Source: Puia sp. (GTDB lineage: Bacteria; Bacteroidota; Bacteroidia; Chitinophagales; Chitinophagaceae). From it: a DNA stretch of 64,000 bases. Shown one piece after another: positions 1 to 64,000 of this stretch. Within the stretch, counting starts at the first letter, position 1; every line of letters starts with the position of its first letter. A program made the position numbers and the translations under genes. The stretch is taken from contig DATMGS010000019.1 of assembly GCA_035555335.1 (NCBI GenBank), positions 77,500 through 141,499 on the forward strand, given 5' to 3'. Below the pieces are notes generated by a model. The model was given only the letters and a program-made list of their open reading frames with translations, had not been told where the DNA came from and searched no databases.

Positions 1-2290
1 CTCTGTCTCCGTTGATGGGGTTGTTTCGGCCACCACAACGGATCAGTTAGGTATTTTCCTGTTAAAACGACTTTCACCGGGTATTCATACGGTCATTTGC
101 AGCAGTATTGGCTTTGCAACGACTTCCACGACAGCGGAAGTGAAGACCGGGCAGACAACGGTGATGCATATTGAAATGCCTTTTACGGGTACGACCCTGC
201 GGGAAGTGGTGGTGAATGGGGTAAGAACGATCAGCGGGATGGGCAGACTGGACGAGATACATGAGGGCGCTGTCTACTCCGGAAAGAAAACGGAGGTCTT
301 AATTTTAGACAGCCTGAATGCCAATACAGCCCTCAACAACCCCCGGCAGGTATTGGGGCGGGTTCCCGGGGCTAATTATTCCGAGACCCAGGGCAGCGGT
401 TTTCCCTCCAACGGGATCGGCTTCAGAGGCCTGACGCCGACCCAATCCATCGAGACCAATACCCGGCAGAACGGGTACAATTTAGCGGCGGATGTCTATG
501 GATATTCAGAAGCCTATTATCAGCCGCCCCTGGAAGCCGTCCAAAGGATCGAAGTGACGCGGGGCGAATCGTCCCTGCAATTCGGACCCCAGTTCGGCGG
601 GGTGATCAATTATATCATCCGCGATGGCGCCCGGGATAAGCCGGTAGAATATACCATGGAGCAGACGGGTGGCAGCTATGGACTGGTCAATTCTTTCCAT
701 TCATTAGGCGGCCAGGTGGGTAAGCTCAATTACTACAGTTTTCTTCAATACCAGGGCATGCAAGGGTGGAGGCCCAATTCCGATTACCGGCAGTTAAGCG
801 CTTTCGGCAAGCTGTCTTTCCAGGCAAGCTCAAAGCTAAAACTGGGATTGGAATACACCCTGTTCCGCAACAGGATACATATGCCGGGCGGCTTCAACGA
901 CGCACAGTTTGCCAAAAACAGCGATACCTCTTACCGGGCCCGGAACTGGCTGGAGAGCCCCTGGAATATTGTCGCCGCCAAAGCTGAATATGTGTTCTCC
1001 CCGAACACTTCCTTAAATATCACTTCCTCTTATTTATTTAGCGCCCGGAACCTGGTATGGAAGAATGAGGACGGGGGGCCGGGAACACCGGACAGCATCA
1101 GCCCGGTAACGCTGCAGTATGTGAACAGGGAGGTACAACGGGAAAAGATGAATAGTCTGACCACCGAGGCGCGCTTGCTGAGCAATTATACGGTTGCGGG
1201 GATGAACAATACCCTGGCAGCCGGTATCCGCGTGTTCTACGGCAAATTCAAAAGACAGGGCGGGGGACTCGGCACTACCGGCAGCGATTTTAACCTGAGC
1301 CTGCTGGATCCGCATTATCAATACGACCTGGATTTTACCACTACCAATGTAGCTCCTTTTGTGGAAAATATTTTCCGGATCAACAACCAGCTTTCTGTTA
1401 CACCGGGGGTACGCTATGAATACATTAACTCGACGGCAAAAGGATATATCACCGACGGGAATGAGGAAGTAAGGACAGACAGCTCCAAAAAAAGGTATAT
1501 CCCTTTGTTTGGGATCGGAGCTCAATATAAGACCACGCATACGACTAATATCTATGCAAATATCTCACAGGCATATAAACCGGTCACTTATGACCAGATA
1601 ACTCCCTATGCCGTCGCCTCCCGGATCGACCCGAATATGAAGGATGCCAAAGGTTATAATGCCGACCTGGGCTGGAGAGGCTCATTTGGAAAGGTTCTCA
1701 ATTTTGACGTAAATGTCTTTTACCTGGCCTATGACCACCGGATCGGGCTTATCCAGTTGACGGATGCCAATGGTAACCCCTACACTTACAGGACCAATGT
1801 GGCTAACAGCGTACACAAAGGGGTAGAAACCTATATTGAGTTCAGCCCGACGAAAATAGCGAAGACTCCTGCAGCGTTGGGAAACATCAGCCTTTTTAAT
1901 TCTTTTTCTTATATCAATGCAAAATATACCACAGGGCCTTATAAAGGCAATTTCGTGGAGTATGCTCCTCAGACGATCGACCGTTTGGGGGTCACGTATT
2001 CCCGTTCATTTTTTTCTACTACTTTCCTGATCAGCTATACCGCCAAATCTTTCGGGGACGCTGGTAATACTGTCTCCAGTGAGGATGCGATCGTAGGTGT
2101 CATTCCTTCTTATACCGTTATGGACTGGGCTATTACTTTTCCCCTGAAGGGGGGCTGGAATATCAAAGGCGGCATCAACAACCTGGGGGACCAACGGTAC
2201 TTTACCTTGCGTACGGATGAATATCCCGGCCCCGGCATCATACCTGCTATCGGAAGAAGTTTCTATCTGTCTTTCGGCGCCCGGTTCTGA
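1..2290 (+). CDS. TonB-dependent receptor (FecA-like), 5' end truncated by the window edge
   Basis: Plug motifs (IGFRGL, RIEVTRG..SLQFGPQFGGVINY), beta-barrel C-terminus ending GRSFYLSFGARF. The frame is open from base 2 (SVSVDGVVSATTTDQLGIFLLKRLSPG, carboxypeptidase-regulatory-like N-domain), so the real start lies upstream of the window. Confidence 0.92.
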   Translation, partial: SVSVDGVVSATTTDQLGIFLLKRLSPGIHTVICSSIGFATTSTTAEVKTGQTTVMHIEMPFTGTTLREVVVNGVRTISGMGRLDEIHEGAVYSGKKTEVLILDSLNANTALNNPRQVLGRVPGANYSETQGSGFPSNGIGFRGLTPTQSIETNTRQNGYNLAADVYGYSEAYYQPPLEAVQRIEVTRGESSLQFGPQFGGVINYIIRDGARDKPVEYTMEQTGGSYGLVNSFHSLGGQVGKLNYYSFLQYQGMQGWRPNSDYRQLSAFGKLSFQASSKLKLGLEYTLFRNRIHMPGGFNDAQFAKNSDTSYRARNWLESPWNIVAAKAEYVFSPNTSLNITSSYLFSARNLVWKNEDGGPGTPDSISPVTLQYVNREVQREKMNSLTTEARLLSNYTVAGMNNTLAAGIRVFYGKFKRQGGGLGTTGSDFNLSLLDPHYQYDLDFTTTNVAPFVENIFRINNQLSVTPGVRYEYINSTAKGYITDGNEEVRTDSSKKRYIPLFGIGAQYKTTHTTNIYANISQAYKPVTYDQITPYAVASRIDPNMKDAKGYNADLGWRGSFGKVLNFDVNVFYLAYDHRIGLIQLTDANGNPYTYRTNVANSVHKGVETYIEFSPTKIAKTPAALGNISLFNSFSYINAKYTTGPYKGNFVEYAPQTIDRLGVTYSRSFFSTTFLISYTAKSFGDAGNTVSSEDAIVGVIPSYTVMDWAITFPLKGGWNIKGGINNLGDQRYFTLRTDEYPGPGIIPAIGRSFYLSFGARF

Positions 2291-2388
2291 TCCGCCTTGT
2301 GATCCGCCCTTCTGACCTGCCCCTGCTTTAGCCGGCGCGGGCGCCGGGAAAGTTATTATCTTAGCGACTTACCAATAAAAGATCAGGT

Positions 2389-2757
2389 ATGCCGGAACAA
2401 GCCTTGCCGCCGCAGCAACCGCAGCCATCTATGTCGATACAGGAAGCCCAACGGCTCGTGGATACCTGGATCACCACGACAGGAGTGCGTTACTTCAGTG
2501 AGCTGACCAATATGGCCATCTTAACGGAGGAAGTCGGAGAGGTGGCCCGCCTGATGAGCCGGCTCTATGGGGATCAGTCTTTTAAAGAATCAGATAAGGG
2601 AAAGGAATTATCCGATGAGCTGGCGGATGTGTTATGGGTATTGCTCTGCATCGCCAACCAGACAGGAATCGACCTGACCCGCGCCCTGGAGAAAAATTTC
2701 GAAAAAAAGAATATCCGTGACGCGGAAAGGCACAAGGGGAATGAGAAGTTGAGGTAA
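2389..2757 (+). CDS. MazG-like nucleotide pyrophosphohydrolase (YpjD type)
   Basis: LTEEVGEVAR...ELADVLWVLLCIANQTGIDL motifs; 122 aa. Confidence 0.9.
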   Translation: MPEQALPPQQPQPSMSIQEAQRLVDTWITTTGVRYFSELTNMAILTEEVGEVARLMSRLYGDQSFKESDKGKELSDELADVLWVLLCIANQTGIDLTRALEKNFEKKNIRDAERHKGNEKLR

Positions 2758-2773
2758 AGAGTGGGAGAAGGGA

Positions 2774-3298
2774 TTAAAAATTGTCGATTTGCCCTTCCAT
2801 CAGATTCGCTTTAAAATTTTCTTTAAAAGCGACAATATCAGCTACGCGTTTGGCGCTTTGCACTGGATGGGCTTGTTTTGCCTTTAGGCAAATTACTGCA
2901 TTCAAATCTGTATTTTGGAGGTTGATTCTGTTTCTAAACAATGCAATAGAAGAATGTAATTGCTGAATGGCATCTTTGCGTGCAGTTGCTCTTTGGCCAG
3001 TGTTTACTTGTTTGATTTCAACAAAATATAATTTTCGGAAATTACCTATAGTAAAATCACATCTTGATACGTCATTTGAGCGAAGAATACAATTGTCTAA
3101 GGCAGCAAAAATCAAGCTCTCGTTCAATGGATTTCGTAATGTAAAATGAACGGGCTGTCCTTCACTGGTTTTTATATAGCTCCTTTGCTGAGTGGGAATA
3201 CAATCATAACAATCAAAAACCTCGATTAAAATGCTGTTCGTTTCAGTAATGCATTCAGTTATATCTTCACCAAAAGCATTCCTCAATGCCTGTCTCAT
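2774..3298 (-). CDS. Hypothetical protein, putative PD-(D/E)xK-type nuclease
   Basis: 174 aa; SRCDF...LYFVEIK resembles the (P)D...(D/E)xK catalytic motif; the start codon overlaps the ATPase stop (ATGA at 3295-3298); AT-rich. Confidence 0.6.
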   Translation of the reverse strand: MRQALRNAFGEDITECITETNSILIEVFDCYDCIPTQQRSYIKTSEGQPVHFTLRNPLNESLIFAALDNCILRSNDVSRCDFTIGNFRKLYFVEIKQVNTGQRATARKDAIQQLHSSIALFRNRINLQNTDLNAVICLKAKQAHPVQSAKRVADIVAFKENFKANLMEGQIDNF

Positions 3299-4350
3299 GC
3301 AGTTGCCGGTTTATACATTTTCATTAGCTCATCGAATTCCCCGGCCAAATCTTCGGATATGCTGTCCAATGCATTCTCGTCAATCAAACCGGTATTGTCA
3401 TCTACGATCGAGGTGGCTCTGCCATCTATTAAGTAGAAAGCAGAGAAATCTTCTTTGTTTATCCAGGATTTTTGAGATATCACTTTATTTACAGCAGCTA
3501 CGTTGCTATTACTCTGATTGCCTACTTTTGCTGCAAAGAGCAGATTATTGGCAGCGCTTAAAATATAGGGACTGTGAGTAGGAAGTATGACATAGGCGCG
3601 GTCTAATCGAGGGTGCTTCATTCGCTCAATGATATAGTAAAGTAGTTTTTTCTGTAAGAGGGGAAAGCCGTGCAATTCCAATTCTTCAATCACAAATAAT
3701 GATGTTGGTTTCACTGGATACTGAAGAATGACTAATAATGGGAGATTGGCTTGTATAGCACTTGATGCTTCTTCGAGCAATAGGGATTTATTGTCTCTGA
3801 GTATTACAACATTTTTGCCTTCTCTATATTCAAATTCGACTTGTAAAATTGGCAGGTTGAATAGCTTTTGGTTTTTTCTTGCGATAGTGAAGTCTTTCCC
3901 GAATTGCAAAAAATAAGCAGGCAATGTACTTTGAGCAAGCACAACTTCAAATAGCGATTCAGTAATCATTGGCAACGCTATTCTTTCCGCAGGGAAGTAA
4001 TAGGCTTCGGTTTGGCTACTAGTCTTCTCCAAACTTTCTTTATGGTTGATTTTTATTTCTTCCCCCCTTAGTTCGAAGGAGAATAGCTCATCTTCGAAGA
4101 ACCAATATGAGTCTCTTTGAAGAAAATTTTCAATTCGATAATAGATCAAGAATTGCTTCAGTATTTCCGTATTTCTTTTTTTGTCAGCTACAGATGAAAT
4201 GTTGTAGTCAAATGCGTGAATGACGGCCAGGACCTTAGATATTGTGCTTTTACCAGAAGCATGGGGGCCAATTAAAATATTAAACTTACTTATTTCGATA
4301 TTAAGGTCATTTACAGGACCGAAATTCTGTATTTGCAATTTTGCTTTCAT
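3295..4350 (-). CDS. ABC-type ATPase (AAA_15/AAA_21-like)
   Basis: Start reassigned to the ATG at 4350 (MKAKLQIQNFGP). Walker A GPHASGKS, signature-like EEASSAIQ, Walker B LFVIEELE, H-loop PTHSPY. Confidence 0.88.
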   Translation of the reverse strand: MKAKLQIQNFGPVNDLNIEISKFNILIGPHASGKSTISKVLAVIHAFDYNISSVADKKRNTEILKQFLIYYRIENFLQRDSYWFFEDELFSFELRGEEIKINHKESLEKTSSQTEAYYFPAERIALPMITESLFEVVLAQSTLPAYFLQFGKDFTIARKNQKLFNLPILQVEFEYREGKNVVILRDNKSLLLEEASSAIQANLPLLVILQYPVKPTSLFVIEELELHGFPLLQKKLLYYIIERMKHPRLDRAYVILPTHSPYILSAANNLLFAAKVGNQSNSNVAAVNKVISQKSWINKEDFSAFYLIDGRATSIVDDNTGLIDENALDSISEDLAGEFDELMKMYKPATA

Positions 4351-4355
4351 TGCGC

Positions 4356-4363
4356 CAAATTTA
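4356..4363 (-). promoter_or_regulatory. Bacteroidota primary-sigma -7 promoter element for the ATPase-nuclease pair
   Basis: TAAATTTG on the minus strand (consensus TAnnTTTG), 5 nt before the ATG. Confidence 0.65.
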
Positions 4364-4415
4364 AGCAATTTATTTTTCTTCTTAAGCGTAACTATGGATG
4401 GTAGCCCCTCAGCCC

Positions 4416-5621
4416 TCACCCCGCCGTAAAATCGATTTTGCAGAGAGCAGCGGCGGCATTCAGACGCCCCGCATGCAGATGATCGGTAAGCTGCAGAAGC
4501 CTGGGACGGTATAACGCATAGTCGGCGCCATAAGCATCTCTCATGTTTTCCGCTTCGATATGGGAGATCCTCCCGTCGAAAGCCGCGGCAATAGTGAAGA
4601 GATTGAGCAGGAACCATCGCTCTTTTGCAGAAGCCGTACGCAGGGCTTCCAGAAACAGGTCCCAGTCATCATAATGATGATCCTTATGGAGGTGCAGCAG
4701 ATGCTGAAAACGGAGAAGCAATACGATCATATTGGGATGATAGTTCCGGGCCAGCACCACCGCATTGCCGATAGCCCGCATACAGCCGATCTTTGCAGAC
4801 TCCGAAAGCCGGTGAAGAGTACCTTCCTCCAGGATATGATCCGCCACATGATTGCAGAGAGCAAAACCAAACAGACGCAGACGGGCTTCTTTCACCACCC
4901 GCCGGATCACCAGCGCATTCCAGAAACATTCTACGGGAAGGGCGATATAGTTGATGGAAACGCCGGCAATGGTAGGACCCACCGTATGGAGGAGCAGCCA
5001 TTTGGCTACCAGGTTGGTGAGTATGATCTTACATTTATACAGCAGCCCCAGCAATAACAGATTTTTTTTGGATACCCTTTTGAAGGGATCGATACCCAGT
5101 ATGTGCAGTTCGGGATCCTGGATTTCCAGGGCCGCCCGGGAAAGGATATTGGTGATGCTGAAAGGACCGCTCTGCAAAAAATATTTTGGATCCGGCGCCT
5201 CGCCCCCAACCCCGCCCGGCCGGTCGCCCTTTCCCGCAATATCACCGCGGGGAGCCGCATGCGAACGCATGTTGATCAATTCGCTCACTTCATGGACAGC
5301 CCTGAGGGCAATGACGAACAGCAGGTAGAATTCAAGAAGGATGGAAGCCAGCGTCACGGCCCCAACCCAGGAATATTGAATATACCAGGGATCGTTCTGC
5401 CGCAGCACCCCGATCCAGACCGTCGGCCAGACACATACCAACCCGACAAACGCCGAAAAGAAGATCCCCTTTCCCGAAATGCGATTGACCCTGCTCGTCA
5501 GTTCCGCATCCGAAAAATCAAAAACATGGTGAAAGAGGTCTTTTTTCCGGAAAAGATCCAGGTAATAAACCCCAAACCTTTCCAGCAGGGGCGTTTTTCG
5601 CTCTTTAAATTCTATAGACAT
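4416..5621 (-). CDS. Hypothetical membrane protein (resembles the LBF_2804 family; TerB-like C-terminal segment)
   Basis: 401 aa with several hydrophobic helices; C-terminal AAAFDGRISHIE motif; family name from memory only. Confidence 0.55.
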   Translation of the reverse strand: MSIEFKERKTPLLERFGVYYLDLFRKKDLFHHVFDFSDAELTSRVNRISGKGIFFSAFVGLVCVWPTVWIGVLRQNDPWYIQYSWVGAVTLASILLEFYLLFVIALRAVHEVSELINMRSHAAPRGDIAGKGDRPGGVGGEAPDPKYFLQSGPFSITNILSRAALEIQDPELHILGIDPFKRVSKKNLLLLGLLYKCKIILTNLVAKWLLLHTVGPTIAGVSINYIALPVECFWNALVIRRVVKEARLRLFGFALCNHVADHILEEGTLHRLSESAKIGCMRAIGNAVVLARNYHPNMIVLLLRFQHLLHLHKDHHYDDWDLFLEALRTASAKERWFLLNLFTIAAAFDGRISHIEAENMRDAYGADYALYRPRLLQLTDHLHAGRLNAAAALCKIDFTAG

Positions 5622-5664
5622 AACAGGACAAATGTAAGGGTGGGTTCCGAACGGGAGAAAACTT

Positions 5665-5672
5665 TATCTTTG
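5665..5672 (+). promoter_or_regulatory. -7 promoter element of glyQS
   Basis: TATCTTTG, 6 nt before the ATG at 5679. Confidence 0.65.
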
Positions 5673-5678
5673 CAGGCT

Positions 5679-7118
5679 ATGGCAAACGAAACCGGCAGAT
5701 TCCAGGCGATCATTTCGCATTGTAAAGAATATGGGTTTATTTTCCCCTCCAGCGAGATCTATGATGGATTGAGCGCTGTATATGACTACGGTCAGTATGG
5801 CAGTGAACTGAAGAAAAATATTAAGGACCACTGGTGGAAGAGCATGACGCAATTGCACGAGAATATCGTAGGGATCGATGCCGCCATTTTTATGCACCCT
5901 ACTACCTGGAAAGCCAGCGGCCATGTCGACGGGTTCAGCGATCCGATGATCGATAACAAGGACAGTAAGAAAAGATATCGCGTCGACCACCTGATCGAGG
6001 CGCGCATAGAGGAATTGACGAAAGAAGGCAAACAGGAAGAGGCGGACGTCCTCCAGGTAGAAATGGACCGCCTGCTGGCCGCCAGCGATTTCAGCGGCCT
6101 GAAGAGGCTCATAGAAGACCGGAAAATAAAATGCGCCGTCAGCGGCAGTTCCAACTGGACGGATGTACGGGAGTTCAACCTCATGTTCTCCACCCAATTG
6201 GGCAGCGTCACCGAAGAAGCCAGCGAGATCTACCTGCGCCCCGAGACGGCCCAGGGTATCTTCGTCAACTTTCTCAACGTTCAAAAGACCGGCCGTATGA
6301 AGATCCCTTTCGGGATTGCCCAGATCGGTAAGGCCTTCCGCAATGAGATCGTAGCCCGGCAATTCATCTTCCGGATGCGGGAATTCGAACAGATGGAAAT
6401 GCAGTTCTTCATCCGCCCCGGCACGGAAAAACAATGGTACGAATACTGGAAAGAGACCCGGCTGAAATGGCACGCGGAGCTGGGAATACCCAAGTCCAAA
6501 AGCCGTTTTCACGACCATGTCAAGCTGGCGCATTATGCCGACGCCGCCTGCGATATCGAATATGATTTCCCATTCGGTTTCAAGGAAGTAGAAGGCATCC
6601 ATTCCCGGACCGACTTCGACCTCAAAAACCACCAGGAATACAGCAAAAAAAAGCTCCAGTATTTCGACCCCGAGATCAACCAGAATTATATCCCCTATGT
6701 GATCGAAACCTCTATCGGGCTGGACAGGACCGTACTCATGATCCTGAGCGAAGCTTATTGGGAAGAAGACCTCAGCACGCCGGAAAAAACGGATAGCAGG
6801 GTGGTACTGAAATTCCCCCCCCGGCTGGCCCCCATCAAACTGGCTATTTTACCCCTTACCAAAAAAGACGGATTACCGGAGATCGCCCGCGAACTGATGG
6901 AGACCTGCAAACCCCAATTCAGATGTTTTTATGAGGAAAAAGACGCTATCGGCAAACGCTATCGTCGCATGGACGCTATCGGCACCCCTTTCTGCGTAAC
7001 GATCGACCATCAGACCAAAGAAGACCAGACCGTAACGATCCGCCACCGGGACAGCATGCAGCAGGAACGGGTAGCAATCAGCGCAATCCCGGACATCGTC
7101 AGTAAGGCAATTTTTTAA
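5679..7118 (+). CDS. glyQS: Glycine--tRNA ligase (homodimeric, eukaryote/archaea type)
   Basis: YDYGQYG, WKASGH, LRPETAQGIF, GKAFRNEI, FRMREFEQME motifs and a C-terminal anticodon-binding domain; start reassigned to 5679 (MANETGRF). Confidence 0.97.
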   Translation: MANETGRFQAIISHCKEYGFIFPSSEIYDGLSAVYDYGQYGSELKKNIKDHWWKSMTQLHENIVGIDAAIFMHPTTWKASGHVDGFSDPMIDNKDSKKRYRVDHLIEARIEELTKEGKQEEADVLQVEMDRLLAASDFSGLKRLIEDRKIKCAVSGSSNWTDVREFNLMFSTQLGSVTEEASEIYLRPETAQGIFVNFLNVQKTGRMKIPFGIAQIGKAFRNEIVARQFIFRMREFEQMEMQFFIRPGTEKQWYEYWKETRLKWHAELGIPKSKSRFHDHVKLAHYADAACDIEYDFPFGFKEVEGIHSRTDFDLKNHQEYSKKKLQYFDPEINQNYIPYVIETSIGLDRTVLMILSEAYWEEDLSTPEKTDSRVVLKFPPRLAPIKLAILPLTKKDGLPEIARELMETCKPQFRCFYEEKDAIGKRYRRMDAIGTPFCVTIDHQTKEDQTVTIRHRDSMQQERVAISAIPDIVSKAIF

Positions 7119-7163
7119 ATCGATTCTTTAGGTATTTATCCAAAGTTTATATTATTTTAGCAC

Positions 7164-7171
7164 TATATTTG
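7164..7171 (+). promoter_or_regulatory. -7 promoter element upstream of the 92-aa ORF
   Basis: TATATTTG followed by a leader of about 105 nt that contains a GGATAAGGG/CCCTTATCC hairpin. Confidence 0.5.
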
Positions 7172-7279
7172 ATTCGGATAAGGGATGTGACCCCTTATCC
7201 TATCCCCTGAAGAGCCCGTCGCTACCCCCTTTTAATAGCCTGTCAGACCTCGTTTCTGAACCTTAAATTATTTTTTAAG

Positions 7280-7558
7280 ATGGTTACATTTGATTTAATT
7301 ATCAATCCTGTCATTTTATTAGCGGCATTGATCGGGGGAGTTATCATAGGATATGCGGCAAACAGAAGAAAACTGGCAAAAAGACACGCAAGGATCACTG
7401 AACTGGAAAGCGAAATGATGAGCAGCCACGCCGAAGTCCTGGAAATGCAAAAAGCCTATGTCCAGCTGGAAAGAAAGTTAGGTGAGCAGTCCAGCCCGGT
7501 TATCTCTATGAAAATCAACGGAAAAGAGACTTCTCCCAAAGAAAAGGTATCCAAATAA
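7280..7558 (+). CDS. Small membrane-anchored coiled-coil protein
   Basis: N-terminal hydrophobic helix followed by a charged heptad-like region; A/T-rich start context. Confidence 0.7.
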   Translation: MVTFDLIINPVILLAALIGGVIIGYAANRRKLAKRHARITELESEMMSSHAEVLEMQKAYVQLERKLGEQSSPVISMKINGKETSPKEKVSK

Positions 7559-7596
7559 GAGCCTGGCAGACGCAGGCTACCCATGGCTGGCACTCA

Positions 7597-8373
7597 TTAC
7601 CCATATAATTCCTGGTGAATGGATTTTCGGTCATAGCCCAGCAGCTGAATCCGCTGCTTGGCTTCATCGATCATATTTTTCCACCCGCATAAGAAAAATG
7701 ACGCCGGCGGCAGCTCCCCGGACCCAGCCGCCAGCTGTCGGTCGCGGCAGATCTCCTCATACACGGTATGTACATACCCGGTACGTATATGCTGTATACC
7801 TGGTATACCTGGAGGAGTATCCACCGGCGCCTCCCGGGAGAAAGTGGGGATATAATGAAAAGCAGGCATCCGCTCCGCCAGCTCCCTTAATTCCTTTTCA
7901 TACAGGGCGTCCCCGAAATGACGGCACCCGAAGATCAGGTAGATCTCCTTATAGGGAATATGATGATTAAACAGATGATGCGTCATGGAACGAAAAGGCG
8001 CAATCCCCGTGCCCGTACAGATAAAGAACAGATCTTTTTCGATAGGCTCCGGCAGGGTGAATACTCCCTGGGGACCGCGAACCGTCAATTCACTGCCTAC
8101 GGTCACTTCATTAAATAAGTAATGAGTGCCGGCTCCCCCCTCCAGCAAAACGATCACCAGCTCAAGAACATTGGTGCCATCGGGCCAGGATGAGATCGAA
8201 TAGCTTCGTACCCGTTTATTGGGTTTCTCGTGAATGGGAAGATCTAATGTTACAAACTGACCCGGCTGAAAATCGAAGGATTCCAACCCCGGCAACTGGA
8301 TCCAGAACCGGCGGGTCTGCTCCGTTGCATTCTCGATGCGTATGATCTTACCTGTTTGCCAAGGTTGAAGCAT
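7597..8373 (-). CDS. Ferredoxin--NADP reductase-like FAD/NAD(P)-binding oxidoreductase
   Basis: FQPGQF, RSYSISS, GPQG, TGTGIAPF, FLCG motifs. Confidence 0.93.
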   Translation of the reverse strand: MLQPWQTGKIIRIENATEQTRRFWIQLPGLESFDFQPGQFVTLDLPIHEKPNKRVRSYSISSWPDGTNVLELVIVLLEGGAGTHYLFNEVTVGSELTVRGPQGVFTLPEPIEKDLFFICTGTGIAPFRSMTHHLFNHHIPYKEIYLIFGCRHFGDALYEKELRELAERMPAFHYIPTFSREAPVDTPPGIPGIQHIRTGYVHTVYEEICRDRQLAAGSGELPPASFFLCGWKNMIDEAKQRIQLLGYDRKSIHQELYG

Positions 8374-8385
8374 AAGTATATCGAT

Positions 8386-11300
8386 TTATTTTTTTATCAG
8401 GATCTTTCGGACATACACACTGCCGCCATGCACGATCTTAAGCACATACATCCCCGATGCCAGGTTCCCCGCGGCTATCTGCCGGGAGAACTGTCCGGCA
8501 AAACCCGGATAGGACGCTTCATAGACCTGCTGGCCCAGCGCATTGATCAGGCTGATACCGGTATTATCAGGCGTATCCACGAAAAACTCCAGTTGGAAGC
8601 TCCCATTGCTCGGACTGGGGTAGACTTTAAGCCCGATAGCATCAATGGATGTGCCCGCCCCCGTGTAATTGATGGAATTGGAGGGCAGGGAACAACCCGT
8701 TGCCGTATCGATTACAATAGATTGATAGACACCCGGCAAGCTGGCGGTATCCACCTGCTCCGCAGCGCCGCTGATCGCGGCCCCGTTACGATACCACTGG
8801 TTGCCGCTGAGGAAGCTGCTGGTAAGCACATTCCCGCTCAGGATGATCGTGGGCGCCACGGGAGTAGTCGCCACTACCGCCGTTCGCGGACCGGGGCAGC
8901 CGGCCAGCCGGACCCCTATATCGTAGAAGGGGAAATAGAATTTCTTAAAGTAGGTAAGACTGTCCGCCTTCGGATCATCGCGAAAATCATTGCCCGTAAC
9001 AGAAAATACGCCCGGCAAAGAGACCGGATAAGGAAGATCGGTAGAGCTGACATTCACAAAAGCTGACGAATAGTTCAGACAATCGATCAGAATGATATAA
9101 TCTCCCGGCGCCGGAACCGGAATATTCAGATAAAAGAAGGCTCCCGCATCCGTATTGTCTCCCGCAGCCACATTCACCTGCCTGGCGGTATCCGGGTGCG
9201 CCGTAGTGGCGTATACGTCGACGGTGGTATTATAGAGCGGAATATACGAATAGCCCAGAGAGGTATAGCTTACGAGCGTAGCCAGCGTGAGAGAGAGCTG
9301 CCCGGAATGACCAATATACATTTTGGCGCTCTCGATCGTCAGCGGCACGCTGGTAGTGAACTTAAAGAAGTTGCCGCCAAAGCGGAAATAAGCTCCGGCC
9401 CCGCTGGAATACGTCCCCTTGTCAGAAGGCCCCGCCTTAGCCTTTAAATCGTTGAGGCCCACATAATAAGTCTTATTGGACGTGACGACATTGGCAGACG
9501 TGCCGGCGCCGGCTGCGATAGGAGTGGACGCCGTCGGACTATCATACCAGAGAGGCAGGTCATTACCCGCTGTGGTAGCTTTCAGGAGTACCTGGGCACC
9601 CGTCGCGGTACAGAGCGTTGCCGTTCCGGAGACCGCGCCCGCTCCGGCATTCACTGTGATCACAGACTGATTCTGATCGTTACTGGTATTCAGGTCGGCG
9701 GCCAGCGCCGTACCGCTGCTAAAGGTATAGGTTACTCCGGCTACGGAAGGGAAAGTCTTGTTATACGTGAAGATCACTTCGCCCCTGGGGGCAATGCTAT
9801 CGGTACAGGTGGCAGTCAGCGTGGCGACCACCACAGCGCCATTCCTGATGACGGTAGTAACCGGCACGCTGGTCTGGGGTGTCGTGCCGAAATTCCGGAT
9901 ATGGACGGCAACCAGCTGTGAATCACTGGCGCAGGTAGTAAGGGTAGGGTATTCCAGCGCCGTCACCCCTACGTCATTGGCAGGAGTCGTAAAGAGTACC
10001 CGGTAGTCCTGCGTCTCGCCGGCTGCATAATTGCCGCAGGGTGTTACGGAAGACGGAGCTCCGGTCTCCTCTGCAATGACCCGCATGCGGGAATAGCTGC
10101 CGATCGTGGCGGTTGCAGGGATGGTAATATTGGTGTTATATACGCCGCCGGTGACCACGCCGCTCTGCGCTACCATTTCTCCGGGGTCGCTGAAACTTCC
10201 GTTATTGTTAAAGTCTATGTATACGGTAATGACCCGGCTGTTATTGGTGGAATTGCAGCTGCTATGCGTGATGCTGAGGGGCAGTGTCTGGCCCAGGGGC
10301 AGCTGGGCGGAAGGCAGGCCCGTCAGGTCCGAATAGGTCCTGCAAGCGGCCGCATTGGTGCGGGAGAGCGTGCCAAGGGTAATCTTATCGATGCTCGCAC
10401 CCGGGCCGGTAGCCGCCGAAGAGCAGTAAGCCGTCCCCCCCACACCACTGACCAGCAGGGTATAAGCCTGCGAACCTCTTGCCAGGATGCCCTTATGAGT
10501 AATGTTTATAGTATAGGCCCTGCCGGGAATAAGACTATCGACCTCTATCTTTTCCACGTTGTCCAGGGTATTGTCACCCGTAGCAGCCGCCGCAGGCCGA
10601 TTGCCCGGATCCAGGATCCAGGGCTTATAGACCGTGCCCGTGCTATTATCCGTGATCCGGATATCCAGGTCATTGACCAGTTTAGGGCTGACATCGGCAA
10701 AGTTCGCCCCGGTGACAGGGGCCGGAGTGCCGGGAGGATCGGTCCAGGAAATAGTAGCCGTAAGCACCGTCCTGCCGGAAGCAATGACGGGGATATTGTC
10801 GGCATCATGCGTCCCCTGGGTGAGCAAATTCTCCTGAAGCAGCTGATCGGTATTATTCGAGGTGATGACAGACACCGCCTTTTGCATATTGATCAATCCC
10901 CACCCATATTGGTAATCGGGACCGGGACTGGAGCCTGCTTCGTCGGCTGTATGGATGAGCAGCCCCTTCAGCGTGGCAGCCCGCATAAATGCGCCGCTAT
11001 GCAGTTTGGAATACTGCTCCTGTAATAAGAAAGAAGAGCCGGCAGAAGCGGGAGAGGCCATGGACGTCCCGCTGAGCAATTCATAGGCATTATCGGCCGA
11101 GCTGACAGAAGAGAGGACATTCAACCCATCAGCTACTACATCGGGCTTGATACGCCCGTCGCCGGTAGGCCCCCAGCTGCTAAAATCCGTCAGCACCACA
11201 TCCGAAGGCTGGGTATACCCTCCGGGAATAGGGCCGACCGCGCCTACCGTAAGGATGTTCTTGGCATTTCCGTAAGTGGCGATGATAGCATAGCCGGCAT

Positions 11301-12219
11301 TGCTGCTGATAGCGCCTGCACCGCCCGGCCGGGCCCCCGCATTGATAAAATTCCCACTGGCGTCCATCCGGTAGTACGTAGCCCCTGCAGCAGGACCCGT
11401 CTCGCCCCTGTTGTTACCCGCCGCTTTTACGATCAGATAACCAGGCGCATTATAGGCAATCGAATCCCATAGCTGCGTCTCGGCATCATATTGACCAAAC
11501 CGGATATCTACCGTATCCCCGGGATCTCCGAAGAACTCCCAGCGATTCTGACCGCCATCGAAGTACCAGCCCGCAATGGTGGCATAGGAGTGATTGGAGA
11601 CCAGGAGGTTGGGCGCAGCCCCCATCATTTCAGAAATATCGTTATTGAAATCGTAGGCCAATAGCTTTTGGGCGCCATAAGACATCCCCTTGGCGAGCGG
11701 ATTGACACCCGCCGCTATCATGGTGCCGGCTACATGGGTCGAATGATCGCTGAGCGTGGCGGCATTATCGACCTGGGTGACCCTCCCGGTCAGCTCCACA
11801 TGGGTTGGCCTCACCAGGCCCTCATCCCATACGGCTATTTTCCCGGTCATATTGGTGCCGCTGCCGCTGAGGTTCAGCCCGGTGCTACCCCCGGCCCACA
11901 GCTGGTTGGTGCGGATCGTGGCGGCGGAAATGATATTATCGGTCGTGGAAATATAAACCGGGAGCCCCCTGCTATTGACACCTCTCAGATAGGCCAGGTT
12001 CCCTTTTTTATTCCGCAGGGTAAGAGGCCACCCCTTTTGCCGGGCCAGCGAGAGGACCATCCGATGCATATCCGCCTCCTGGGAAGCCCTGGCCTGGCCC
12101 GACCTTTGCAGCGCCGACCGGTTGGTAAGCGTCTGCGCAAGGGAACCCAGGCTGCCGGAAAGCCCTGCCACCACCAGCAACAAAAACAAGGATAAGGGAC
12201 ATGGCCTGCATCGGGTCAT
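8386..12219 (-). CDS. S8 (subtilisin-like) serine peptidase with GEVED domain and T9SS type A sorting domain
   Basis: Signal peptide; catalytic triad WDEG / DHSTHVAGT / SGTSMASP; GETQDY; C-terminal VYPSPS...LASGMYVLKI. Confidence 0.93.
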   Translation of the reverse strand: MTRCRPCPLSLFLLLVVAGLSGSLGSLAQTLTNRSALQRSGQARASQEADMHRMVLSLARQKGWPLTLRNKKGNLAYLRGVNSRGLPVYISTTDNIISAATIRTNQLWAGGSTGLNLSGSGTNMTGKIAVWDEGLVRPTHVELTGRVTQVDNAATLSDHSTHVAGTMIAAGVNPLAKGMSYGAQKLLAYDFNNDISEMMGAAPNLLVSNHSYATIAGWYFDGGQNRWEFFGDPGDTVDIRFGQYDAETQLWDSIAYNAPGYLIVKAAGNNRGETGPAAGATYYRMDASGNFINAGARPGGAGAISSNAGYAIIATYGNAKNILTVGAVGPIPGGYTQPSDVVLTDFSSWGPTGDGRIKPDVVADGLNVLSSVSSADNAYELLSGTSMASPASAGSSFLLQEQYSKLHSGAFMRAATLKGLLIHTADEAGSSPGPDYQYGWGLINMQKAVSVITSNNTDQLLQENLLTQGTHDADNIPVIASGRTVLTATISWTDPPGTPAPVTGANFADVSPKLVNDLDIRITDNSTGTVYKPWILDPGNRPAAAATGDNTLDNVEKIEVDSLIPGRAYTINITHKGILARGSQAYTLLVSGVGGTAYCSSAATGPGASIDKITLGTLSRTNAAACRTYSDLTGLPSAQLPLGQTLPLSITHSSCNSTNNSRVITVYIDFNNNGSFSDPGEMVAQSGVVTGGVYNTNITIPATATIGSYSRMRVIAEETGAPSSVTPCGNYAAGETQDYRVLFTTPANDVGVTALEYPTLTTCASDSQLVAVHIRNFGTTPQTSVPVTTVIRNGAVVVATLTATCTDSIAPRGEVIFTYNKTFPSVAGVTYTFSSGTALAADLNTSNDQNQSVITVNAGAGAVSGTATLCTATGAQVLLKATTAGNDLPLWYDSPTASTPIAAGAGTSANVVTSNKTYYVGLNDLKAKAGPSDKGTYSSGAGAYFRFGGNFFKFTTSVPLTIESAKMYIGHSGQLSLTLATLVSYTSLGYSYIPLYNTTVDVYATTAHPDTARQVNVAAGDNTDAGAFFYLNIPVPAPGDYIILIDCLNYSSAFVNVSSTDLPYPVSLPGVFSVTGNDFRDDPKADSLTYFKKFYFPFYDIGVRLAGCPGPRTAVVATTPVAPTIILSGNVLTSSFLSGNQWYRNGAAISGAAEQVDTASLPGVYQSIVIDTATGCSLPSNSINYTGAGTSIDAIGLKVYPSPSNGSFQLEFFVDTPDNTGISLINALGQQVYEASYPGFAGQFSRQIAAGNLASGMYVLKIVHGGSVYVRKILIKK

Positions 12220-12311
12220 AAAGAATGTTTAAATCATTCTAAAATTACTGTTTTTATGGACTTTTAAGGCTTTATTATACTAACTTACCCAGTGGCCTCA
12301 ACCATCAAATT

Positions 12312-12752
12312 ATGGAAAAACTATTTTGGACCACACTGCTTCTTCTATCCGGCCGGTTACTCCCCGCCGACCAGGGTATCGAAGGGATCGTCTACCCCGT
12401 GAGCGGCAACCGGATGCCATCCCCCGATCACAAAACCAGCCCTCCCAGGGGAATAAAATCGACCGTTTATATTTTTGAGCTGACCAATATTACCCAGGTG
12501 ACCCGGCAGGGACAATCTTCCTATTACCCGGTCATCAATACCCGACTGGTGAAACAGGCCGATACGGACGATACAGGATATTTTAAGATCAAATTGCCGC
12601 CGGGATTTTATTCCATTTTTACCAGGAAAGGAGATCTGTTCTATGCCAGCCGCCGGGACGAGAAGAATAACATTGCTCCCGTAGAAGTGATGGCCGGAAA
12701 ATTTACCAGGATCGACTGTAAAATAGAAGGGGACCGAAAGGCCGTTTATTAA
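12312..12752 (+). CDS. Secreted hypothetical protein (carboxypeptidase-regulatory/transthyretin-like fold)
   Basis: Signal-like N-terminus; TDDTGYFKIKLPPGFYSIF motif. Confidence 0.65.
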   Translation: MEKLFWTTLLLLSGRLLPADQGIEGIVYPVSGNRMPSPDHKTSPPRGIKSTVYIFELTNITQVTRQGQSSYYPVINTRLVKQADTDDTGYFKIKLPPGFYSIFTRKGDLFYASRRDEKNNIAPVEVMAGKFTRIDCKIEGDRKAVY

Positions 12753-12819
12753 GCCCCGATCCCCTTAACCTTATTGATGGTTTACTTGTCTCTTATTCAT
12801 GTCTGTCAGAGCGGATTCA

Positions 12820-12906
12820 GTCGGCTCTTATTTCCGGAGACAGACTGAAGTCTGTCTCCGGTCGGCTCTCATGATGGGCCTTCGGCCAACGGACCTGTGG
12901 TCCGTT
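12820..12906. repeat. Cluster of palindromic REP-like hairpins between convergent genes
   Basis: Perfect 12-bp inverted repeat CCGGAGACAGAC-TGAA-GTCTGTCTCCGG (12834-12861) flanked by direct repeats GTCGGCTCT (12820, 12861); GGCCTTCGGCC (12877-12887); AACGGACC-TGT-GGTCCGTT (12888-12906). Confidence 0.7.
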
Positions 12907-15900
12907 AGCGTATAATCAATACTTTCTGACTATAGGTCTTTTTCCCTACCAGCACTTTAAGGGCATATACCCCGGAAGCCAGATTCCCCGCACTGATCTC
13001 ATTGTTGAAGAATCCGCTGAAGCTGCCATAGTTCTGCACATAGACTTCCTGTCCCAGGTAGTTATACAGCGAGACCGACACATTGTCCGCCGTATTGATG
13101 ACGAAATTCACCTTGAAGACACCGCTGCTGGGATTCGGATAGACGGCCAGGGAGATGGCCCCGCCACTGCCCGAAGCATATTTGATGACATTGCTGGCCT
13201 GGCTGCAGCCAAACGTATCCGTGGCGACAACCGTATAGGAACCGGTGACGATGGCCGTGTCCGTCTCCCCGGTGGCGCCCGGAATAAGGGTTCCGTTTAC
13301 ATACCATTGATAGCTGGCAGCCGCCGTGCTGGTCAGTACCTTCCCGCTCAGGGTGATCACCGGGGCCGTACCCGTAGTGGCTACCACCGGCACCCGCGTA
13401 CTGGGGCAATTGGCCATCTTGATACGCACGTCATACAGGAAATAATAATACTGTTGATACAAGGTCGGACTGGCTTTGGAGACGGCGCTGTTACTGGTGA
13501 TAGAGAATACCCCCGGTATCGTGAACGGATAGGGACTGCTGGTGATGCCATTGTTACGGAAAATCGTAGCCGTATCGCTGACGATATAGATGATATGGCT
13601 GCCCGTAGTGGGAACATTAAGCCCCAGCCAGAATATAGCCCCGGTATCCGATGCGTTATTCCCCGTGACCGCCCCGGATTGGGGATTCGGTGTCGTAGGA
13701 TAGGCATTGATGGTGGTAGAAGAGATTTCCGAAATATTATAGCTGCCGGTGGCCGTATCGAAATTGCTGATATCCGCCACATGGAAACTGATCGTCCCCG
13801 GATAACCGATGTATAGCCGGGCGCTCTCTATCGTCACCGGCACGGCATTGGTGAAGTTGATAAAGTTATAGCTGTAGGAATTGTACCCTCCGCTGGAAAA
13901 GACCAGTTTATTGGCAGGCCCCACTTTTGTGATGGCGTCATTCAGGCTCAGGTAATACGTATGATCGGACGTAATGGTACTGCTGGATGTATCGAGGCCC
14001 GAAGCGATCGGCGTAGTGGCCGTGGCGCTGGCATACCAGAAGGCGGCGTCACTGCTGCTGGCATTCGCCTTGAAATAGACCTTATCCGTGCCGCAAAGCT
14101 CAGCCGTTCCACTGGGAGTGCCGGCGTTGGTATTGACGACCAGGGTCGTAGTAGTCGTATCGTCGGAGGGTAGCTGATCACCGCTCAGACTGGTATAGCT
14201 GCTAAAGGTATAGGTGGTGCCGGACAAAGCATTAAAGCCGGTCTGATAAGTGAATACCGCATCGCTGTACGCAGGGATCGTACCCGGATAGACGCCGGTC
14301 AGCGTGGCCACCGTCGTGCTGCCGTTCAGGATGATCGTCGTAATGGGAACATTCTTCAACGCGGCCGATCCGAAGTTTTTTACCCGGATCGTAACCAGCT
14401 GCGAATCCGTGGCGCAGATCGTTCCCGCCGGAGCGACGATTTGCGTAATCCCGGCATCCGTGGCCGGAGCCACGATCTTGATCGTATAGTCCTGTGTCTC
14501 ACCATTGCCATACGTGCCACAGGCAGTCACGGCGGAAGGAACGGTGGTCTCTTCGGCTACGATGCGCATCAGCCCGAAGTTACCGGTGGTGAGGGAGGAC
14601 GGAGTGGTAATAGTACCGCTATAGGTAGTCGTTCCTCCGGTGAGAACGCCGCTGACGGCTGCCAGCTCACTGGTTTCGAAAACACCGTCATTGTTATAAT
14701 CGATAAAGACTTTCACTATTCGGCTGGCTGAGGTGGCGTCGCAGCTGCTCAGCGCAACCGTAATAGGCAGCGTCTGGTTGGGCTGGATCTGGCCTGTAAC
14801 GCTTGTATAGTCGGTATAGGACCTGCAGGTAGGAGTGGTGGTAGCCTGGCTGATATTGCTGAAGCTGACATTGTCGATCCGGGTGCCGGCCGTACTGGTG
14901 GCGGCTGAAGTGCAATACGCTGTTCCGCCCACGCCGCTGATCAATAAGGAATAAGCTTGCGTGGTATTGGTCAGCGTCCCTTTATGCGTGACCTTGATGA
15001 TATAGGCCTGCCCCGGCACCGGGTTGCTCACCACAATCTTTTCGACATTGTTGAGCGCATCATCACCGGTAGTAGCCGCATTGCCGGGATTCTTGGCATC
15101 CAGCACATAAGGCAGCCACTTTGAGGATCCGCTGGTGATCCGCACATCCAGGTCATTGACCAGCATCCTGGTCGTATTGTTCAATACGTTGCTGGCCGTT
15201 TCAGATATGGGCGTCCCGGCCGGGTCCGTCCAGCTGATGGTAGCCACCAGCGGCCCTTTACCGGAAGCCACTACGCTGAGGGTGAAGACACTGTCACTGG
15301 CGGTATTGCCCAGGGAGCTTTCATAGATCCGCTGGTCCCGGATGACCGATGTGTCGGAAGTGATGAGCGCTGCCGCTTTTTTGATATTGAGCAATCCCCA
15401 TCCGAAAGTAAAATCCGGACCATCTGCCGGGCCCGCCTCATCGGCTGTATGAATGGCGATACCCTTCAAAGTGGCCGAACGCATAAAGGCTCCGCTATGT
15501 AATTTGGCATAATACTCCTGCAGCAGAAGCAGAGAGCCCGTACTGGCCGGGGTTGCCATAGAAGTACCGCTATAGGTATCGTATGCATTATCAGCGGTGC
15601 CGATACAGGAAAAGACATTCACCCCATCCGCAACGACATCAGGCTTGATACGGCCATCATCGGTAGGACCCCAACTGCTGAAATCAGACATCACCACGTC
15701 ACTGACGCTGGAATAACCCCCGGGAATAGGGTTCACCGCCCCTACGACCAGGACATTCTTGGCGCATCCTGATGTCGGGATACAATCATACCCGTCATTG
15801 CTGCTGATCCCCGACGGCCGGTTACCCGCACTGGCCATGATCCCCGCCTTGTTATACCTCCAATAGGGCTGGCCAACGGCCGGCCCGGTCTCCCCCCGGT

Positions 15901-16723
15901 TGTTGCTGGCCGCTTTGACGATCAGGTATTGAGGGGCATTATAAGCTATCTGGTCCCAGGCCTGGGCGTCAGAACTATAATAGCCGAATTTATAATCGGC
16001 CGTGTCTCCATAATTTCCCCAGAACTCCCAGCGGCTGGCGTCGGAGTTATAATACCATCCGGCAATGCTGCCATAGGAATGGTTGGATACCAGGAGACTG
16101 GATGCGGCGCCCGCCATTTCCGAATTGTCATTATTATAATCATAAGCCAGCAATTGCTGCTCCCCAAAGGCCATCCCCTTTGCCAGGGGATTGACGCCGG
16201 TAGCGATCATCGTGCCGGATACATGGGTAGAGTGATCACTGATAGAAGTAGCATTGTCTTTCTGGGTAACCCTGCCGGTCAACTCCACATGCGTAGGCCG
16301 GGGCTTGGCTTCATCCCAGATAGCTATCTTCCCCTTCACCGAAGCAGAAGACCCATTCAGGTTCAGTCCGGTACTTCCTCCGGGCTGGATCTGGTTGGTT
16401 CCGATCGTAGCGGCCGAAATGATATTGTCATTGGTGGAAATATAAAGGGGATTGCCCTTGCCATCCACTCCACGCAGAACGGCAATACGCCCGCGCCGGC
16501 CCATTATTTTCAACGGCCATCCTTTTTGTTTGGCGAGAAACGAAAGCTGTTGGGCCATCGCCGCATCTTTTTGAGCGGCCTGCAGGCTGACCTGCTGAAG
16601 GGCTGCCTTGTTGGTGACAACCTGGGCCCGGGTAACTGAACAAATGAGCAGAACGAATAATAAAGTCGAAAGCAAATGGCTGACCGGAAGCGGGCACCTG
16701 AGCGAGCGTCTGTTTTTTCCCAT
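12905..16723 (-). CDS. S8 serine peptidase paralogue with GEVED domain and T9SS type A sorting domain
   Basis: Triad WDEA / DHSTHVSGT / SGTSMATP; GETQDY; C-terminal VYPNPSSG...LASGVYALKV; likely start at ATG 16723 (MGKNRR) rather than 16816. Confidence 0.93.
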   Translation of the reverse strand: MGKNRRSLRCPLPVSHLLSTLLFVLLICSVTRAQVVTNKAALQQVSLQAAQKDAAMAQQLSFLAKQKGWPLKIMGRRGRIAVLRGVDGKGNPLYISTNDNIISAATIGTNQIQPGGSTGLNLNGSSASVKGKIAIWDEAKPRPTHVELTGRVTQKDNATSISDHSTHVSGTMIATGVNPLAKGMAFGEQQLLAYDYNNDNSEMAGAASSLLVSNHSYGSIAGWYYNSDASRWEFWGNYGDTADYKFGYYSSDAQAWDQIAYNAPQYLIVKAASNNRGETGPAVGQPYWRYNKAGIMASAGNRPSGISSNDGYDCIPTSGCAKNVLVVGAVNPIPGGYSSVSDVVMSDFSSWGPTDDGRIKPDVVADGVNVFSCIGTADNAYDTYSGTSMATPASTGSLLLLQEYYAKLHSGAFMRSATLKGIAIHTADEAGPADGPDFTFGWGLLNIKKAAALITSDTSVIRDQRIYESSLGNTASDSVFTLSVVASGKGPLVATISWTDPAGTPISETASNVLNNTTRMLVNDLDVRITSGSSKWLPYVLDAKNPGNAATTGDDALNNVEKIVVSNPVPGQAYIIKVTHKGTLTNTTQAYSLLISGVGGTAYCTSAATSTAGTRIDNVSFSNISQATTTPTCRSYTDYTSVTGQIQPNQTLPITVALSSCDATSASRIVKVFIDYNNDGVFETSELAAVSGVLTGGTTTYSGTITTPSSLTTGNFGLMRIVAEETTVPSAVTACGTYGNGETQDYTIKIVAPATDAGITQIVAPAGTICATDSQLVTIRVKNFGSAALKNVPITTIILNGSTTVATLTGVYPGTIPAYSDAVFTYQTGFNALSGTTYTFSSYTSLSGDQLPSDDTTTTTLVVNTNAGTPSGTAELCGTDKVYFKANASSSDAAFWYASATATTPIASGLDTSSSTITSDHTYYLSLNDAITKVGPANKLVFSSGGYNSYSYNFINFTNAVPVTIESARLYIGYPGTISFHVADISNFDTATGSYNISEISSTTINAYPTTPNPQSGAVTGNNASDTGAIFWLGLNVPTTGSHIIYIVSDTATIFRNNGITSSPYPFTIPGVFSITSNSAVSKASPTLYQQYYYFLYDVRIKMANCPSTRVPVVATTGTAPVITLSGKVLTSTAAASYQWYVNGTLIPGATGETDTAIVTGSYTVVATDTFGCSQASNVIKYASGSGGAISLAVYPNPSSGVFKVNFVINTADNVSVSLYNYLGQEVYVQNYGSFSGFFNNEISAGNLASGVYALKVLVGKKTYSQKVLIIR

Positions 16724-16832
16724 AAATAGATTATTGTGCAAATATTTTAATACACCGGGCGGATTGATTAATAAAGATACGTTTTCCGGGAATCGCCGGT
16801 TGCCTGAAAGAGGCAAAACAATAAAATCGTCG

Positions 16833-16840
16833 TATCTTTG
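16833..16840 (+). promoter_or_regulatory. -7 promoter element of mfd
   Basis: TATCTTTG, 8 nt before the ATG. Confidence 0.6.
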
Positions 16841-16848
16841 CGCCCTGA

Positions 16849-19800
16849 ATGAATAGTGAGGTTTTATCAGGGGCTTTTTTACATTCTCCCCGCCTTTTTC
16901 AATTGGCGGAGAAACTCCTGTTGTCCCATCCCCAGCGTATCTGGTGCAAAAACCTGCAGGGTAGCTCGCCCGCCTTTCTCATCAGCGCTGTATTTCAGCA
17001 TACTATGACCAGCCAGCTGAATCACCTGGTGGTCTGCGAAGATGCCGAGTCCGCCGCTTATCTGCACAATACCCTCGAAAACCTGACGGGCGCCCTGGAT
17101 CTCTTTTATTTCCCTTCGTCTTTTAAAAATAAAAAAAATTACCGGCTGCTGAACAGCAGCCATGTCATGCTGCGCACGGAAGCGCTCACCAGGCTATCCG
17201 CCGCCATGGGCAGCCTGACCAAAGGAAATTTGCCCACCGCCGGCAATTCCGTCACCGGCAGCAATAAGAAGCTGATTATCACCTACCCGGAAGCCTTATT
17301 CGAAAAAGTCGTCTTACCCCAGGCCCTGTCGGGAAATATTATTTCCATCAAAGCCGGCGATACCCTGGACCTGAACGGAATGATGGAGAAATTCGTGGGG
17401 AAAGGATTCGACCGGACGGATTTTGTGTACGAGCCGGGGCAGTTTGCCCTCCGGGGCGGTATCCTGGATATCTATTCCTTTGGCAACGAAAAACCCTACC
17501 GGGTAGAGCTTTTCGGTAATGATGTGGACTCAATCCGCATTTTCGACCCGGAAACACAGTTGAGTGAACGTAAGTTATTGCAAGTCAATATTATCCCGAA
17601 TATGGAGACCCGCGTAGACAGCGGGGAGAAAATATCGCTGCTGGATTTTATCCCGGGAAACACCGTGATCTGGATGCAGGACTGGGCGTTTACCCGGGAT
17701 CGGCTGGAGATCCAGGAAGAAGATCTGAGCCTGTTCCTGGACCTCGCGAATACAGAACGGGAAATAGCAGCCGGTCAGCGGCTGGCGGCTGAACCGGGCG
17801 CCGGAGGAGGCAGGAACGTATTTGGAAACCGCAACCGGACTACACCATCCGTCCGCGAAGCCTCCGGATCGGGCGAAGACGAAGACCGGTTGGAAAAAAA
17901 GGAAGTGAGCGCAGCGGAATTCGTAACGGCGGCAGAAGTGGAGGGGCAATTGTCCAGATTCCACTTCGTGGAATTCGGACCCTCGGCCCAGGGCAGCAAC
18001 CTGCCGGCAGAAGCATCCGGGACCGCCCCCCATGTGATTGAATTTCATATCAAGGCGCAGCCGGCCTTTAACCGGCAGTTCGATCTGCTGATCCGCGACC
18101 TGAAATCCTGGGAGACCAAACAATATAGCATCTACCTGTTCGCCGAGAACCCCCGGCAGCTGGAAAGACTGCATACCATCTTCGAAGACCTGCATGCCGA
18201 GATCCGGTTTACGCCCGTGCCGGTCTCCATCCATGGAGGGTTCATCGATGAAGACCTGAAAATCGTATGCTACACCGATCATCAGCTATTCCAGCGTTAC
18301 CACAAATACAAGGTCAAACAGGCCTATAATAAGAATAAGGCGATCACCCTGCGGACGCTCCGGGAATTGCAGCCCGGCGACTATGTGACCCATATCGACC
18401 ATGGCGTAGGCGTCTACAGCGGGCTGCAGAAGATCGAAGCCAACGGCCGGCTGCAGGAAGCCGTCCGTATCATTTACAGGGACAGCGATATCCTCTATGT
18501 CAATATCAACTCCCTGCACAAGATCTCGAAGTATACGGGAAAAGAAGGCACCGTCCCGAAAGTGAACAAGCTGGGAAGCGATGTCTGGCAGAAACTGAAG
18601 GAAAAGACGAAGACCAAGGTGAAGGAGATCGCCTTCGACCTGATCAAACTATACGCCCAACGCAAGGCTCAGCAAGGATTTGCACATTCCGCGGACAACT
18701 ATATGCAGACGGAGCTCGAAGCCTCCTTTATCTACGAAGACACGCCCGATCAGAGCAAGGCAACGGCAGATGTGAAAAAGGATATGCAGTCCCCTTCGCC
18801 GATGGACCGCCTGGTATGCGGGGACGTAGGATTCGGGAAAACGGAAGTAGCTATCCGGGCCGCTTTCAAAACCTGTTGCGACAGCAAGCAGGCCGCCATC
18901 CTGGTACCCACTACCATCCTGGCTTTCCAGCATTACAAGACCTTTAGCGAACGACTGAAGGATTTCCCGGTAAAAGTGGATTACATTAACCGGTTCAAGT
19001 CCGCAAAAGAAAAGAAAGAGACCCTGAAAAGAGTGGAAGAAGGCAAGGTCGACATCCTGATCGGAACCCACGCGATCCTGAGCAAGGACGTAAAATTCCA
19101 GAACCTGGGCCTGCTGGTCATCGATGAGGAACAGAAGTTCGGCGTGGCGCATAAGGAAAAGATAAAGACCCTGCGCACCCATGTGGACTGCCTGACCCTC
19201 ACCGCTACGCCTATCCCCCGGACCCTGCAGTTCAGCCTGATGGGCGCCAGGGACCTCAGCATCATGAATACACCCCCTCCCAACCGCCAGCCGATACAAA
19301 CGGAGCTGCATGGCTATAACGAGGACTTTATCCGCGATGCCATCTATTATGAGACCGAGCGGGCAGGACAGATATTCTTTATTTACAACCGGGTGCAGGG
19401 ACTGGCGGAAATGTCAGCCATCATCCAGGGCCTTTGTCCCGACCTGAGCATCGGGTATGCGCATGGACAGATGGAAGGCAATGAGCTGGAAGAGCGGATC
19501 CTGGACTTTATCGACAAGAAATATGACGTGCTGGTCTGTACGAATATCGTAGAGAGCGGCGTGGATATCCCCAACGTAAATACGATCATCGTCAATAATG
19601 CCCATCATTTCGGGCTCAGCGACCTGCACCAGCTAAGAGGCCGGGTGGGACGCAGCAATAAAAAAGCCTTCTGCTACCTGCTGGCGCCTTCCCTGGCCAC
19701 CCTGCCAACGGATTCCCGGAAACGGTTGCAGACCCTGGAGCAACACAGCGACCTCGGCAGCGGCTTCCAGATCGCCATGCGGGACCTGGATATACGGGGA

Positions 19801-20451
19801 GCCGGTAATATGCTGGGGGGCGAGCAGAGCGGATTTATCGCTGAGATCGGCTTCGAGACCTACCAGAAAATCCTCGACGAAGCGATCCGGGAGCTGAAAA
19901 GGACGGATTTCAAAGAGCTGTTCAAAGAAGAAATCTCTAAAAAAGATGACTTCGTACAGGATTGCACCATCGATACGGACTTGGAAATTCTTATCCCTGA
20001 TAGCTATGTCGAAAGCGTCACGGAACGACTGTCCCTCTATACCCGGCTTGACAATTGCGAAAGCGAAGCAGAACTCCTGGAATTTCATAAAGATATGATC
20101 GACCGGTTCGGACCCATCCCTGACAAGGTGGAAGATCTCTTCGATACGGTGCGCATCCGGGCGCTGGCCGTGACGCTGGGATTTGAGAAGATGATCCTGA
20201 AAGAAGAGCACCTGCGTTGTTATTTTATCAATCGCCCGGACTCGCCCTATTTCGAATCCGATACCTTCCGCCTGATCCTGGAATATATTCAGAAACATAC
20301 CAATAAGGCTAAATTAAAACAGGCCGGCAAACTATTCCTGCTGGTAGTCGACGACATCCGGTCGATGAGGGAATTGCTCAAATTCCTGCAACGCATGAGC
20401 GGGTTCGTACACGATACCCCCCTGGAAGAAGCTGCCAAGCTCCCCGCTTAA
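16849..20451 (+). CDS. mfd: Transcription-repair coupling factor
   Basis: UvrB-like N-terminus, CarD-like domain (GDYVTHIDHGVG), GDVGFGKT, DEEQKFG, QLRGRVGR, TRCF C-terminal domain. Confidence 0.98.
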   Translation: MNSEVLSGAFLHSPRLFQLAEKLLLSHPQRIWCKNLQGSSPAFLISAVFQHTMTSQLNHLVVCEDAESAAYLHNTLENLTGALDLFYFPSSFKNKKNYRLLNSSHVMLRTEALTRLSAAMGSLTKGNLPTAGNSVTGSNKKLIITYPEALFEKVVLPQALSGNIISIKAGDTLDLNGMMEKFVGKGFDRTDFVYEPGQFALRGGILDIYSFGNEKPYRVELFGNDVDSIRIFDPETQLSERKLLQVNIIPNMETRVDSGEKISLLDFIPGNTVIWMQDWAFTRDRLEIQEEDLSLFLDLANTEREIAAGQRLAAEPGAGGGRNVFGNRNRTTPSVREASGSGEDEDRLEKKEVSAAEFVTAAEVEGQLSRFHFVEFGPSAQGSNLPAEASGTAPHVIEFHIKAQPAFNRQFDLLIRDLKSWETKQYSIYLFAENPRQLERLHTIFEDLHAEIRFTPVPVSIHGGFIDEDLKIVCYTDHQLFQRYHKYKVKQAYNKNKAITLRTLRELQPGDYVTHIDHGVGVYSGLQKIEANGRLQEAVRIIYRDSDILYVNINSLHKISKYTGKEGTVPKVNKLGSDVWQKLKEKTKTKVKEIAFDLIKLYAQRKAQQGFAHSADNYMQTELEASFIYEDTPDQSKATADVKKDMQSPSPMDRLVCGDVGFGKTEVAIRAAFKTCCDSKQAAILVPTTILAFQHYKTFSERLKDFPVKVDYINRFKSAKEKKETLKRVEEGKVDILIGTHAILSKDVKFQNLGLLVIDEEQKFGVAHKEKIKTLRTHVDCLTLTATPIPRTLQFSLMGARDLSIMNTPPPNRQPIQTELHGYNEDFIRDAIYYETERAGQIFFIYNRVQGLAEMSAIIQGLCPDLSIGYAHGQMEGNELEERILDFIDKKYDVLVCTNIVESGVDIPNVNTIIVNNAHHFGLSDLHQLRGRVGRSNKKAFCYLLAPSLATLPTDSRKRLQTLEQHSDLGSGFQIAMRDLDIRGAGNMLGGEQSGFIAEIGFETYQKILDEAIRELKRTDFKELFKEEISKKDDFVQDCTIDTDLEILIPDSYVESVTERLSLYTRLDNCESEAELLEFHKDMIDRFGPIPDKVEDLFDTVRIRALAVTLGFEKMILKEEHLRCYFINRPDSPYFESDTFRLILEYIQKHTNKAKLKQAGKLFLLVVDDIRSMRELLKFLQRMSGFVHDTPLEEAAKLPA

Positions 20452-20501
20452 GCATTTTCAAAAAAATGGGTATATTCATTGAATAAAAACCTCCTTCTTC
20501 T

Positions 20502-20852
20502 ATGGACGAACAACCACTTTATACCCCCAATAGCGATGAGCGGATCCTGGCGATCCTGTCGCATATCCTGGCGATCGTTCCGGGTATCGGCATTTTCGGC
20601 CCCCTGGTGATCTACCTGCTAAAAAAAGATGAATCCGGATTCGTCGAAGCCAACGCCAAAGAATCCCTGAATTTTCAAATAACGATGATTATTGCTTATT
20701 TCATCGCAGGTATCCTGGTCCTCATGCTCATCGGGTTCCTGCTCCTGGCAGTCCTCGGTATCCTGAACCTGGTCCTGGTCATCATAGCCACGATCAAAGC
20801 CAGCGAGAACAGGATCTACCGCTATCCGTTCAATATGCGGCTGATTCGATAA
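20502..20852 (+). CDS. DUF4870 family membrane protein
   Basis: ERILAILSH...GPLVIYLLKK...AKESLNFQIT...YRYPF. Confidence 0.85.
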   Translation: MDEQPLYTPNSDERILAILSHILAIVPGIGIFGPLVIYLLKKDESGFVEANAKESLNFQITMIIAYFIAGILVLMLIGFLLLAVLGILNLVLVIIATIKASENRIYRYPFNMRLIR

Positions 20853-20943
20853 GATCCTTCGGCCCGAGGCCATAGGCCTCGTCGGCGGCTGATTCGCTGA
20901 ATTAACCGCCGGCGTAGCTGCCTGCCCCCCCTCGGCCCAGGGG

Positions 20944-21375
20944 TCAGAGCACCTTTTCCATAATATAATGCGGGATCGTCACCTCCAGGAATTCATCGCC
21001 GGTGACCTGATAGCCTAATTTCTGGTAGAAGCCCAGCGCTGTCTTGCGGGCGTGCATGGTGAGTTTCTTATAGCCGAGATCACGGGCGATATTCTCAGCG
21101 AAGATCATGAGGGCCCGGCCAATGCCTTTGCCCTGCATACTATTGGGAACAGCCATTTGGCGTAATCGAATCGTAGCAACGTCCATTTTCGTCAGCAGGC
21201 AGCAGCCCAGCAGACGGTCATCGTCCTCGAAGGCGCCCATCAGGACATCGTCCTTTTCCTTCTCCAATTCATCCGATAACAGCGCCAGGCCTAATGGTTT
21301 ACGCAGTATTTCATTGCGTAAGTTGACCATTTGCCGGTATTCCTTCGTTCCATGATCTATTATCCTAAGCGCCAT
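20944..21375 (-). CDS. GNAT family N-acetyltransferase
   Basis: RLRQMAV...QGKGIGR acetyl-CoA-binding motif; FYQKLGY. Confidence 0.92.
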   Translation of the reverse strand: MALRIIDHGTKEYRQMVNLRNEILRKPLGLALLSDELEKEKDDVLMGAFEDDDRLLGCCLLTKMDVATIRLRQMAVPNSMQGKGIGRALMIFAENIARDLGYKKLTMHARKTALGFYQKLGYQVTGDEFLEVTIPHYIMEKVL

Positions 21376-21682
21376 GCTGTTATTTAATTAATATCTGGTT
21401 GCCGGGACGGCTGATTATTTGAATATTGTTCAATCGGGGGCCGGGAAGGCCGAAGTTATTTAAATTTACTAATTATGGGGTGTAAATAAGGGCGAAAAAT
21501 GAAAAATGGTGAAAAAAGGGCTGTTAGGGCGAGAAGGGCCCTTAAATATTACATATTAAGAATTTATAACACAACCCGCTGCCCGCGCAAGTCCTGGGGG
21601 AAAATCAGTGCAATCTGGCTCCCCGGATTTGCGATGGTAAAAATTAAAAATGCCTTGTTTGTTCTCTTTAAGTCAAAAATTA

Positions 21683-21690
21683 TATTTTTG
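21683..21690 (+). promoter_or_regulatory. -7 promoter element of the acpP-fabF-rnc operon
   Basis: TATTTTTG upstream of acpP. Confidence 0.6.
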
Positions 21691-21716
21691 CAGCCGTATA
21701 ACTAAAATTTAAGAAA

Positions 21717-21953
21717 ATGTCAGACATCGCTACAAGGGTAAAGAAAATAATCGTGGACAAGCTGGGCGTCGAAGAAGCCGAGGTGACTAATGAAGCTTCC
21801 TTCACTAACGATTTGGGTGCCGACTCTCTGGACACCGTTGAGTTGATCATGGAGTTTGAAAAAGAGTTCAACATTTCCATTCCGGACGAACAGGCTGAAA
21901 CGATCACTACTGTAGGTCAGGCCATCGCTTATCTGGAAGAACACGCTAAATAA
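21717..21953 (+). CDS. acpP: Acyl carrier protein
   Basis: [12 protein letters not shown] phosphopantetheine attachment motif. Confidence 0.98.
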
Positions 21954-21988
21954 GCAGGAACTCCGGTTGGCTGCAATAAATTCGTTGG

Positions 21989-22025
21989 ATCCGCCTTTTC
22001 AAGCAATCTCGCTTAGGAGGCGGAT
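21989..22025 (+). other. Long stem-loop downstream of acpP (mRNA stabiliser, partial terminator or processing site)
   Basis: ATCCGCCT (21989-21996) pairs with AGGCGGAT (22018-22025) and encloses AAGC/GCTT; only a weak U-tract follows. Confidence 0.55.
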
Positions 22026-22146
22026 TTATCCTTAAACTACATAGCCACAGAGTGGCTCGTCCGAAGGACAGACATTAGCCGATTGCTGGAATCGGGCTAA
22101 GTTTTGGCAAAGCACGATTCCAGCACAAAACCCTGGGAAGTCCTAT

Positions 22147-23400
22147 ATGCAATTGAAAAGAGTTGTTGTTACGGGTATCGGTGCGTTGACCCCGATAGGG
22201 AATAATTTGAACGATTACTGGAATGGACTGCTGCAAGGGGTGTCCGGTGCCGATCTTATTACCCTGTTCGATGCGTCTAAATTTAAGACCAGGTTTGCCT
22301 GTGAATTGAAGAATTTCGATCCACTGCAGCACCTGGAAAAGAAGGAAGCCCGTAAAGTGGACAGGTTTACCCAGATCGCGCTGGCCGCCAGCGACGAGGC
22401 CGTGAAGGACGCCGGTATCAACAAAGAAACGATGAACCCGGACCGTATCGGCGTCGTATTCGCCAGTGGTATCGGCGGTCTGATCACCTTCCAGGAAGAA
22501 GTGATCAACTTCGCCAAAGGAGATGGTACCCCCCGCTTCAATCCCTTTTTCATTCCCAAGATGATCCTGGACATTGCAGCCGGACATATCTCCATGCGGC
22601 ATGGTTTTCGCGGTCCTAACTTCGCCGTGGTAAGCGCCTGCGCTTCCTCTACCAATGCTATTATGGAGGCTTTCAACCTGATCCGCCTGGGCATGGCCGA
22701 TATTATCCTGAGCGGCGGCTCCGAAGCCGTGGTCAGCGAAGCCGGCGTAGGTGGATTCAATGCCATGAAAGCACTGAGCGAACGTAATGACGATCCTAAA
22801 ACAGCCAGCCGCCCTTATGACCGGGACCGGGATGGATTTGTGATGGGAGAAGGCGCCGGCGCCCTGGTATTGGAAGAGCTCGAACACGCCAAAGCCAGGG
22901 GCGCTCATATTTACTGTGAGATTGCCGGTTGCGGCGCCACAGCCGATGCTTATCATATAACAGCCCCCCATCCGGAAGGATTGGGCGCCAAGAACGTCAT
23001 GTTTGCAGCCCTGCGGGATGCCGGCATGAAACCGGAAGATATCGATTACATTAATACCCATGGTACCTCCACCCCCTTAGGCGATAGCGCCGAGGTCAAG
23101 GCCATCACGGATGTTTTTGGCGAGTATGCTTATTCGGTGAATATCAGCTCTACCAAGTCCATGACGGGACATTGCCTGGGGGCAGCCGGAGTGATAGAGG
23201 CGATTGCATGCGTGATGAGCGTCGTTCATGACCAGATCCCGCCTACAATCAATCACCTGACGGACGACCCCGACCTGGATCCGCGGCTTAACTTTACTTT
23301 CCTGAAACCACAACAAAGGACAGTCCGGGCAGCCTTAAGCAATACTTTTGGTTTTGGCGGTCACAATGCCTGTGTTATCGTAAAAAAATACCAGGCATAA
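22147..23400 (+). CDS. fabF: Beta-ketoacyl-ACP synthase II
   Basis: SACASS catalytic Cys, HGTST, GHCLGAAG, SNTFGFGG. Confidence 0.97.
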   Translation: MQLKRVVVTGIGALTPIGNNLNDYWNGLLQGVSGADLITLFDASKFKTRFACELKNFDPLQHLEKKEARKVDRFTQIALAASDEAVKDAGINKETMNPDRIGVVFASGIGGLITFQEEVINFAKGDGTPRFNPFFIPKMILDIAAGHISMRHGFRGPNFAVVSACASSTNAIMEAFNLIRLGMADIILSGGSEAVVSEAGVGGFNAMKALSERNDDPKTASRPYDRDRDGFVMGEGAGALVLEELEHAKARGAHIYCEIAGCGATADAYHITAPHPEGLGAKNVMFAALRDAGMKPEDIDYINTHGTSTPLGDSAEVKAITDVFGEYAYSVNISSTKSMTGHCLGAAGVIEAIACVMSVVHDQIPPTINHLTDDPDLDPRLNFTFLKPQQRTVRAALSNTFGFGGHNACVIVKKYQA

Positions 23401-23495
23401 CAACAGATGGACTTTACCGCCCGTTTTACTGCCGGTAAACCCGTCGGGACCTTATTTATTTTTTATCGGATCGAAAAAAATTGTAGATTGTCAGT

Positions 23496-24236
23496 GTGGG
23501 AATCCTGGAACGTTTACTAAAAGGCGATGCCGCGGTCGCCTCATTCAAAAGACAGCTCCGTAATGTGCTGGGGTTTACCCCCGGTAAGGCCGTGCTATAT
23601 AGAACCGCCCTTACTCACCGCTCCGTAAAGGACGGAGCAGATGAGAATAATGAAAGACTGGAATACCTGGGGGATGCTATCCTCAGCGCCATCATTGCAG
23701 ATTTCCTCTTCAAAAAATACCCCTACAAGGAAGAAGGCTTCCTCACCGAGATGCGGAGCAAGATGGTGAACCGCAACCAGCTCAACGATATCGCTATCAA
23801 GATGGGACTGAAGAAGATCAGTAATTTCAACAAGTTCGACAGCAGCCTCAAGATGAGCCAGATCTTCGGTAATACCCTGGAAGCGATCGTCGGAGCTATC
23901 TACCTGGACAAAGGGTTTGATAAAACGCGCTTATGGGTAATCGAGAGGATCGTACAGCCCTACCTTTTCCTGGACGACCTGGAGAACCTGGAGATCAACC
24001 ACAAAAACAAATTATACGGCTGGGCAAATAAGAACGGTAAGAACCTGGAATTCGAAACCCTGGACGAAAGACTCGAAGGCGGCCGCCGGCTGTTCACCGT
24101 AGGGGCCGTGGTAGACGGTGCACTATTAGCGCAGGGAAAAGCCTATAATAAGAAAGATGCCAGCCAGATAGCGGCACAACTGGCGCTCGATAAACTGGGA
24201 CTTAACAAAATAGATACCGGCGAAGAGGCCGTCTGA
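23496..24236 (+). CDS. rnc: Ribonuclease III
   Basis: NERLEYLGDAIL signature and a C-terminal dsRNA-binding domain; GTG start. Confidence 0.96.
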   Translation: MGILERLLKGDAAVASFKRQLRNVLGFTPGKAVLYRTALTHRSVKDGADENNERLEYLGDAILSAIIADFLFKKYPYKEEGFLTEMRSKMVNRNQLNDIAIKMGLKKISNFNKFDSSLKMSQIFGNTLEAIVGAIYLDKGFDKTRLWVIERIVQPYLFLDDLENLEINHKNKLYGWANKNGKNLEFETLDERLEGGRRLFTVGAVVDGALLAQGKAYNKKDASQIAAQLALDKLGLNKIDTGEEAV

Positions 24237-24689
24237 CGGCCCCCCGCCCAACCCCCGCCAAAAATTCTGCAAATTTTTTTCCTCCTTTTCTTGCAAACTC
24301 GTCGTTTTCTTTCTATTTTTATGCCCTTATACCTCCATCCACGAAAAGTGTCCCTTCCTGACACATGCAGTACCCAATATTCCTTTATCTTTTTTGTGTA
24401 TATGTTGACGTTAGTTAATACTGATTATCGTCCCTGACACCTGTATTCAGACCAGGATCAGCGAGCGTAATTTGTACATTATGTGCTTATAGGGCCGCTT
24501 TGCGCCTATCCGATCCAATTCACCTTCGAAAGCTTTTTATTAATCCACTTTGACTATGGTTTACCTGAAGCGAACCCTGATTCGCTGGCTGAAGGTTCAT
24601 CATTAGCCGGTTTATGCTAATGGACCCAATGCCAGTGAGCCGGAGGCGCACCCCCTAACCCCCTTCAATTAATCAATTCTGTAGTGAAC

Positions 24690-25850
24690 ATGAAAAAGCT
24701 TTACTCTTTAACAACCCTCTCGCTCGCCCTCACCCTTTTAATTAACGGAGCTTCTGCCCAGACTTACACCAGTACTTATACGGCGGTGCGTAACGGCAGC
24801 TGGCACACCGCTTCCGGTGTTAACGTATGGGACCCCAACGGCGAACCCTCCAACGATTGCAAAAATTGTAAGATCGTCATCAACCCCGGCATTACCATCA
24901 CCCTGAACGCAGATGTTCTGCTGGAACAGTCGTCGACCCTCATCATCGGAACGGCCTCCTCCAGCGATGCCGCCGCCGTGCTGAGCGTTGCCGGCTCCAC
25001 CGGAACGAATTGGAGCACGGCCTACAATGTCATTATAATGAACGATGGCAGCAGTCCGCAAAACTCTCTTGTGATCGGCAGCAGCAGTTCCATGGTCGAT
25101 GCAACGGGCATCAGCAGCCAATTCGACGGGGTTTTTACGGCTTACTCGAGCCTTGGCGTGACCTCTTATTATAAACAGGTTGGTAAAGGAGCTATCGCCT
25201 TTAACCAAACCACCGCCACCAACACCGGTACTGGCAATCAGGCCCCCGCTACCTTGACGGGACCCGTATCGCTTACCGCCGACGGTACCCTGCCCATCGT
25301 CTTATTGGAATTTACCGCTACCCTGAATAATAAGGAAGTAGACCTGGCCTGGACCACAGCCCAGGAATCGAATAGCGATCATTTCGCCATCCAACGGAGC
25401 GCAAACGCTGGCTCCAGCTGGCAGGCGATAGGAACCGTAGCTGCTAAAGGCAACTCTTCCGTAGCCACCAATTATTCTTTCACCGACGCCAATGCCCCCT
25501 CCGGCACCAGCGAATACCGCCTGCAGGCCGTTGACAAGGATGGGAAATACACTTATTCCGAGATCAGAACGACCCGCAACGGACTGATCGGAAGCGTCAG
25601 CGTATTCCCCAACCCCGCTAAAGACTATGTCAATATCACCCTCGGCAGCAGCTCTACTGCAACGGGTAACCTGAGCATCCGCCTGATCAACCAGGCCGGA
25701 CAGCTGCTGGTAGACAAGAAAGTGACCAATGCAGGCGGAACGACCGTCTCCCTCCCCGTAAGCAGCTACCCTCCCGGTAATTACCTGATCCAGGTAACGG
25801 GCCAGGACGGAACACGACAGATCAGCAAAGTCCTGATCTCAAGACAATAA
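24690..25850 (+). CDS. T9SS type A sorting domain protein (G8-like N-terminus)
   Basis: Signal peptide; LPIVLLEFTA...LAWTTAQESNSDHF Ig-like module; VFPNPA...YPPGNYLIQV C-terminal domain. Confidence 0.88.
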   Translation: MKKLYSLTTLSLALTLLINGASAQTYTSTYTAVRNGSWHTASGVNVWDPNGEPSNDCKNCKIVINPGITITLNADVLLEQSSTLIIGTASSSDAAAVLSVAGSTGTNWSTAYNVIIMNDGSSPQNSLVIGSSSSMVDATGISSQFDGVFTAYSSLGVTSYYKQVGKGAIAFNQTTATNTGTGNQAPATLTGPVSLTADGTLPIVLLEFTATLNNKEVDLAWTTAQESNSDHFAIQRSANAGSSWQAIGTVAAKGNSSVATNYSFTDANAPSGTSEYRLQAVDKDGKYTYSEIRTTRNGLIGSVSVFPNPAKDYVNITLGSSSTATGNLSIRLINQAGQLLVDKKVTNAGGTTVSLPVSSYPPGNYLIQVTGQDGTRQISKVLISRQ

Positions 25851-25882
25851 AAAAACAATACGATTAAGGCTCATCATAGTTC

Positions 25883-25909
25883 AGGCCGCCCATCCGGGCG
25901 GCCTTTTTT
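25883..25909 (+). terminator. Rho-independent terminator
   Basis: AGGCCGCCC-ATCC-GGGCGGCCT followed by TTTTT. Confidence 0.9.
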
Positions 25910-26030
25910 AGGAAGACCCGATAGCATAGCTTGCCAGGTCGGGAATATCGCATTCCCGGAAAGAGAATATTTGCCCAAATGTGCATAAGTTTCCCAGAAT
26001 GAGACTGATAGATATAATGTATATTTACAA

Positions 26031-27317
26031 GTGACTTTATTACAACAGTTGCTTCATCTGGGCATTTCCGACCGGCTTAAGCCTTATGAACGCCGGAGGG
26101 CCTGGATCTTCAATTACTGCAACCTGGCAGGCTTTACGATCAGTTTAATACGACTGTGCTATCTCACTTTTTTTGCCGTCAACCATTATCCGGTCATAGC
26201 GCTGCTGGTAAATGGATTGCCGATGGTCGTCTGCGCAGCGATGGGGATCTGTATGTTGCTGCACCGTTATAAGGGCGCGATAGCCATCTCCTTTATTTTC
26301 TTTCCGCCGCTGCTGGTCTGTATGGCTTTTTTCACCAATGACAGGGGATTGGAGATCTATCTGCTGTTGTATCTGCTGTTCACCTTCTTTTTTCTGCACC
26401 GCCTCCCCTTGATCCTGGCGACCTTTGCGTGGATACTGGCCTGTTTCGTCTGCATACATTATATCCTTAGCCCCCGCGTCTTTAATCAGCTTTATTCCTT
26501 TCGCTTTGATATTACCCTTTCTATCATAGATTACAGCTCCGGGCTTTTTTTCCTGTTCATGACCATGTATTTTATCAAATTCGAAGTCTGGAAGTTTGAA
26601 AAATCCATTCGGGAGAAAAAGGAAGAGCTGAGGAAATTGAATGCTATGAAAGACAAAGTTTTTTCCGTGATCTCGCATGACCTGCGCACGCCGGTGAATT
26701 CGATTATCCTACTGCTTCGCGAAATGCAGAAAGTCGCTGTCTCTGCCGAAGAATTCAATACCGCTCTGCCGGAGATCCTCGGCAATATGGAACAGACCGG
26801 CGACCTGCTGGACAACCTGCTGGCCTGGGCCAGCAGCCAGATCCGGGACAAGGAATTACAGGCAAACGAAATATCCATTTCCAAGGTAACGAACCAGACC
26901 TTAAAATACCTGGAGCGGAATGCCGCCAGCAAGAATATTCGCCTGATCAATGAAGTGACGGCAAAGAGCACCGCCTTTGCGGATGAGAGCTGCGCCAGGA
27001 TTGTACTGAGGAATTTATTGGCAAATGCCATAAAGTTTACGGCATCGGGCGGTTTTGTAAAGGTGAGATCGGAAAAAGCCGGTGAATTTATAAAAATTAT
27101 CGTTGAAGATAACGGCATCGGCATTCCCCGGGATAAACAGCCGTTGCTGTTCAGCGAAGGATATTATTCTACCTCCGGCACCAATAATGAAGCTGGCACC
27201 GGTCTGGGCCTGCTGATCTGCAAAGACCTTGTTCAGAAGAACGGAGGTTCCCTCATTTTCACCAGCGAGGTGGGGAACGGCAGCACTTTTTCTTTCTCGC
27301 TACCTGCCTATAACTGA
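26031..27317 (+). CDS. Membrane sensor histidine kinase (no adjacent response regulator)
   Basis: Six to seven TM helices; H-box SHDLRTP; N-box NLLANAIKF; DNGIG; GTGLGL. Confidence 0.93.
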   Translation: MTLLQQLLHLGISDRLKPYERRRAWIFNYCNLAGFTISLIRLCYLTFFAVNHYPVIALLVNGLPMVVCAAMGICMLLHRYKGAIAISFIFFPPLLVCMAFFTNDRGLEIYLLLYLLFTFFFLHRLPLILATFAWILACFVCIHYILSPRVFNQLYSFRFDITLSIIDYSSGLFFLFMTMYFIKFEVWKFEKSIREKKEELRKLNAMKDKVFSVISHDLRTPVNSIILLLREMQKVAVSAEEFNTALPEILGNMEQTGDLLDNLLAWASSQIRDKELQANEISISKVTNQTLKYLERNAASKNIRLINEVTAKSTAFADESCARIVLRNLLANAIKFTASGGFVKVRSEKAGEFIKIIVEDNGIGIPRDKQPLLFSEGYYSTSGTNNEAGTGLGLLICKDLVQKNGGSLIFTSEVGNGSTFSFSLPAYN

Positions 27318-27351
27318 AAGTTGACCCCGCCTATAACTGAAAGTTGGCCCC
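27306..27351 (+). repeat. 23-bp tandem duplication spanning the kinase stop codon
   Basis: GCCTATAACTGAAAGTTGACCCC / GCCTATAACTGAAAGTTGGCCCC (one mismatch). Confidence 0.9.
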
Positions 27352-27430
27352 GCCACAAAATAAATAGCCCGCAAGTGAGTTAATTAGAGTGAATCCAATA
27401 ACCTGGTGAAACTATGAAGATACTCCTGCC

Positions 27431-28594
27431 ATGAAAAACCCGGATCCCTCCTTCCTGAAAAAACTGGGCCTGTCGCTGTGCGCAGGAGTGATCCTGTATT
27501 TATCTTCCCCCGCTCAATGTGTCAATAATTTGGCCACCCGGTCCTATGATACCGTTCTGACGGGCATAGGATATGGCAACTACCTGTTAAGCTTCCCGAA
27601 ATGGAGCCCGGATTCCGGCCTGCTGGCCTCGGTAAAGATCAATGCCCGGGTGTCTGTACATTATGCTTTTACGCTTAAGAACGTAGACGTAGCGCCCAGC
27701 ACCTATTCCTTATGGGTGGGCCGGGAAGATGCAATCAGCAGCGCGGCGATGAGCAATGCCTATGATAATATCACGGAACAAAAGATCGGGGTTTTCCCGC
27801 TGGCCCCCGGGAGCTCGCTGTCAGAAGGCCCCTTTGTCTTTCTGGACAATTATGTCAATACAGATAGCATTACCGCAAATACGGCTGGTTTCCTGGGGAC
27901 AGGGAATGTCAGCCTGGCCTATTCCCCCGTTACATATACGACCCTCCATACCAATAATAATTCCAGCTATTCTTATAGGGCCTCGGTCCAGGACACGGTT
28001 CATTTTACGCTCACTTATGCCTATTGTAAGGCAGGAGGCGTGCTGGCCAGCAATCTTACCCGGTTTTCAGCGGTGCTGCAGGGGCCTGCGGTGGTGCAGC
28101 TGGACTGGTCCGTCGTGAACGAAATCGCAGGCCGTCAGTACCTGGTCCAGCGAAGTCAGGATGGGCAGCATTTTATGACGATAGCCTCGTTGGGGGCTAC
28201 GGGGACAGCTGACTATACCTATAACGATAACCTGCCGGCAACAGCGGCAGGAAAATGGTATTACCGGCTGCAGATCGACGATCCCGCAGGCACTACCTGG
28301 TCGGCTATAAAACAGGTAATGGTAACCATAACAGGAGACCCGGGACTATCCGTCTACCCGAATCCCGCTGTTGATTTTGTAGACCTGGCTTTTGATCCGG
28401 GCGCTGGATCCGGCGCCGGCTGGCAAGTGGAGCTGTTTGCTACGGACGGCAGCCGGGTACTAAGTGGTAATTACTTGCTTACCAATACAATACATCTCAA
28501 CTTCCCCAGAAAGCTGACTCCGGGGGTTTATATGCTGCGCACTACCGGCCTGCAAGGGCAGGGCCATTTTATTAACAGAATTTTAATACGGTGA
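27431..28594 (+). CDS. T9SS type A sorting domain protein with choice-of-anchor E-like N-domain
   Basis: Signal peptide; FPKWSPDSGLLASV resembles the choice-of-anchor E motif; VYPNPA...LTPGVYML C-terminal domain. Confidence 0.8.
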   Translation: MKNPDPSFLKKLGLSLCAGVILYLSSPAQCVNNLATRSYDTVLTGIGYGNYLLSFPKWSPDSGLLASVKINARVSVHYAFTLKNVDVAPSTYSLWVGREDAISSAAMSNAYDNITEQKIGVFPLAPGSSLSEGPFVFLDNYVNTDSITANTAGFLGTGNVSLAYSPVTYTTLHTNNNSSYSYRASVQDTVHFTLTYAYCKAGGVLASNLTRFSAVLQGPAVVQLDWSVVNEIAGRQYLVQRSQDGQHFMTIASLGATGTADYTYNDNLPATAAGKWYYRLQIDDPAGTTWSAIKQVMVTITGDPGLSVYPNPAVDFVDLAFDPGAGSGAGWQVELFATDGSRVLSGNYLLTNTIHLNFPRKLTPGVYMLRTTGLQGQGHFINRILIR

Positions 28595-28766
28595 GAATCC
28601 ATGGGCGCCCCGTCCTATTACCCATTCATTAGAAGCTATTTATAGTATTTTTTCTAGTCCTTTCTTTATTTATTCTTAATAAAACGAGTAAACCTACTTA
28701 GGAAAAATAAAATAAAATACACGGGTTTGTAGTTATATAACGAATCCTAAATCCCAATTTGTTCCT

Positions 28767-29963
28767 ATGAGGCGGTCTAGAATCCAATTATCCGGGGTGA
28801 CCCTATTATTGTTGTTGTGTTGGGGAGCCTTAAAACCTTTACCGTCTGCAGCGCAGACCTGTTCAGGTACCTTACAATCGACTACCTATAGTACTTCCGT
28901 GTCCGGAAGCGGTAATAACACATATTCTCCTGTATTTCCTCAATATTCGCCGCCGGCCGGTTATACCCTGCTGGCCGCTGTTCTCAGTTCGACCATTACG
29001 GTTGTCGCTACCCTCGATGTCTCCAATTCCGGTGGCGCCACCACATCTAAGCTGGGTGTCACTGACGAGGATATCGTTCAATTGAACGGCAGCGATATTA
29101 CAGATGCTTCAGGAAATGATATTTCGGATGTCTCCGTTGCTAAAAACCTGGGTACTTTCGCGATTCCTACTGGCAATACTACGATAGGACCCACGACTGC
29201 CTTCAGCAATAAACAAGTGGTCTACGACTCCCTGACCACCGCTAACGGCCTGCTCAATTCCTTTATCGGCAGCGGCAATCTGAATCTGACGTATTCGAAT
29301 TCCAGCGGCTATTCGACCACCGCATCCGTAACAGTAACACCTACTTTCTCCGTTTCAGCCGTATTCGCCCTTACTTACTACTATTGTTATACGGGCCCTT
29401 TGGCAGCCGATATTTTAACGTTTACGGCTACCCGCGAAAATGACCAGCATGTCTCATTGAACTGGCTTACGACCAATGAAAATGCCGGCCGGAAATATAT
29501 CGTCGAGGTAAGTCCCGGCGGTGGCGGCGCATTTTCGGACTTAGCCACCCTACCGGCGGACCCTCTTAACAGCGACGCAAGTTATTCCTATGATTATATC
29601 ATCAGGGCGACGGATAAAGGCAAGCTCTATTTCCGGCTAAAATTAGTCAATGCCGACGGCACGATCGCTTATTCGCCCTTGCGCATCATCGACCTGAGCA
29701 CCGGCACAGGTACCGGATCGGGATTTTCCATCTATCCCAATCCCCCCACTGATTATATCAACCTGGTATTCCCTCCGGCTGCCCAGGGCTGGCAGGTAGA
29801 CATCCTCGCCGCGGACGGTAGCCTGGTACAACGGAATTATTATAGCAATATCAGTACCGGCCGGCTGAGCTTCCAGCGCCCACTATCTGCCGGAACCTAT
29901 TTTGCACGGGCAACGGATCTGCAGGCTGCTAAGAGTTATGTGGCTCCATTCGTGATTCATTAA
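28767..29963 (+). CDS. T9SS type A sorting domain protein, paralogue of the upstream gene
   Basis: Signal peptide; FPQYSPPAGYTLLAAV; FIGSGNLNLTY matches FLGTGNVSLAY of the paralogue; IYPNPP...LSAGTYF C-terminal domain. Confidence 0.8.
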   Translation: MRRSRIQLSGVTLLLLLCWGALKPLPSAAQTCSGTLQSTTYSTSVSGSGNNTYSPVFPQYSPPAGYTLLAAVLSSTITVVATLDVSNSGGATTSKLGVTDEDIVQLNGSDITDASGNDISDVSVAKNLGTFAIPTGNTTIGPTTAFSNKQVVYDSLTTANGLLNSFIGSGNLNLTYSNSSGYSTTASVTVTPTFSVSAVFALTYYYCYTGPLAADILTFTATRENDQHVSLNWLTTNENAGRKYIVEVSPGGGGAFSDLATLPADPLNSDASYSYDYIIRATDKGKLYFRLKLVNADGTIAYSPLRIIDLSTGTGTGSGFSIYPNPPTDYINLVFPPAAQGWQVDILAADGSLVQRNYYSNISTGRLSFQRPLSAGTYFARATDLQAAKSYVAPFVIH

Positions 29964-30367
29964 CAAAGCGGCTTCTCCATACACAACTCTATCAGCACCC
30001 CATTCGTATCGCGGGGGTGAAGGAAACAGATCAATTTATTGTCGGCCCCTGATTTGGGCGCATCGCTGAGCAGCGTGAACCCTGCCGCAGCAAGCCGTTG
30101 CATCTCCGCATGGATATCGGCTACTTCAAAAGCGATATGGTGCATGCCTTCTCCCTTTTTTTCCACGTAGCGGGTGATGATGCTGTCGGGGACCATGCCC
30201 TGCAGCAGTTCGATCTTGGTCTCTCCCTTCTGAAAGAAAGCAGTGTGGACCTGCTCACTCTCCACCTGTTCCGTCTTATAACAGGGACTATCCAGGAGCC
30301 GCTCGAACAAGGGGATGGAAATGCCCAGGTCTTTGACAGCGATGCCTATATGTTCGACTTTATGCAT
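29960..30367 (-). CDS. mce: Methylmalonyl-CoA epimerase
   Basis: EHIGIAV, KIELL, GEGMHHIAFEV, FLHPRDTNGVLIEL. Confidence 0.95.
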   Translation of the reverse strand: MHKVEHIGIAVKDLGISIPLFERLLDSPCYKTEQVESEQVHTAFFQKGETKIELLQGMVPDSIITRYVEKKGEGMHHIAFEVADIHAEMQRLAAAGFTLLSDAPKSGADNKLICFLHPRDTNGVLIELCMEKPLC

Positions 30368-30395
30368 GCGGGAATCTTTTAGTAAAAATAAGGGG

Positions 30396-30403
30396 TAATT
30401 TTG
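30396..30403 (+). promoter_or_regulatory. -7 promoter element of iscS within a 40-bp divergent intergenic gap
   Basis: TAATTTTG, 4 nt before the ATG. Confidence 0.6.
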
Positions 30404-30407
30404 TGCT

Positions 30408-31616
30408 ATGTTACAACTGCCTGTCTATCTCGATCATAATGCGACAACGCCCTGCGACCCCCGGGTCGTGGAGGCGATGCTCCCCTATTTCACGGAGAAG
30501 TTCGGCAATGCGGCCAGCCGGACCCATTCCTTCGGATGGGAAGGGGAGGAGGCTGTGGAATATGCCCGGGAGCAGATCGCTGCCCTGATCGGCGCCGAGC
30601 CGAAAGAAATTGTCTTCACTTCCGGAGCTACAGAGGCGGATAACCTGGCGATAAAGGGGGTATTTGAACTCTATGCCGGCAAGGGCAATCATATTATTAC
30701 AGTGGCGACGGAACACAAGGCGGTCCTGGATACCTGCCATCATCTCGAAAAGATGGGCGGGGAAGTGACATACCTGCCGGTCGGCCCGGATGGGCTGATC
30801 GACCTGGCGGAGCTGGAGGCGGCTATAAGGCCTGCTACAATCCTTATTGCCGTTATGTACGCCAATAATGAGATCGGGGTAATCCAGCCCATCCGGGCAA
30901 TCAGCCGGATCGCCCGGGAACATGGGGTGGTCTTCTTTACGGATGCCGCACAAGCAGCGGGAAAGATTCCCGTGGATGTGAATGCCGACGGTATCGACCT
31001 GATGGCGCTCAGCGCTCATAAGCTATATGGTCCCAAAGGGGTGGGCGCCTTGTACGTGCGGCGGAAAAATCCCCGGGTGAGGCTGGCCGCGCAGATGGAT
31101 GGGGGAGGACATGAGCGCGGGATGCGCAGCGGTACCCTGAATGTGCCGGGGATCGTAGGGTTTGGCAAGGCCTGTGAACTGTGCCGGCTGGAAATGGAGG
31201 CGGACAACAGACGTATCGCACCGTTGCGGGACCGGCTTGAAAATGCCCTGCTGGAGCTGGAACAGTCTTTTGTAAACGGGAGCCGGGAGCATCGTCTTCC
31301 CCAGACAACGAATATCTCCTTTAAGTACGTAGATGCGGAAGGGCTGATCACGACTGTCAATAAGGATCTGGCTGTTTCTTCCGGCTCGGCCTGTACTTCG
31401 GCTTCGCTGGAACCCAGCTATGTGCTGAAAGCGCTGGGACTGGATGATGCATTGGCGCATAGCTCTTTGCGCTTTGGTTTGGGACGATTCACTACCGAAG
31501 AAGGGGTAAATTATGCTATAGAACGGCTAAAAGAGGGCGTAAGCCGGCTCCGGGAAAACAGTCCCTTATGGGAAATGTATCGGAACGGCAACGAAATAGG
31601 ATCAATAAGTGAATGA
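30408..31616 (+). CDS. iscS: Cysteine desulfurase (IscS type)
   Basis: [19 protein letters not shown] (PLP lysine), [14 protein letters not shown] (catalytic Cys). Confidence 0.96.
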
Positions 31617-31831
31617 TTATAAGGCAAATAGGAGAGAAGGAAGCGGAATTTTTTATATATAGTTTAAAATTGTTATTTGTTAATGTATTAATTTGTAATA
31701 TGTAAATCGGGCCGGCAGGAGGCAATAGCTGACCGCAGATTGGATCCGGAATTTGAGCCCATTCGGGCAAGCAGGCGACCCGGCATCAGGGTGGGAGGAG
31801 GGCTGGAAGAGCCTTGGAACTGGCTTAAATT

Positions 31832-31858
31832 AAAAAACCCGCCTTGAAGGGGCGGATC
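31832..31858 (-). terminator. Rho-independent terminator on the minus strand
   Basis: Minus strand GATCCGCC-CCTTCAA-GGCGGGT-TTTTT. Confidence 0.8.
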
Positions 31859-31860
31859 TT

Positions 31861-31974
31861 TCATGCAGTTGGTTTCGGTTCAATTTTTTTTGTACTGAAC
31901 CTAATATCTTTTTGACAGGAAGGTTGTTCGATAACGAGCATGCGAATATAAGTAATCCTTCCATTCGAGTGCAT
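31861..31974 (-). CDS. Candidate 37-aa small protein (MHSNGRITYIRMLVIEQPSCQKDIRFSTKKIEPKPTA)
   Basis: A-rich start context (ATAAAAATG); stop codon 2 nt before a terminator; no other minus-strand gene explains the terminator; below the ORF-track cutoff. Confidence 0.45.
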   Translation of the reverse strand: MHSNGRITYIRMLVIEQPSCQKDIRFSTKKIEPKPTA

Positions 31975-32112
31975 TTTTATGTGGATCTAATTTAAATTTT
32001 TTTTCACATTTCGTTATTTATAATATAATTAACATGACCTATATAATAAATGGCGAAGACATTAATCGTTTAAATAAAACGTTTAAAAGCTATAACACTT
32101 ATTTTCGTGCTT

Positions 32113-32847
32113 ATGTGGGCAGTTTGTAAAAAAGAACTCCGTCAGTTTTTTAGTAGTCTTACCGGTTATATAGCCATTATTGTTTTCCTGTTGCTGAACG
32201 GATTACTCTTATTCGTGTTTCCGGCTACGGATATACTGCTATTTGGCTACGCCACCCTCGATAAGTATTTTGAACTGGCCCCCTGGATCCTGTTGCTGCT
32301 GATCCCGGCCATCACCATGCGCAGCCTTTCCGATGAGTTCCGCATGGGGACATTCGAGATCCTGCAGACCACCCCGCTGAGCCGGACACAGCTCGTAGGA
32401 GGAAAATACCTGGCCAGCCTGCTGGTCGTCCTGGTGGCGCTGCTGCCGACCCTGCTCTATTTTTTATCCATACAGCGTCTCTCCGGACAGGGAGGCATCG
32501 ACATCGGCGCTACCATCGGCAGCTATATCGGTCTGTTCTTCCTGGGCGCCGTATTCACCGCTATCGGTATCTTCTGTAGCAGCTGGACCAACAACGCCGT
32601 AGTCGCTTTTATAGGGGCGGCATTCGCCTGCTTCCTCCTCTATAGCGGATTCGGGGCTGTCAGCCAACTGCCCGTTTTTGCGGCAGGCGCTGATTATTAT
32701 ATCGAAATGATCGGGATCGACTTTCACTATCGCAGCATCAGCCGCGGCGTCATCGATAGCAGGGACCTGATCTATTTTCTAAGCGTCATATTTTTATTTC
32801 TAAGCCTGACCAACCGTAACCTGGCCCAACGCCTGGCAAATCGTTAA
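32113..32847 (+). CDS. gldF: Gliding motility-associated ABC transporter permease GldF
   Basis: MWAVCKKELRQFFSSLTGY; PAITMRSLSDE; FRMGTFEIL; adjacent to gldG. Confidence 0.93.
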   Translation: MWAVCKKELRQFFSSLTGYIAIIVFLLLNGLLLFVFPATDILLFGYATLDKYFELAPWILLLLIPAITMRSLSDEFRMGTFEILQTTPLSRTQLVGGKYLASLLVVLVALLPTLLYFLSIQRLSGQGGIDIGATIGSYIGLFFLGAVFTAIGIFCSSWTNNAVVAFIGAAFACFLLYSGFGAVSQLPVFAAGADYYIEMIGIDFHYRSISRGVIDSRDLIYFLSVIFLFLSLTNRNLAQRLANR

Positions 32848-32876
32848 CCGATCCGAATACACTCGAACAAACCGAT

Positions 32877-34586
32877 ATGCAAAAACTATTGTCCTCAAAA
32901 TATGGATGGCTTGCGTTGATCGTGCTGCTGGTCCTGGTCAACCTCCTGGCCAGTCACCTGCATTACCGCCTCGATCTTACCCGGGAGAAACGTTATACCC
33001 TAAGCGCTCCCACCAAAGACCTTCTGAGTAAGCTCGATGACGATATAGAAGTCGACTTCTTTTTACAGGGAGACCTCAAGGCGGGCATCCGGCAATTGTC
33101 CAAGAGCACGCAGGAACTGCTGCAGGAATTTTCCGAATACTGCGACGGGAAGATCCGCGTGCGCACCTTCGACCCGCTCATCACCCTCGACGATTCCGCC
33201 AAGGCCACCTTCCTGGACTCACTCCGTAAAATCGGCATCCAGCCCATGACACAGGTAGCACAATCCAAAAAAGGCGAAGAGCAGAGCCAGCGCCTCGTCA
33301 TCCCCGGAGCCATCCTGAAATACAAGGACAAGATCTTCCCCGTAGATCTTCTGAAAGGAGTGCAGGTAGGCAGCGAAGGACATCCGGAAGAACAGCTCTA
33401 TACCAACGCGGAGACCTTGCTGGAATACAAATTCGGCAGCGCCATCGATAAGATCACCCGCAAACAGCCCCCCGCCGTCGGATATGTCGTCGGCAACGGA
33501 GAACCCCTGGACTTCCGGGTCTATAGCCTGATCCAGGGACTTCGGACCAATTACCGCTTCGGCGTGCTCCGCCTCGATAGCGTCCCGCTCATCCCCCTGC
33601 AATACGATGCACTCGTCATCGTCAAGCCCACGGAAAAATTCACGGACCGCGAGAAATTATCCCTGGACCAGTATGTGATGCACGGCGGCAAGCTCATCTG
33701 GGCCATCGATCAGCTGCATGATGAATTGGACAGCCTCCGCCTGGATCGCGAGACAGTAGCTTATGACCGGGGACTGGAACTGGAAGACCTTTTCTTCAAA
33801 TATGGAGTACGGGTCAACCAGAACCTGGTCGAAGACATCCAATCCGCTCCGATCAATATGGTCGTCGGCATGCGGGGCGATAAACCGGATATCCAGCTGG
33901 TCCAATGGCCCTATTTCCCCCTGCTCAACGGCAGCCTCACCCATCCCATTTCCAAAAACCTGAACCCCGTCTTTGCCAAATTTGCCAATTCCATCGATAC
34001 CGTCAAAGCCCCCGGCATCCTGAAGACCGTCCTGCTCCAAAGCTCCGCCAATGGCAGGACCATCAGTTCACCGGCCCTCATCACTTCCGAGAGCGTCAAA
34101 CAGGCCAGCGATCCGCAGCTATTCCACACCCCCAATATCCCGGTGGCCATGCTGCTGGAAGGGAAGTTCAATTCCTTATTCGCCAATCGCGTCGGCACGG
34201 CCGTAGCCGATAGCCTGGCCAACTACTATAGACAGCCATTCCTGCCCGCGGCAACGAATAACACGGCCGTCATCGTCATCGGAGATGCGGATATCGTAAT
34301 GAACGAGGTCAGCCGGCAGAGACCGCTGCCAATGGGTTTTGACAAGGACAATGAATACACATTCGCCAATGAAGACTTTATACAGAACTGTGTCGAATAC
34401 CTGGTGAACCCCTCGCGGATCCTGGAGACCCGCTCCAAAGACTATACCCTGCGCCTGCTGGATGCGACCAAAGTGGAGGAAGAGCGCAGCTTCTGGCAAT
34501 TCATCAATATCCTGCTGCCGGTGCTGCTCGTGATCGCCGGCGGGTATGTTTACCAGGCCCTGCGCAAGCGAAAGTACCAGGGTTAA
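32877..34586 (+). CDS. gldG: Gliding motility-associated ABC transporter substrate-binding protein GldG
   Basis: RLDLTREKRYTLS, LEYKF, LDQYVMHGGK, N- and C-terminal TM helices. Confidence 0.93.
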   Translation: MQKLLSSKYGWLALIVLLVLVNLLASHLHYRLDLTREKRYTLSAPTKDLLSKLDDDIEVDFFLQGDLKAGIRQLSKSTQELLQEFSEYCDGKIRVRTFDPLITLDDSAKATFLDSLRKIGIQPMTQVAQSKKGEEQSQRLVIPGAILKYKDKIFPVDLLKGVQVGSEGHPEEQLYTNAETLLEYKFGSAIDKITRKQPPAVGYVVGNGEPLDFRVYSLIQGLRTNYRFGVLRLDSVPLIPLQYDALVIVKPTEKFTDREKLSLDQYVMHGGKLIWAIDQLHDELDSLRLDRETVAYDRGLELEDLFFKYGVRVNQNLVEDIQSAPINMVVGMRGDKPDIQLVQWPYFPLLNGSLTHPISKNLNPVFAKFANSIDTVKAPGILKTVLLQSSANGRTISSPALITSESVKQASDPQLFHTPNIPVAMLLEGKFNSLFANRVGTAVADSLANYYRQPFLPAATNNTAVIVIGDADIVMNEVSRQRPLPMGFDKDNEYTFANEDFIQNCVEYLVNPSRILETRSKDYTLRLLDATKVEEERSFWQFINILLPVLLVIAGGYVYQALRKRKYQG

Positions 34587-35254
34587 TTCAGCTTGCCCTG
34601 CTGTGCCTCCTGCTTCATTTCATTGTTGGCGGTAATCCCGACTTCCACACGCCGGTTGAGCGACCGGTTCGCATCCGTGGTATTGGGATATTTCGGCTGG
34701 GTCTCTCCATACCATTTGATATCCATACGGTTGGTGGCAACGCCTTTGGATTGCAGGAACTCACTGACGGAATAAGCCCGTTTTTTGGATAACTCCATAT
34801 TGTACTCAGGCGCTCCCGTATTATCGGTATGTCCTTCGACCAGGATATTCGTCTCCGGATATTTTATAAATACGCTGGCCACTTTTTCCAAATTGACCTT
34901 GGCAGCTTCGCTCAATGCGCTCGAATTGATGGTGAAAAGCAGCCCCGAATTGAAAGTCATATTGATCCCTTCCCCCACACGCTCGACCTGGGCATCCGGC
35001 ACGGCCTGCTTGATTTCCTGGGCCTGCTTGTCCATATGGTGCCCGATCAGGTAACCCGCACCTCCGCCTACCCCAGCTCCGATCAACGCCCATAATACGG
35101 AGCTCTTGCCTCCTCCCCCCGCCAGGGCCCCTGCCGTGGTGCCGGCGGCAACGCCAATGGCCGTTCCCTTCTGCGTATTGTTCATGCTTTTACAGTTCGT
35201 TAGCAGCACCGCTATCATAGCCGGGATAAAAATGATCTTTTTGCTTTTGTTCAT
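34583..35254 (-). CDS. OmpA family lipoprotein with glycine zipper
   Basis: Lipobox LLTNC; glycine-rich zipper; VEGHTDNTG...LSKKRA...NRRVEV peptidoglycan-binding domain. Confidence 0.93.
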   Translation of the reverse strand: MNKSKKIIFIPAMIAVLLTNCKSMNNTQKGTAIGVAAGTTAGALAGGGGKSSVLWALIGAGVGGGAGYLIGHHMDKQAQEIKQAVPDAQVERVGEGINMTFNSGLLFTINSSALSEAAKVNLEKVASVFIKYPETNILVEGHTDNTGAPEYNMELSKKRAYSVSEFLQSKGVATNRMDIKWYGETQPKYPNTTDANRSLNRRVEVGITANNEMKQEAQQGKLN

Positions 35255-35308
35255 GGTGGTGTTTTTAGGTTAGCAAATACAATAACTGGTTAGCGGGAGA
35301 TGGATCCC

Positions 35309-36133
35309 TTATTTACAAATGGAAGCCTGGACCAGGTCGATGTTAATATCCTTCATGCCGGCTTCCTGGGACGAACGGATGCTGTTGCAGAGCGCTTGCC
35401 TATCCGTATTACTCATCTTTTTTCCCAGGATTTCAGCGTTATCCGTGCCGTATTTTTTCTGATTTATCTTAATCAGGGTGGTCGTCCTGGCCTTCCACGC
35501 TTCACCGTCATTCTTACCCCTGCCAATGGCTTCGTCATAATTGCCAAGAGCAGTGGATAAATTTCCCGCTGCCACATTGATATCTCCCCGCTGCATGTAA
35601 AAGCTGAGATTACTGTTGTCCATCGAAATGGCCTGGCCGATATGTTGCAGCGCATCTGAATACAGCTGCTGCCTCATTTCAGCCTCGGCTATCTTCGCAT
35701 AGATGGTGGCCCGCTGGGGAATATTCCGGTTTTTTGCCGTAAGGCCCGTAATGGTGTTCAGGTCCGTCCTCGCCTGATCGGTCATGCCCAGGGCCAGCTC
35801 TGCATTGGCCCTTTCAAAAAGGTTATCCAGGCTGGACGCATTGATCTTCAACCCTGCATTGGCGGCTGCCAGCGCATCGTTATACTGCTGCAGGCCATTC
35901 AGGGCCGTGGCCTTGCCGGCATAACCCTTTTCTTTTGCATCGTAAGCATCGCATTTTTGCAGTACTTTAGTGAAATTATCCAGCGCAGCGCTGTAATTGC
36001 CCGCCTTGTTCTGGGACTGACCGGTATTGATGAGATCATAGCAGCTGTTTGACATAGTGACCAGGCCGCTCTTGCAATTACTGATCAAAAAGGAGAGCAC
36101 AAAGAAGCTCAATAGGCGAATGGGTGTTTTCAT
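35309..36133 (-). CDS. Tetratricopeptide repeat lipoprotein
   Basis: Lipobox LISNC; multiple TPR-like helical repeats. Confidence 0.85.
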   Translation of the reverse strand: MKTPIRLLSFFVLSFLISNCKSGLVTMSNSCYDLINTGQSQNKAGNYSAALDNFTKVLQKCDAYDAKEKGYAGKATALNGLQQYNDALAAANAGLKINASSLDNLFERANAELALGMTDQARTDLNTITGLTAKNRNIPQRATIYAKIAEAEMRQQLYSDALQHIGQAISMDNSNLSFYMQRGDINVAAGNLSTALGNYDEAIGRGKNDGEAWKARTTTLIKINQKKYGTDNAEILGKKMSNTDRQALCNSIRSSQEAGMKDINIDLVQASICK

Positions 36134-36188
36134 GGTATAGTTAAAGCGCTAAATTAGGAATAATTCCAATATCACCAGTCAAAAGAAT

Positions 36189-37718
36189 ATGAACTTTAAC
36201 CTTAGCAACCGGGTCCTTTTCTGGGGAATGCTGCTCCTCTATTTTATTTTTCTGGGTTACGGGATCCTTCATGCCGATTATCTGTTCACCGACGAAGCCT
36301 TTATGCTCTGGCACCAGCAAGATCACCACACGCTGTTTGCCTATTGTAGTACGCAAGGCAGGGCGCTGACGGGCTGGCTGGAGCAGGGGCTTTTTGCCGC
36401 CTGCGGCCGGGCATCGAATGTGAGATACATCCGCGTGTTATCGCTGGGGGGATTTGCGATAACAGTGGTCCTTCTTTTCGGAATGCTGAAGCGTTTGCAG
36501 CAGAAAGGGCGACTTCCCCTCAGCGATCCCCTGATCTATCTTACGGTGGCTTTTGTGGCTGCCTCTCTTTCCACGACGATCTGTATCGGCTGGGCTGTCT
36601 GCACGGAGATCTTCATCCCCACTATGCTTAGCCTGGCGGCGGGCTGGCTATTGTATGAGGCGGTAAAGCCTTCCGGCCCGGCGGATAAGGCGACGTCCGT
36701 CAGGATCCCGACCCTGACCTCTTTATCAGTCCTGGCCCTGGGCGTGACGGCATTGTTCTTTTATCAACCCTCTTATCCCTTTCTGCTGCTGCCATTCTAT
36801 CTCCTGTTCCTCACCCGGAAGGACGGTAAGATCGGTAAGCCGGTCGTCATAGGGCTGGTATATTATTTTGCCGGGCTGGGGATCTATTTCCTGCTTTTCA
36901 AATATTCGCTGAAGGCGTGGGGCATGGTGGCTTCCCCCCGGACTGCGCTGACTTTCAACCCTCTGGACCGGATCTCTTTTTTCTTTTCTTCCCCCATGAA
37001 CCAGGCGTTTAACGGCAATGCCCTTTTCGATGCCCGCAGTATCCTTTCCCAGGCGGTATTCCCGGTGCTGTTCCTGTGCTGGGTAGTATCGGTCTTTTAT
37101 TCCGGCCGCAATATCCGCTACCTCCTGGGAATACTGGCCTTCTGGATCCTGGGGTATTTGCCGCAGCTGATCGCCCGGGAAAGCTTTGGCCCCTACCGTA
37201 CCATGCTGGTGCTGAGCGTGATGATCTTTATGCTGCTGGCGGATACGGCATTGCCGATGATCCGCTCCCCCCGTGCGCGAACAATCTTTGCCTTTATTCT
37301 CATCGGGGCTCTCCTGACGACCGGGGCCTACCATTATAAAGCATACCTGGCGGATCCGTTGAGCAAGGAATACGCATCCATCCGGACGGCGGTCCGGGAG
37401 GGCTATTCAGACCGGATCCGGGAGGTGGTGTTTATCCGGGCTTCCGATCATGGGTTCGATAAGAGCCTTGGTATCGGGAGCTATAAAGATGAGTTCGGGA
37501 TGCCTTCGACGAATAAGGATTGGACGCCGGAGCCGCTGGTGAAGCAGCTCGTATGGGAGCTGACGGGCAGCCGGCAGCAGGCGGAGGCGTTGAGACTGGT
37601 GCAATATGCCAGTGAGGAGGAGTGGAAGGCGGCCACCGGCAAGGCCGGCGATAGCGTGCTTACTATCAATGCTCCCCAACTGTTAAATGATCTTAATAAG
37701 CGGAGCGGCCACCCCTGA
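36189..37718 (+). CDS. Polytopic membrane glycosyltransferase-like protein (GtrII/GT-C-like)
   Basis: N-terminal TM followed by DYLFTDE and QGRAL, FFYQP motif, more than ten TM helices, soluble C-terminal domain. Confidence 0.6.
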   Translation: MNFNLSNRVLFWGMLLLYFIFLGYGILHADYLFTDEAFMLWHQQDHHTLFAYCSTQGRALTGWLEQGLFAACGRASNVRYIRVLSLGGFAITVVLLFGMLKRLQQKGRLPLSDPLIYLTVAFVAASLSTTICIGWAVCTEIFIPTMLSLAAGWLLYEAVKPSGPADKATSVRIPTLTSLSVLALGVTALFFYQPSYPFLLLPFYLLFLTRKDGKIGKPVVIGLVYYFAGLGIYFLLFKYSLKAWGMVASPRTALTFNPLDRISFFFSSPMNQAFNGNALFDARSILSQAVFPVLFLCWVVSVFYSGRNIRYLLGILAFWILGYLPQLIARESFGPYRTMLVLSVMIFMLLADTALPMIRSPRARTIFAFILIGALLTTGAYHYKAYLADPLSKEYASIRTAVREGYSDRIREVVFIRASDHGFDKSLGIGSYKDEFGMPSTNKDWTPEPLVKQLVWELTGSRQQAEALRLVQYASEEEWKAATGKAGDSVLTINAPQLLNDLNKRSGHP

Positions 37719-37734
37719 AATGGCGGTGTGTTCG

Positions 37735-37742
37735 TACCTTTG
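37735..37742 (+). promoter_or_regulatory. -7 promoter element of the terC-alr unit
   Basis: TACCTTTG upstream of the ATG at 37759. Confidence 0.55.
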
Positions 37743-37758
37743 GTAATCAATAGGATAT

Positions 37759-38691
37759 ATGGATAGTTCGGAGATAACGTATTTAACTTTTGGAATTGTA
37801 CTGTTGCTGGCGGTGGTCTTCGACCTGGGTTTGCTGAGCAGGAAGGGGGCTACGGTCTCTATTAAACGGGCGTTGCTCCAGACTGCCTTCTGGGTGGGAT
37901 TGGCGCTGGCTTTCTTCGCCTTCCTCTGGTATGAGAACGGGCATAAAATGGCCGTGGAATATCTAAGCGCCTACCTGATGGAGTGGAGCCTCAGCGTGGA
38001 TAATATCTTTGTCTTTATCCTCATCTTTTCCTTTTTCCAGGTGAAACCGGCATATTATGGCCGGGTGCTGCTCGTCGGGATCCTGCTGGCCATCGTGCTG
38101 CGGATCATTTTTATCACGGTGGGGATCGCCCTGGTGACACAGTTCCACTGGCTATTGTATATCTTCGGAGGGATCCTGATCTATACGGGGATCAGTATGT
38201 TCAGGGCCAGGGAAGAAGAAGAGATGGATGTGGAGGACAACCGGGTATACAAATTCCTGAAGCGGCTGCTGCCTTTAACGGGCAGTGATGGGGAAGGCCG
38301 GATGACGATCCGTAACAAGGATGGCAAGAAGCTCTTTACCACGCTGTTCGTGGTGGTGGTGCTGCTCGCCACGACGGATATCCTCTTTGCCGTAGACTCC
38401 ATACCCGCCGTATTCGGTATTACACGGGAAAAAATGGTCATTTATACCTCGAATATATTTGCGGTGCTGGGACTTCGATCCCTGTTCTTCCTGTTAAGGG
38501 GAGCGGTGGCGAGGTTCGGCCATTTACAGCAGGGCATCGCGGTGGTGCTGGTCTTTGTGGGGCTGAAGATGCTGGCGGAGATCATCGATATTGTACTGCC
38601 GGTATATGTGTCGCTGCTGGTGATCCTGACTTGTATCACAACGGCTATCTTTTATTCCATGTATTCAACGGGAGGGAAGAAGGACATTTAG
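37759..38691 (+). CDS. TerC/Alx family metal homeostasis membrane protein
   Basis: EWSLSVDNIFVF, TDILFAVDSIPA, TSNIFAVLGLRSLFF. Confidence 0.93.
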   Translation: MDSSEITYLTFGIVLLLAVVFDLGLLSRKGATVSIKRALLQTAFWVGLALAFFAFLWYENGHKMAVEYLSAYLMEWSLSVDNIFVFILIFSFFQVKPAYYGRVLLVGILLAIVLRIIFITVGIALVTQFHWLLYIFGGILIYTGISMFRAREEEEMDVEDNRVYKFLKRLLPLTGSDGEGRMTIRNKDGKKLFTTLFVVVVLLATTDILFAVDSIPAVFGITREKMVIYTSNIFAVLGLRSLFFLLRGAVARFGHLQQGIAVVLVFVGLKMLAEIIDIVLPVYVSLLVILTCITTAIFYSMYSTGGKKDI

Positions 38692-38696
38692 TACTG

Positions 38697-41246
38697 ATGA
38701 AATATGCGATAGAACATATTAAGGAGATCGTGCAGGGAACCTGGCTGCAGTTCCGGAGAAATGATCCGGTAGAACACCTTTTGCTGGATAGCCGCCGGTT
38801 GATCTTTCCCGATACCTCCCTGTTCTTTTCCCTGAAGGGCCCCCGGCGGGATGGGAGCCATTTTATAGAGGAGCTGTACCGGCGGGGAGTGCGGAACTTT
38901 GTGGTGGAGGAAGGCCCTGCCTCCCGCGCAATCGCGGAATCCAGCCCCGCGCCCCACACGATCGCGGAAGCGAATATTATTTTGGTCAAAGATTCCCTGG
39001 CAGCCCTGCAACAGCTGGCTGCTTATCATCGCCGGCAGTTCTCTCTTCCGGTGATCGGCATTACCGGCAGCAATGGCAAGACCATTGTAAAAGAATGGCT
39101 CAACCAGCTCCTGGAAGATAAATACCATATCGTCCGAAGTCCTAAAAGCTATAACTCCCAGATAGGGGTTCCGCTCAGCGTATGGCAACTGAATGAGTCG
39201 CATGAGCTGGCCATCTTCGAAGCGGGTATTTCCCGCCACGGAGAAATGCAGCGGCTGGCCGCCATTATACACCCCACGATCGGACTCTTTACCAATATTG
39301 GCGAAGCGCATAGTGAAGGATTTACCAGCCTGGCGGATAAGGCGGCGGAGAAGCTGCAGTTATTCTCCCAGTCGGAGCTGCTCATTTATAACAAAGATCA
39401 GCCCGGGACGGAGAGGGCCATCCGGGCCTGGCTGGCGACCCGCGAAACGACGGCCCCCCGACTTTTTTCCTGGGGACGGGCGGAGGATGCCACGCTGGTC
39501 ATCCTCGAATCTACAGGGTACGCAACAGGTTCTACTTCCCCTTTAGGGGATAAAGGGGTAACCAGCATTACGGCCCGCTACGAGGGCCGGGAATTCTCCT
39601 TCACCGTACCCTTTACGGATGAGGCTTCCCTGGAAAATATCCTGGCATGCACCTGCGTCCTTTTGCATTTCCGGCAGCCGGTGGACGCTATCCGCAGCAA
39701 GCTGCAACGACTCTCTCCCATCGCCATGCGGCTGGAATTGAAGAACGGCATCAATCACTGCTCCATTATCAACGATAGCTATAGCGCGGACCTCAGTTCG
39801 CTGTCCATTGCCTTGGACTTCCTGTCCCAGCAGCAGCAGCATGCCCGCAGGACCGTCATCCTCTCGGATTTCCTGGAGAGCGGGCTGGAGCAGTCCGCCT
39901 TATATGCCGAAATAGCCCGGGCACTCCGGCAGAAACAGGTAGACCGGCTGGTAGGCGTCGGCAGCAGGATCAGCGCGCATGCGCAGGTTATCGGTCAGTG
40001 GTTCCCGGGAGAGACGGCCTTTTACCCCTCAGTGGACCACTTTAAAAAAGACCTTCATCACCTGCACTTCAGGGACGAAACGATCCTGATCAAAGGAGCA
40101 CGGGTATTCGAGTTCGAAGAGATCGACCGGTGGCTCTCCGAGCAGATCCACCAGACGGTACTGGAGATCAACCTGAACGCCATGGCCCATAATCTGCGCC
40201 AGTACCGGCAGCTGCTGCAGCCTGCCACTAAAATGATGGCGATGGTGAAAGCGTTTGCTTATGGCAGCGGCAGTTATGAGATCGCCAATCTATTGGAATT
40301 CCATGGAGTGGATTACCTGGGCGTAGCCTATGCCGACGAGGGGGTGGTGCTGAGAAAAGCGGGCATCCATATGCCGATCATGGTGATGAATACGGAGGAC
40401 AGCTCCTTCGACTCACTGGTAAAATACAACCTGGAACCGGTGATCTACTCTTTTTCTTTGTTACGGTCCTTTGACAAGTGGCTCAAAAAAGAAGGGATCC
40501 TGCAATTCCCGGTACATATCGAGCTGGAGACGGGTATGAACCGGCTGGGCTTCCCCCTCGAAGAGGTGGGAGAGCTGGGGCCGGCCCTTTTCCAGGCCGC
40601 CTTTAAAGTCCAGAGTGTGTTCAGCCACCTGGCTGCCAGCGAGGAAGCGCAGCAGGACCCTTTCTCCCGTCAGCAGGGCTCGTCCTATCTGGCCGCAGCG
40701 CAAAAGCTGCAGGAATTTCTGCCCTATCCTTTTCTCCGGCATATTGCCAATTCGGCGGCGATCATCCGTCACCCGCAGCTCCAGCTGGACATGGTGCGCC
40801 TTGGCATCGGGCTATATGGCATCGACAGCGCGGATAGCCACCAGCTGGATCTGCTGGAAGTGTCCACGCTGAAGTCGACGATCGCGCAGATCAAACCGCT
40901 CCATGAAGGGGATACTGTCGGCTATAATCGCCGCGGGATCGCCGGACCGCACACCCTTATTGCGACTGTCCGTATCGGATATGCAGACGGCTACCCGCGC
41001 AGCCTGGGCTACGGCAACGGGAAGATGTGGGTCAAGGGACGGCTGGCGCCTGTCATCGGAAGCGTCTGTATGGATATGACGATGATCGATATTACCGGCA
41101 TTCCGGACGTTGAAGAGGGCGATGAGGTCGTGGTCTTTGGCAATGAGCTATCCGTCAACCAATTGGCGCACTGGGCCCAGACAATCCCTTACGAGATCCT
41201 CACCGGCGTGAGCCAACGGGTGAAAAGGGTCTATTTCGAGGAATAA
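38697..41246 (+). CDS. alr: Bifunctional MurF-like ligase / alanine racemase
   Basis: GITGSNGKT (Mur ligase P-loop), INDSYSAD, MVKAFAYG (PLP lysine), GYADG, GSVCMD; start reassigned to 38697. Confidence 0.95.
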   Translation: MKYAIEHIKEIVQGTWLQFRRNDPVEHLLLDSRRLIFPDTSLFFSLKGPRRDGSHFIEELYRRGVRNFVVEEGPASRAIAESSPAPHTIAEANIILVKDSLAALQQLAAYHRRQFSLPVIGITGSNGKTIVKEWLNQLLEDKYHIVRSPKSYNSQIGVPLSVWQLNESHELAIFEAGISRHGEMQRLAAIIHPTIGLFTNIGEAHSEGFTSLADKAAEKLQLFSQSELLIYNKDQPGTERAIRAWLATRETTAPRLFSWGRAEDATLVILESTGYATGSTSPLGDKGVTSITARYEGREFSFTVPFTDEASLENILACTCVLLHFRQPVDAIRSKLQRLSPIAMRLELKNGINHCSIINDSYSADLSSLSIALDFLSQQQQHARRTVILSDFLESGLEQSALYAEIARALRQKQVDRLVGVGSRISAHAQVIGQWFPGETAFYPSVDHFKKDLHHLHFRDETILIKGARVFEFEEIDRWLSEQIHQTVLEINLNAMAHNLRQYRQLLQPATKMMAMVKAFAYGSGSYEIANLLEFHGVDYLGVAYADEGVVLRKAGIHMPIMVMNTEDSSFDSLVKYNLEPVIYSFSLLRSFDKWLKKEGILQFPVHIELETGMNRLGFPLEEVGELGPALFQAAFKVQSVFSHLAASEEAQQDPFSRQQGSSYLAAAQKLQEFLPYPFLRHIANSAAIIRHPQLQLDMVRLGIGLYGIDSADSHQLDLLEVSTLKSTIAQIKPLHEGDTVGYNRRGIAGPHTLIATVRIGYADGYPRSLGYGNGKMWVKGRLAPVIGSVCMDMTMIDITGIPDVEEGDEVVVFGNELSVNQLAHWAQTIPYEILTGVSQRVKRVYFEE

Positions 41247-41275
41247 GAATGACTTTTAGGGTAAGGAATTTGAAG

Positions 41276-41283
41276 TATATTTG
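41276..41283 (+). promoter_or_regulatory. -7 promoter element of lspA
   Basis: TATATTTG upstream of the GTG start. Confidence 0.55.
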
Positions 41284-41302
41284 ATCCTTATAATTTATAA
41301 CA

Positions 41303-42004
41303 GTGAAGGCAAGAAACGTTTTTCTGGTAGTGTTGCTTATTATCGTGGCTGATCAATCGCTGAAGATCTGGGTAAAGACCCATATGCCCCTTAGTCATCC
41401 CCTGGAAATTTACCGGGAGCCGGTGTCTAAGTATGACAATGGGATCAAGCTGCTGGGTAATAAAGGGCAGATCTACTTTGTGGAAAACGAGGGCATGGCC
41501 TGGGGCTGGAAATTCGGGGGCGCCCTCGGTAAGATCGCGCTGACCCTGTTCCGCCTCGTAGCGGTAGTCTTCGGCGTTTATTATATCCATACGGTCATTA
41601 AAAGGCGATATCACCGGGGATTCATTATCTGTGCAGCCCTGATCTTTGCCGGCGCGCTGGGCAACCTGCTCGACAGCATGTTCTATGGCCTGATCTTCGA
41701 AGAGAGCACCTTCGATCACGTCGCAAAAATGTTTCCTCATACGGGATACACCAGCTTCCTGCACGGGCGCGTGGTGGACATGTTATACTTCCCCCTGATA
41801 AAAACGCATTATCCTCATTGGATGCCTTTTGTCGGAGGCGATGAATTCGAATTCTTCAGTCCTGTCTTCAATATCGCCGACGCCTCTATCTCTGTCGGTG
41901 TGATCGCCATCCTCTTATTCCAAAAGAAATTCTTCCACAAAGAACCGGGCAGCGAAACGGCGCCCGTCGAGGGCAAGGCCAATGTAAATACGGTGAGCGT
42001 TTAA
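41303..42004 (+). CDS. lspA: Lipoprotein signal peptidase II
   Basis: ENEGMAWG, GALGNLLD, GRVVDML, VFNIADA. Confidence 0.95.
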   Translation: MKARNVFLVVLLIIVADQSLKIWVKTHMPLSHPLEIYREPVSKYDNGIKLLGNKGQIYFVENEGMAWGWKFGGALGKIALTLFRLVAVVFGVYYIHTVIKRRYHRGFIICAALIFAGALGNLLDSMFYGLIFEESTFDHVAKMFPHTGYTSFLHGRVVDMLYFPLIKTHYPHWMPFVGGDEFEFFSPVFNIADASISVGVIAILLFQKKFFHKEPGSETAPVEGKANVNTVSV

Positions 42005-43341
42005 CCGCCGTATTGGCGGACATCCAAAATAACTTTATCGGGCCGCAAGGTAATTAAAGGCTTTAGCTCCGGGATCTGCCCTGTCGGGCTGATCTGGAAT
42101 TTTGTAAAAAATGCATACAGGAAAAAAGACATCTCCGCCATAGCGAAATTGTTGCCGATGCAGAGCCGGGGTCCGGCGCCAAAGGGGAAGAAATTCTTCG
42201 GTTTCTTTTCTTTGGCATTCTCCGTCAGGAACCTTTCGGGATGGAAGGCAGACTCGTCGTCCCAATATTCTTTGTCCCTGTGTAAGCCATAAAAGAACGA
42301 TAAGATGATCGTGCCGCTGGGAAAGGAATATTCTCCGAACCGGTCGTCTTTCAGCGCGACCCTATCCGTCATCCAGGCTGCCGGATACAGCCGCATGCCT
42401 TCATTGATGACGGCGGCTATATACTCGTCTTTTACACTGTCCTGAATGGACCGGGCCTCCATCGAAGCCCTTAATTTTTTGACCACCTCCGGCTCCGATG
42501 CCAGGGCGTATAGCAGCCAGCTAAGCGTATTGGCGACGGTCTCATGTCCCGCAAAGATCAATACCAGGATCTGGTCGATGAGCTGCTCTTCGGGTATCGG
42601 CAGGCCGCTGTCTTCATATCTTGTATGCAGGAGAATGTCCAGCAGGTCGCTGAAGGCGTCCTTACTGGCCCGGCGCTCTTCTATGATGCCTTTCAGAATG
42701 GCTCTCATTCTCGCCGACTTTTGGAGGTTGCGCTTGTCCGCATGGTTGAAGGGATAGAAGAGCCTCCTGACGGGTTGATTGATCTCCTTGATATAAAAAT
42801 CCTGCACTTCGCTGAAGGTCCGGCTTAATTCCGTCATCGTATCGGAAGAGAGATGGATGGTAAACAGGGAGCTGATGACAATATTAAACGCCAGTTGATG
42901 CACCAGGGGATAGATATCGATACTGGCTCCGGTGGGAAAGGTGGACAGGGATTTTTCAATGGAGTCGATCATGATGCCATACAGACCCTGTATTTTTTCC
43001 CGGTGAAAGCCAGGTTGTACGAGCCGACGGTGTGTCAACCAGTCTTCTCCATTGGAAAAGAGAAATCCTTTTCCAAAATATTTGGCGGCCCTCTCGGCTG
43101 TCAGCGATGATTTATGATAGTTACTGTGGTTCTCCTTGAGGACATAGTTGATGAAGGCCGGGTCCTGGGTCAGAATGAGGTGGTATTTCCGCAGGGTGGC
43201 TACGGAATAGGTGCCGGAAAACTTAGCCATATTCAGGGAGACGAATTTGATCGGGTTGGACAAAAACCGGTAAGATCGCAGGATCGATTGGAAGGCAGAA
43301 TAGCCGGCGGGTAAATGATAGGTTTTATTTTCGGTATTCAT
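42001..43341 (-). CDS. Cytochrome P450
   Basis: I-helix AGHETV, EGMR (ExxR), FHPERF, FGAGPRLCIG heme motif. Confidence 0.96.
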   Translation of the reverse strand: MNTENKTYHLPAGYSAFQSILRSYRFLSNPIKFVSLNMAKFSGTYSVATLRKYHLILTQDPAFINYVLKENHSNYHKSSLTAERAAKYFGKGFLFSNGEDWLTHRRLVQPGFHREKIQGLYGIMIDSIEKSLSTFPTGASIDIYPLVHQLAFNIVISSLFTIHLSSDTMTELSRTFSEVQDFYIKEINQPVRRLFYPFNHADKRNLQKSARMRAILKGIIEERRASKDAFSDLLDILLHTRYEDSGLPIPEEQLIDQILVLIFAGHETVANTLSWLLYALASEPEVVKKLRASMEARSIQDSVKDEYIAAVINEGMRLYPAAWMTDRVALKDDRFGEYSFPSGTIILSFFYGLHRDKEYWDDESAFHPERFLTENAKEKKPKNFFPFGAGPRLCIGNNFAMAEMSFFLYAFFTKFQISPTGQIPELKPLITLRPDKVILDVRQYGG

Positions 43342-43418
43342 ATTGATAAAATTTAAGATGCGAAAGAGCTGCTGAATCGAAGTTACGACGGGAATAGCGA
43401 TCAGGGGTACTCTAAATA

Positions 43419-43456
43419 AAAACCCCCGGAGAATAAATTATCTCCAGGGATCTTTT
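43419..43456 (-). terminator. Probable terminator of the T9SS gene
   Basis: Minus strand CCTGGAGATAATTTATTCTCCGGGGGTTTTT imperfect hairpin plus U-tract. Confidence 0.55.
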
Positions 43457-43480
43457 ACAAACTAACGGAGCTCTAAATAC

Positions 43481-46213
43481 TTATTTCGAAAATTTTACCA
43501 TTTTCTCACTGATCATTTTATCGGCATACTGGATTTGCAGCACGTAAGTACCATTGGTCAGCCCCCCCAATCCATAAAGAGAGAGCCCATTGAGGCCCTG
43601 CGATACAGGAGCTTTTTCGCGTCGGACCACCCGTCCGTACATATCGGTCAGCCTGATCACCACCGTGCCATCACCCGGGGTCGTCAGCTCCATCGTGATA
43701 TGGTCGGAGAAAGGATTGACCACGCTCCTGATCTCGAAACCGATCCCCGCAGTGCCCAGCAGGACCAGGCTGCTATAACGGTGCGTATTGTCGCTGGTGA
43801 TATTGATGCGGTAATAGGATTGTGCGGCGGGCGGATTGGGGTCTGTGTAATGATACCCCGCACCCTGTCCGGCGCCGGCTGTACCTTTCACGAAGCCGAT
43901 GGACGTAAAATTGACACCATCGTCACTACGCTCGACGATATAACCGACATCGGCCGTCTCATCGGCGCTTACCCATTGCAGCGCACTCAACCCTTCCCGT
44001 ACCTGTCCGCGAAAAGAGATCAGCGTAGTAGGCAGCACGATCATACAATTGACGGCAAGTACGATCTTGGGCGATAGGGTTATAAAAGAACAACTACTGC
44101 TGCTTAAATTGGCAGTGGTGCTGGCAACGGTGATCCGGTACATAAGATAGGTATTGACTGCGTTGAGCCGGAAATAGCGGGTAATGATATATTCATACTG
44201 ACCGGTCGCTGAATTATACACCGGTACAGCGCTACCCGATGCGGCGGCTCCCGTCGTATCGACCCCGACGGTCACCCAGGTGGTCCCCCCGTCCGTGCTT
44301 TTCTCCATCTTCCATTCCGTATAGTTGGAAAAATAGGAAATGACCTTAAAACGGACCGTATCGTCCGCGCCCTGGCAAAGGGTATCGGGTTTGTTAGGCG
44401 TCAGCACCATTTGAGGCGAACAGCTGGCTACGCCGATGTCATCGATGGCCCAGTCATTACCACCGCCACCGGGGGCATTGTTCCGGATGCTGATAACCAT
44501 CGTAGTCTGGGTCGCGCCCGTCAGGAAAGTAAACCCTTTCTGTACCCACTGGCCGCTATATTGTATATTCCCCGTGGTATAATAATCATACCCGTTCACA
44601 TTAAAGGTCAGGTTGGGGTATACGCCCGAAGAGTCATGGGTGGTGGAATTCGTAGGGATATAACCCGAACTGCCGGATCCGACGCCATTCGAGTCACATC
44701 CGCAGCGGGAACACATATTGCGGAACCAGCCGCTATACTGGTAGTACGTATTCGGACATAGATTATAGACGGTGTCCAGGAAAGCTGTATCCGTCCGGTA
44801 AGCGGAGTTGACCACAACCATATAACCACCCGTCTTGCCCGAGTTGTCATCCGTTGCAGGATTACCCGCGGTAGGACTGGCCGCTCCGGTATGGTCGCCG
44901 ATAATATCCCATACACCGAATATCCGGTGGGAAGGGCTCTGGGAATTGTCCGGCTTGGCCCAGGTATTCAGGATCGAATAACCCTGCGCCGCCGTGGTGC
45001 CGCCGCTCGTATTATTGGATATGCCATAATAATAGTCATTCGGCATGCCCGCGCTGCTCGAAAAAGCGGAATAGGTATAATTGGACGGCACTTTATTGGA
45101 AGCCGCCCGGTCCTTGGTGCTCCCCGACCCGAAAGTGCCGCCGAATTCATTGATGATCGCATTGCTTCCAACCGTATTCGGGCACATGCCGTAATTCTTA
45201 AAGAGCATGATATCATCCTTCGGAAAGGTGACCTGGACCATGCCCGTAGTATTGTTGTATTGGAGCATGCCGGCACCCACACTCACCACGGTATTATACC
45301 CCACAGCCCCTACCACTACCCGGTAAGAAGCTATCATGATACAGGAGCCGCCGTAAAAACTAGGTTTGCTGGTATTGGCTAAGATCCCCCCGGCAGTGGC
45401 GGTAGCCCCGGATCCCAGGTTGATCGTGATGGCCGAGCCCGAGAGAGTACCCCCGTCCGCATCGGAGGCATCGGTAAATTGCTGGTATATTTTGCCTTCA
45501 TTCGTCAACACCCGGAGCGTACCGGCCTGATAGGTCGTATTGGCGGGGATATTATCGGTAAAGGAACAATCATAAGCTGAATTGGCTTTCACGACAATGG
45601 TAGCTCTAATCTCCAGGGTGTCTCCCGGCTCAATCGTACCCCCGGTGGTCCCTTTGGTAATATTTAAATAGCTTTTGCCGTAATCGACGGTAGGAACACC
45701 CGTCGTCAGATTGGTGATACAGATGTTGAACCCCCAGAGTCCTGTCGTAAAAGGCCCCGTTGAATTGGTATAGATCCGGATGTAATAGGTCGTACCTACC
45801 GTAAGACCAGCGCCGCCGATGTTCGTTAGCACATTGAGCGTATTCCCGCTCACACAGGCGAGGGAAGTCATGCTTGCACAGGTCCCTGAAAATAATTGGA
45901 TCCTTGCTCCTGCAGCACTAAGACTCCCTCCTAAACTGCTTAAAGTAATAGTGGGATAAGAACTGGTTGCCACAAATGAATACCATACGTCCGCGGAAGT
46001 AGCCGCACCGCAGTTCACGGCTATCCCCACACTGGCGGTGGCATTTTTTAAGGTGCCGGCTGTAGTCGTACAGGTGGTGCCGGAGGTGAGCGTAGAAGCA
46101 CCAGAGCAAAGGTCATTTGTTGGTTGTGCATAAGCCAGGTTGCTTACCAGGAAAAAGATCACTAAAGCAAGCAGGGCTTTGACTGTGCGTACAGAACAGA
46201 GCTTGGTTTTCAT
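43481..46213 (-). CDS. Large T9SS type A sorting domain surface protein (DUF11-like and lectin-like modules)
   Basis: Signal peptide; QPTNDLCSGA module; GGTIEPGDTLEI DUF11-like motif; DHT..GYMVVVN module; LTNGTYVLQI C-terminal domain. Confidence 0.82.
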   Translation of the reverse strand: MKTKLCSVRTVKALLALVIFFLVSNLAYAQPTNDLCSGASTLTSGTTCTTTAGTLKNATASVGIAVNCGAATSADVWYSFVATSSYPTITLSSLGGSLSAAGARIQLFSGTCASMTSLACVSGNTLNVLTNIGGAGLTVGTTYYIRIYTNSTGPFTTGLWGFNICITNLTTGVPTVDYGKSYLNITKGTTGGTIEPGDTLEIRATIVVKANSAYDCSFTDNIPANTTYQAGTLRVLTNEGKIYQQFTDASDADGGTLSGSAITINLGSGATATAGGILANTSKPSFYGGSCIMIASYRVVVGAVGYNTVVSVGAGMLQYNNTTGMVQVTFPKDDIMLFKNYGMCPNTVGSNAIINEFGGTFGSGSTKDRAASNKVPSNYTYSAFSSSAGMPNDYYYGISNNTSGGTTAAQGYSILNTWAKPDNSQSPSHRIFGVWDIIGDHTGAASPTAGNPATDDNSGKTGGYMVVVNSAYRTDTAFLDTVYNLCPNTYYQYSGWFRNMCSRCGCDSNGVGSGSSGYIPTNSTTHDSSGVYPNLTFNVNGYDYYTTGNIQYSGQWVQKGFTFLTGATQTTMVISIRNNAPGGGGNDWAIDDIGVASCSPQMVLTPNKPDTLCQGADDTVRFKVISYFSNYTEWKMEKSTDGGTTWVTVGVDTTGAAASGSAVPVYNSATGQYEYIITRYFRLNAVNTYLMYRITVASTTANLSSSSCSFITLSPKIVLAVNCMIVLPTTLISFRGQVREGLSALQWVSADETADVGYIVERSDDGVNFTSIGFVKGTAGAGQGAGYHYTDPNPPAAQSYYRINITSDNTHRYSSLVLLGTAGIGFEIRSVVNPFSDHITMELTTPGDGTVVIRLTDMYGRVVRREKAPVSQGLNGLSLYGLGGLTNGTYVLQIQYADKMISEKMVKFSK

Positions 46214-46446
46214 GGGTCACAGCATTTCAAGAGTTATCGGATTGTAACGGCCATAGACAGTTGATGCTGCCTGTGGTAAGTTTGGAAGGTCCCTTGGTCA
46301 GGTTCCTTCAACGGATTAAATTATTGGTAAAGTTAATCTGTATTTTGTAGGTAGGCAATCGTATAAATACCACAAAGACAGGAAAAACTACTATTCCAGA
46401 TCTAAGGGCAATCGATTATCTTGTCGTTGTTCTAATCCTATTCCTG

Positions 46447-48231
46447 ATGAAAAGCAGACCAATTTATATTTGTTGTCTTTCGGCCTGCCTGTGCCTATCT
46501 CTGAATCTTTCTGCTCAAATGACCGTAACATATTATGGTCAGACTTTTAAAATCGACACTTTATACCCCGCCACCGGGTCAACGGGAATGAATACGCCCT
46601 GGGAGGTCGTTTATGGTCCGGACGATTCCTTATGGGTGACGGCAGCCCATGATTATAAGATCTGGAAGATCCATCCGGGGAATAAAGGAGTCCGTGAACT
46701 GCTGGATGTCAATGGCCTAAAAGACTTTACAAGCCCCGCCTCCTGGCCCCAGGGCGGGTTAATGGGCCTGGCTATACACCCCGCATTCTATTCGGGCAAG
46801 CCATGGGTCTATTTTGCGTATGTCTATCACCTGGTGGGTTGTAACACCGGCAGCAACCCCACCGGCAATCCGTTCTGCACCAACTGCGCCACTGGGTCCT
46901 GCAGCTTTAACACCAAAATCGTCCGTTACCAATATAATTTTGCGGATGGCTCCTTATCCTATATGAACGATGTGATCTCCGGGCTGAATGGGAGCACCGA
47001 TCATAATTCCGGCCGAATCCGGATCAGTCCGCTTACGGAGAGCGATGGGAAATATCATCTTTATTATACGATCGGGGATATGGGGGCGGGTAACCTGTCA
47101 AATGCCAACCGGCCTAATCATGCCCAGGATACCACTATCATAGAAGGAAAAGTATTAAGGCTGAATACGGAGCCGGATCTTTCATTGACTGGCAGTCAGC
47201 AATGGGTCCCGGGTGATAATCCCTTTCCGGAGGGCGCGGCCCCCTCCGCTAAAAGCCCTATATATTCTTTTGGTCACCGTAATCCCCAGGGGCTGGTCTT
47301 CGGCTCCGTGAACGGGGGCGCCTCCTATAATTTGTACAGCAGCGAGCATGGGGATAAGTCGGATGACGAGGTGAATATCATTTTACCCCATACCAATTAC
47401 GGCTGGCCAAAAGTAGCCGGCCTCTGCGATGATAATTATACTTCGACGAACGGGGATTCCATGTACCTGGCGAATAAATCCGTTATCAGTGAAAAGGGGT
47501 TTTGCGATACGACGCACACTACGTTGCAGGAGCCGATTTTCTCTTTTTATAACTGGAGCCGGGCTAATAATAAGACTTCGGGAGCGCAGGGAAATATGTA
47601 CTGGCCTACTATTGCCCCGTCCTCTATTGCCTTCTATGGACAGGGAGCTATCCCGGGCTGGAATTATTCCCTGCTGGTGCCTTCTCTGAAGAATGGTCTT
47701 TTCCGGTTAAAATTAAAACCGGACGGGCTCAGCATCGACAGTACGCAGTTGCCTACCGATACCCTCCATTATCTGCCGGGTTTTCGGTTACGGAATATCA
47801 CGGTGGCGCCTTCCGGAGATACGCTGTTTGTAGCGGTAGACAATTCCTGTTGTGCGATCGATGCTTCCGGAACGCTGGGCACGTCCGTATCCACCCCCCC
47901 GGATAAGGGGTTTATCCTGCGGATGGTGTATATGACGACCCTGGACCTGAAGGGGGATACAAATAAAATACTGCCGGAACCTACTCTGACCACCTGTAAG
48001 GTATATCCGAATCCAGCCCACAAGACCCTCTATGTGGAAGTCCCCCCGGGGGAGCGCCGGCCTCTGACAGCGGGTCTCTATGATATCACGGGCAGACTCC
48101 TTCTGCGGATGGAGACGGCCGACGATCATTGTTCTCTCGACGTTCATGCTCTTTTGCCCGGGATCTATGTTTTCCGGCTCCTGAATGGGTATGCGGTACC
48201 GTTGCTTACCGAGAAGATATTGATCGAATAA
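46447..48231 (+). CDS. PQQ-dependent sugar (glucose/sorbosone) dehydrogenase with T9SS sorting domain
   Basis: PWEVVYGPD, GGLMGLAIHP, HNSGR, YSFGHRNPQGL, SEHG..DDEVN, NYGWP; VYPNPA...LLPGIYVF C-terminal domain. Confidence 0.88.
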   Translation: MKSRPIYICCLSACLCLSLNLSAQMTVTYYGQTFKIDTLYPATGSTGMNTPWEVVYGPDDSLWVTAAHDYKIWKIHPGNKGVRELLDVNGLKDFTSPASWPQGGLMGLAIHPAFYSGKPWVYFAYVYHLVGCNTGSNPTGNPFCTNCATGSCSFNTKIVRYQYNFADGSLSYMNDVISGLNGSTDHNSGRIRISPLTESDGKYHLYYTIGDMGAGNLSNANRPNHAQDTTIIEGKVLRLNTEPDLSLTGSQQWVPGDNPFPEGAAPSAKSPIYSFGHRNPQGLVFGSVNGGASYNLYSSEHGDKSDDEVNIILPHTNYGWPKVAGLCDDNYTSTNGDSMYLANKSVISEKGFCDTTHTTLQEPIFSFYNWSRANNKTSGAQGNMYWPTIAPSSIAFYGQGAIPGWNYSLLVPSLKNGLFRLKLKPDGLSIDSTQLPTDTLHYLPGFRLRNITVAPSGDTLFVAVDNSCCAIDASGTLGTSVSTPPDKGFILRMVYMTTLDLKGDTNKILPEPTLTTCKVYPNPAHKTLYVEVPPGERRPLTAGLYDITGRLLLRMETADDHCSLDVHALLPGIYVFRLLNGYAVPLLTEKILIE

Positions 48232-48337
48232 GTTTAACGGTGTCTTAACGCCGGTTGTTTCGTTCGTGGCGGGGAAATGACCGGTATAAGGGTAAACCAC
48301 TCCCTATTTATCTGTGCATTTGGCTAAATTTGCAGAA

Positions 48338-48874
48338 ATGGTGTTATCGGCTATGATGGTCCTGCATCTTCTTTTTTTTATAGAGGTGGTTTGTTTTTTG
48401 GCGGGGTGCCTGTTTTGGCGAAAGCAGTGGCCGCTGCAATATAAGATGCTGGTCCTGTTGATGGGTTTAACGGTGTTGGTGGAACTGGCCGGCCGCATCC
48501 TGGGAATCCGGTACCACCAGAATGTCTGGCTGTACAATCTTTTCTTGCCGCTGGAGTCCGCTTCTTATATCTGCTTTTTCTACCTGGAATCAGCCCACCC
48601 GGCCATGAAGTGGCTGTATCGTTGTCTGCTGGCGGCGATCGTCCCGGCCCTGGTGATCACCTGGCTTAAACAGCCGCATTTTTTCATTTTTAATCAGTAT
48701 GGATATATTGCCGGCCTGTTCCTGCTATTGGTGGCGGCAGCATTGATCTATCTGGCAGAAATACCGCACTTGTATTTAGAAATAGTGAATACCATCGCCA
48801 ACATCTTTCTATACGGGGGCGTGACAGGCTGCTTCTTCACGGCCAGTCAGCCGGCCAAATTTACCACTTTGTAG
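48338..48874 (+). CDS. Hypothetical polytopic membrane protein, possibly internally deleted
   Basis: TAAATTTG promoter element at 48325-48332 supports the ATG at 48338; hydrophobic helices with NVWLYNLF motif. Confidence 0.6.
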   Translation: MVLSAMMVLHLLFFIEVVCFLAGCLFWRKQWPLQYKMLVLLMGLTVLVELAGRILGIRYHQNVWLYNLFLPLESASYICFFYLESAHPAMKWLYRCLLAAIVPALVITWLKQPHFFIFNQYGYIAGLFLLLVAAALIYLAEIPHLYLEIVNTIANIFLYGGVTGCFFTASQPAKFTTL

Positions 48875-49037
48875 TATTGCTCCTTTTATAGTGATCTTCT
48901 ACCTTTATCCCGATAAGAGCCACAGATATATAGTACCAGACCTGACCGCCTGTTCAGATCCTGTATACCCTGCCATAGACCTGCCTGGTTACTTTCCTCC
49001 ATTCAACGGCGAGCGGGAATAAATTAAATAACAATAC

Positions 49038-49646
49038 ATGCAACCAATTCTCTTTTTCTGGATAGCCTTTCTGGTCTTGCTGGCACTGATGGTGTTCCTG
49101 GACCAAAAGTTCTTTATGCTGCGGGACAGCAGCACAGCCCTGCCCAAGCCATATAGCTATGCCCGGGTGCAGCTGGCCTGGTGGACGCTGGTGGTGCTGT
49201 CATGCATCATTGCGATCCTGCTGGCGGGCAGTGCGATGCCTACGCTCGACAGCTCGACACTGATCCTGCTGGGGATTGCAGCGGGTACTACGGTGGCGGC
49301 CCGGCTGATCGATGTCTCCGACCATACCAATTCGGGTACCGGCCTGGTCAGCCAGAATTTCCCAGGCGAAAATTTCCTGTTGGATATTTTGTCCGATAAG
49401 AACGGGGTAAGCATTCATCGGCTGCAGTCGGTACTGATCAATATCATCTTCGGGGTCTGGTTCATCGCGCAGGTGCTCCGGCATTTGACGGGGGTGAACC
49501 CCTGCCTGCCAGGGGATGCAGATTGTTTAAAACACCCGCTTGATTTTATCATGCCGGTGATCAGTACGAATAACCTGATCCTGCTGGGGCTGAGCTCGGG
49601 GACTTATGCGGCGCTGAAGACCACGGAGAATAAGACGGCGGCATAG
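49038..49646 (+). CDS. Hypothetical membrane protein with internal duplication
   Basis: Two repeats: SYARVQ...MPTLDSSTLILLGIAAGT and SIHRLQ...MPVISTNNLILLGLSSGT. Confidence 0.8.
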   Translation: MQPILFFWIAFLVLLALMVFLDQKFFMLRDSSTALPKPYSYARVQLAWWTLVVLSCIIAILLAGSAMPTLDSSTLILLGIAAGTTVAARLIDVSDHTNSGTGLVSQNFPGENFLLDILSDKNGVSIHRLQSVLINIIFGVWFIAQVLRHLTGVNPCLPGDADCLKHPLDFIMPVISTNNLILLGLSSGTYAALKTTENKTAA

Positions 49647-49719
49647 GGGCGATAGATTATTTATTATTTTTTTATTATATATATTGAAGATATATTAGAT
49701 CTTTATTTAATCTAATTCT

Positions 49720-51822
49720 ATGGATCGAAAGGAGAACGACCTCACACATATCAGGTTTCGAAAGGATTTTTCCTATGCTAAGAAAACGCCCACTTTCGTC
49801 AGCAATGCGATCGGCGCCTCCGATGAGATAGCGAGATGGGTGCTCGATTGGAATGATGTCTTATATAAGGACGAACCCCATGCCCCCGCCCTGTGCACTC
49901 CTGTTATGAATAGATTGATTGGTGACGGCAATACCGGCGGCCCGGGCCCTGTTTTGATCAGGACGGATGCGCTGCTCTATACGACAGAGAGTGTGATCGT
50001 TTATTTCGAACAACGTTGTGCGCCGGAGAAGCGGCTTCTGCCGGCGGATGCCGCTAAGAGACAGGAAGTAGTGACTTTATATAATCTGTTTACCGGCCCC
50101 TTTGAAGGGAACGTATACGGGTATCTCTATGGACAGTTGCTCGCCAACCCGGGAGAAGCGCGGAGCTGGTTTACACAGGGCGTTCCCTTCGGGGAGAAAC
50201 TGCAGTATATGCTGTCGTTTGGCGCCCTGCGAAAAGAGCTGACCCGCGAATGGGGGCTGGCGGAGAAGCCGGCGGGAGAGAGGCTCGCCTATATTAAAAA
50301 AATATTCGGGGATGTGGATACGATACTGAGCGATGGCCGCAGATACCTGACGGGAGACCGGTTGACCATCGCCGATATTGCTTTCGCCGCTGTAGCAGCG
50401 CCGTTGCTCCTGCCCATTGAATTCGGGGGAGCAATAGGGGCGATCCACACGGTGCCCACAGAGATGCGCAGAGAAGTGGAAGAGCTTAGGGCGACCCCCG
50501 CAGGTCAGTATGTTTTGCTGCTCTACCAGGATGAGCGCCCCCTGCGGCGTAGCCGGAAAGATATCCCGAAGGACCCGGGCCCTTTGGGAAAGCTGGGTTT
50601 GCAGCTGGGGCTGGCGCTGGACCGGAAGAAGACAGGGCTTTTCTGTTTCCTGCAAAAGCACTTCCCCGTACTGAGGCTGGGAATAGTAGGGCTGGCGGCC
50701 GTCTGTAAGAATGACCTGCTGGTAGAAATGATGGAGCGGGATAATGATTTTACCGTGGAGGAGATCAATGGTAAGAAGATGGCCAATCAGAAGGGGGCCT
50801 TCTTTTTAGGTTTTGACCGCAATAACCCCCAGTTCGACCGGGAACGGAATTTTGTCCGCCGGACGGCGAAGAAAGAAGACATGGACCGGATCCGGTCTTT
50901 TATCCGGGATTCCTGCGAGCAGATCCTGCGACAGGCGAGATCTTATGGCAAGGTGGATGTGGCCGATTCGATGTGTTATACGGTATTGGTGCGTTTCATC
51001 GACGATTATTTCGGGGTGCCGCCTCCCACGGAGCCGATTATGCGACATTGGCTTCGCGTATTGTTCTATGACCTGTTCCTGAATTTTACCAATGACGCGG
51101 TCAAGCACCAGGAAGCTGTAAGCGCCGCCCTGGACAGAAGGGTGTGGGTCCTGCAGCTGATCAGGGACCGGCGGCGTGATCTGGATACGGGTAAGACTTT
51201 AGCCGATAATGTGTTGAACCGGATGATCCTGCTGCAAAGGGAGGAAGGCAACGGATGGTTCGACGATGAGACGATCCAGCGTAATATCGGGGGATTGATC
51301 ACGGGTATCCTGGAGACGACGAATAAGGCAGTAGTGCTGGTATTGGATGAACTGTTCAACCGGCCCGATGTGCTGAAGGGAGCGATCGATACGGCGCAGA
51401 TAAAGGATATGAAAAAGATGTATGGGTATGTGTCCGAGGCGCTGCGATTTAACCCCGCGCAGCCCGGAGTGATCCGGTATTGTGAGAGCGGGCAGGTGCT
51501 GAAAGGCAAGGGGACCAAACCATACCGGATCAAAGCAAAACGCAAGGTCTTCGCGCTGACGGCCTGCGCGATGATGGACCCGGCCGTATTCCCTGAGCCC
51601 CGGCAGTTCAACCCTCAGCGGGAGGCCGTCTATATGAACTACGGATACGCATTGCATGAGTGTTATGGTAAGTACATCAATGCGGTGACGATCTCCGAGT
51701 TTGTGGCGGCCGTGCTGCGTTTGCCCGGTATCCGGCGGGAGCCGGGATGGGCGGGGCGGGGGACGGGCCTGCATGTGGGACCGTTCTTTAACAATTTTGT
51801 AGTGCGATTCGATACCATTTAA
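49720..51822 (+). CDS. Glutathione S-transferase-fold / cytochrome P450 fusion protein
   Basis: GST-like N-terminal part (ARWVLDW...HAP; YLTGDRLTIADIAFAA); P450 C-terminal part with GILETT (I-helix), EALR, PRQFNP and YGYALHECYG (Cys codon at 51661). Confidence 0.85.
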   Translation: MDRKENDLTHIRFRKDFSYAKKTPTFVSNAIGASDEIARWVLDWNDVLYKDEPHAPALCTPVMNRLIGDGNTGGPGPVLIRTDALLYTTESVIVYFEQRCAPEKRLLPADAAKRQEVVTLYNLFTGPFEGNVYGYLYGQLLANPGEARSWFTQGVPFGEKLQYMLSFGALRKELTREWGLAEKPAGERLAYIKKIFGDVDTILSDGRRYLTGDRLTIADIAFAAVAAPLLLPIEFGGAIGAIHTVPTEMRREVEELRATPAGQYVLLLYQDERPLRRSRKDIPKDPGPLGKLGLQLGLALDRKKTGLFCFLQKHFPVLRLGIVGLAAVCKNDLLVEMMERDNDFTVEEINGKKMANQKGAFFLGFDRNNPQFDRERNFVRRTAKKEDMDRIRSFIRDSCEQILRQARSYGKVDVADSMCYTVLVRFIDDYFGVPPPTEPIMRHWLRVLFYDLFLNFTNDAVKHQEAVSAALDRRVWVLQLIRDRRRDLDTGKTLADNVLNRMILLQREEGNGWFDDETIQRNIGGLITGILETTNKAVVLVLDELFNRPDVLKGAIDTAQIKDMKKMYGYVSEALRFNPAQPGVIRYCESGQVLKGKGTKPYRIKAKRKVFALTACAMMDPAVFPEPRQFNPQREAVYMNYGYALHECYGKYINAVTISEFVAAVLRLPGIRREPGWAGRGTGLHVGPFFNNFVVRFDTI

Positions 51823-51833
51823 ACCAATATTTC

Positions 51834-53096
51834 ATGACGCATCAACATCCACTGACGCTTGTTACGCCCGTGAAAGACGGGGAACATGATAGCCTGCATA
51901 GCTTGCTCATGCAGATACGGGCGGATGTGCAGGCCGGTATCCCCCAGTCTTTCGAGAGCCTGGGCACGATCCACTATGCCCGTTGGATATTGCTGGAACC
52001 CAAAGATGCCGATGGCAACGTCGAGACGGATGTGGGCGTACGGTTGGTTTTCTCCTCCAACTATGACGGAGACGAGGATGTTCATCTGACCGGATTGGCC
52101 AATCATTGCGCCGTTTTCATCGATCAGCTCTACGGGCATTGCGAGGGATATCCTGCCCCGGCCAGCCGGACGGTAGAGAATCGTAAACAATATTTAGCGA
52201 AGTGGCGGGTGAAGGAGTCCGCCTTCTTTGTAGGCGCGCCGGGCAGGACCCTGCCGCAGATCCGCCAGGAGAACGAGCTGCGCAATTACGTCTGGACCCG
52301 GATCAATCAGGGCGACTGGAAGGGAAAGTCGGCCCGGGAGATCCACCAGGTCCTGAAGCAGGACGTATTGGATAAACCCGGATTTCAATGGGCGCGGCAA
52401 TCTATAACCATACCGGGTATCCGGTGGCTGGGCATGGTCCTGCTGGGACTGATCCTGCTGATCCTTCTGCCGGTCATCATCATCTGGATCCTGCTGTTGC
52501 ACTTCCTCTTCGAACGGACCGATGAACCGCTGGGACTGACACCCAGCCAGGTGAGCGGAGCGCATGTCAAAGAGCTGGAAGAGTATGAGGACCTCGCCAA
52601 TCAGAATCAGTTTACACAGGTGTTGATCATGAAACCGGGCATGATGCGGCTGATCACACTGAAAGGGCTGATGTTGTTTGCGAAGGCGCTGATCAGCTTT
52701 CTCTTTGTGAATGGCAAGCTCATGGGGATACCTACGATCCATTTTGCCCGCTGGGTAATGATCGACAATCAGAAGAGGATGTTGTTCTTCAGCAATTTCG
52801 ACGGGAGCTGGCAGCAATACCTGGGCGATTTTATCGATAAGTCGGGATGGGGACTGACGGGGATCTGGAGTAATACCATCAAGTTCCCGCGCACAAAATT
52901 TCTCTTTACCGGCGGCGCTTATGATGAGGAACACTTTCTGGCCTGGAGCCGTTATTTCCAGGTGCCGACTGCCGTCTGGTATTGTGCATATCCGCGTCTG
53001 TCGATCAAGAATGTCATCAACAATTCCTATATCCGCAATGAGCTGTTCCGGGATCTGAGCGAAGAGGAGGCGAGGAATTTCTTACAGCGGTTCTGA
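51834..53096 (+). CDS. Hypothetical protein with duplicated TIH[YF]ARW...SN[YF]DG domain and central TM helix
   Basis: Domain 1 GTIHYARW...FSSNYDG, domain 2 PTIHFARW...FFSNFDG, separated by WLGMVLLGLILLILLPVIIIWILLLHFLF. Confidence 0.85.
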   Translation: MTHQHPLTLVTPVKDGEHDSLHSLLMQIRADVQAGIPQSFESLGTIHYARWILLEPKDADGNVETDVGVRLVFSSNYDGDEDVHLTGLANHCAVFIDQLYGHCEGYPAPASRTVENRKQYLAKWRVKESAFFVGAPGRTLPQIRQENELRNYVWTRINQGDWKGKSAREIHQVLKQDVLDKPGFQWARQSITIPGIRWLGMVLLGLILLILLPVIIIWILLLHFLFERTDEPLGLTPSQVSGAHVKELEEYEDLANQNQFTQVLIMKPGMMRLITLKGLMLFAKALISFLFVNGKLMGIPTIHFARWVMIDNQKRMLFFSNFDGSWQQYLGDFIDKSGWGLTGIWSNTIKFPRTKFLFTGGAYDEEHFLAWSRYFQVPTAVWYCAYPRLSIKNVINNSYIRNELFRDLSEEEARNFLQRF

Positions 53097-53139
53097 GGGC
53101 GCGGCGACGTCCACATTTTTAAAGGTTTAAATTTATTTT

Positions 53140-54549
53140 ATGGAAGAGACATTAGAGCTATCGGATATACAGGGATATATCATCAGGGGATACAAATACA
53201 TGCAGTATTCCCGGTATGCGGTGCTGCGGGTGACCGACGCCGTGGAAGCCCGAAAATTCCTGAAAGACCATGTGGACGAGGTGACGAATGTGACGCATCA
53301 TGCGAAAACGAATTGCCTGAATATCGCTTTTACCTGCGCCGGGCTGAATGCGCTGGGGTTGAAGAATTCCAACCTGGCTTATTTCACCCGGGAGTTCCGG
53401 GAGGGGATCACGTCGGCGCATCGTCAGCGGCTGCTGGGAGATACGGGAGACAGCGCTCCGGAGGCCTGGCGTTGGGGAGGACCCGATAACGAAGCCGTAC
53501 ATCTGTTGTTGATGGTCTTTGGGAAGGATAAAGAGACGGCATTGAGCTATTATACAAGGCTGCAGAAGGAATTTGCGCCGGGATTGGCGGAGGTATTGCA
53601 GATGGATGGACAGACTTTGCCGATGAACAGGGAGCATTTTGGTTTCCGGGATGGGATCTCGCAGCCGATTATCAAGGGGAGCGGACGTAAGGGGCCGGAG
53701 AATGATTATATCAATGCCGGGGAATTCCTGATGGGCTATAAGAATGAATACGACGTATACCCGGATACGCCGCTGCTGGGCGAGGACCAGGGGGAAAGCT
53801 TCCTGCTGCCTTTCGATGCGGCGGGCACGGGGAAGAAGGATCTGGGACGCAATGGCAGCTATATGGTGATGCGGCAGCTGCAGCAGGATGTGAAGGCGTA
53901 TTGGGAGTTTATGAATGAGAAGACCAGGAATACGGATGGCTCTGTCAATGCGGAGGAAAGTACCAGGCTGGCTTCGAAGATAATGGGCCGCTGGCCCAGC
54001 GGGGCGCCGGTGGTGAAGTTCCCGGACAAGGACCCGGGGGGAGAATCGAATGACGATTATTTTACGTATTCGGATCTGGATAAGGAAGGGCTGAAATGCC
54101 CGTTTGGCTCCCACCTGCGCCGGACCAATCCCCGGGATAACTTCGAGGACAACGGACCGAAAGAGTCGATGCGGCTTACGCGGCGGCATCGGATCATGCG
54201 CCGGGCGAGGCTGTATGGGGATCCTTATATGGGATCTCCGTCGAACTATACGCCGGACGGGGAGGTCGGGCTAATCTTTACCTGCTTCAATACAGATATC
54301 TCACGGCAGTATGAGTTCATTCAATATACCTGGGCGAATTATCCTAAATTCAAAGAGCTGTATAATGACCCGGACCCGGTGTGCGGAGTGAAACATGACC
54401 CCGGACCGGGAGTGGAGCAGAACTTTACGATACAGGCGGAGCCGGTGAATAAATATGTGACGGGGTTGCAGCGGTTTGTAACGGTGAGAGGTGGAGCCTA
54501 TTTCTTTTTCCCTTCCGTCACAACCATCACCTACTTAAGCACCTTATAA
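53140..54549 (+). CDS. Dye-decolorizing (DyP-type) heme peroxidase, no signal peptide
   Basis: DIQG, EHFGFRDGISQP (catalytic Asp), GSYMVMRQLQQ, GRWPSG, CPFGSHLRRTNPR (proximal His), IMRR (distal Arg), GGAYFFFPS. Confidence 0.93.
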   Translation: MEETLELSDIQGYIIRGYKYMQYSRYAVLRVTDAVEARKFLKDHVDEVTNVTHHAKTNCLNIAFTCAGLNALGLKNSNLAYFTREFREGITSAHRQRLLGDTGDSAPEAWRWGGPDNEAVHLLLMVFGKDKETALSYYTRLQKEFAPGLAEVLQMDGQTLPMNREHFGFRDGISQPIIKGSGRKGPENDYINAGEFLMGYKNEYDVYPDTPLLGEDQGESFLLPFDAAGTGKKDLGRNGSYMVMRQLQQDVKAYWEFMNEKTRNTDGSVNAEESTRLASKIMGRWPSGAPVVKFPDKDPGGESNDDYFTYSDLDKEGLKCPFGSHLRRTNPRDNFEDNGPKESMRLTRRHRIMRRARLYGDPYMGSPSNYTPDGEVGLIFTCFNTDISRQYEFIQYTWANYPKFKELYNDPDPVCGVKHDPGPGVEQNFTIQAEPVNKYVTGLQRFVTVRGGAYFFFPSVTTITYLSTL

Positions 54550-54567
54550 CAACTAAAAAATCTATTC

Positions 54568-55005
54568 ATGAGTCCTGACACCATGTTCGAACTAACCTCC
54601 CTGTTTGCCGGAATCGGCTGGATCGCCCTTCTTTTTGTGAGCCCCTACTGGCCCGGCTTCGACAAATTCCTGATCGGCGTGATCATTGCCTTGCTGGCTT
54701 GTGTCTATACCTGGTTGAATTTCTCCAACTTCAGCCCGGATATCCTGAAGAATTTCAGCTCGCTGGAAGGAGTGATGAAACTGTTCCAGATCCCCGAACT
54801 GGTGGTGGCCGCCTGGGTCCATATCATGGCCTTCGATCTTTTAACCGCCGTCTGGATAAAGAAGAATTCCCTGCAACTGGGGATCGGGCATGGCTGGATC
54901 ATACTTTCCCTGATCTTTTCCTGCCTTTTCGGGCCATTGGGTTATCTTATCTATCTGCTGACCCGCTGGATCAGGACGAAAAACTATTTTTCTACGAATT
55001 TTTGA
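54568..55005 (+). CDS. ABA4-like / DUF4281 membrane protein
   Basis: AWVHIMAFDL and FGPLGYLIY motifs; four TM helices. Confidence 0.85.
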   Translation: MSPDTMFELTSLFAGIGWIALLFVSPYWPGFDKFLIGVIIALLACVYTWLNFSNFSPDILKNFSSLEGVMKLFQIPELVVAAWVHIMAFDLLTAVWIKKNSLQLGIGHGWIILSLIFSCLFGPLGYLIYLLTRWIRTKNYFSTNF

Positions 55006-55183
55006 CCGTAGAAGGACATAAAACGCCGTCAGGCGCGTTATTAATGCTTCCATTCTGTGAGATAAACGATTGAATAAATGAGTGTTTGACGGTTGAACAA
55101 ATGATTGTTGAACTTGTTTAATAAAATGACACGAGGGTTGCTGCCAGATGATACAAAGGAAGAATTAACTAACACGATAGAAC

Positions 55184-55435
55184 ATGCAACTTGTCAACGA
55201 CGCGAGCGGGGTGCCCCACCCTGAAATTAAGTGTACGGTATGTGGAGTGGCTTTGTACGCGACGGATTGGGGTAGTTTCGAAGTGACCTATCATTGTTCC
55301 TCCGCAGAAGCGAGGTTCTGGGATTTCGACCGTGGAACACCTGATCTGACCCGGGCCAAAGAACATTGGGATAAATCCAAACAGGAAATATTGCTGGATC
55401 GCAGCGAGGAGAAGAAGCTGGACGCGACAGGATAG
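55184..55435 (+). CDS. Small hypothetical protein with possible zinc-ribbon ligands
   Basis: 83 aa; CTVCG and YHCSS; A-rich start context. Confidence 0.6.
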   Translation: MQLVNDASGVPHPEIKCTVCGVALYATDWGSFEVTYHCSSAEARFWDFDRGTPDLTRAKEHWDKSKQEILLDRSEEKKLDATG

Positions 55436-55501
55436 ATCTCGCCCCGGCCCCCTCTTCTCTTTGCGACCATCACAGAATGGCTCCGCGATTACTCACCGCG
55501 A

Positions 55502-56254
55502 TCAGTTCGTGGCTCCTCCATTTACTAATAAATGCTGACCCGAAACGAAAGACGATAAGTCGCTGGCAAAAAACTCGGCCAGGTTGGCTACGTCTTCTAC
55601 TTCCGCAAGCCTCCCCATCGGACAGCTATCCAGCAACTGTTTTCTTAATTCGGGATAGGCCTTGGGATCTGCAAAGATGCCCGAATGATCCACGGCAAAA
55701 GGAATGATCGAATTGACGGTAACCCCTCTGTGTCCGATCTCTTTGGAGAGGATGTCGACAAGGTAGCGGGGCGTGGTCTTGCTGCCGCCATAGACCGCCA
55801 TGCCGGGAACGGGGAAGCTGGTGGTGCTGGATGCCACATAAATGATCCTGCCATTGTCTTCTATATGCCGGGCTGCCTGCTGCAAGGTGAAGTACGTGCC
55901 CTTGGTGTTGATGGAAAACACCCGATCGAATTGTTCTTCCGTAAAATTGACCACCGGTGTCTCGACCAGCTCGATACCCGCATTGGCCACGACGATATCT
56001 ATTTTCCCAAAGGCTGATTTTGCTTCCGTAAATAACTTTTCCAGATCGGCGACCTTGCTGACATCGGCCTGGATAGCAATCACTTTGACACCCATAGCTT
56101 TAATATTGGAGACCACTTCTTCGGCGGATGCCTTGTCCCTGGAGTAGTTGATGACGATGTCGGCGCCCATGGCGGCATAACGCTCTGCAATGGCTTTGCC
56201 TAAACCTCTGGCTGATCCTGTAACCAGGGCGACTTTGTTCTTTAAACTGTTCAT
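55502..56254 (-). CDS. Short-chain dehydrogenase/reductase (SDR)
   Basis: TGSARGLG, NAG, YGGSK (YxxxK). Confidence 0.95.
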   Translation of the reverse strand: MNSLKNKVALVTGSARGLGKAIAERYAAMGADIVINYSRDKASAEEVVSNIKAMGVKVIAIQADVSKVADLEKLFTEAKSAFGKIDIVVANAGIELVETPVVNFTEEQFDRVFSINTKGTYFTLQQAARHIEDNGRIIYVASSTTSFPVPGMAVYGGSKTTPRYLVDILSKEIGHRGVTVNSIIPFAVDHSGIFADPKAYPELRKQLLDSCPMGRLAEVEDVANLAEFFASDLSSFVSGQHLLVNGGATN

Positions 56255-56283
56255 GACGATTATTTTTTTGTTGGGTTAATAAA

Positions 56284-56602
56284 TTAAGCCATCGCTCCGT
56301 TGATGCCCCTGCCGCCGATCTCTTTGGAGAATACGCGCGTCAGCTGCTCCACAGCCGATTTGGTAGCGGCATAGGTCGAGTAAGTGGGAACCATCACCCG
56401 GTTGTTGGTGCTGGAAAAATTAATGATGCTGCCTTAATTTGGTGATCATAATGCCGGCATTGTTCACCAGCACATCGATCTTGCCGTAGACGGCGATGGC
56501 TTCGCCGCCCTGGGTTTTAATCTCCGCGACCAGCTGTTCGGCGACGTCCTGACCGCCTGCGTAGTTGACGACTAATACTACTTTGCTGTTTAACGTGCTC
56601 AT
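56284..56602 (-). pseudogene. SDR pseudogene with four internal deletions and a frameshift
   Basis: Retains KVVLV, VNYAG, YGKIDVLVNNAG and (in a shifted frame) GSIINFSS...YAATK...GRGIN GAMA, but lacks the intervening blocks present in the adjacent intact SDR. Confidence 0.85.
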
Positions 56603-56687
56603 ATTTTTTCGTTTTTGTTTGATGACACAAAGTTGAAATATAAGCCCGCCAAAAAAATACGGATATCACACTATAAGATGCAAAATT

Positions 56688-57400
56688 CTAAGATCGGCCT
56701 TTGCCGGCCTGTTTCCGATACAGGATAGGGGAGAGGTCGGTGTGTTTTTTAAAGTAATTGCTGAAGTGGGTGGACTCGGGGAAGCCCAGCTGCCAGGCGA
56801 TCTCCTTGATGGAAATAGAAGAGTTCTGAAGGAGGGACCTGGCCTCGGCGATGGTCTTGTCAGAGATCCAGGCGCCGACGGATTTGCCGGTCTTGCTTTT
56901 GATGACGTTGCTGAGATAGTTGGGATGCAGGTGCTGAGCCGCGGCATAGTCCTGGATGCGGAAGACCTTTGTTTCGGACCCTTTCAGGAGGTTACGGTAG
57001 TGTTGTTCAAGTGTCTTTTTGAAGGATTTGACGATCTGGGAGGAACGGTTGCCTTCGTAAATGGGATTGTATTCCGACCAGAAGTATTCCTTTATTTTCA
57101 GCAGCAGGACGACGAATAAGTTGCCGATCACCCGGTTCTTATAGACAGAGCTGGAAAGATATTCTTTATGGATCTGTCCATAGAGCTGTTCGAATTCCGC
57201 AAACATCTCAGGTTGCAGCACCCGCGGGGGAACTGTCTCGGCCAGGAGAAAAGGGAATTCATCGAAGATGTTGGGGTGTACGTTTTCTTTCAGGAAGGAT
57301 TCGCTGAGAGTGATCAGGTAAATGGCGTCTATGTTATGCCATGATAAACGTATTGCTGGTGCAGCGAGTTAAAAACCAGGGCCTTTTCTTGGGTTGCCAT
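56688..57400 (-). pseudogene. AraC family transcriptional regulator, frameshifted by an apparent internal deletion
   Basis: The ATG at 57400 gives MATQEKALVFNSLHQQYVYHGIT then stop. A second frame (WHNIDAIYLITLSESF...) runs into an intact AraC HTH (HLHPNYLS...SIKEIAWQLGF...HFSNYFKK). Confidence 0.75.
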
Positions 57401-57404
57401 CTAT

Positions 57405-58325
57405 TTATTCTTTCACCCGATCGAAATATTCCTTCTGAAGCTGCAGGGTCTTCGTGTCTGCCTTTACCGCGGCCAAAGCTTTTTCCAGTGAGCCGATGAC
57501 ATGTTCCGTCACCAGCTGACCGAGCTCTCGCGTTGCTTTTGACCCATCTCCTGCATAATGGTTGGGATAGTCCGCATACCACCAGATAGCCGTATAGATA
57601 TCGGGAATGGATAGCCGTTTCTGATTAGCGCCTGATTCATTGGCGGCGCTATCCATTTTCACCAGGTCGGGACGCAGGTATAACAGTACGGAAGTCTCGC
57701 GTTCACCTGCATGCTGGTCGCCGGCGGGGTCGGACTTATGAAGCCGGGCCATTTTCGCCAGATAGGACGAGTCTGTGCCGGGCTGGAAAAAATAAACGGC
57801 ATAGTCGTGCCGCTTTTCCAGCCGGGTCTGGATGAAATATTTCAGCAGCTCGGGATTCCCTCCGTGTGCGTTGATAAGCAGGATCTTGTCAAAACCATTT
57901 CTGGCAATCTCGTCGCAGGTGGCCTCCAGCATATCCCAGACGACTCTTTCCGGCAGGGCAAAAGTGCCCGGCTGATGCCTGGCTTCGTTGATCTGCCCAT
58001 AATAATAATCGGGGAAGACGACGGCATATTCCCTTTTGGTTACCCTTGCCGCCCATTCACGTACCTGGATCAGGTCCGATCCGATAGGGACGTGGGGGCC
58101 ATGCTTCTCCAAAATGCCGATGGGAAGGATACAGGTCCGGGAAGATCTGTCCAGAGCCTTCGGCCAGTCACTGGCGGTGAGCTCATCCCAGCGGCTTGGC
58201 AGGCTTTGCGGGGCCGGCGATGTTGATGAGGCCGGTGAGGGGTGCGCCGTTTGCGCGTTGACGCCGTTGTTAACGGCCAAAAGGATAAGCAGGAGCTTTA
58301 TGCCGCGACGGATACCATTTTTCAT
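57405..58325 (-). CDS. Creatininase family amidohydrolase with signal peptide
   Basis: LPIGILEKHGPH..D, NAHGGN, HAGERETS; N-terminal signal and Ser/Pro linker. Confidence 0.9.
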   Translation of the reverse strand: MKNGIRRGIKLLLILLAVNNGVNAQTAHPSPASSTSPAPQSLPSRWDELTASDWPKALDRSSRTCILPIGILEKHGPHVPIGSDLIQVREWAARVTKREYAVVFPDYYYGQINEARHQPGTFALPERVVWDMLEATCDEIARNGFDKILLINAHGGNPELLKYFIQTRLEKRHDYAVYFFQPGTDSSYLAKMARLHKSDPAGDQHAGERETSVLLYLRPDLVKMDSAANESGANQKRLSIPDIYTAIWWYADYPNHYAGDGSKATRELGQLVTEHVIGSLEKALAAVKADTKTLQLQKEYFDRVKE

Positions 58326-58409
58326 AAAAGCGGGTTGTTTTATGAATTGAAAATAAGGAATATCCTGGCAAGATGAGAATCCCCCGGTTCTATCCGGTCA
58401 TTTTACTTT

Positions 58410-58703
58410 TTATTTACCTATCAGGCGGAGATCCTGTAATTTTCTGCCAAGTTCATCATCCGACGCCAGCTTTAAAATACCGTCCTCTAATCCCAACACT
58501 CTCAATACATTAAAATAGGCTCCCATAGATACACTGGGCTTACCTTTTTCAATCTGATAAAGCGTGGTCCTGTCAATATCTGCACGTTGAGCCACTCGCA
58601 CGGTGGTTAGGTTTCTCCTTTTTCGGGCGAGTTTAATGTTTTCACCCATCTCCTCCATCATTTTTTGATATTCAGGCAGTAGAACCTGCTTTTTCTGCCG
58701 CAT
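58410..58703 (-). CDS. XRE-family HTH regulator (HipB-like antitoxin type)
   Basis: MGENIKLARKRRNLTTVRVAQRADIDRTTLYQIEKG; start reassigned to 58703 (MRQKK). Confidence 0.85.
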   Translation of the reverse strand: MRQKKQVLLPEYQKMMEEMGENIKLARKRRNLTTVRVAQRADIDRTTLYQIEKGKPSVSMGAYFNVLRVLGLEDGILKLASDDELGRKLQDLRLIGK

Positions 58704-58762
58704 AAAAGTGTTGTATATTATCCACAAAACTAATTGAATTGTTGATAATATACAACACTTTT
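58704..58762. promoter_or_regulatory. 24-bp inverted repeat, probable autoregulatory operator
   Basis: AAAAGTGTTGTATATTATCCACAA (58704-58727) and TTGTTGATAATATACAACACTTTT (58739-58762): 23/24 complementary, 11-bp spacer, abutting the HTH start codon. Confidence 0.8.
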
Positions 58763-58791
58763 ACACCTCATGAAATTATTACCTTGCTGAG

Positions 58792-59400
58792 ATGAGAACC
58801 TCCCTTATCGTAATCGCAGCCATTGGCTGGACCCTGGTTGCCTGTGACCGGCCACAACAACCCGCCGCCCCTGCGCCCGAAACGCCAAAAGCCTTGCAGG
58901 AAAATTCAGATGTTAGTTTACTCCGTATGTCGAAAAGCAGGGACAAAGACCTGGTAGAAGATCTCTATAAAGAACTTACCGAAAAGCGGCCGGAATTGAA
59001 CGAGCTGGAAACGGCCATCGGTGAACTTCCGGAAAAGAAGGCCGATTCCCTGAAGCCATTTGATGCATATAACCAGGATAACAATGCTTACTATGGCTCC
59101 GCGGACAGGCATGTTTCGCAGATCCGGGATTCCGTCCTCCGGGAAAAGATAAAAACGCTTATTGCTAAAAGTGAATCAGCATATAAAGACAAAGTGGCCC
59201 GTCATAGTAGTTTAATCGATGCTATCAACGCAAAAACGGCTTCGCTGGAAGACTTACATCTTGCCTTAAAAATAACAAAGACGATCGCTGTCATCGAGCG
59301 CTATCAAAATGAGCATATCCCCGGGACAGCTCCCCTGCAAAACATTATCCGGCAATATGAGAAAGAAATCAAAAAGACCGATTCATTAATAAAGGAATAG
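58792..59400 (+). CDS. Hypothetical lipoprotein (helical/coiled-coil)
   Basis: Lipobox LVAC; charged helical body. Confidence 0.8.
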   Translation: MRTSLIVIAAIGWTLVACDRPQQPAAPAPETPKALQENSDVSLLRMSKSRDKDLVEDLYKELTEKRPELNELETAIGELPEKKADSLKPFDAYNQDNNAYYGSADRHVSQIRDSVLREKIKTLIAKSESAYKDKVARHSSLIDAINAKTASLEDLHLALKITKTIAVIERYQNEHIPGTAPLQNIIRQYEKEIKKTDSLIKE

Positions 59401-59422
59401 GGTTTAATAGCGCAGCCTGCTG

Positions 59423-60145
59423 TCACCGTTTAGGCAACCGGTTGTCCAATAATTGCCGGAGAACGGAATCCCGTTCGGTGCGGCTGATAGGGATATGGTG
59501 TGGTCCGATCCTGATATCATTGCCTTCAATGCTCTCTATCTTATCAGCGGCCACGATAAAGGATTTGTGGGTACGGATGAACCGGTCGGCGGGCAGATAG
59601 GCTTCAATGCCGTGAAAGGTGAGGTAGGCGATATGTTTTTTACCGGTTGTCTGAATGGCTATATAATTTTGCAGGGCTTCCACAAAGAGGATCTCATCGA
59701 ATCGGATCTTCATCAGTTTGTTATCGCTTTTTAGGAAGAAATAATCTTTTTGGGGGTCAGCGTTTTCTGTGGGCGCCTGCATGGATGATTCTTTCAATTT
59801 CCTTGCCTTCATTACCGATTTGCAAAAGCGATCGAAGGAAAAAGGCTTTACGAGGTAATCGATCGCGTTTAATTCGAATCCTTCGACGGCATATTGGGGA
59901 TAAGCGGTAGTGAATATAATCATTGGAGGATGGGACAGGGTCTTCAGAAAATCCACTCCTGTCATTTTCGGCATCTGTATGTCGAGGAAAAGTAAGTCTG
60001 CTTTTTGTTGCAGGATGGTGTCGATGGCTTTTATGGGATTGTCGAATTCGCCGGCCAGTTGCAGAAACCCCAGGTCCTGTATATATTCTTTCAGGCCTTT
60101 GCGGGCCAGGGGCTCATCGTCTATGATGATACAGCGTAATATCAT
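59423..60145 (-). CDS. LytTR family response regulator
   Basis: IIDDEP, FLDIQMP, TTAY, DYLVKP; LytTR domain FIRTHKSFIV. Confidence 0.96.
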   Translation of the reverse strand: MILRCIIIDDEPLARKGLKEYIQDLGFLQLAGEFDNPIKAIDTILQQKADLLFLDIQMPKMTGVDFLKTLSHPPMIIFTTAYPQYAVEGFELNAIDYLVKPFSFDRFCKSVMKARKLKESSMQAPTENADPQKDYFFLKSDNKLMKIRFDEILFVEALQNYIAIQTTGKKHIAYLTFHGIEAYLPADRFIRTHKSFIVAADKIESIEGNDIRIGPHHIPISRTERDSVLRQLLDNRLPKR

Positions 60146-61182
60146 GAGAGATGGAGATTGAGTATTACTTTAAAGGTAGCATCATTATCCTGGATTTTCA
60201 ATTCATGTTTTTCGGGGTATAGTAAGGCCAGTCTTCGTTTTACGTTGTTCAGGCCGATGCCGCCGGGCAGGGCCGGGGCGGGGGCGGCCTGGCTGTTCGG
60301 ACGTTCCCTGGAATTTTCCACGACGAAATGGAATATATTTTTTTCCCGGCGAAGGTCCACCCGTACAAAGTTCCGCTGGTCGGTATGATGTGAAATATGT
60401 TTGAAGGCATTTTCCACGAAAGGGGTGAGCAACAGGGGGGTAATGTTGAAGCCGCTTATTTCCTCTCCGATCCGTACTTCTATTTCGTAATGCTGGTCCC
60501 TGCGGAGCCTTTGCAGTTTTATATAGTCCTGTAAATAGGTGATCTCTTTTTCGATCCCGATGGTGTCTGCGTTGCAATCGTATAACTGGTAGCGCAGAAG
60601 GTCGGAGAATTGCAGCAGGGATTGACGGGCTGCGGCATTCTGCTTGTCGATAAGGAAATAGATGGCATTCAGGGAGTTGAATAAAAGGTGCGGGTTGATC
60701 TGTGATTTCAGGAAGTTCAGTTCCGCCTCCGATTTTTCCCGGGAGACCTCTGCCAGTCGTCGTTGTGAACGGGCATAGTCCATTAATAATTTAAAGGCTG
60801 CCCCGGTGCTGACCAGTAAGAAATGAGGAATTACATTGTCATATACTCTTACTTTAAAGTCGCTCCAAAAATTAAAATAGTTGGGGCGGTGCATGATTTG
60901 TTCTTCCAGACGCATCTTGAGCAGACTGAAGGAAAATACGAATACGATAAAAGTACAGGCAAATAATACATATTTCTTTTTGTACAGCAGCCGGGGAATC
61001 AGTAAATAGTTGGTCATGTATACCATCAGGGCAAGATCTCCCACTTTTAGCAGGTTGAGCCACCAGCCCAGGCGAGGGGGATAGTCCTGGTAACGGAAAT
61101 AGTACCAGCCGAAGAATAGCACTGCCCACGCCGGAAGGTGATGTATTTTATAGCGGCGTAAGAAAGATAGTATTCTTTTCAT
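60142..61182 (-). CDS. LytS-type sensor histidine kinase
   Basis: N-terminal TM helices; LKSQINPHLLFNSLN, PFVENAFKH, GGIGLNNVKRRL; ATGA overlap with the regulator. Confidence 0.95.
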   Translation of the reverse strand: MKRILSFLRRYKIHHLPAWAVLFFGWYYFRYQDYPPRLGWWLNLLKVGDLALMVYMTNYLLIPRLLYKKKYVLFACTFIVFVFSFSLLKMRLEEQIMHRPNYFNFWSDFKVRVYDNVIPHFLLVSTGAAFKLLMDYARSQRRLAEVSREKSEAELNFLKSQINPHLLFNSLNAIYFLIDKQNAAARQSLLQFSDLLRYQLYDCNADTIGIEKEITYLQDYIKLQRLRRDQHYEIEVRIGEEISGFNITPLLLTPFVENAFKHISHHTDQRNFVRVDLRREKNIFHFVVENSRERPNSQAAPAPALPGGIGLNNVKRRLALLYPEKHELKIQDNDATFKVILNLHLS

Positions 61183-61382
61183 GGCTCAAAATAAATATAC
61201 AAAATCCAAAGCGTATTTTTTCTTACATCAAGGGTGGATCCTGCCTGATGAAATGCATTTCCCCCGCTACGTTGCTGAATATCCCGTATTCCCTGCGGCT
61301 GGTCAAAGAAATTATTCAGGACCGGGAGTCTTGTGTTGTTTTGTGATGAAACATTCATTTTTTCATTTTAAAACTTACATGT

Positions 61383-61832
61383 ATGTTACCTTTAAATGTA
61401 AAGCATTGGTGCGCGCTCACGTCGGTGGCGCTTTGTTTGACCTTATCCACCCTGGCTTCCAGGGCGGGGTTAGACAGTTTTGAGATCTATCTTAATGATA
61501 AGCTGCTTGAAAAGATGGTGGCGGGGAAAGCATTCAGCCTGGAAAGCCTGCGACTGGACAAATCCAATTCCAATGATCGGCTGGTAATCTATTATTCCCA
61601 ATGTAATGCTGTCGGGAAAACGGGGAAAGAGAGAAGTATCTCTGTAAAGGACAGTAAGGGGAAAATATTGAAGGAATGGAAGTTTGCCGATGCCACGGGA
61701 ACCGATGCGGGGATGACGATACCGGTGAAAGAGCTGCTGCAGCTGGAAAAGGACAAAACGGGAGGAGCCCTTAGTCTTTATTATACCGCCCAGGGGCGTC
61801 CCGAAGGCCAACTGCTCGCGTCTTTTAGTTAG
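61383..61832 (+). CDS. Secreted hypothetical protein, divergent from the LytS/LytTR pair
   Basis: Signal peptide followed by GLDSFEIYLNDKL. Confidence 0.75.
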   Translation: MLPLNVKHWCALTSVALCLTLSTLASRAGLDSFEIYLNDKLLEKMVAGKAFSLESLRLDKSNSNDRLVIYYSQCNAVGKTGKERSISVKDSKGKILKEWKFADATGTDAGMTIPVKELLQLEKDKTGGALSLYYTAQGRPEGQLLASFS

Positions 61833-62205
61833 GTTTGTTGCTACTGATCTCTATGGTATGATAAATGAGCGTGTTCAGATCTTTTACCCGGATCACCGTA
61901 TTATGCTCATCCGTGAGGACTGCCTCGATATGGATGCATTGATTCTCCGTGCTGTTGACGGCGCTGTTGACCAGCTGCGACAACACATAAGCCAGCGTAT
62001 GCTGATCGGCGATGACCGCCAATTCCTTGGGAATGTCGTTTAATAAGATGTTGTTGCGTTTGACGGCAAAGGGCTGCAGGCTGGTGATCAGCTGGCTGAC
62101 AATCTGATGGACGAATGTTCTGGGTTCGGAAGGGGACGAAGTCATTCCGGTCAAACCGGCGGATTCTGCACTCGCTGAATGGGAGAAAAAAGGTCGGGGC
62201 TTCAT
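61825..62205 (-). CDS. Small protein resembling an isolated partial HATPase_c domain
   Basis: LLNDIPKELAVIADQHTLAYVLSQLVNSAV...IRVKD resembles the kinase N-box region; no H-box or G-boxes. Confidence 0.5.
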   Translation of the reverse strand: MKPRPFFSHSASAESAGLTGMTSSPSEPRTFVHQIVSQLITSLQPFAVKRNNILLNDIPKELAVIADQHTLAYVLSQLVNSAVNSTENQCIHIEAVLTDEHNTVIRVKDLNTLIYHTIEISSNKPN

Positions 62206-62389
62206 ACAATCAAATTTTTAAAAGATTTAAAAAAGCAACTCCGGTTCTGGTAGATATGGACGGCAGCGATGTTAGGGATAGAGGCGAAAAAGGGCCCTAT
62301 AAAAAACTACAACAGCGTAGTTCAACAGCGATGCCAAAATACAATCGATTGATTGCTATAATATTGTGGCTGATCAAAAAAGACGGATA

Positions 62390-62681
62390 TTCCAAAAATG
62401 GGAGACTTGATTGCAAATAGGGAATCGGGCGGGGGCTGTGATAATCGGGCGGGGGTTCTGCTATGCCGGTCAATAAATCCCCATAAAGTGGTAGGGGCAA
62501 AAAAAAAGGAGCAGTATAGAAATACACTCCCGTTTTTAATCCAATATCCTATGAAAAACCGAATAGGGTAATTCAATAGGAATGCCAAATTGCAATGTGT
62601 TGATTTTTAAATAGTTAAACACGAGGCCAGCCTGCCGCGTTCCAAAAACGGGAGAATTGATAGCAAATCGGGAATCCGGCG
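62390..62681. repeat. Pair of 42-bp imperfect direct repeats 250 bp apart
   Basis: TTCCAAAAATGGGAGACTTGATTGCAAATAGGGAATCGGGCG (62390-62431) versus TTCCAAAAACGGGAGAATTGATAGCAAATCGGGAATCCGGCG (62640-62681), 37/42 identical. Confidence 0.85.
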
Positions 62682-62690
62682 CCCGCAGCG

Positions 62691-64000
<1,310 letters not shown>

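What the first reader, a model, noticed from the sequence alone, without database searches (positions are those of the whole stretch)
2774..4363. AT-rich two-gene cassette: ABC-type ATPase translationally coupled to a PD-(D/E)xK-like nuclease (candidate anti-phage system)
Seen: a block of about 1.6 kb sits between the MazG-like gene and the 401-aa membrane gene. It is far more AT-rich than its neighbours (spot counts: 14/60 G+C at 3001-3060 versus 31/60 at 2461-2520). It has its own TAAATTTG promoter and two genes joined by an ATGA overlap. The second gene carries RCD...FVEIK. Established: an ABC ATPase plus nuclease pair is the architecture of Septu (PtuA/PtuB-HNH) and PARIS (AriA/AriB-TOPRIM). 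Inference: this is a horizontally acquired defence or abortive-infection module whose effector is restriction-endonuclease-like rather than HNH or TOPRIM, so it may not match a named system.
Basis: partly seen in the sequence, partly recalled or inferred. Interest (0 to 1): 0.7.

Follow-up and report, generated by a model that had tools for sequence, protein, structure and literature searches.

The report
ATPase-nuclease candidate phage defence cassette
A horizontally acquired 1.6-kb two-gene cassette (an ABC-type ATPase plus a small restriction-endonuclease-like protein) that belongs to a catalogued but untested candidate anti-phage system, PADLOC's PDC-M29; it is a real and tidy example, not a new kind of system.

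Summary
Two minus-strand genes, A (4350..3295, 351 aa) and B (3298..2774, 174 aa), overlap by ATGA. They form the most AT-rich 1.6 kb of the 64-kb window (GC 0.373 against 0.513).

- **A** is an ABC ATPase. Its AF2 model matches Rad50 heads and Septu PtuA at E about 1e-8.
- **B** has no Pfam or NCBIfam match. It keeps D68, D81, (E/D)94-x-K96 and Q113 across 60 diverse relatives, and its relatives' weak Pfam hits fall mostly on PD-(D/E)xK families.
- **Family:** both proteins best-match PADLOC's PDC-M29A (3e-38) and PDC-M29B (2e-16). PDC-M29 is one of 145 untested candidates from "guilt-by-embedding". An ABC ATPase paired with a PD-(D/E)xK effector is also already validated as HEC-02.
- **Acquisition:** ten relatives keep the same flanking genes. 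Seven have an empty site and three carry unrelated insertions there, so the cassette was gained.
- **Context:** elsewhere the pair is always together with the same 4-nt overlap. It mostly sits alone among housekeeping genes, and only one of 11 contexts is a defence island.

The likely mechanism, an ATPase sensor gating a nuclease effector, is inferred and not shown.

The parts
4356..4363 (-). TAAATTTG, a match to the Bacteroidota -7 promoter box (TAnnTTTG). It ends 5 nt before the ATG of gene A, which implies a leaderless or nearly leaderless mRNA.
   Evidence: Sequence read. A TAnnTTTG box lies at the same offset in homologous cassettes L003 and L005. The motif alone is not enriched in the window: 29 found against 32 expected. 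That TAnnTTTG is the Bacteroidota consensus is established knowledge, not tested here.
3295..4350 (-). Gene A: a 351-aa ABC-type (SMC/Rad50/PtuA-like) ATPase and a PDC-M29A homologue.
   Evidence: - Pfam AAA_15 4.3e-14 and AAA_21 3.8e-11.
- PADLOC PDC-M29A 3.2e-38; the next best hit is AriA at 2.5e-16.
- AF2 model pLDDT 87, pTM 0.88.
- Foldseek against PDB: 184 hits at E<=1e-3, led by Rad50 head at 1.6e-8 and Septu PtuA (8eea) at 3.3e-8.
4246..4269 (-). Walker A / P-loop of A (G28-P-H-A-S-G33-K34-S35).
   Evidence: G28, G33, K34 and S35 are invariant in 25 homologues that are 30-72% identical to A.
3673..3699 (-). Walker B region of A (L218-F-V-I-E222-E223-L-E225-L226). The usual Walker B Asp is Glu throughout this family.
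   Evidence: E222, E223 and E225 are invariant in alignment A4. Assigning them to the DEPE motif of AAA_21 is my reading of the sequence.
3565..3579 (-). H-loop of A (T258-H259-S260-P261-Y262).
   Evidence: S260, P261 and Y262 are invariant. T258 and H259 are at least 90% conserved.
3295..3298 (-). ATGA overlap between the stop codon of A and the start codon of B (translational coupling).
   Evidence: A 4-nt (A/G)TGA overlap is present in all 22 loci with both genes intact.
2774..3298 (-). Gene B: a 174-aa predicted PD-(D/E)xK-type nuclease and a PDC-M29B homologue. It has no Pfam or NCBIfam family.
   Evidence: - PADLOC PDC-M29B 2.4e-16 and 2.6e-8, HEC-02B 0.0028. No Pfam or NCBIfam hit.
- AF2 model pLDDT 89.7, pTM 0.87.
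- An exhaustive profile search finds 551 cluster representatives at E<=1e-3. The 150 best listed are mostly standalone proteins of about 160-190 aa, plus some fragments.
3011..3097 (-). Predicted catalytic core of B: D68 ... R79-C80-D81 ... E94-x-K96. The strands are at 62-66, 82-85 and 89-97, followed by helix 100-124, which carries Q113.
   Evidence: Over 60 family representatives 22-55% identical to B: D68 60/60, D81 60/60, position 94 is 55 E and 5 D, K96 58/60, Q113 59/60, C70 57/60, C80 59/60.
2758..2773 (.). Right junction: only 16 nt separate the stop codon of B from the stop codon of the convergent MazG-like gene (2389-2757, + strand).
   Evidence: Conservation among homologous cassettes stops at B's stop codon. 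No terminator-like hairpin is found.
4364..4415 (.). Left junction: spacer between the stop codon of the 401-aa membrane gene (5621..4416, minus strand) and the promoter box. The AT-rich inserted DNA begins at about 4395.
   Evidence: Compared with the empty sites of L007-L010, L014, L016 and L018. No target-site duplication or terminal repeats were found.

Best explanation
This is a horizontally acquired, self-contained two-gene cassette of the PDC-M29 type. Its promoter box sits directly before gene A.

Gene A encodes a small ABC ATPase of the SMC/Rad50/PtuA kind. Gene B is translationally coupled to A through an ATGA overlap. It encodes a 174-aa PD-(D/E)xK-type nuclease with predicted catalytic residues D81, E94 and K96, plus conserved D68 and Q113.

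The most likely mode of action is inferred by analogy with Septu (PtuAB), PARIS (AriAB) and HEC-02. The ATPase would oligomerise and hold the nuclease inactive in a complex of fixed stoichiometry. A phage-derived cue, or a change in nucleotide state, would alter the ATPase and license or release the nuclease. The nuclease would then cut nucleic acid (DNA, or possibly tRNA) and stop phage replication, possibly at the cost of the cell.

**Shown here:** gene structure, coupling, fold class of A, conserved motif of B, family membership, acquisition by insertion, strict co-occurrence of A and B.

**Inferred:** complex formation, the trigger, the substrate, and the anti-phage role itself.
For: **Family.** A best-matches PDC-M29A (3.2e-38) and B best-matches PDC-M29B (2.4e-16). 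Distant pairs L021, L038 and L039 also best-match PDC-M29A/B. L040 is a canonical member (A 4e-152, B 1e-59). So the window pair is a divergent branch with a short ATPase.

**ATPase.**
- The ABC fold of A is supported by Foldseek hits to Rad50 (1.6e-8), Septu PtuA (3.3e-8), retron PtuA, RecN and SMC.
- The Walker A motif, the EE Walker B and the H-loop are conserved.

**Nuclease.**
- D68 and D81 are invariant, and (E/D)94, K96 and Q113 are at least 97% conserved, over 60 representatives.
- The predicted order strand, strand, strand, helix, strand places D81 just before strand 82-85 and ExK inside strand 89-97. This is the classical PD-(D/E)xK layout.
- Sub-threshold Pfam hits of family members are led by PD-(D/E)xK families: HSDR_N_2 11/60, SduA_C 8/60, NERD 6/60, DUF2726, PDDEXK_9, HSDR_N and REase-ARP.
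- The best Foldseek hits of B include Nt.BspD6I, Mus81, XPF, Card1, Can2, Cdn1, McrC, HincII, Hjc and EndoMS.

**Coupling.** A and B are adjacent in every locus examined. The 4-nt overlap is present in 22/22 intact loci, and L021 and L040 overlap by 8-10 nt.

**Acquisition.**
- Seven relatives (flanking membrane protein 63-89% identical) have the membrane gene and MazG only about 10-45 nt apart, with no A or B.
- The cassette is the lowest-GC stretch of the window.

**Precedent.** HEC-02 (ABC ATPase plus NERD nuclease) protects against phages and needs both genes. PDC-M29 was nominated because copies are embedded in BREX, DISARM or type I RM loci (bioRxiv 10.1101/2024.01.29.577857).

**Context.** One homologous cassette (L034) lies in a defence island with SIR2-HerA, a ThiF/Multi_ubiq/BubE operon and a faint Zeta-toxin match. 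Another (L038) lies in an element with a serine recombinase, and L039 lies next to an IS1595 transposase.
Against: - PDC-M29 is untested, and I found no paper reporting activity.
- The nuclease fold of B is not statistically established. No Foldseek hit reaches E<=1e-3 in PDB or BFVD (TM 0.3-0.37). There is no PDB sequence hit and no Pfam hit above threshold.
- At this locus, and in about 7 of 11 independent contexts, the cassette sits alone among housekeeping genes. Examples are an arginine biosynthesis cluster, between sdhA and sdhB, and next to uvrA. That is not the typical signature of a defence gene.
- It was not found in phage, plasmid or IMG/VR collections.
- The Walker B Asp is replaced by Glu, so the ATPase chemistry could be atypical.
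- There is no expression evidence.
Confidence: 0.6

Rival explanations
1. The pair is a selfish addiction (toxin-antitoxin-like) module. B would be a toxic nuclease and A its ATP-dependent neutraliser. The pair would persist because losing it kills the cell, with no dedicated anti-phage role.
For: - The cassette sits alone inside core operons with no defence neighbours. It stays at the argF|FMN_bind_2 site across three lineages (L005, L035, L037), whose arg genes are 83-88% identical while A and B are 63-71% identical.
- Tight translational coupling would fix the stoichiometry.
- Pfam describes AAA_21 as "putative AbiEii toxin, Type IV TA system".
- L036 has a HEPN-nucleotidyltransferase pair 3 kb away.
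Against: - TA and abortive-infection functions are not exclusive, so this overlaps with the main explanation.
- In the known ABC ATPase plus nuclease pairs (Septu, PARIS, HEC-02) the pair acts in defence (and established knowledge).
- The upstream gene is the large ATPase, not a small labile antitoxin.
- A decayed copy exists (L033), so loss is tolerated.
Confidence: 0.15
2. The pair has a housekeeping DNA repair or maintenance role, analogous to Rad50-Mre11, SbcCD or RecN: an ABC ATPase working with a nuclease on chromosomal DNA ends.
For: - The best structural matches of A include Rad50, RecN and SMC heads.
- Neighbours are housekeeping genes, uvrA in one case.
- In one clade the pair is retained at a single site.
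Against: - The pair is absent from all 13 relatives that share the flanking membrane gene.
- Its distribution is patchy and its contexts differ between genomes.
- GC is 6-11 points below the flanks in 7 of 8 other loci.
- A has no coiled-coil insertion (351 aa).
- The best HMM matches are to defence-candidate families and not to repair families.
Confidence: 0.07
3. The cassette is a minimal selfish mobile element that spreads into intergenic spacers of conserved operons using its own nuclease, much like free-standing homing endonuclease genes. The ATPase would act as a helper.
For: - Conserved DNA is limited to about 25 nt upstream of A through B's stop codon.
- It sits in short spacers between conserved genes: membrane gene|MazG, argF|FMN_bind_2, sdhA|sdhB.
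- There is no recombinase, no terminal repeat and no target duplication.
Against: - No two unrelated genomes show the same target sequence with a filled and an empty state apart from this one site.
- The membrane gene|MazG spacer also holds three unrelated insertions in relatives. That points to a permissive spot and not to specific homing.
- No near-identical copies occur in different genomes. The closest relative is 72% identical, so there is no sign of recent spread.
- Some copies are next to ordinary mobile-element genes.
Confidence: 0.04

Closest known systems
PDC-M29 (PADLOC-DB v2 phage defence candidate; cassette CAS_00123, FAM_00005>>FAM_02872; Payne et al., bioRxiv 10.1101/2024.01.29.577857)
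   Same: - Both proteins have PDC-M29A and PDC-M29B as their best PADLOC match (3.2e-38 and 2.4e-16).
- The gene order is the same: ATPase first, then the small protein, with overlapping stop and start.
- A canonical member, L040 (A 4e-152, B 1e-59), shares the architecture.
   Different: - The window clade is a divergent branch. Its ATPase is 351 aa against a profile of about 410 positions, and it lacks a roughly 55-residue insertion seen in distant members.
- B covers profile positions 9-145 of 164.
- The cassette is not embedded in a BREX, DISARM or RM locus here.
- PDC-M29 itself is untested.
HEC-02 (ABC ATPase HEC-02A plus NERD-domain nuclease HEC-02B; experimentally protective, both genes required)
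   Same: - It has the same logic: a two-gene operon with an ABC ATPase and a small PD-(D/E)xK-superfamily effector.
- B has a weak HEC-02B match (E 0.0028).
- Six of 60 B relatives have weak NERD matches.
- L040's A has a HEC-02A match at 8e-10.
   Different: The similarity is far below family level. The window's A does not list HEC-02A among its top 25 matches. B has a distinctive cysteine-flanked motif (C70, C80) that I have not seen described for NERD.
Septu (PtuA ABC ATPase plus PtuB HNH nuclease), including retron Eco7/Ec78 PtuAB
   Same: - The A model matches PtuA structures 8eea, 8sux and 8ee4 at E 3e-8 to 6e-7, and PtuA HMMs at 1.5e-9.
- It is a two-gene ATPase plus nuclease operon.
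   Different: - The effector fold differs: HNH in PtuB, PD-(D/E)xK-like in B.
- The NCBIfam PtuA score is 25 against a cut-off of 500.
- A is shorter than PtuA.
PARIS (AriA ABC ATPase plus AriB TOPRIM/DUF4435 nuclease)
   Same: AriA is the second-best PADLOC hit of A (2.5e-16). The general logic is the same: an ATPase scaffold controls a nuclease effector (PMC11464382, abstract seen).
   Different: The best-scoring AriA stretch covers only residues 1-74 of A (a second stretch was reported). AriB is a TOPRIM protein, whereas B has no TOPRIM match.
Lamassu (LmuB SMC-like ABC ATPase plus LmuA effectors, some with Cap4- or Mrr-type PD-(D/E)xK nuclease domains)
   Same: An ABC ATPase is paired with a restriction-endonuclease-fold effector (my knowledge; also listed among ABC ATPase defences).
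   Different: LmuB has long coiled coils, and a third gene (LmuC) is common. No Lamassu model appears among the 25 best PADLOC hits shown for A, and none among B's five hits.

Membership tests
PDC-M29 (PADLOC candidate system) | The ATPase matches the PDC-M29A HMM. | tested here: met
   PDLC04562 at E 3.2e-38, 130 bits. It is the best of 94 hits and 22 orders of magnitude ahead of AriA.
PDC-M29 (PADLOC candidate system) | The small partner matches the PDC-M29B HMM. | tested here: met
   PDLC04563 at E 2.4e-16, residues 15-153 on profile positions 9-145 of 164. PDLC04564 at 2.6e-8.
PDC-M29 (PADLOC candidate system) | The two genes are adjacent, on the same strand, in the order A then B. | tested here: met
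   A is 4350..3295 and B is 3298..2774, both on the minus strand, with an ATGA overlap. The order is the same in every homologous locus where both genes were found.
PDC-M29 (PADLOC candidate system) | PADLOC itself calls the system, using its own E-value, coverage and synteny rules. | not testable with these tools
   Only the HMM library was available, not the PADLOC pipeline.
Anti-phage defence system (functional class) | It protects against phage infection when expressed. | not testable with these tools
The source paper calls the 145 PDC systems untested.
Anti-phage defence system (functional class) | It is located in defence islands or embedded in known systems. | tested here: inconclusive
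   - It is not in a defence island in this window. Its neighbours are a TonB-dependent receptor, MazG, a membrane protein and GlyRS.
- Of 11 independent contexts, 1 is a clear defence island (L034), 1 is near a HEPN-MNT pair and 2 are in or next to mobile elements. The remaining 7 are housekeeping contexts.
ABC ATPase (SMC/Rad50/OLD-like clade) | Walker A motif GxxxxGK[ST]. | tested here: met
   G28-PHAS-G33-K34-S35 is invariant in 25 homologues.
ABC ATPase (SMC/Rad50/OLD-like clade) | Walker B motif hhhhD followed by a catalytic Glu. | tested here: inconclusive
   The sequence is F-V-I-E222-E223. The catalytic Glu is present, but the Asp is replaced by Glu in all 25 homologues. This is a conservative variant whose effect is unknown.
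ABC ATPase (SMC/Rad50/OLD-like clade) | ABC head-domain fold. | tested here: met
   AF2 model pLDDT 87, pTM 0.88. Foldseek gives probability 1.00 and E 1.6e-8 to 1e-6 against Rad50, PtuA, RecN and SMC heads, with 184 hits at E<=1e-3.
PD-(D/E)xK nuclease superfamily (for B) | Conserved D ... (D/E)xK catalytic motif on adjacent strands. | tested here: met
   D81 60/60, position 94 is 55 E and 5 D, K96 58/60. D81 lies just before strand 82-85, and E94 and K96 lie inside strand 89-97.
PD-(D/E)xK nuclease superfamily (for B) | Restriction-endonuclease-like alpha-beta-beta-beta-alpha-beta core shown by significant structural or profile similarity. | tested here: inconclusive
   - The element order fits.
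- Many top Foldseek hits are PD-(D/E)xK nucleases, but none reaches E<=1e-3 and TM is 0.3-0.37.
- Pfam hits of relatives are led by PD-(D/E)xK families, but all are at E>=5.8e-4, and the query itself has no hit.
Septu | PtuB-type HNH nuclease partner. | tested here: not met
   B has no HNH or PtuB match in Pfam, NCBIfam or PADLOC.
PARIS | AriB-type TOPRIM/DUF4435 partner. | tested here: not met
   B has no TOPRIM or AriB match.
HEC-02 | Partner is a NERD-domain protein that matches HEC-02B. | tested here: inconclusive
   HEC-02B at E 0.0028 and 0.032. NERD Pfam hits occur in 6 of 60 relatives, best E 0.016. This is similarity at superfamily level, not family level.

The most novel reading that the evidence does not exclude
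The window clade would be a functional, previously untested defence (or addiction) system whose effector is an uncharacterised, cysteine-flanked PD-(D/E)xK family with no Pfam model. Unlike most defence systems, it would persist as a recombinase-free, solitary cassette wedged into core operons (arg cluster, sdh operon, this MazG junction). That would imply a maintenance or spread mechanism of its own, such as addiction or nuclease-assisted insertion, and possibly an RNA or tRNA target as in PARIS and retron-Eco7.
Probability: 0.12. Interest if true: 0.6.

Novelty: new member of a known kind. Interest (0 to 1): 0.35.

Why it matters
If it is functional, this pair would validate one of the 145 untested PADLOC candidates. 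It would also add a compact ABC ATPase plus PD-(D/E)xK pair (351 + 174 aa) from Bacteroidota soil bacteria to the set of ATPase-gated nuclease defences.

The B family is sizeable, with 551 cluster representatives, and has no Pfam model. Assigning it a fold and a catalytic motif is therefore useful annotation.

The context survey gives a concrete example of a defence-candidate cassette that lives mostly outside defence islands. That is the class that island-based discovery misses. None of this changes current concepts. It is a solid but ordinary candidate.

Tried and rejected
- **Literature:** a full-text search for "PDC-M29" found no paper. The name occurs only in a supplement of the guilt-by-embedding preprint.
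- **PDB by sequence:** neither A nor the B profile has a meaningful hit.
- **Fold search for B:** no significant hit in PDB or the viral library BFVD. I did not treat any single hit as proof.
- **Mobility signatures:** I found no convincing terminal inverted or direct repeats and no target-site duplication around the cassette. The flanks of homologous cassettes share no DNA beyond the promoter box and the stop codon.
- **Phage or plasmid carriage:**
  - There are no relatives in IMG/VR.
  - There are none in GenBank phages or PLSDB plasmids by tblastn.
  - A first viral scan with the broad alignment failed for lack of a conserved stretch.
- **Expression:** only one soil metagenome DNA run holds the cassette and there is no RNA run, so I did not lay reads.
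- **RNA elements and terminators:** there is no Rfam match and no terminator after B. The sigma-70-type promoter hits there are uninformative for Bacteroidota.
- **Promoter motif statistics:** TAnnTTTG is not enriched in the window, so I rejected the motif count as evidence.
- **The 440-aa reading of gene A (3295..4617):** rejected, because it overlaps the conserved 401-aa gene and homologues start at MKA.
Full report
**1. What is in the sequence**

Both genes lie on the minus strand.
- Gene A runs 4350..3295 (351 aa, starting MKAKLQIQNF).
- The longer 440-aa ORF that reaches 4617 overlaps the end of the neighbouring 401-aa gene. It is not supported by homologues, which all start at the MKA position.
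- Gene B runs 3298..2774 (174 aa).
- The stop codon of A and the start codon of B overlap as ATGA at 3298-3295.

The cassette has GC 0.373. Sliding 1577-nt stretches across the window average 0.513 (sd 0.033), and the cassette is the lowest of them.

TAAATTTG lies at 4363-4356 on the minus strand and ends 5 nt before the ATG. The TAnnTTTG pattern is not enriched in the window, with 29 matches against 32 expected, so the motif alone says little. However, a TAnnTTTG box sits at the same distance from the ATG in homologous cassettes L003 and L005. That makes a real Bacteroidota -7 box, and a leaderless or near-leaderless mRNA, plausible. There is no Rfam match and no terminator-like hairpin after B.

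**2. Gene A is an ABC ATPase**

- Pfam gives AAA_15 (4.3e-14) and AAA_21 (3.8e-11).
- In 25 homologues that are 30-72% identical, the Walker A residues (G28, G33, K34, S35), E222-E223-x-E225, S197, and S260-P261-Y262 of the T258-HSPY H-loop are invariant. T258, H259 and Q200 are at least 90% conserved.
- The usual Walker B aspartate is a glutamate throughout the family.
- The AF2 model is confident (pLDDT 87, pTM 0.88).
- Foldseek against PDB returns 184 hits at E<=1e-3. The top hits are Rad50 heads (1.6e-8), Septu PtuA (8eea, 3.3e-8), retron Eco8 and Eco7/Ec78 PtuA, RecN and SMC heads.
- There is no PDB hit at the sequence level.

**3. Gene B is most likely a PD-(D/E)xK nuclease, but the fold is not statistically proven**

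B has no Pfam or NCBIfam match. An exhaustive profile search finds 551 cluster representatives at E<=1e-3 and 239 at E<=1e-10. The 150 best listed are mostly standalone proteins of about 160-190 aa, plus some fragments.

Conservation across 60 representatives that are 22-55% identical to B:

| Position | Count |
|---|---|
| D68 | 60/60 |
| D81 | 60/60 |
| 94 | 55 E, 5 D |
| K96 | 58/60 |
| Q113 | 59/60 |
| C16 | 59/60 |
| C70 | 57/60 |
| C80 | 59/60 |

- The AF2 model (pLDDT 89.7, pTM 0.87) places D81 immediately before strand 82-85 and E94-x-K96 inside strand 89-97. A long helix (100-124) and another strand (131-139) follow. This is the classical arrangement of the restriction-endonuclease-like core.
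- When the 60 members are scanned one by one against Pfam, the most frequent weak hits are PD-(D/E)xK families: HSDR_N_2 (11 members), SduA_C (8), NERD (6), DUF2726, PDDEXK_9, HSDR_N and REase-ARP. The rest are scattered single hits to unrelated families.
- Foldseek gives no hit at E<=1e-3 in PDB or BFVD. The weak hits that align about 90-110 columns at 4-6 Å are largely PD-(D/E)xK nucleases: Nt.BspD6I, Mus81, XPF, Card1, Can2, Cdn1, Hjc and, among the viral proteins, ERCC4-type proteins. McrC, HincII, EndoMS and herpesvirus UL24 also appear, but with poorer superpositions.

I read this as convergent but individually weak evidence. The motif is established; the fold is probable.

**4. Family assignment**

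Against PADLOC-DB v2, A best-matches PDC-M29A (3.2e-38; next is AriA at 2.5e-16). B best-matches PDC-M29B (2.4e-16 and 2.6e-8) and has a faint HEC-02B hit at 0.0028.

Distant pairs from other genomes also best-match PDC-M29A/B. One, L040 from a Prolixibacteraceae MAG, is a canonical full-length member (A 4e-152, B 1e-59). The window pair is therefore a divergent branch of PDC-M29 with a short ATPase. It lacks a roughly 55-residue insertion present in distant A homologues.

The source paper (bioRxiv 10.1101/2024.01.29.577857) explains the following.
- PDC systems are 145 untested candidates found because copies are embedded in BREX, DISARM or type I RM loci.
- PDC-M29 is cassette CAS_00123 (FAM_00005>>FAM_02872, listed with the number 110).
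- HEC-02, an ABC ATPase plus a NERD (PD-(D/E)xK) protein, was tested and protects, with both genes required.

**5. Acquisition and genomic behaviour**

A genome-collection scan with the 401-aa membrane protein found 14 loci in Puia, Chitinophagaceae, Sediminibacterium and other Bacteroidota MAGs. In 13 of them the sequence held extends past the gene's end, and none of those carries A or B.

Ten of them keep the membrane gene next to MazG.
- In seven (L007-L010, L014, L016, L018; membrane protein 63-89% identical) the membrane gene and MazG are only about 10-45 nt apart.
- Three others carry unrelated insertions at the same junction: an FtsX-type permease in L011, a 317-aa membrane protein in L019, and an unrelated 174-aa ORF in L017.

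So the junction of these two convergent genes is a permissive spot, and the cassette was gained in the window's lineage.

No terminal repeats, target duplication or recombinase accompany the cassette. Conserved DNA among cassettes ends at B's stop codon and about 25 nt upstream of A.

Contexts elsewhere:

| Locus | Context |
|---|---|
| L001 (Chitinophaga sp. CF118) | between a GH20 gene and a polysaccharide utilisation locus |
| L003 | between a CBM9 protein and a peptidase |
| L005, L035, L037 | inside an arginine biosynthesis cluster, three lineages |
| L021 | between sdhA and sdhB |
| contig of P0113 | after uvrA |
| L036 | near a HEPN-nucleotidyltransferase pair |
| L034 | true defence island (SIR2-HerA, ThiF/Multi_ubiq/BubE, faint Zeta-toxin match) |
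| L038 | element with a serine recombinase |
| L039 | next to an IS1595 transposase |
| L040 | housekeeping genes |

- In the arginine-cluster clade, the arg genes are 83-88% identical while A and B are 63-71% identical. The cassette has been resident there for a long time and evolves faster than core genes.
- The cassette's GC is 6-11 points below its flanks in 7 of 8 other loci, including that clade. Low GC is therefore a lasting property of the cassette and not only a mark of recent arrival.
- A and B are adjacent everywhere. The 4-nt (A/G)TGA overlap is present in all 22 loci with both genes intact, including the distant pairs L038 and L039. L033 looks like a decayed copy.
- The family was not found in IMG/VR, GenBank phages or PLSDB plasmids.

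**6. Mechanism**

Shown: a co-transcribed, translationally coupled ABC ATPase and a small protein with a conserved PD-(D/E)xK motif, strictly co-inherited.

Inferred by analogy with Septu, PARIS and HEC-02: the ATPase forms an oligomeric scaffold or sensor that keeps the nuclease in check. A phage cue or a change in nucleotide state then licenses the nuclease to cut DNA, or possibly tRNA, which aborts infection.

Rivals are a pure addiction module, a repair function and a homing-like selfish element. I give the defence reading 0.6, mostly because the family is untested and most contexts are not defence islands.

**7. Verdict**

However, the cassette does match a catalogued candidate (PDC-M29), and the pairing of an ABC ATPase with a PD-(D/E)xK effector is already known (HEC-02, Lamassu). 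It is a new member of a known kind, of moderate-to-low interest.

Noticed in passing
window 2758-2773 and 4364-4415; L011:7135-9635, L019:7132-8119, L017:4224-4797: The junction between the convergent 401-aa membrane gene and the MazG-like gene is a variable spot. Relatives carry three different unrelated insertions there: a 786-aa FtsX/MacB-type permease, a 317-aa multi-pass membrane protein and a 174-aa ORF unrelated to B. Seven relatives have an empty site.
   Followed up: partly
L033:77-1089: This looks like a decayed copy of the cassette. A matches only residues 5-241 and B only residues 63-169, and the two segments abut. That is consistent with an internal deletion fusing the two genes.
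   Followed up: no
L021:7993-12417: A distant A-B pair (410 aa plus 144 aa) sits between sdhA and sdhB of a succinate dehydrogenase operon. sdhA is called there as two ORFs (527 aa plus 112 aa), which may be a frameshift or a sequencing error.
   Followed up: no
L005:7887-11168, L035:7888-11140, L037:3542-6794: In three lineages the cassette occupies the same site inside an arginine biosynthesis cluster, between the ornithine carbamoyltransferase gene and an FMN_bind_2 gene. The arg genes are 83-88% identical while A and B are 63-71% identical. This suggests long residence with faster evolution, or allele replacement.
   Followed up: partly
window 2774-3298 (B residues C16, C70, C80): Three cysteines are at least 95% conserved across the B family. 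Two of them flank the catalytic aspartates (D68-x-C70 and C80-D81). They may form a metal site or a redox-sensitive site. I could not inspect the model coordinates to test whether they lie close together.
   Followed up: no
window 3673-3699 (A residues 218-226): The Walker B aspartate of the ABC ATPase is a glutamate (hhhhEE) in all 25 homologues aligned. This is an unusual variant with unknown effect on ATP hydrolysis.
   Followed up: no
window 4416-5621 (minus strand): The 401-aa predicted membrane protein has no Pfam family. Yet it lies next to the glycyl-tRNA synthetase gene in 12 of the 14 related MAG loci recovered (Puia, Chitinophagaceae and other Bacteroidota). The two Sediminibacterium loci showed no GlyRS or MazG match within the sequence held.
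   Followed up: no
L034:2564-4407 and 13084-16039: One homologous cassette lies in a dense defence island. It contains a Multi_ubiq/ThiF(E1-like)/BubE operon, a Kinase-PolyVal protein, a DprA-like gene, a protein with a faint Zeta-toxin match and a SIR2-HerA pair.
   Followed up: no
L001:8829-10004: The public gene call for the Chitinophaga sp. CF118 ATPase (391 aa) starts 120 nt upstream of the start that homology supports (L001:8949), so it is probably over-extended.
   Followed up: no

Follow-up and report, generated by a model that had tools for sequence, protein, structure and literature searches.

Organization of the locus

The window (the whole 64 kb stretch of DNA analysed here) contains five co-oriented ORFs, listed below together with one intergenic and one intragenic feature.

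49038-49646, + strand: g1, ORF of 202 aa, membrane protein
49647..49719, + strand: AT-rich intergenic stretch directly 5' of g2, left boundary of the conserved unit
49720-51822, + strand: g2, 700 aa, GST–P450 fusion
51834-53096, + strand: g3, 420 aa, DyP partner
52425..52508, + strand: hydrophobic helix-kink-helix within g3 (aa 198-225, LGMVLLGLILLILLPVIIIWILLLHFLF)
53140-54549, + strand: g4, 469 aa, class-V (C/D-type) DyP peroxidase
54568-55005, + strand: g5, 145 aa, ABA4-like protein (DUF4281)

The five ORFs, their domains and the intergenic gaps (73, 11, 43 and 18 bp, from g1/g2 to g4/g5) are present on the + strand as described in the initial annotation, and its observation that the cluster encodes no ferredoxin, reductase, transporter or regulator was borne out. 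Neither a ferredoxin nor a reductase was found across the entire 64 kb window. A second, stand-alone P450 gene lies 7 kb upstream of the cluster, likewise without a redox partner.

The proposal that all five genes form one system holds for g2–g5, which constitute a conserved block, but not for g1. Alignments of sister Puia loci to the window start at 49706 (L005) and 49716 (L006), placing the left edge of the conserved block 14 bp 5' of g2, and the stretch 48368-49705, which contains g1, does not align to the sister Puia genomes. Since, in addition, tblastn detected no g1 homologue in 84 related loci, g1 lies outside the system, whose members are g2–g5 (49720-55005). The AT-rich stretch 49647..49719 is likely to be the promoter region of this unit; a sigma-70 consensus scan was uninformative.

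The GST–P450 fusion protein

The g2 protein comprises a divergent but complete GST fold (approximately aa 1-290) followed by a P450 domain (approximately aa 300-700), with Pfam scores of 29.2 bits for GST_C_2 (cut-off 24.9) and 52 bits for p450 (PF00067; cut-off 22.8). Its GST half gives weak PDB matches to both GST halves and carries two glutathione-site motifs, the cis-Pro motif P77-V-L, kept in nearly all members of the GST–P450 family, and the E90-S91 pair, kept in most. Judged by fold and by these motifs, the N-terminal domain is assigned to the glutathione transferases. At the start of helix 1, Ser34 of g2 gives way in homologues to Ala, Thr, Leu or other residues. The family of about 700 aa to which g2 belongs is named ‘cytochrome P450/glutathione S-transferase’ by some sources, and all three members used for reverse look-ups (3/3) adjoin g3.

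The P450 domain displays the ExxR motif (E573-A-L-R576) and the haem ligand Cys648 in YGYALHEC648YG, both of which are conserved across g2 homologues. The initial annotation had argued from the lack of a redox partner to a peroxide-using P450. Partner-independent, peroxide-transforming P450 families typically have either lost or replaced the I-helix acid–alcohol pair or acquired an insertion in the Cys loop. In g2, the pair is retained as E532-T533, which aligns with the E-T of CalO2, and the Cys loop shows no insertion relative to canonical P450s; thus, neither hallmark of peroxide-transforming P450s is found. Among the PDB matches listed, the best named ones are ordinary bacterial P450s (CalO2, PikC, YjiB and similar), and none of those named is a CYP74 AOS/HPL, a CYP8A/CYP5A, a CYP152 or a PpoA-type enzyme. 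With the pair kept, no Cys-loop insertion, relatives that are ordinary mono-oxygenases and an equally partnerless P450 in the same window, the argument from missing redox partners is weak. In DyP-linked P450s more widely, the I-helix pair varies, being E-P or D-T, and P-T in the triple fusions described below.

The g3–DyP pair

No match to g3 was found in Pfam, NCBIfam or PDB sequences. Its family is large, with more than 1000 homologues, all ‘hypothetical protein’ where they bear a name, and 2356 clusters at 50% identity. The duplicated domain noted in the initial annotation is real: the two halves match each other in BLASTP with E = 7e-7, and the motif TIH[YF]ARW...F.SN.DG occurs in two copies. 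Near-invariant residues include H47, R50, D78, C103, E252, H303, W307, Y329, F333 and P352. In the AlphaFold2 model (pLDDT 96, pTM 0.92), the N-terminal (approximately aa 1-190) and C-terminal (approximately aa 230-420) halves pack into one tandem ferredoxin-like (ABM/Dabb-type) α+β barrel. Foldseek ranks the tandem ABM proteins 9ltx and 9lmn as best matches (E 2e-4 to 7e-4) and also retrieves many single ABM/Dabb domains. The model therefore assigns g3 to the ABM/dimeric α+β barrel superfamily at the level of fold only, and no ABM Pfam model matches it. The two best matches, Abx(+)O decarboxylase (9LTX) and WhiE-ORFI (9LMN), belong to polyketide pathways; they share the tandem barrel with g3, at no more than 8-11% sequence identity and with TM-scores of 0.33-0.58. 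Moreover, g3 differs from both in its set of conserved residues, in its genomic context and in a helical insertion of about 100 residues that contains a putative membrane hairpin. Of 100 g3 homologues, 98 contain a strongly hydrophobic stretch of 19 residues, which in 97 of them falls at the alignment position of aa 198-225; its sequence is not itself conserved, with a central Pro in many of the examples listed. In the model, the segment between the halves forms two short helices (198-210 and 212-225), and aa 198-225 are probably a monotopic hairpin-type membrane anchor.

The g4 protein contains DyP_N and Dyp_perox_C domains, scoring above the cut-off for PF21105 (39.8 bits), PF20628 (26.4 bits) and TIGR01413 (105.8 bits; cut-off 100.5). 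Neither a signal sequence nor a Tat motif is present, and the protein is cytoplasmic. The closest solved structure, DrDyP of Deinococcus radiodurans (8RE3), is matched over the full length with E 1e-49. The catalytic set comprises the GXXDG motif (G168-F-R-D171-G172), the proximal His325 and the distal Arg354; D171, H325 and R354 are 98-100% conserved in 69 g3-linked DyPs. On the domain and structure matches and on these residues, g4 is classified as a class-V (C/D-type) DyP with an intact active site and predicted peroxidase activity. The literature assigns no physiological substrate to class-V DyPs, some of which oxidize alkenes or β-carotene, in one case β-carotene without H2O2. Fold, motif and catalytic residues are shared with the characterized class-V enzymes (DrDyP 8RE2/8RE3, AnaPX 5C2I, DyP2 4G2C and fungal DyPs), but these have been studied as isolated proteins with dyes, and in the literature that we found no partner protein is reported for them, whereas g4 has an obligate, probably membrane-bound partner.

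An ABM-fold protein next to a DyP raises the possibility of haem or iron handling, in which an IsdG-like g3 and an EfeB-like g4 would degrade or de-metallate haem. The ABM fold assigned to g3 by Foldseek is common to IsdG haem oxygenases, and a deferrochelatase function has been proposed for EfeB and YfeX, which are relatives of DyP. EfeB is, however, a class I enzyme and g4 belongs to class V; no gene for an iron transporter, a Fur-type regulator or haem uptake lies nearby; and the P450, the membrane anchor and the patatin and SRPBCC proteins of other loci (see below) would be left unexplained. We regard this function as very improbable.

Conservation, fusions and genomic neighbourhoods

Counted over related genomes with our own ORF calls, and hence over loci that are not independent samples, g3 is followed directly by a class-V DyP in 78 of 80 loci drawn from different species, both exceptions being truncated by a contig end; a DyP is present in all loci with full flanks (44/44). 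Proteins in which g3 and DyP are fused exist, and in Novosphingobium aromaticivorans pNL2 (1443 aa) and Sulfitobacter (1620 aa) P450, g3 and DyP form a single polypeptide. These triple fusions are carried on alphaproteobacterial plasmids, and their domain order is the gene order of the window. The complete g2–g5 block recurs in Puia, Ginsengibacter, Segetibacter, Danxiaibacter and one Gemmataceae genome, with unrelated flanks and in two gene orders. Since it recurs in other genera with unrelated flanks, the arrangement is far beyond chance. Recurrent co-occurrence or fusion, proposed as a check in the initial annotation, is thus observed for four of its five genes. That unrelated genes merely lie side by side, an explanation with a negligible probability, is contradicted by adjacency across several phyla, by different orders and flanks and by the double and triple fusions; it is refuted for g2–g5 and holds only for g1.

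A second haem enzyme accompanies the pair in 41 of 44 full loci. It is a P450 in 13 of them, as in g2, and a catalase-related–SRPBCC protein in 28 loci of other lineages; the two never occur together (0/44). P450s adjoin the g3–DyP pair in Bacteroidota, Planctomycetota, Armatimonadota, Actinomycetota and Pseudomonadota. The alternative protein, found in loci without P450, combines a catalase-related haem domain and a lipid-binding SRPBCC domain in one polypeptide. The haem domain aligns with 3E4W, the catalase-related peroxidase of M. avium (E 8e-12); a distal His is almost invariant, and past the aligned stretch an invariant R-x-x-x-Y resembles the proximal haem-ligand motif of catalases. The characterized members of this protein group are known to act on fatty-acid hydroperoxides. 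In about 20 loci, a patatin phospholipase gene lies directly 5' of g3 on the same strand. The window itself contains no patatin, catalase-related or cyclase gene, and such neighbours elsewhere would bear on its locus only through the homology of the core pair.

The g5 protein matches PF14108 with 77.2 bits (cut-off 27) over model positions 1-127 of 127 and has four hydrophobic segments, judged by eye. ABA4-like genes are present in 13 of 79 loci. In 12 of these 13 they lie beside a P450, and the remaining locus (L017) is cut upstream of g3; in loci with full flanks the figure is 8 of 8. A homologue is also found in Danxiaibacter flavus. Thus, g5 is an accessory gene of the GST–P450 form of the module.

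The self-contained character proposed for the system does not extend to most other lineages, which add large kinase/STAND/cyclase signalling proteins. The catalase-related form lies beside large kinase/STAND/GAF/cyclase proteins in all 28 full loci, and Pkinase-AAA_16-GAF-cyclase proteins occur near the core pair in 33 loci. SIR2-TIR and nSTAND1 are found near it in about 9 loci, a CHAT-TPR protein and endonucleases flank it on a Rhizobium plasmid, and SARP/TPR proteins precede the triple fusions. These neighbours, like patatin, are of kinds typical of conflict or immune systems and could suggest an effector module, in which a signal from a STAND/TPR/cyclase sensor would lead the haem enzymes and patatin to peroxidize the cell's own membrane, resulting in abortive infection or programmed death. 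The window copy, however, has no sensor, NTPase or nuclease neighbour; g1–g5 match no defence model in PADLOC-DB v2, where the patatin, SIR2-TIR and STAND neighbours of other loci match generic effector/NTPase models only; and the pair is found on only 4 of 2.9 million viral contigs. The association with these neighbours could instead reflect signalling, and we consider an immune role improbable.

Proposed function of the module

We tentatively interpret the conserved g2–g5 operon as encoding a haem-enzyme complex at the cytoplasmic face of the membrane, most likely a fatty-acyl hydroperoxide relay, to which we give slightly less than an even chance. The g3 hairpin would tether the soluble DyP to the membrane, since the hydrophobic segment is so widely retained among g3 homologues and the model is confident, and g3 would probably also offer a site at which a lipophilic substrate binds or reacts. 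The second haem enzyme would work directly with the pair; the P450 is regarded as a direct partner because P450–g3–DyP single polypeptides exist and P450s adjoin the pair in five phyla. The link to lipid hydroperoxides is drawn from the frequent presence of a second haem enzyme of either type, together with the upstream patatin. The substrate would be an unsaturated acyl chain, possibly released by the patatin phospholipase in many other loci. The g3–DyP pair would oxygenate this chain to a hydroperoxide, the P450 would rearrange or further oxidize it, and the fused GST domain and g5 would process the resulting peroxide or epoxide. Lipid-hydroperoxide chemistry, already raised in the initial annotation, gains independent support from the patatin genes and from the replacement of the P450 by the catalase-related–SRPBCC protein, while the individual reactions are ones that we infer.

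Several observations weigh against the relay. The E-T pair retained by the window P450 is characteristic of mono-oxygenases that activate O2, and the protein resembles neither CYP74 nor CYP152. In the GST domain, the catalytic Ser varies among homologues, and we know of no DyP or ABM-fold protein that dioxygenates fatty acids. Furthermore, the natural substrate is uncertain because Chitinophagaceae lipids are mostly branched or mono-unsaturated. Overall, the module probably oxidizes membrane lipids. We found no published description of it, and the g3–DyP operon provides a testable lead on the cellular role of bacterial DyP peroxidases.

The same components could instead serve repair or detoxification: the membrane-tethered DyP would reduce lipid hydroperoxides, the GST would add thiol-dependent peroxidase activity, the P450 or catalase-related protein would consume organic hydroperoxides and, in other loci, patatin would excise damaged acyl chains. 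Peroxide consumption is possible for the DyP, for a GST whose glutathione site is intact and for the catalase-related peroxidase; the complex would be anchored at the membrane, patatin is often adjacent, and OsmC, globin and DJ-1 genes lie near some loci. Yet no OxyR-, OhrR- or PerR-type regulator is found nearby, no encoded partner supplies reductant to the DyP, and the constant company of kinase/STAND/GAF/cyclase proteins around the catalase-related form suggests signalling more than a housekeeping detoxification role. Detoxification appears unlikely, although it is the strongest of the alternatives to the relay.

Carotenoid or polyene pigments in the membrane are a further candidate substrate, which the DyP would cleave and the P450 hydroxylate or epoxidize, with the ABA4-like protein isomerizing an epoxy-carotenoid, to yield apocarotenoid-type products. 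The oxidation of β-carotene by class-V DyPs is consistent with such a role, as is membrane anchoring of the complex. ABA4 homologues have a role in neoxanthin and fucoxanthin formation, and most host lineages are pigmented Bacteroidota. By contrast, Pfam scans of the larger ORFs of the window revealed no carotenoid gene, nor did the annotated recurrent neighbour families include one; ABA4-like genes are confined to a minority of loci, and patatin and the catalase-related protein suggest acyl lipids instead. A pigment pathway is thus rather improbable, marginally less so than immunity.

Relationship to known haem-enzyme systems

Returning to the fatty-acyl hydroperoxide relay, its nearest parallels are the DOX-CYP enzymes of fungi and oomycetes (PpoA, linoleate diol synthases, 8-/9-DOX-AOS; CYP5619) and the animal cascade from COX to PGIS/TXS. 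In the prostaglandin branch of the latter, glutathione-transferase-fold enzymes act downstream. As in the module, a haem peroxidase-type enzyme is coupled physically to a P450, with no redox partner encoded nearby. A phospholipase acts upstream in the animal cascade, and patatin lies upstream in many loci of the module. In fungi, joining a haem dioxygenase to a self-sufficient P450 is an established way of building oxylipin enzymes (PMC13049297), and natural single-polypeptide fusions occur in the module as well. The differences are nevertheless substantial: the peroxidase of the module is a DyP, whose fold is ferredoxin-like and not that of COX or the animal haem peroxidases; an additional ABM-fold protein, probably membrane-bound, is required; the domains follow the order P450–g3–DyP; and the window P450 keeps its acid–alcohol pair and is unrelated to those CYP families.

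The loci without P450 recall the pairs and fusions of lipoxygenase and catalase-related protein (coral AOS-LOX, Anabaena/Acaryochloris mini-catalase-LOX), which show a two-gene pairing of the same kind, and their domain type, with distal His and R-x-x-x-Y, is that of M. avium 3E4W. Here, however, g3–DyP takes the position of the lipoxygenase, which the module lacks, the catalase-related domain is fused to SRPBCC, and the window has a P450 instead. No fatty-acid dioxygenase (COX-like haem peroxidase domain or lipoxygenase) was found in g1–g5, in the scanned window ORFs or among recurrent neighbours. Because it lacks a recognized domain of this kind, the module is not a member of the oxylipin synthase systems; it is a possible functional analogue of the haem dioxygenase–P450 or LOX–catalase systems.

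Among bacteria, the oleate diol synthase operon of Pseudomonas aeruginosa encodes a 10S-dioxygenase and a 7,10-diol synthase of the di-haem cytochrome c peroxidase family, adjacent genes whose products make and then isomerize a fatty-acid hydroperoxide to give signalling oxylipins. These periplasmic c-type di-haem enzymes have no sequence or fold relation to the module, and their operon has no ABM, P450, GST or ABA4-like component, but they provide a bacterial precedent for neighbouring peroxidase-family haem enzymes.

Conserved gene unit

The initial annotation described five co-oriented genes, all of which are present in the window as ORFs on the + strand, separated by 73, 11, 43 and 18 bp in order from g1 to g5, and its domain assignments for g2, g4 and g5 are upheld by Pfam and NCBIfam searches.

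Genes of the operon region
49038-49646, +: g1, 202 aa; several hydrophobic segments, no family match
49720-51822, +: g2, 700 aa; fusion of GST_C and P450
51834-53096, +: g3, 420 aa; no match in sequence searches of Pfam, NCBIfam and PDB
53140-54549, +: g4, 469 aa; DyP peroxidase, above the TIGR01413 cut-off, without signal or Tat motif
54568-55005, +: g5, 145 aa; ABA4-like (PF14108, 77 bits)

We fetched 80 loci containing a g3 relative, all from different species and representing the best 80 of at least 579, searched them with the window proteins and clustered all their ORFs. The locus counts are based on our own ORF calling and, being drawn from related genomes, are not independent samples. 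The g3–DyP pair is obligate: in 78 of these best 80 loci the next gene after g3 encodes a class-V DyP, both exceptions being at a contig edge, and all 44 loci that extend over at least 5 kb upstream and at least 7 kb downstream (hereafter, full-flank loci) have DyP. The closest homologues come from metagenome-assembled genomes of Puia sp. (Chitinophagaceae; 92% identity). Alignment with the 92%-identical sister genome yields a conserved block at window positions 49706-55436, which starts 14 bp before the start codon of g2, whereas positions 48368-49705 do not align. Since the conserved block begins at this point and leaves the stretch with g1 unaligned, g2–g5 is one conserved four-gene unit. 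The membrane protein g1, initially counted as a member of the system, is ruled out by its position in this variable stretch and by the lack of a homologue in any of the 80 loci. The complete set of GST-P450, g3, DyP and ABA4-like genes is found, with unrelated flanks and in two gene orders, in other Puia, Ginsengibacter, Segetibacter, the cultured Danxiaibacter flavus and a member of Gemmataceae (Planctomycetota). Furthermore, in reverse look-ups from distant GST-P450 proteins all three adjoin g3 and two have DyP, the third contig stopping inside g3. The proposal that these genes recur together is thus borne out, across genera for g2–g5 and in nearly every locus for g3–DyP.

Fold and putative membrane segment of g3

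The g3 family comprises 2356 clusters at 50% identity (search of representatives, E <= 1e-3), and among the matches listed all source names of g3 relatives are 'hypothetical protein'. The protein is an internal duplication, the halves of which match each other (BLASTP E = 7e-7) and both carry the motif TIH[YF]ARW...F.SN.DG. Single-sequence AlphaFold2 prediction was unusable (pLDDT 46), whereas prediction on a 100-sequence alignment yielded a model with pLDDT 96 and pTM 0.92. In this model, two ferredoxin-like halves are packed as one α+β barrel, and Foldseek matches it to tandem ABM proteins (9LTX and 9LMN, E 2e-4 to 7e-4) and to many single ABM/Dabb domains. That g3 itself is a degenerate DyP paralogue was also considered and rejected, as no DyP structure is found among the top 50 Foldseek matches.

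The helical insertion between the two halves holds a hydrophobic segment of ~28 residues, modeled as helix-kink-helix. Of 100 g3 homologues, 98 have a strongly hydrophobic stretch, 97 of them at the same alignment position; its sequence is not conserved, and many of the homologue examples printed have a central proline. Because both g3 halves make one barrel, we infer that the segment is probably a re-entrant, monotopic membrane anchor. Near-invariant polar residues, including H47, R50, D78, C103, E252, H303, W307, Y329, D335 and R373, suggest that g3 has a catalytic or cofactor site and is more than a mere tether.

Fusions with DyP and P450

In several g3-family proteins, which reach 840-1070 aa, a DyP forms the C-terminal part. 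Larger fusions were found by tblastn searches of plasmids.

Fusion proteins encoded on plasmids
Novosphingobium aromaticivorans DSM 12444 pNL2, 445320-449651 (locus L089): triple fusion WP_011907039.1, 1443 aa; P450 (55-411), g3 (441-925), DyP (933-1441)
Sulfitobacter pSpoCB-1 (locus L088): triple fusion, 1620 aa; P450, g3 and DyP, laid out as in Novosphingobium
Rhizobium leguminosarum plasmid, 21952-24882 (locus L090): double fusion, 976 aa; g3 and DyP

The triple fusions have their domains in the window's gene order. Recurrent fusion, which the initial annotation had raised, therefore occurs in single polypeptides of both the g3–DyP and the P450–g3–DyP type. In another locus (L086:4705-6341), g3 consists of two ORFs in swapped order, a C-half-like one of 326 aa and then an N-half-like one of 211 aa, followed by DyP and GST-P450, which fits two domains assembling into one barrel. 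Taken together, the fusions and the split g3 provide strong grounds for assigning P450, g3 and DyP to one complex or pathway.

A TPR protein of ~550 aa, homologous between the two and annotated as SARP family in one, precedes each triple-fusion gene. As its homology is confined to these two alphaproteobacterial plasmids, with weak similarity to cyclase-TPR proteins, and it is absent from the window, it was rejected as a universal component. The Novosphingobium gene is followed by a RES-Xre toxin–antitoxin pair, and the Rhizobium fusion is flanked by a CHAT-TPR protein, nucleases, an EEP-family protein and a restriction-modification pair.

Active sites

Judging from conserved residues, the active sites of the module's enzymes are intact and the enzymes look active. 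D171 (GXXDG), the proximal H325 and the distal R354 of DyP are 98-100% conserved among 69 g3-linked DyPs. The solved structure nearest to g4 is DrDyP of Deinococcus radiodurans (8RE2/8RE3, E 1e-49), for which the authors state that the physiological substrate is unknown (PMC10820274). According to a review of the DyP family, physiological substrates are unclear and class-V members oxidize alkenes and beta-carotene (PMC8197335). Polyene or carotenoid oxidation by the module would be in line with such activities and with the ABA4-like g5, but the evidence from its partners favors an acyl lipid, and we regard it as decidedly unlikely.

The P450 domain of g2 has the Cys648 loop, ExxR and, in the I-helix, E532-T533 aligned to E-T of CalO2; elsewhere in the family of DyP-linked P450s, the pair can be E-P or D-T, and it is P-T in the triple fusions. 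In sequence, the g2 domain resembles ordinary O2-activating P450s. A peroxide-using P450 had been proposed on the grounds that ferredoxin is missing, and indeed neither ferredoxin nor reductase was found in the window. However, a second, stand-alone P450, canonical and unrelated to that of g2 (42001-43341, − strand, 446 aa, Pfam 241 bits), likewise has no adjoining ferredoxin or reductase. Together with the ordinary look of the g2 domain, this leaves the missing-ferredoxin argument without weight. The GST domain of g2 is very divergent, yet both halves of the fold are present; its family conserves cis-Pro and, for the most part, the E/D-S motif, but not the usual catalytic Ser.

Alternative haem enzyme and neighboring genes

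In other lineages, the second haem enzyme is a different protein, c2, with an N-terminal catalase-related haem domain and a C-terminal SRPBCC lipid-binding domain. Among the 44 full-flank loci, 13 have P450, 28 have c2, none has both and three have neither (Fisher's test p = 1e-8, kinship ignored).

Genes near g3–DyP in other lineages
L041:4695-6254 (−), L003:6832-7848 and others: c2, haem domain fused to or preceding SRPBCC/Polyketide_cyc2
L040:4848-9914, L041:6475-11607 and 31 other loci, orientation varies: ~1700-aa protein with Ser/Thr kinase, AAA_16 (STAND), GAF and adenylate/guanylate cyclase domains
L022:15660-19249 and ~8 other loci, a few kb from g3–DyP: SIR2_2-TIR (433 aa), nSTAND1 NTPase (~750 aa) and a second patatin

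Pfam detects only the SRPBCC part of c2. A profile of its haem part finds the M. avium catalase-related peroxidase 3E4W (E 8e-12) and, more weakly, true catalases. The distal His is near-invariant, and an invariant R-x-x-x-Y motif beyond the aligned stretch may correspond to the motif of the proximal haem ligand in catalases. Characterized small catalase-related haemoproteins, such as coral allene oxide synthase and proteins of Anabaena, Acaryochloris and Fusarium, act on fatty-acid hydroperoxides, usually beside a lipoxygenase. No lipoxygenase is found here among the window ORFs scanned or the recurrent neighbors, and its position is taken by g3–DyP.

At ~20 loci, the gene immediately preceding g3, in the same orientation, encodes a patatin phospholipase. 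c2 is always found with a cyclase protein, either the ~1700-aa kinase–cyclase, most of whose loci also have c2, or a cyclase-TPR protein. The SIR2-TIR, nSTAND1 and patatin genes of about nine loci resemble an immune or conflict gene set, and the module might accordingly be the membrane-damaging effector of a conflict system. Searches of the window revealed no patatin, kinase–cyclase, catalase-related protein, SIR2-TIR or nSTAND1, and PADLOC gave no match for g1–g5; we consider an effector role very improbable. Nor is there a viral link, since only four loci are on viral contigs, all with ordinary g3–DyP–P450 arrangements.

Proposed function

The natural P450–g3–DyP fusions and the mutually exclusive P450 and catalase-related partners point to lipid-hydroperoxide chemistry. 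Given the conserved unit, the obligate pair, the P450 fusion, the putative membrane segment, the intact active sites and the alternative haem enzyme, the most economical reading, which we favor tentatively and at somewhat less than even confidence, is that of a membrane-bound relay which oxidizes an acyl lipid; its chemistry is inferred throughout. In this scheme, g3–DyP would turn the lipid into a hydroperoxide by oxygenation. Rearrangement would fall to P450, replaced by the mini-catalase in other lineages, and in the form found in the window the peroxide or epoxide product would be handled by the GST domain and by the ABA4-like membrane protein. The same peroxide-handling parts would also suit repair or detoxification of peroxidized lipids, which seems unlikely.

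The boldest reading, rather doubtful in our estimation, would make g3–DyP a hitherto unrecognized class of lipid oxygenase bound to the membrane, a 'split cyclo-oxygenase', feeding a bacterial eicosanoid-like signaling pathway. A protein radical formed by the DyP haem would pass to an invariant Tyr/Trp of the membrane-embedded ABM partner (e.g. Y329, W307, W382), where an acyl chain drawn from the bilayer would be oxygenated. From the hydroperoxide, P450 or the mini-catalase would next make a signaling lipid, to be read by the SRPBCC/GAF-cyclase/kinase apparatus in many bacteria or used by immune-type STAND/TIR modules.

Each enzyme family is already known, and the design appears to resemble known two-haem oxylipin systems. 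LOX-catalase pairs share the design logic of the proposed relay but have unrelated folds, as do fungal DOX-CYP fusions and the COX to PGIS/TXS cascade (PMC13049297). A search of the open-access literature turned up no account of a g3-like partner of DyP, of P450–DyP fusions or of this gene set. Should the pair indeed be a lipid oxygenase of a new type, its distance from known systems would be greater.

For 25 years, research on DyP peroxidases has dealt mostly with their oxidation of dyes and lignin. Their physiological roles and substrates are still unclear (PMC8197335, PMC10820274), and a large class-V branch with an obligate, putatively membrane-anchored partner makes the question of role directly testable. 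If correct, the relay would give the COX/DOX-P450 and LOX-catalase oxylipin pathways a widespread counterpart in bacteria, not homologous to them, would define a function for a bacterial ABA4-like protein and a GST-P450 fusion, and would supply new self-contained oxidative biocatalysts. The split cyclo-oxygenase, if real, would mean an eicosanoid-like pathway built from unrelated folds and a long-sought physiological role for class-V DyPs.

Genomic surroundings

In a promoter and terminator scan, the frequency of promoter-like sites did not exceed that in shuffled sequence, Bacteroidota promoters being outside the coverage of the scan. The small variable region immediately upstream of the operon is 1.3 kb long in the window, where it holds g1, and is replaced by a different 0.8-kb segment in a sister Puia (L005). 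Positions 50001-54000, within the operon, have a G+C content of 0.54-0.55, compared to ~0.50 in the flanks, and a positive GC skew (+0.15 to +0.17) stronger than that of the flanks. Together with the differing flanks elsewhere, this suggests that the operon may be a cassette that travels between genomes. An 83-aa Cys-containing ORF just after g5 (55184-55435), inside the block aligning with the two closest Puia loci, is found only there, with 78-84% protein identity.

The rest of the window contains housekeeping genes and genes for type IX secretion system (T9SS) substrates. Several large secreted proteins are encoded at 8386-12219, 12905-16816, 24684-25850, 43481-46213 and 46447-48231. They include two subtilase-GEVED proteins of ~1300 aa, a GSDH-like protein and a smaller one, all with Por_Secre_tail sorting domains, as well as a 910-aa protein with a T9SS-associated galactose-binding-like domain. 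Such T9SS secreted proteins are typical of Chitinophagaceae.

Follow-up and report, generated by a model that had tools for sequence, protein, structure and literature searches.

The window analysed here, a 64,000-nucleotide stretch of a Puia sp. contig, encodes at positions 49720..51822 (+ strand) a GST-fold–P450 fusion that is both real and old. This fusion very probably belongs to a functional unit made up of the P450, a DyP peroxidase and unk420, a partner without a known family. The conserved module points to a two-haem oxidation machine.

Reality and distribution of the fusion gene

The fusion gene, the first gene of the conserved module, was defined using the ORF listing, Pfam, its homologues and an AF2 model. 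The ORF listing gave a single ORF of 700 aa with an ATG start, with coordinates identical to those of the uninterrupted frame claimed in a preliminary description of this DNA. All of the motifs quoted there were located as well: GASD (residues 32–35), ARWVLD (38–43), HAP (54–56), PVL (77–79), YLTGDRLTIADIAFAA (209–224), EALR (573–576) and YGYALHECYG (641–650, with Cys648). Pfam placed p450 (6e-14) and GST_C_2 (1e-6), both above cutoff, on one polypeptide, well outside what coincidence would give, and the two-domain AF2 model of the 700-aa fusion reached a pLDDT of 83.6 and a pTM of 0.84. GST_C families and p450 were the sole matches in Pfam and NCBIfam, and no fused reductase domain was found in the protein by these searches.

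A total of 183 fusion homologues were recovered; the 120 best listed are nearly all ~700 aa long, with coverage of 98–100% and identity of 49–100%. The continuous GST–P450 architecture is present in >100 protein clusters at 90% identity, and the hosts of full-length homologues are Chitinophagaceae, Flavobacteriia, Cytophagia, Gemmataceae, Myxococcota and one Glaciecola isolate. Isolate genomes with the fusion are those of Flavitalea flava, Danxiaibacter flavus, Glaciecola amylolytica, Aureisphaera galaxeae and Brumimicrobium mesophilum. The whole ORF was found with 0 differences on a 39.9-kb contig assembled independently from a public soil run, and a contig of a ~94%-identical strain from a second run spans the domain junction (50065–50883) without indels. 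The family alignment showed that the linker between the GST and P450 halves is conserved.

That neighbouring GST and P450 genes had been joined through a frameshift or misassembly has practically no probability left. We found nothing in favour of such an artefact, although a related locus (L058) does have broken copies; the homologues with the same continuous architecture, isolate genomes among them, the identical independent assembly, the conserved linker and the pTM value rule it out. The reservation in the preliminary description that the fusion might be unique to this assembly and unsupported by reads is contradicted by the >100 clusters and the independent assembly, and the doubt that the N-domain might not be GST-fold is likewise contradicted by the Foldseek and profile-versus-PDB matches given below. 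The fusion of the two folds is thus genuine, the top 50 Foldseek matches of the N-domain being GST-fold and the C-terminal half scoring a TM of ~0.8. No paper describing a natural GST–P450 fusion was found in our literature searches, which agrees with the earlier remark that no characterised example was known.

The GST-fold half

The GST-fold domain (aa 1–280; 49720..50559, +) was assigned from an AF2 model of the N-domain (pLDDT 87.3), Foldseek and profile searches against the PDB. Its layout in the model is a thioredoxin-like β-α-β-α-β-β-α unit (aa 25–99) followed by a helical C-domain (aa 111–272). All 50 top Foldseek matches are GST-fold proteins, including 4mdc, GDAP1, FzlA, LigF and GTE1 (E ~1e-7), and the profile of this half matched delta GSTs in the PDB at 5.5e-8. 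The N-capping motif of the C-domain, YLTGDRLTIADIAFAA (50344..50391, +), lies within the Pfam GST_C_2/GST_C match (aa 189–226), and its residues A218 and D219 are invariant in the alignments.

Where canonical GSTs have their catalytic residue, the sequence reads GASD-E (aa 32–36; 49813..49827, +). Alignments A1 and A4 revealed that this position is variable, with A/G/T/V/L/C at residue 33, S/A/V/R/Y/T/L/P at 34 and D/S/G at 35, and that the residues around it, Glu36, R39 and W40, are invariant; no conserved Ser, Cys or Tyr is present in these alignments at the β1–α1 junction, where the invariant Glu36 sits. Remnants of the G-site (P77 of PVL, a cis-Pro-type residue, D83 and S91; 49948..49995, +) align with IPTLV...ES of the delta GSTs. 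Among these, P77 and D83 are invariant and S91, which opens helix 3, is near-invariant (at least 90% conserved), and the residue preceding S91, the acidic-partner position, varies (E/D/N/P/A). The family alignments gave an invariant set of Y19, E36, R39, W40, P56, D83, R250 and AGQ 261–263. Since no Ser, Cys or Tyr is conserved at the catalytic position, the earlier proposal of a possibly non-catalytic GST module is reasonable, and the domain is probably non-canonical and not GSH-conjugating. The cis-Pro, the γ-glutamyl-site Ser and Tyr19 are all kept and would leave room for thiol-dependent catalysis, and this half may trap a reactive product. For the main host phyla, bacillithiol derivatives and an absence of gshA-B are predicted, the absence from the gene content of Bacteroidetes and Acidobacteria (PMC6282198).

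The domain occurs solely alongside haem oxidases, either P450 or RoxA-like. In one such protein, P0384, the same GST-like domain is followed by a TM helix and a probably periplasmic dihaem domain of RoxA-like type, an arrangement that fits a scaffold role of the GST fold and does not fit substrate hand-off. Non-catalytic GST-fold proteins provided a further comparison, in which GDAP1 and FzlA, both among the top structural neighbours, were grouped with the GST-like assembly domains of aminoacyl-tRNA synthetase complexes. As in these proteins, the GST half described here lacks a conserved catalytic nucleophile while both GST subdomains are present; it differs from them in an identity of at most 18%, in its own invariant residue set and in having haem-oxidase partners only. 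GDAP1 is a binder of a fatty diacid (PDB 7aia title).

The P450 half

Foldseek and phmmer searches against the PDB identified residues ~301–700 (50620..51819, +) as a cytochrome P450 domain of the class-I bacterial type. The Foldseek matches comprised ~50 solved P450s, with CYP134A1, P450BioI, CalO2 and CYP109 among them (E 1e-13, TM(target) ~0.8), and phmmer gave 1e-10. The I-helix, GGLITGILETT (51289..51321, +), contains the acid–alcohol pair E532–T533 and is near-invariant: in the family alignment G525, T528 and G529 are invariant and conservation reaches at least 90% at E532, T533 and T534, and the wider subfamily follows the consensus G-[AG]-x-[DE]-T-T. Invariant residues also make up the K-helix ExxR (EALR, aa 573–576; 51436..51447, +; E573 and R576) and much of the haem-thiolate loop YGYALHECYG (51640..51669, +; G642, H646, E647, Cys648 and G650). 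This Cys loop aligns without insertion with FGYGIHHCLG of solved P450s and amounts to FGxGxHxCxG with F replaced by Y and one G by A. The F position is Y or W within the fusion clade and F across the wider subfamily, and close relatives have YGFGLHECYG or FGYGLHxCFG.

Judged by these residues, this half is a canonical thiolate P450 in which the predicted oxygen- and peroxide-activating residues are intact. The preliminary description had called it atypical, which was overstated given a canonical Cys loop, ExxR and I-helix G-x-x-[DE]-T-T pair; these same features, together with best sequence and fold matches to class-I monooxygenases, leave its suggested CYP74, CYP152 or DOX-CYP kinship, and chemistry of those types, unsupported. 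The acid–alcohol pair is lost in CYP74, CYP5/8 and the CYP halves of DOX-CYP, whose Cys loop is altered or extended, and it is replaced by Arg-Pro in the CYP152 I-helix. A P450 of the CYP74 clan, CYP5–CYP8 or DOX-CYP type was therefore rejected, as the pair is kept here and the Cys loop has no insertion. A CYP152 peroxygenase was likewise rejected on the ETT of the I-helix and the absence of any CYP152 among the 60 best PDB sequence matches or the 50 top fold matches, and a self-sufficient P450–reductase fusion on the absence of a flavodoxin, ferredoxin or FAD-FMN domain, the N-domain being GST-fold.

The protein falls into a deep P450 subfamily of its own (737 representative clusters at E≤1e-30), other members of which have SnoaL/NTF2-like domains. 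It shares the fold, Cys loop, ExxR and acid–alcohol pair with class-I bacterial P450s of the CYP107/CYP109/CYP134 type (P450BioI, CYP134A1, CalO2, PikC); however, identity to these is only 15–20%, an extra 280-aa GST-fold domain is present, and instead of an adjoining ferredoxin or reductase the gene is linked to DyP and unk420.

Partner genes in the window

The module in the window runs GST–P450, unk420, class-V DyP and ABA4-like gene, with gaps of 11, 43 and 18 bp. The conserved operon with DyP and a membrane protein is the most informative feature of the locus, and it lies outside the coordinates covered by the preliminary description.

The unk420 gene (51834..53096, +) begins 11 bp past the P450 stop. 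Its 420-aa product displays two repeated α+β modules (IHYARW...SSNYDG and IHFARW...SNFDG) flanking a hydrophobic hairpin, and as read from the alignment only it may follow a tandem ferredoxin-like β-α-β-β-α pattern. There are 933 homologues, the named ones all being “hypothetical protein”, and no match was obtained in Pfam, NCBIfam or PDB sequence and profile searches; BLASTP and hhalign against a DyP alignment gave no match either, and after these searches the idea of a divergent DyP or of another known fold was dropped. A 29-residue hydrophobic stretch with a conserved central Pro (52425..52511, +; alignment A3) is replaced by ~40–45 hydrophobic residues in the homologues at loci L061 and L064, and we infer a topology in which it would form a re-entrant or two-helix membrane anchor.

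The third gene (53140..54549, +) encodes a class-V (C/D-type) DyP peroxidase (TIGR01413, 2.7e-30, above cutoff) that matches the D. radiodurans DyP (PDB 8re3) over its full length at 1e-49. The GXXDG distal motif, proximal His, distal Arg and two ferredoxin-like domains are present, and the catalytic residues GFRDG (168–172), His325 and RR (354–355) are intact and invariant in the alignment. The protein is without a signal peptide and is read as cytoplasmic. It shares GXXDG, the proximal His and the distal Arg with the class-V/C-type DrDyP (PDB 8re2/8re3), but its subgroup is set apart by being linked to, or fused with, a P450 whereas DrDyP has no reported P450 partner (PMC10820274).

A small ABA4-like (DUF4281) membrane protein (54568..55005, +; Pfam PF14108, 1.9e-21) is encoded by the last gene of the module. 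The 202-aa membrane protein encoded 74 bp upstream of the fusion gene (49038..49646, +), which has no Pfam match, is probably outside the module; both this and a 186-aa upstream membrane protein were rejected as members, as they are not conserved at other loci. A scan of the locus for promoters and terminators was uninformative for a Bacteroidota genome.

Linkage and fusions across genomes

All ORFs of 61 loci were clustered and their flanks searched with Pfam to obtain linkage counts. The fusion gene is adjoined by unk420 in 52 of the 61 loci and by DyP in 50, and P450, unk420 and DyP occur together in ~50 of them. This trio varies in gene order (three arrangements) and in orientation (two), lies between unrelated flanks, and is kept across five phyla. 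An ABA4-like gene follows the module in 32 loci and a patatin lipase, added or substituted, adjoins it in 13; beside L064 a GDSL lipase was matched weakly, short of the Pfam cutoff. Neither a conserved redox partner (ferredoxin or reductase) nor conserved lipoxygenase, desaturase or carotenoid genes were found near the module in these 61 loci. Cas and eCIS genes lie beside two loci. A known anti-phage defence system, considered in view of the patatin effector and the patchy distribution, was rejected, PADLOC having matched a generic phospholipase model only.

Within the subfamily, nine DyP–P450 fusions, one DyP–P450–GST fusion, two P450–unk420 fusions and two P450–GST fusions were identified. 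The DyP–P450–GST fusion has unk420 directly upstream, P0310 has unk420 fused to P450, and the DyP–P450 fusions have no reductase domain. The P450, DyP, unk420 and GST-like parts are hence genetically linked across phyla and fused together in other lineages. Literature searches for DyP–P450 fusions, for DyP with P450 and patatin, and for bacterial DUF4281 returned no relevant paper.

The module resembles the fungal DOX-CYP proteins (Ppo/linoleate diol synthase) in coupling a haem peroxidase-type protein to a reductase-less P450, covalently so in its DyP–P450 fused relatives, and the likeness extends to a possible fatty-acid supply from a lipase (patatin here). However, the partner is a DyP, a dimeric α+β barrel, and not a DOX of the peroxidase–cyclooxygenase superfamily; moreover, the P450 keeps the acid–alcohol pair, and in the window DyP and P450 are separate genes. 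Membership in the fungal class was therefore rejected and the likeness is one of analogy only. P450 and GST-fold proteins also act in one pathway in pairs such as GliC/GliG of gliotoxin biosynthesis, or epoxidation by a P450 with subsequent GST conjugation. Such pairs are separate, catalytically canonical and glutathione-using, in contrast to the fused protein described here with its degenerate catalytic position.

Proposed role and alternatives

We give roughly even chances to a role of the fusion protein as the P450 subunit of a membrane-associated P450 and DyP module whose substrate is hydrophobic and in which the GST fold is used for docking or for holding a ligand. Through the hydrophobic hairpin of unk420 the proteins would be anchored at the inner membrane, on its cytoplasmic side. 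There the P450 would oxygenate a hydrophobic substrate derived from the membrane and the cytoplasmic DyP would oxidise it with peroxide, one step after the other and probably with channelling between them. The GST-fold domain would be no classical glutathione transferase; it may serve as a dimerisation or docking module, may retain a hydrophobic ligand or a reactive product until it is passed on, or both. In favour of this, its closest folds include the non-catalytic GDAP1, a fatty-acid binder, and FzlA. Electrons for the P450 may come from an unlinked housekeeping ferredoxin and reductase, or peroxide may be used. A candidate substrate would be an unsaturated acyl chain freed by patatin or a carotenoid-like polyene.

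A lipid or polyene substrate with sequential P450 and DyP chemistry is proposed tentatively, at somewhat less than even chances. The hints of lipid are the patatin and ABA4-like genes, the predicted unk420 anchor and the weak GDSL-lipase match at L064. Since patatin and the ABA4-like gene are found at only 13 and 32 of the 61 loci, the lipid or carotenoid reading would rest on accessory genes. DyPs prefer phenolic or anthraquinone substrates; this preference and the SnoaL/NTF2-like domains of the subfamily make an aromatic polyketide or quinone substrate equally conceivable.

Three other explanations were weighed against this role. The GST half might be catalytic, as in GliC/GliG or LTC4 synthase, and conjugate or reduce an electrophile made by the P450 (an epoxide or quinone methide) with a low-molecular-weight thiol. 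The conserved P77 and Ser91 of the thiol site and the invariant Tyr19 would suit such an enzyme, true enzymes (LigF, GTE1, delta/epsilon GSTs) are among the fold neighbours, and consecutive enzymes are commonly fused. We nevertheless consider it unlikely, as the invariant Glu in place of Ser, Cys or Tyr at β1–α1 would disfavour a thiolate, the acidic partner of Ser91 is variable, the same domain is also found across the membrane from a RoxA-like domain, and Bacteroidetes and Acidobacteria are predicted by gene content to lack gshA-B (PMC6282198). Still less credit, indeed very little, can be given to a stand-alone detoxification P450 whose GST domain aids solubility or dimerisation only and whose neighbours are independent genes co-regulated under oxidative stress. 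As with a stress cassette, the genomic surroundings of the module do vary, and the physiological roles of DyPs are generally unknown, some being poor peroxidases (PMC10820274); co-regulation alone, however, leaves unexplained both the repeated independent fusions of P450 to DyP, unk420 and GST in differing orders and the retention of the trio across five phyla in several gene orders.

The remaining explanation is that DyP or autoxidation forms a fatty-acid hydroperoxide from acyl chains supplied by patatin. Needing neither O2 nor NAD(P)H, the P450 would rearrange this hydroperoxide into an allene oxide, an epoxy alcohol or a diol, and the reactive product would be handled by the GST-fold domain or the ABA4-like protein; this would be an analogue of fungal DOX-CYP or of COX followed by CYP5/CYP8. 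Members of GST-fold and NTF2/SnoaL-fold families open epoxides or isomerise peroxides, and accessory domains of both folds are present in the subfamily. The reductase-less DyP–P450 fusions, the lack of a conserved redox partner near the module, the patatin at 13 loci and the Pfam name of ABA4, linked to allene formation in plants, agree with such chemistry. It is nonetheless improbable in our judgement: the [DE]-T pair is kept subfamily-wide, most DyP-fused members included, the Cys loop has the usual length and lacks a CYP74-type insertion, class-I monooxygenases come out best in both the sequence and the fold searches, and we know of no DyP with fatty-acid dioxygenase activity.

Significance

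Natural P450 fusions with non-redox partners are rare and mechanistically instructive, fungal DOX-CYP being the main example, and within the reach of our literature searches no GST-fold–P450 fusion has yet been characterised. The comparative data tie a P450 subfamily of 737 clusters (E≤1e-30) to cytoplasmic class-V DyPs and to a protein family of more than 900 members without annotation, unk420. The physiological function of class-V DyPs is an open question (PMC10820274), and with a three-to-five-gene cassette in cultivable hosts the role of bacterial C-type DyPs becomes directly testable. If the GST fold is an assembly or ligand hand-off module, the non-enzymatic uses of this fold would be extended to bacterial oxidative metabolism. 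More speculatively, and with small odds as a whole, the class-V DyP, the P450 subfamily and the hairpin-anchored family may form a membrane-tethered two-haem complex, fused or GST-assembled, that oxidises membrane lipids or carotenoids in at least five phyla. Its products would then be oxylipin- or apocarotenoid-like signals or repair intermediates, and it would constitute a bacterial, evolutionarily independent counterpart of fungal DOX-CYP and of the animal COX to CYP/GST cascades, and provide the first physiological role for class-C/V bacterial DyPs.

Results

The GST-P450 fusion gene lies on the forward strand of the window at 49720–51822 as one single ORF of 700 codons with an ATG start. 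All the motifs quoted in the preliminary description were located in its product, namely GASD (residues 32–35), ARWVLD (38–43), HAP (54–56), PVL (77–79), YLTGDRLTIADIAFAA (209–224), EALR (573–576) and YGYALHECYG (641–650). Two Pfam families scored above their curated cutoffs within this one chain, p450 (residues 443–634, 6e-14) and GST_C_2 (residues 189–226, 1e-6). In NCBIfam all matches fell far below threshold; they were to various P450 equivalogs and to the GST-like models for FzlA and maleylacetoacetate isomerase.

Among 5.8 billion proteins searched, 183 homologues of the fusion were identified. Among the 120 homologues listed, nearly all are about 700 aa long, with 98–100% coverage and 49–100% identity; their sources include numerous MAGs as well as the isolates Flavitalea flava and Danxiaibacter flavus. 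In IMG such proteins are already annotated “cytochrome P450/glutathione S-transferase”. A scan of one genome per species yielded 61 related loci, the closest (90%) in Chitinophagaceae/Puia, with others in Flavobacteriaceae, Crocinitomicaceae, Cyclobacteriaceae, Cytophagales, Gemmataceae, Nannocystaceae/Polyangia and one deltaproteobacterial MAG; in the acidobacterial loci the match is confined to the P450 half. A 57%-identical copy in the gammaproteobacterium Glaciecola amylolytica (locus L014) suggests that the gene has been transferred horizontally. In a public soil run assembled independently by Logan, a 39.9-kb contig also contains the whole fusion ORF with zero differences, and a contig of a ~94%-identical strain from a second run spans the domain junction without indels. 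Since homologues of the same length and coverage, the 61 loci and the independent assemblies agree, an assembly artefact was rejected and the fusion is considered real. In one Chitinophagaceae MAG (L058, 6455–10078), the DyP (dye-decolorizing peroxidase) and GST-P450 genes are each broken into three overlapping ORFs, through either pseudogenisation or long-read indel errors.

The first 295 residues, modelled separately (pLDDT 87.3), form a thioredoxin-like β-α-β-α-β-β-α unit followed by a helical domain. The 50 best PDB matches of this model were all GST-fold proteins (E ~1e-7), including the bacterial GSTs 4mdc and 4o7h, human GDAP1, FzlA, the β-etherase LigF, fungal GTE1/GSTFuA and insect delta/epsilon GSTs. 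A profile of the N-domain, built from 20 diverse loci, reached delta-class GSTs at 5.5e-8 and, with weaker scores, GDAP1 and FzlA; the matched region takes in the cis-Pro/α3 segment and the C-domain N-cap. These fold and profile matches identify the N-domain as a GST fold, in agreement with the preliminary description.

In Ser/Cys/Tyr-type GSTs, the β1-α1 junction is the site of the nucleophile-activating residue. Residues at this junction vary freely in the GST half, position 34 being S, A, V, R, Y, T, L or P; Glu36, two residues further on, is invariant, as are R39 and W40. Other invariant residues are the cis-Pro P77, D83, and A218 and D219 of the C-domain cap, together with the family-specific Y19, P24, P56, R250, AGQ (261–263) and R273. 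S91 is near-invariant and corresponds to the Ser of the γ-glutamyl-binding “ES” pair; the acidic residue beside it is not so conserved. Structurally the GST half belongs to the GST superfamily, and it lacks the conserved catalytic residue of the active classes.

An AlphaFold2 model of the full-length protein (30-sequence alignment; mean pLDDT 83.6, pTM 0.84) matched about 50 solved bacterial class-I P450s with E ~1e-13 and TM(target) ~0.8, among them CYP134A1, P450BioI, CalO2, CYP109 and PikC, and sequence searches concurred. Residues C648, G642, H646, G650, E573, R576, G525, T528 and G529 are invariant in the 30 family members, with conservation of 90% or more at E532, T533 and T534. When 151 representatives of the wider subfamily were aligned against a local HMM, the I-helix read G-[AG]-x-[DE]-T-T, containing the classical acid-alcohol pair, and the Cys loop read FGxGxHxCxG in most of them; Tyr or Trp replaces the Phe only in the Bacteroidota clade of the window, where many sequences read YGFGLHECYG. 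The P450 had been called atypical, which on this evidence overstates the case. By every sequence and fold criterion tested, this half belongs to the P450 superfamily, within which it forms its own subfamily with 15–20% identity to solved enzymes. A second, ordinary stand-alone P450 outside this subfamily (446 aa, Pfam 2.4e-71) is encoded 6 kb upstream (42001–43341, reverse strand).

Three genes trail the fusion gene on the same strand. They encode unk420, a 420-aa protein (51834–53096, after an 11 bp gap), a 469-aa DyP (53140–54549, after 43 bp) and a 145-aa ABA4-like/DUF4281 membrane protein (54568–55005, after 18 bp). The DyP belongs to class V (C/D type), with D. radiodurans DrDyP as its best solved relative (1e-49); it lacks a signal peptide and retains GFRDG, the proximal His and the distal Arg. 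No relative of unk420 was found in Pfam, NCBIfam or the PDB by sequence or profile, and similarity to DyP was undetectable; among its 933 homologues, those with names are all “hypothetical protein”. In the alignment, two repeated modules around IH[YF]ARW and SN[YF]DG lie on either side of a hydrophobic stretch of 29 residues that has a conserved Pro at its centre; the corresponding segment comprises 40–45 hydrophobic residues in acidobacterial and other homologues. We infer that unk420 may form a membrane hairpin with both soluble modules in the cytoplasm, beside the signal-less P450 and DyP.

The proteins of the window were used to search the ORFs in six frames of each of the 61 related loci. 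About 50 of the 61 have P450, unk420 and DyP side by side, in three gene orders, in convergent and divergent arrangements and among unrelated flanking genes. The ABA4-like gene follows this module in 32/61 loci, and a patatin-like phospholipase (Pfam 7e-32) adjoins it in 13/61; in the Flavobacteriia version the patatin gene directly follows DyP and replaces the ABA4-like gene. Flavobacteriia-type modules also have a conserved 207–265-aa protein with no Pfam match immediately upstream of GST-P450 (L028, L036, L040–L043, L047, L056 and L059). Across the 61 loci the surroundings of the module contain no recurrent ferredoxin, reductase, lipoxygenase, desaturase or carotenoid gene, the 202-aa membrane protein upstream in the window is not conserved, and PADLOC recognised only a generic phospholipase at module loci.

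The module (50001–54000) has higher GC (0.54–0.55) and a markedly positive GC skew (+0.15 to +0.17), against a GC of ~0.50 and a skew of ~0.03 on either side. This contrast, the variability of the flanks and the G. amylolytica copy at 57% identity hint at a horizontally mobile cassette. Downstream are an SDR (55502–56254, reverse), probably unrelated to the module because it recurs near it in only 5 loci, an AraC-type regulator (56688–57221, reverse) and a LytTR-type response regulator with its histidine kinase (59423–61182, reverse). Upstream, two proteins (43481–46213, reverse; 46447–48231, forward), one a glucose/sorbosone dehydrogenase-type β-propeller, carry type-IX-secretion C-terminal sorting domains, which fits a window of Bacteroidota (Puia-like Chitinophagaceae) origin.

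A P450-subfamily profile search of 1.84 billion representative proteins gave 737 clusters at E ≤ 1e-30, the best 151 of which were classified with local HMMs of the four proteins and Pfam checks. Among them were P450 only, fragments included (89), GST-P450 (42), DyP-P450 (9), fragmentary P450-GST (2), P450-unk420 (2) and a single DyP-P450-GST protein (P0263, 1142 aa), whose contig encodes an unk420 homologue (3e-73) directly upstream. One P450-unk420 protein, P0310, matched unk420 at 2e-60 by BLASTP. Such independent covalent fusions, in differing orders, argue strongly that P450, DyP, unk420 and the GST-like domain function as one unit. In another protein, P0384 (953 aa), the same GST-like domain (ARWVLD...HVP...NPVL...DGRPYL) is joined via a TM helix to a dihaem cytochrome c domain of RoxA-like type; the domain thus has haem-oxidase partners of more than one kind. 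Two subfamily members, P0329 and P0330, carry a SnoaL-like (N-terminal) or NTF2-like DUF6841 (C-terminal) domain in place of the GST fold, which suggests that accessory domains for small-molecule handling may be interchangeable.

Discussion

As read from sequence, the module combines a canonical thiolate P450 bearing a degenerate GST fold with a cytoplasmic class-V DyP and a protein with a predicted membrane anchor, the coupling to DyP and unk420 being genetic and, in some lineages, covalent. In the favored reading, such a complex would lie on the cytoplasmic membrane, at its inner face, where a hydrophobic substrate could be oxidized consecutively by the P450 (oxygenation) and the DyP (peroxide-dependent). 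The accessory genes, patatin and ABA4-like, suggest that this substrate is an acyl lipid or a carotenoid-type polyene; an aromatic or quinone substrate is the alternative.

A peroxidase-type haem protein coupled to a P450 recalls the fungal DOX-CYP fusions, in that sense only, and the P450-DyP system is not a member of that family. CYP74, CYP5/CYP8, CYP152 and the CYP halves of fungal DOX-CYP proteins have lost the acid-alcohol pair and have an altered Cys loop. Both hallmarks were looked for in the P450 half, whose phylogenetic comparison with CYP74, CYP152 and DOX-CYP had been proposed, and are absent. A DOX-CYP-like hydroperoxide isomerase, one of two main rival readings, is disfavored by the retained acid-alcohol pair.

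The other, a thiol-dependent catalytic GST, is likewise disfavored, both by the degenerate catalytic site and by the thiol biology of the hosts. In a published gene-content survey (PMC6282198), gshA-B was found in Cyanobacteria, Proteobacteria and Eukarya, and Bacteroidetes and Acidobacteria had pathways for bacillithiol or N-methyl-bacillithiol. The variable catalytic position, the set of conserved residues and this survey favor, short of proof, a non-canonical GST half that may be non-catalytic, as had been suspected, or may use a partner other than glutathione. In behavior it most resembles non-catalytic GST-like proteins, and it could serve as a docking/dimerization or ligand-holding module.

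The preliminary description knew of no characterized GST-P450 fusion. Our search of the full-text literature, in which most subscription journals fall outside coverage and prior work is possible, likewise yielded no report of a naturally occurring GST-P450 or DyP-P450 fusion, nor of the module operon. Here a P450 joined to a non-redox domain lies within an uncharacterized pathway that may be new.
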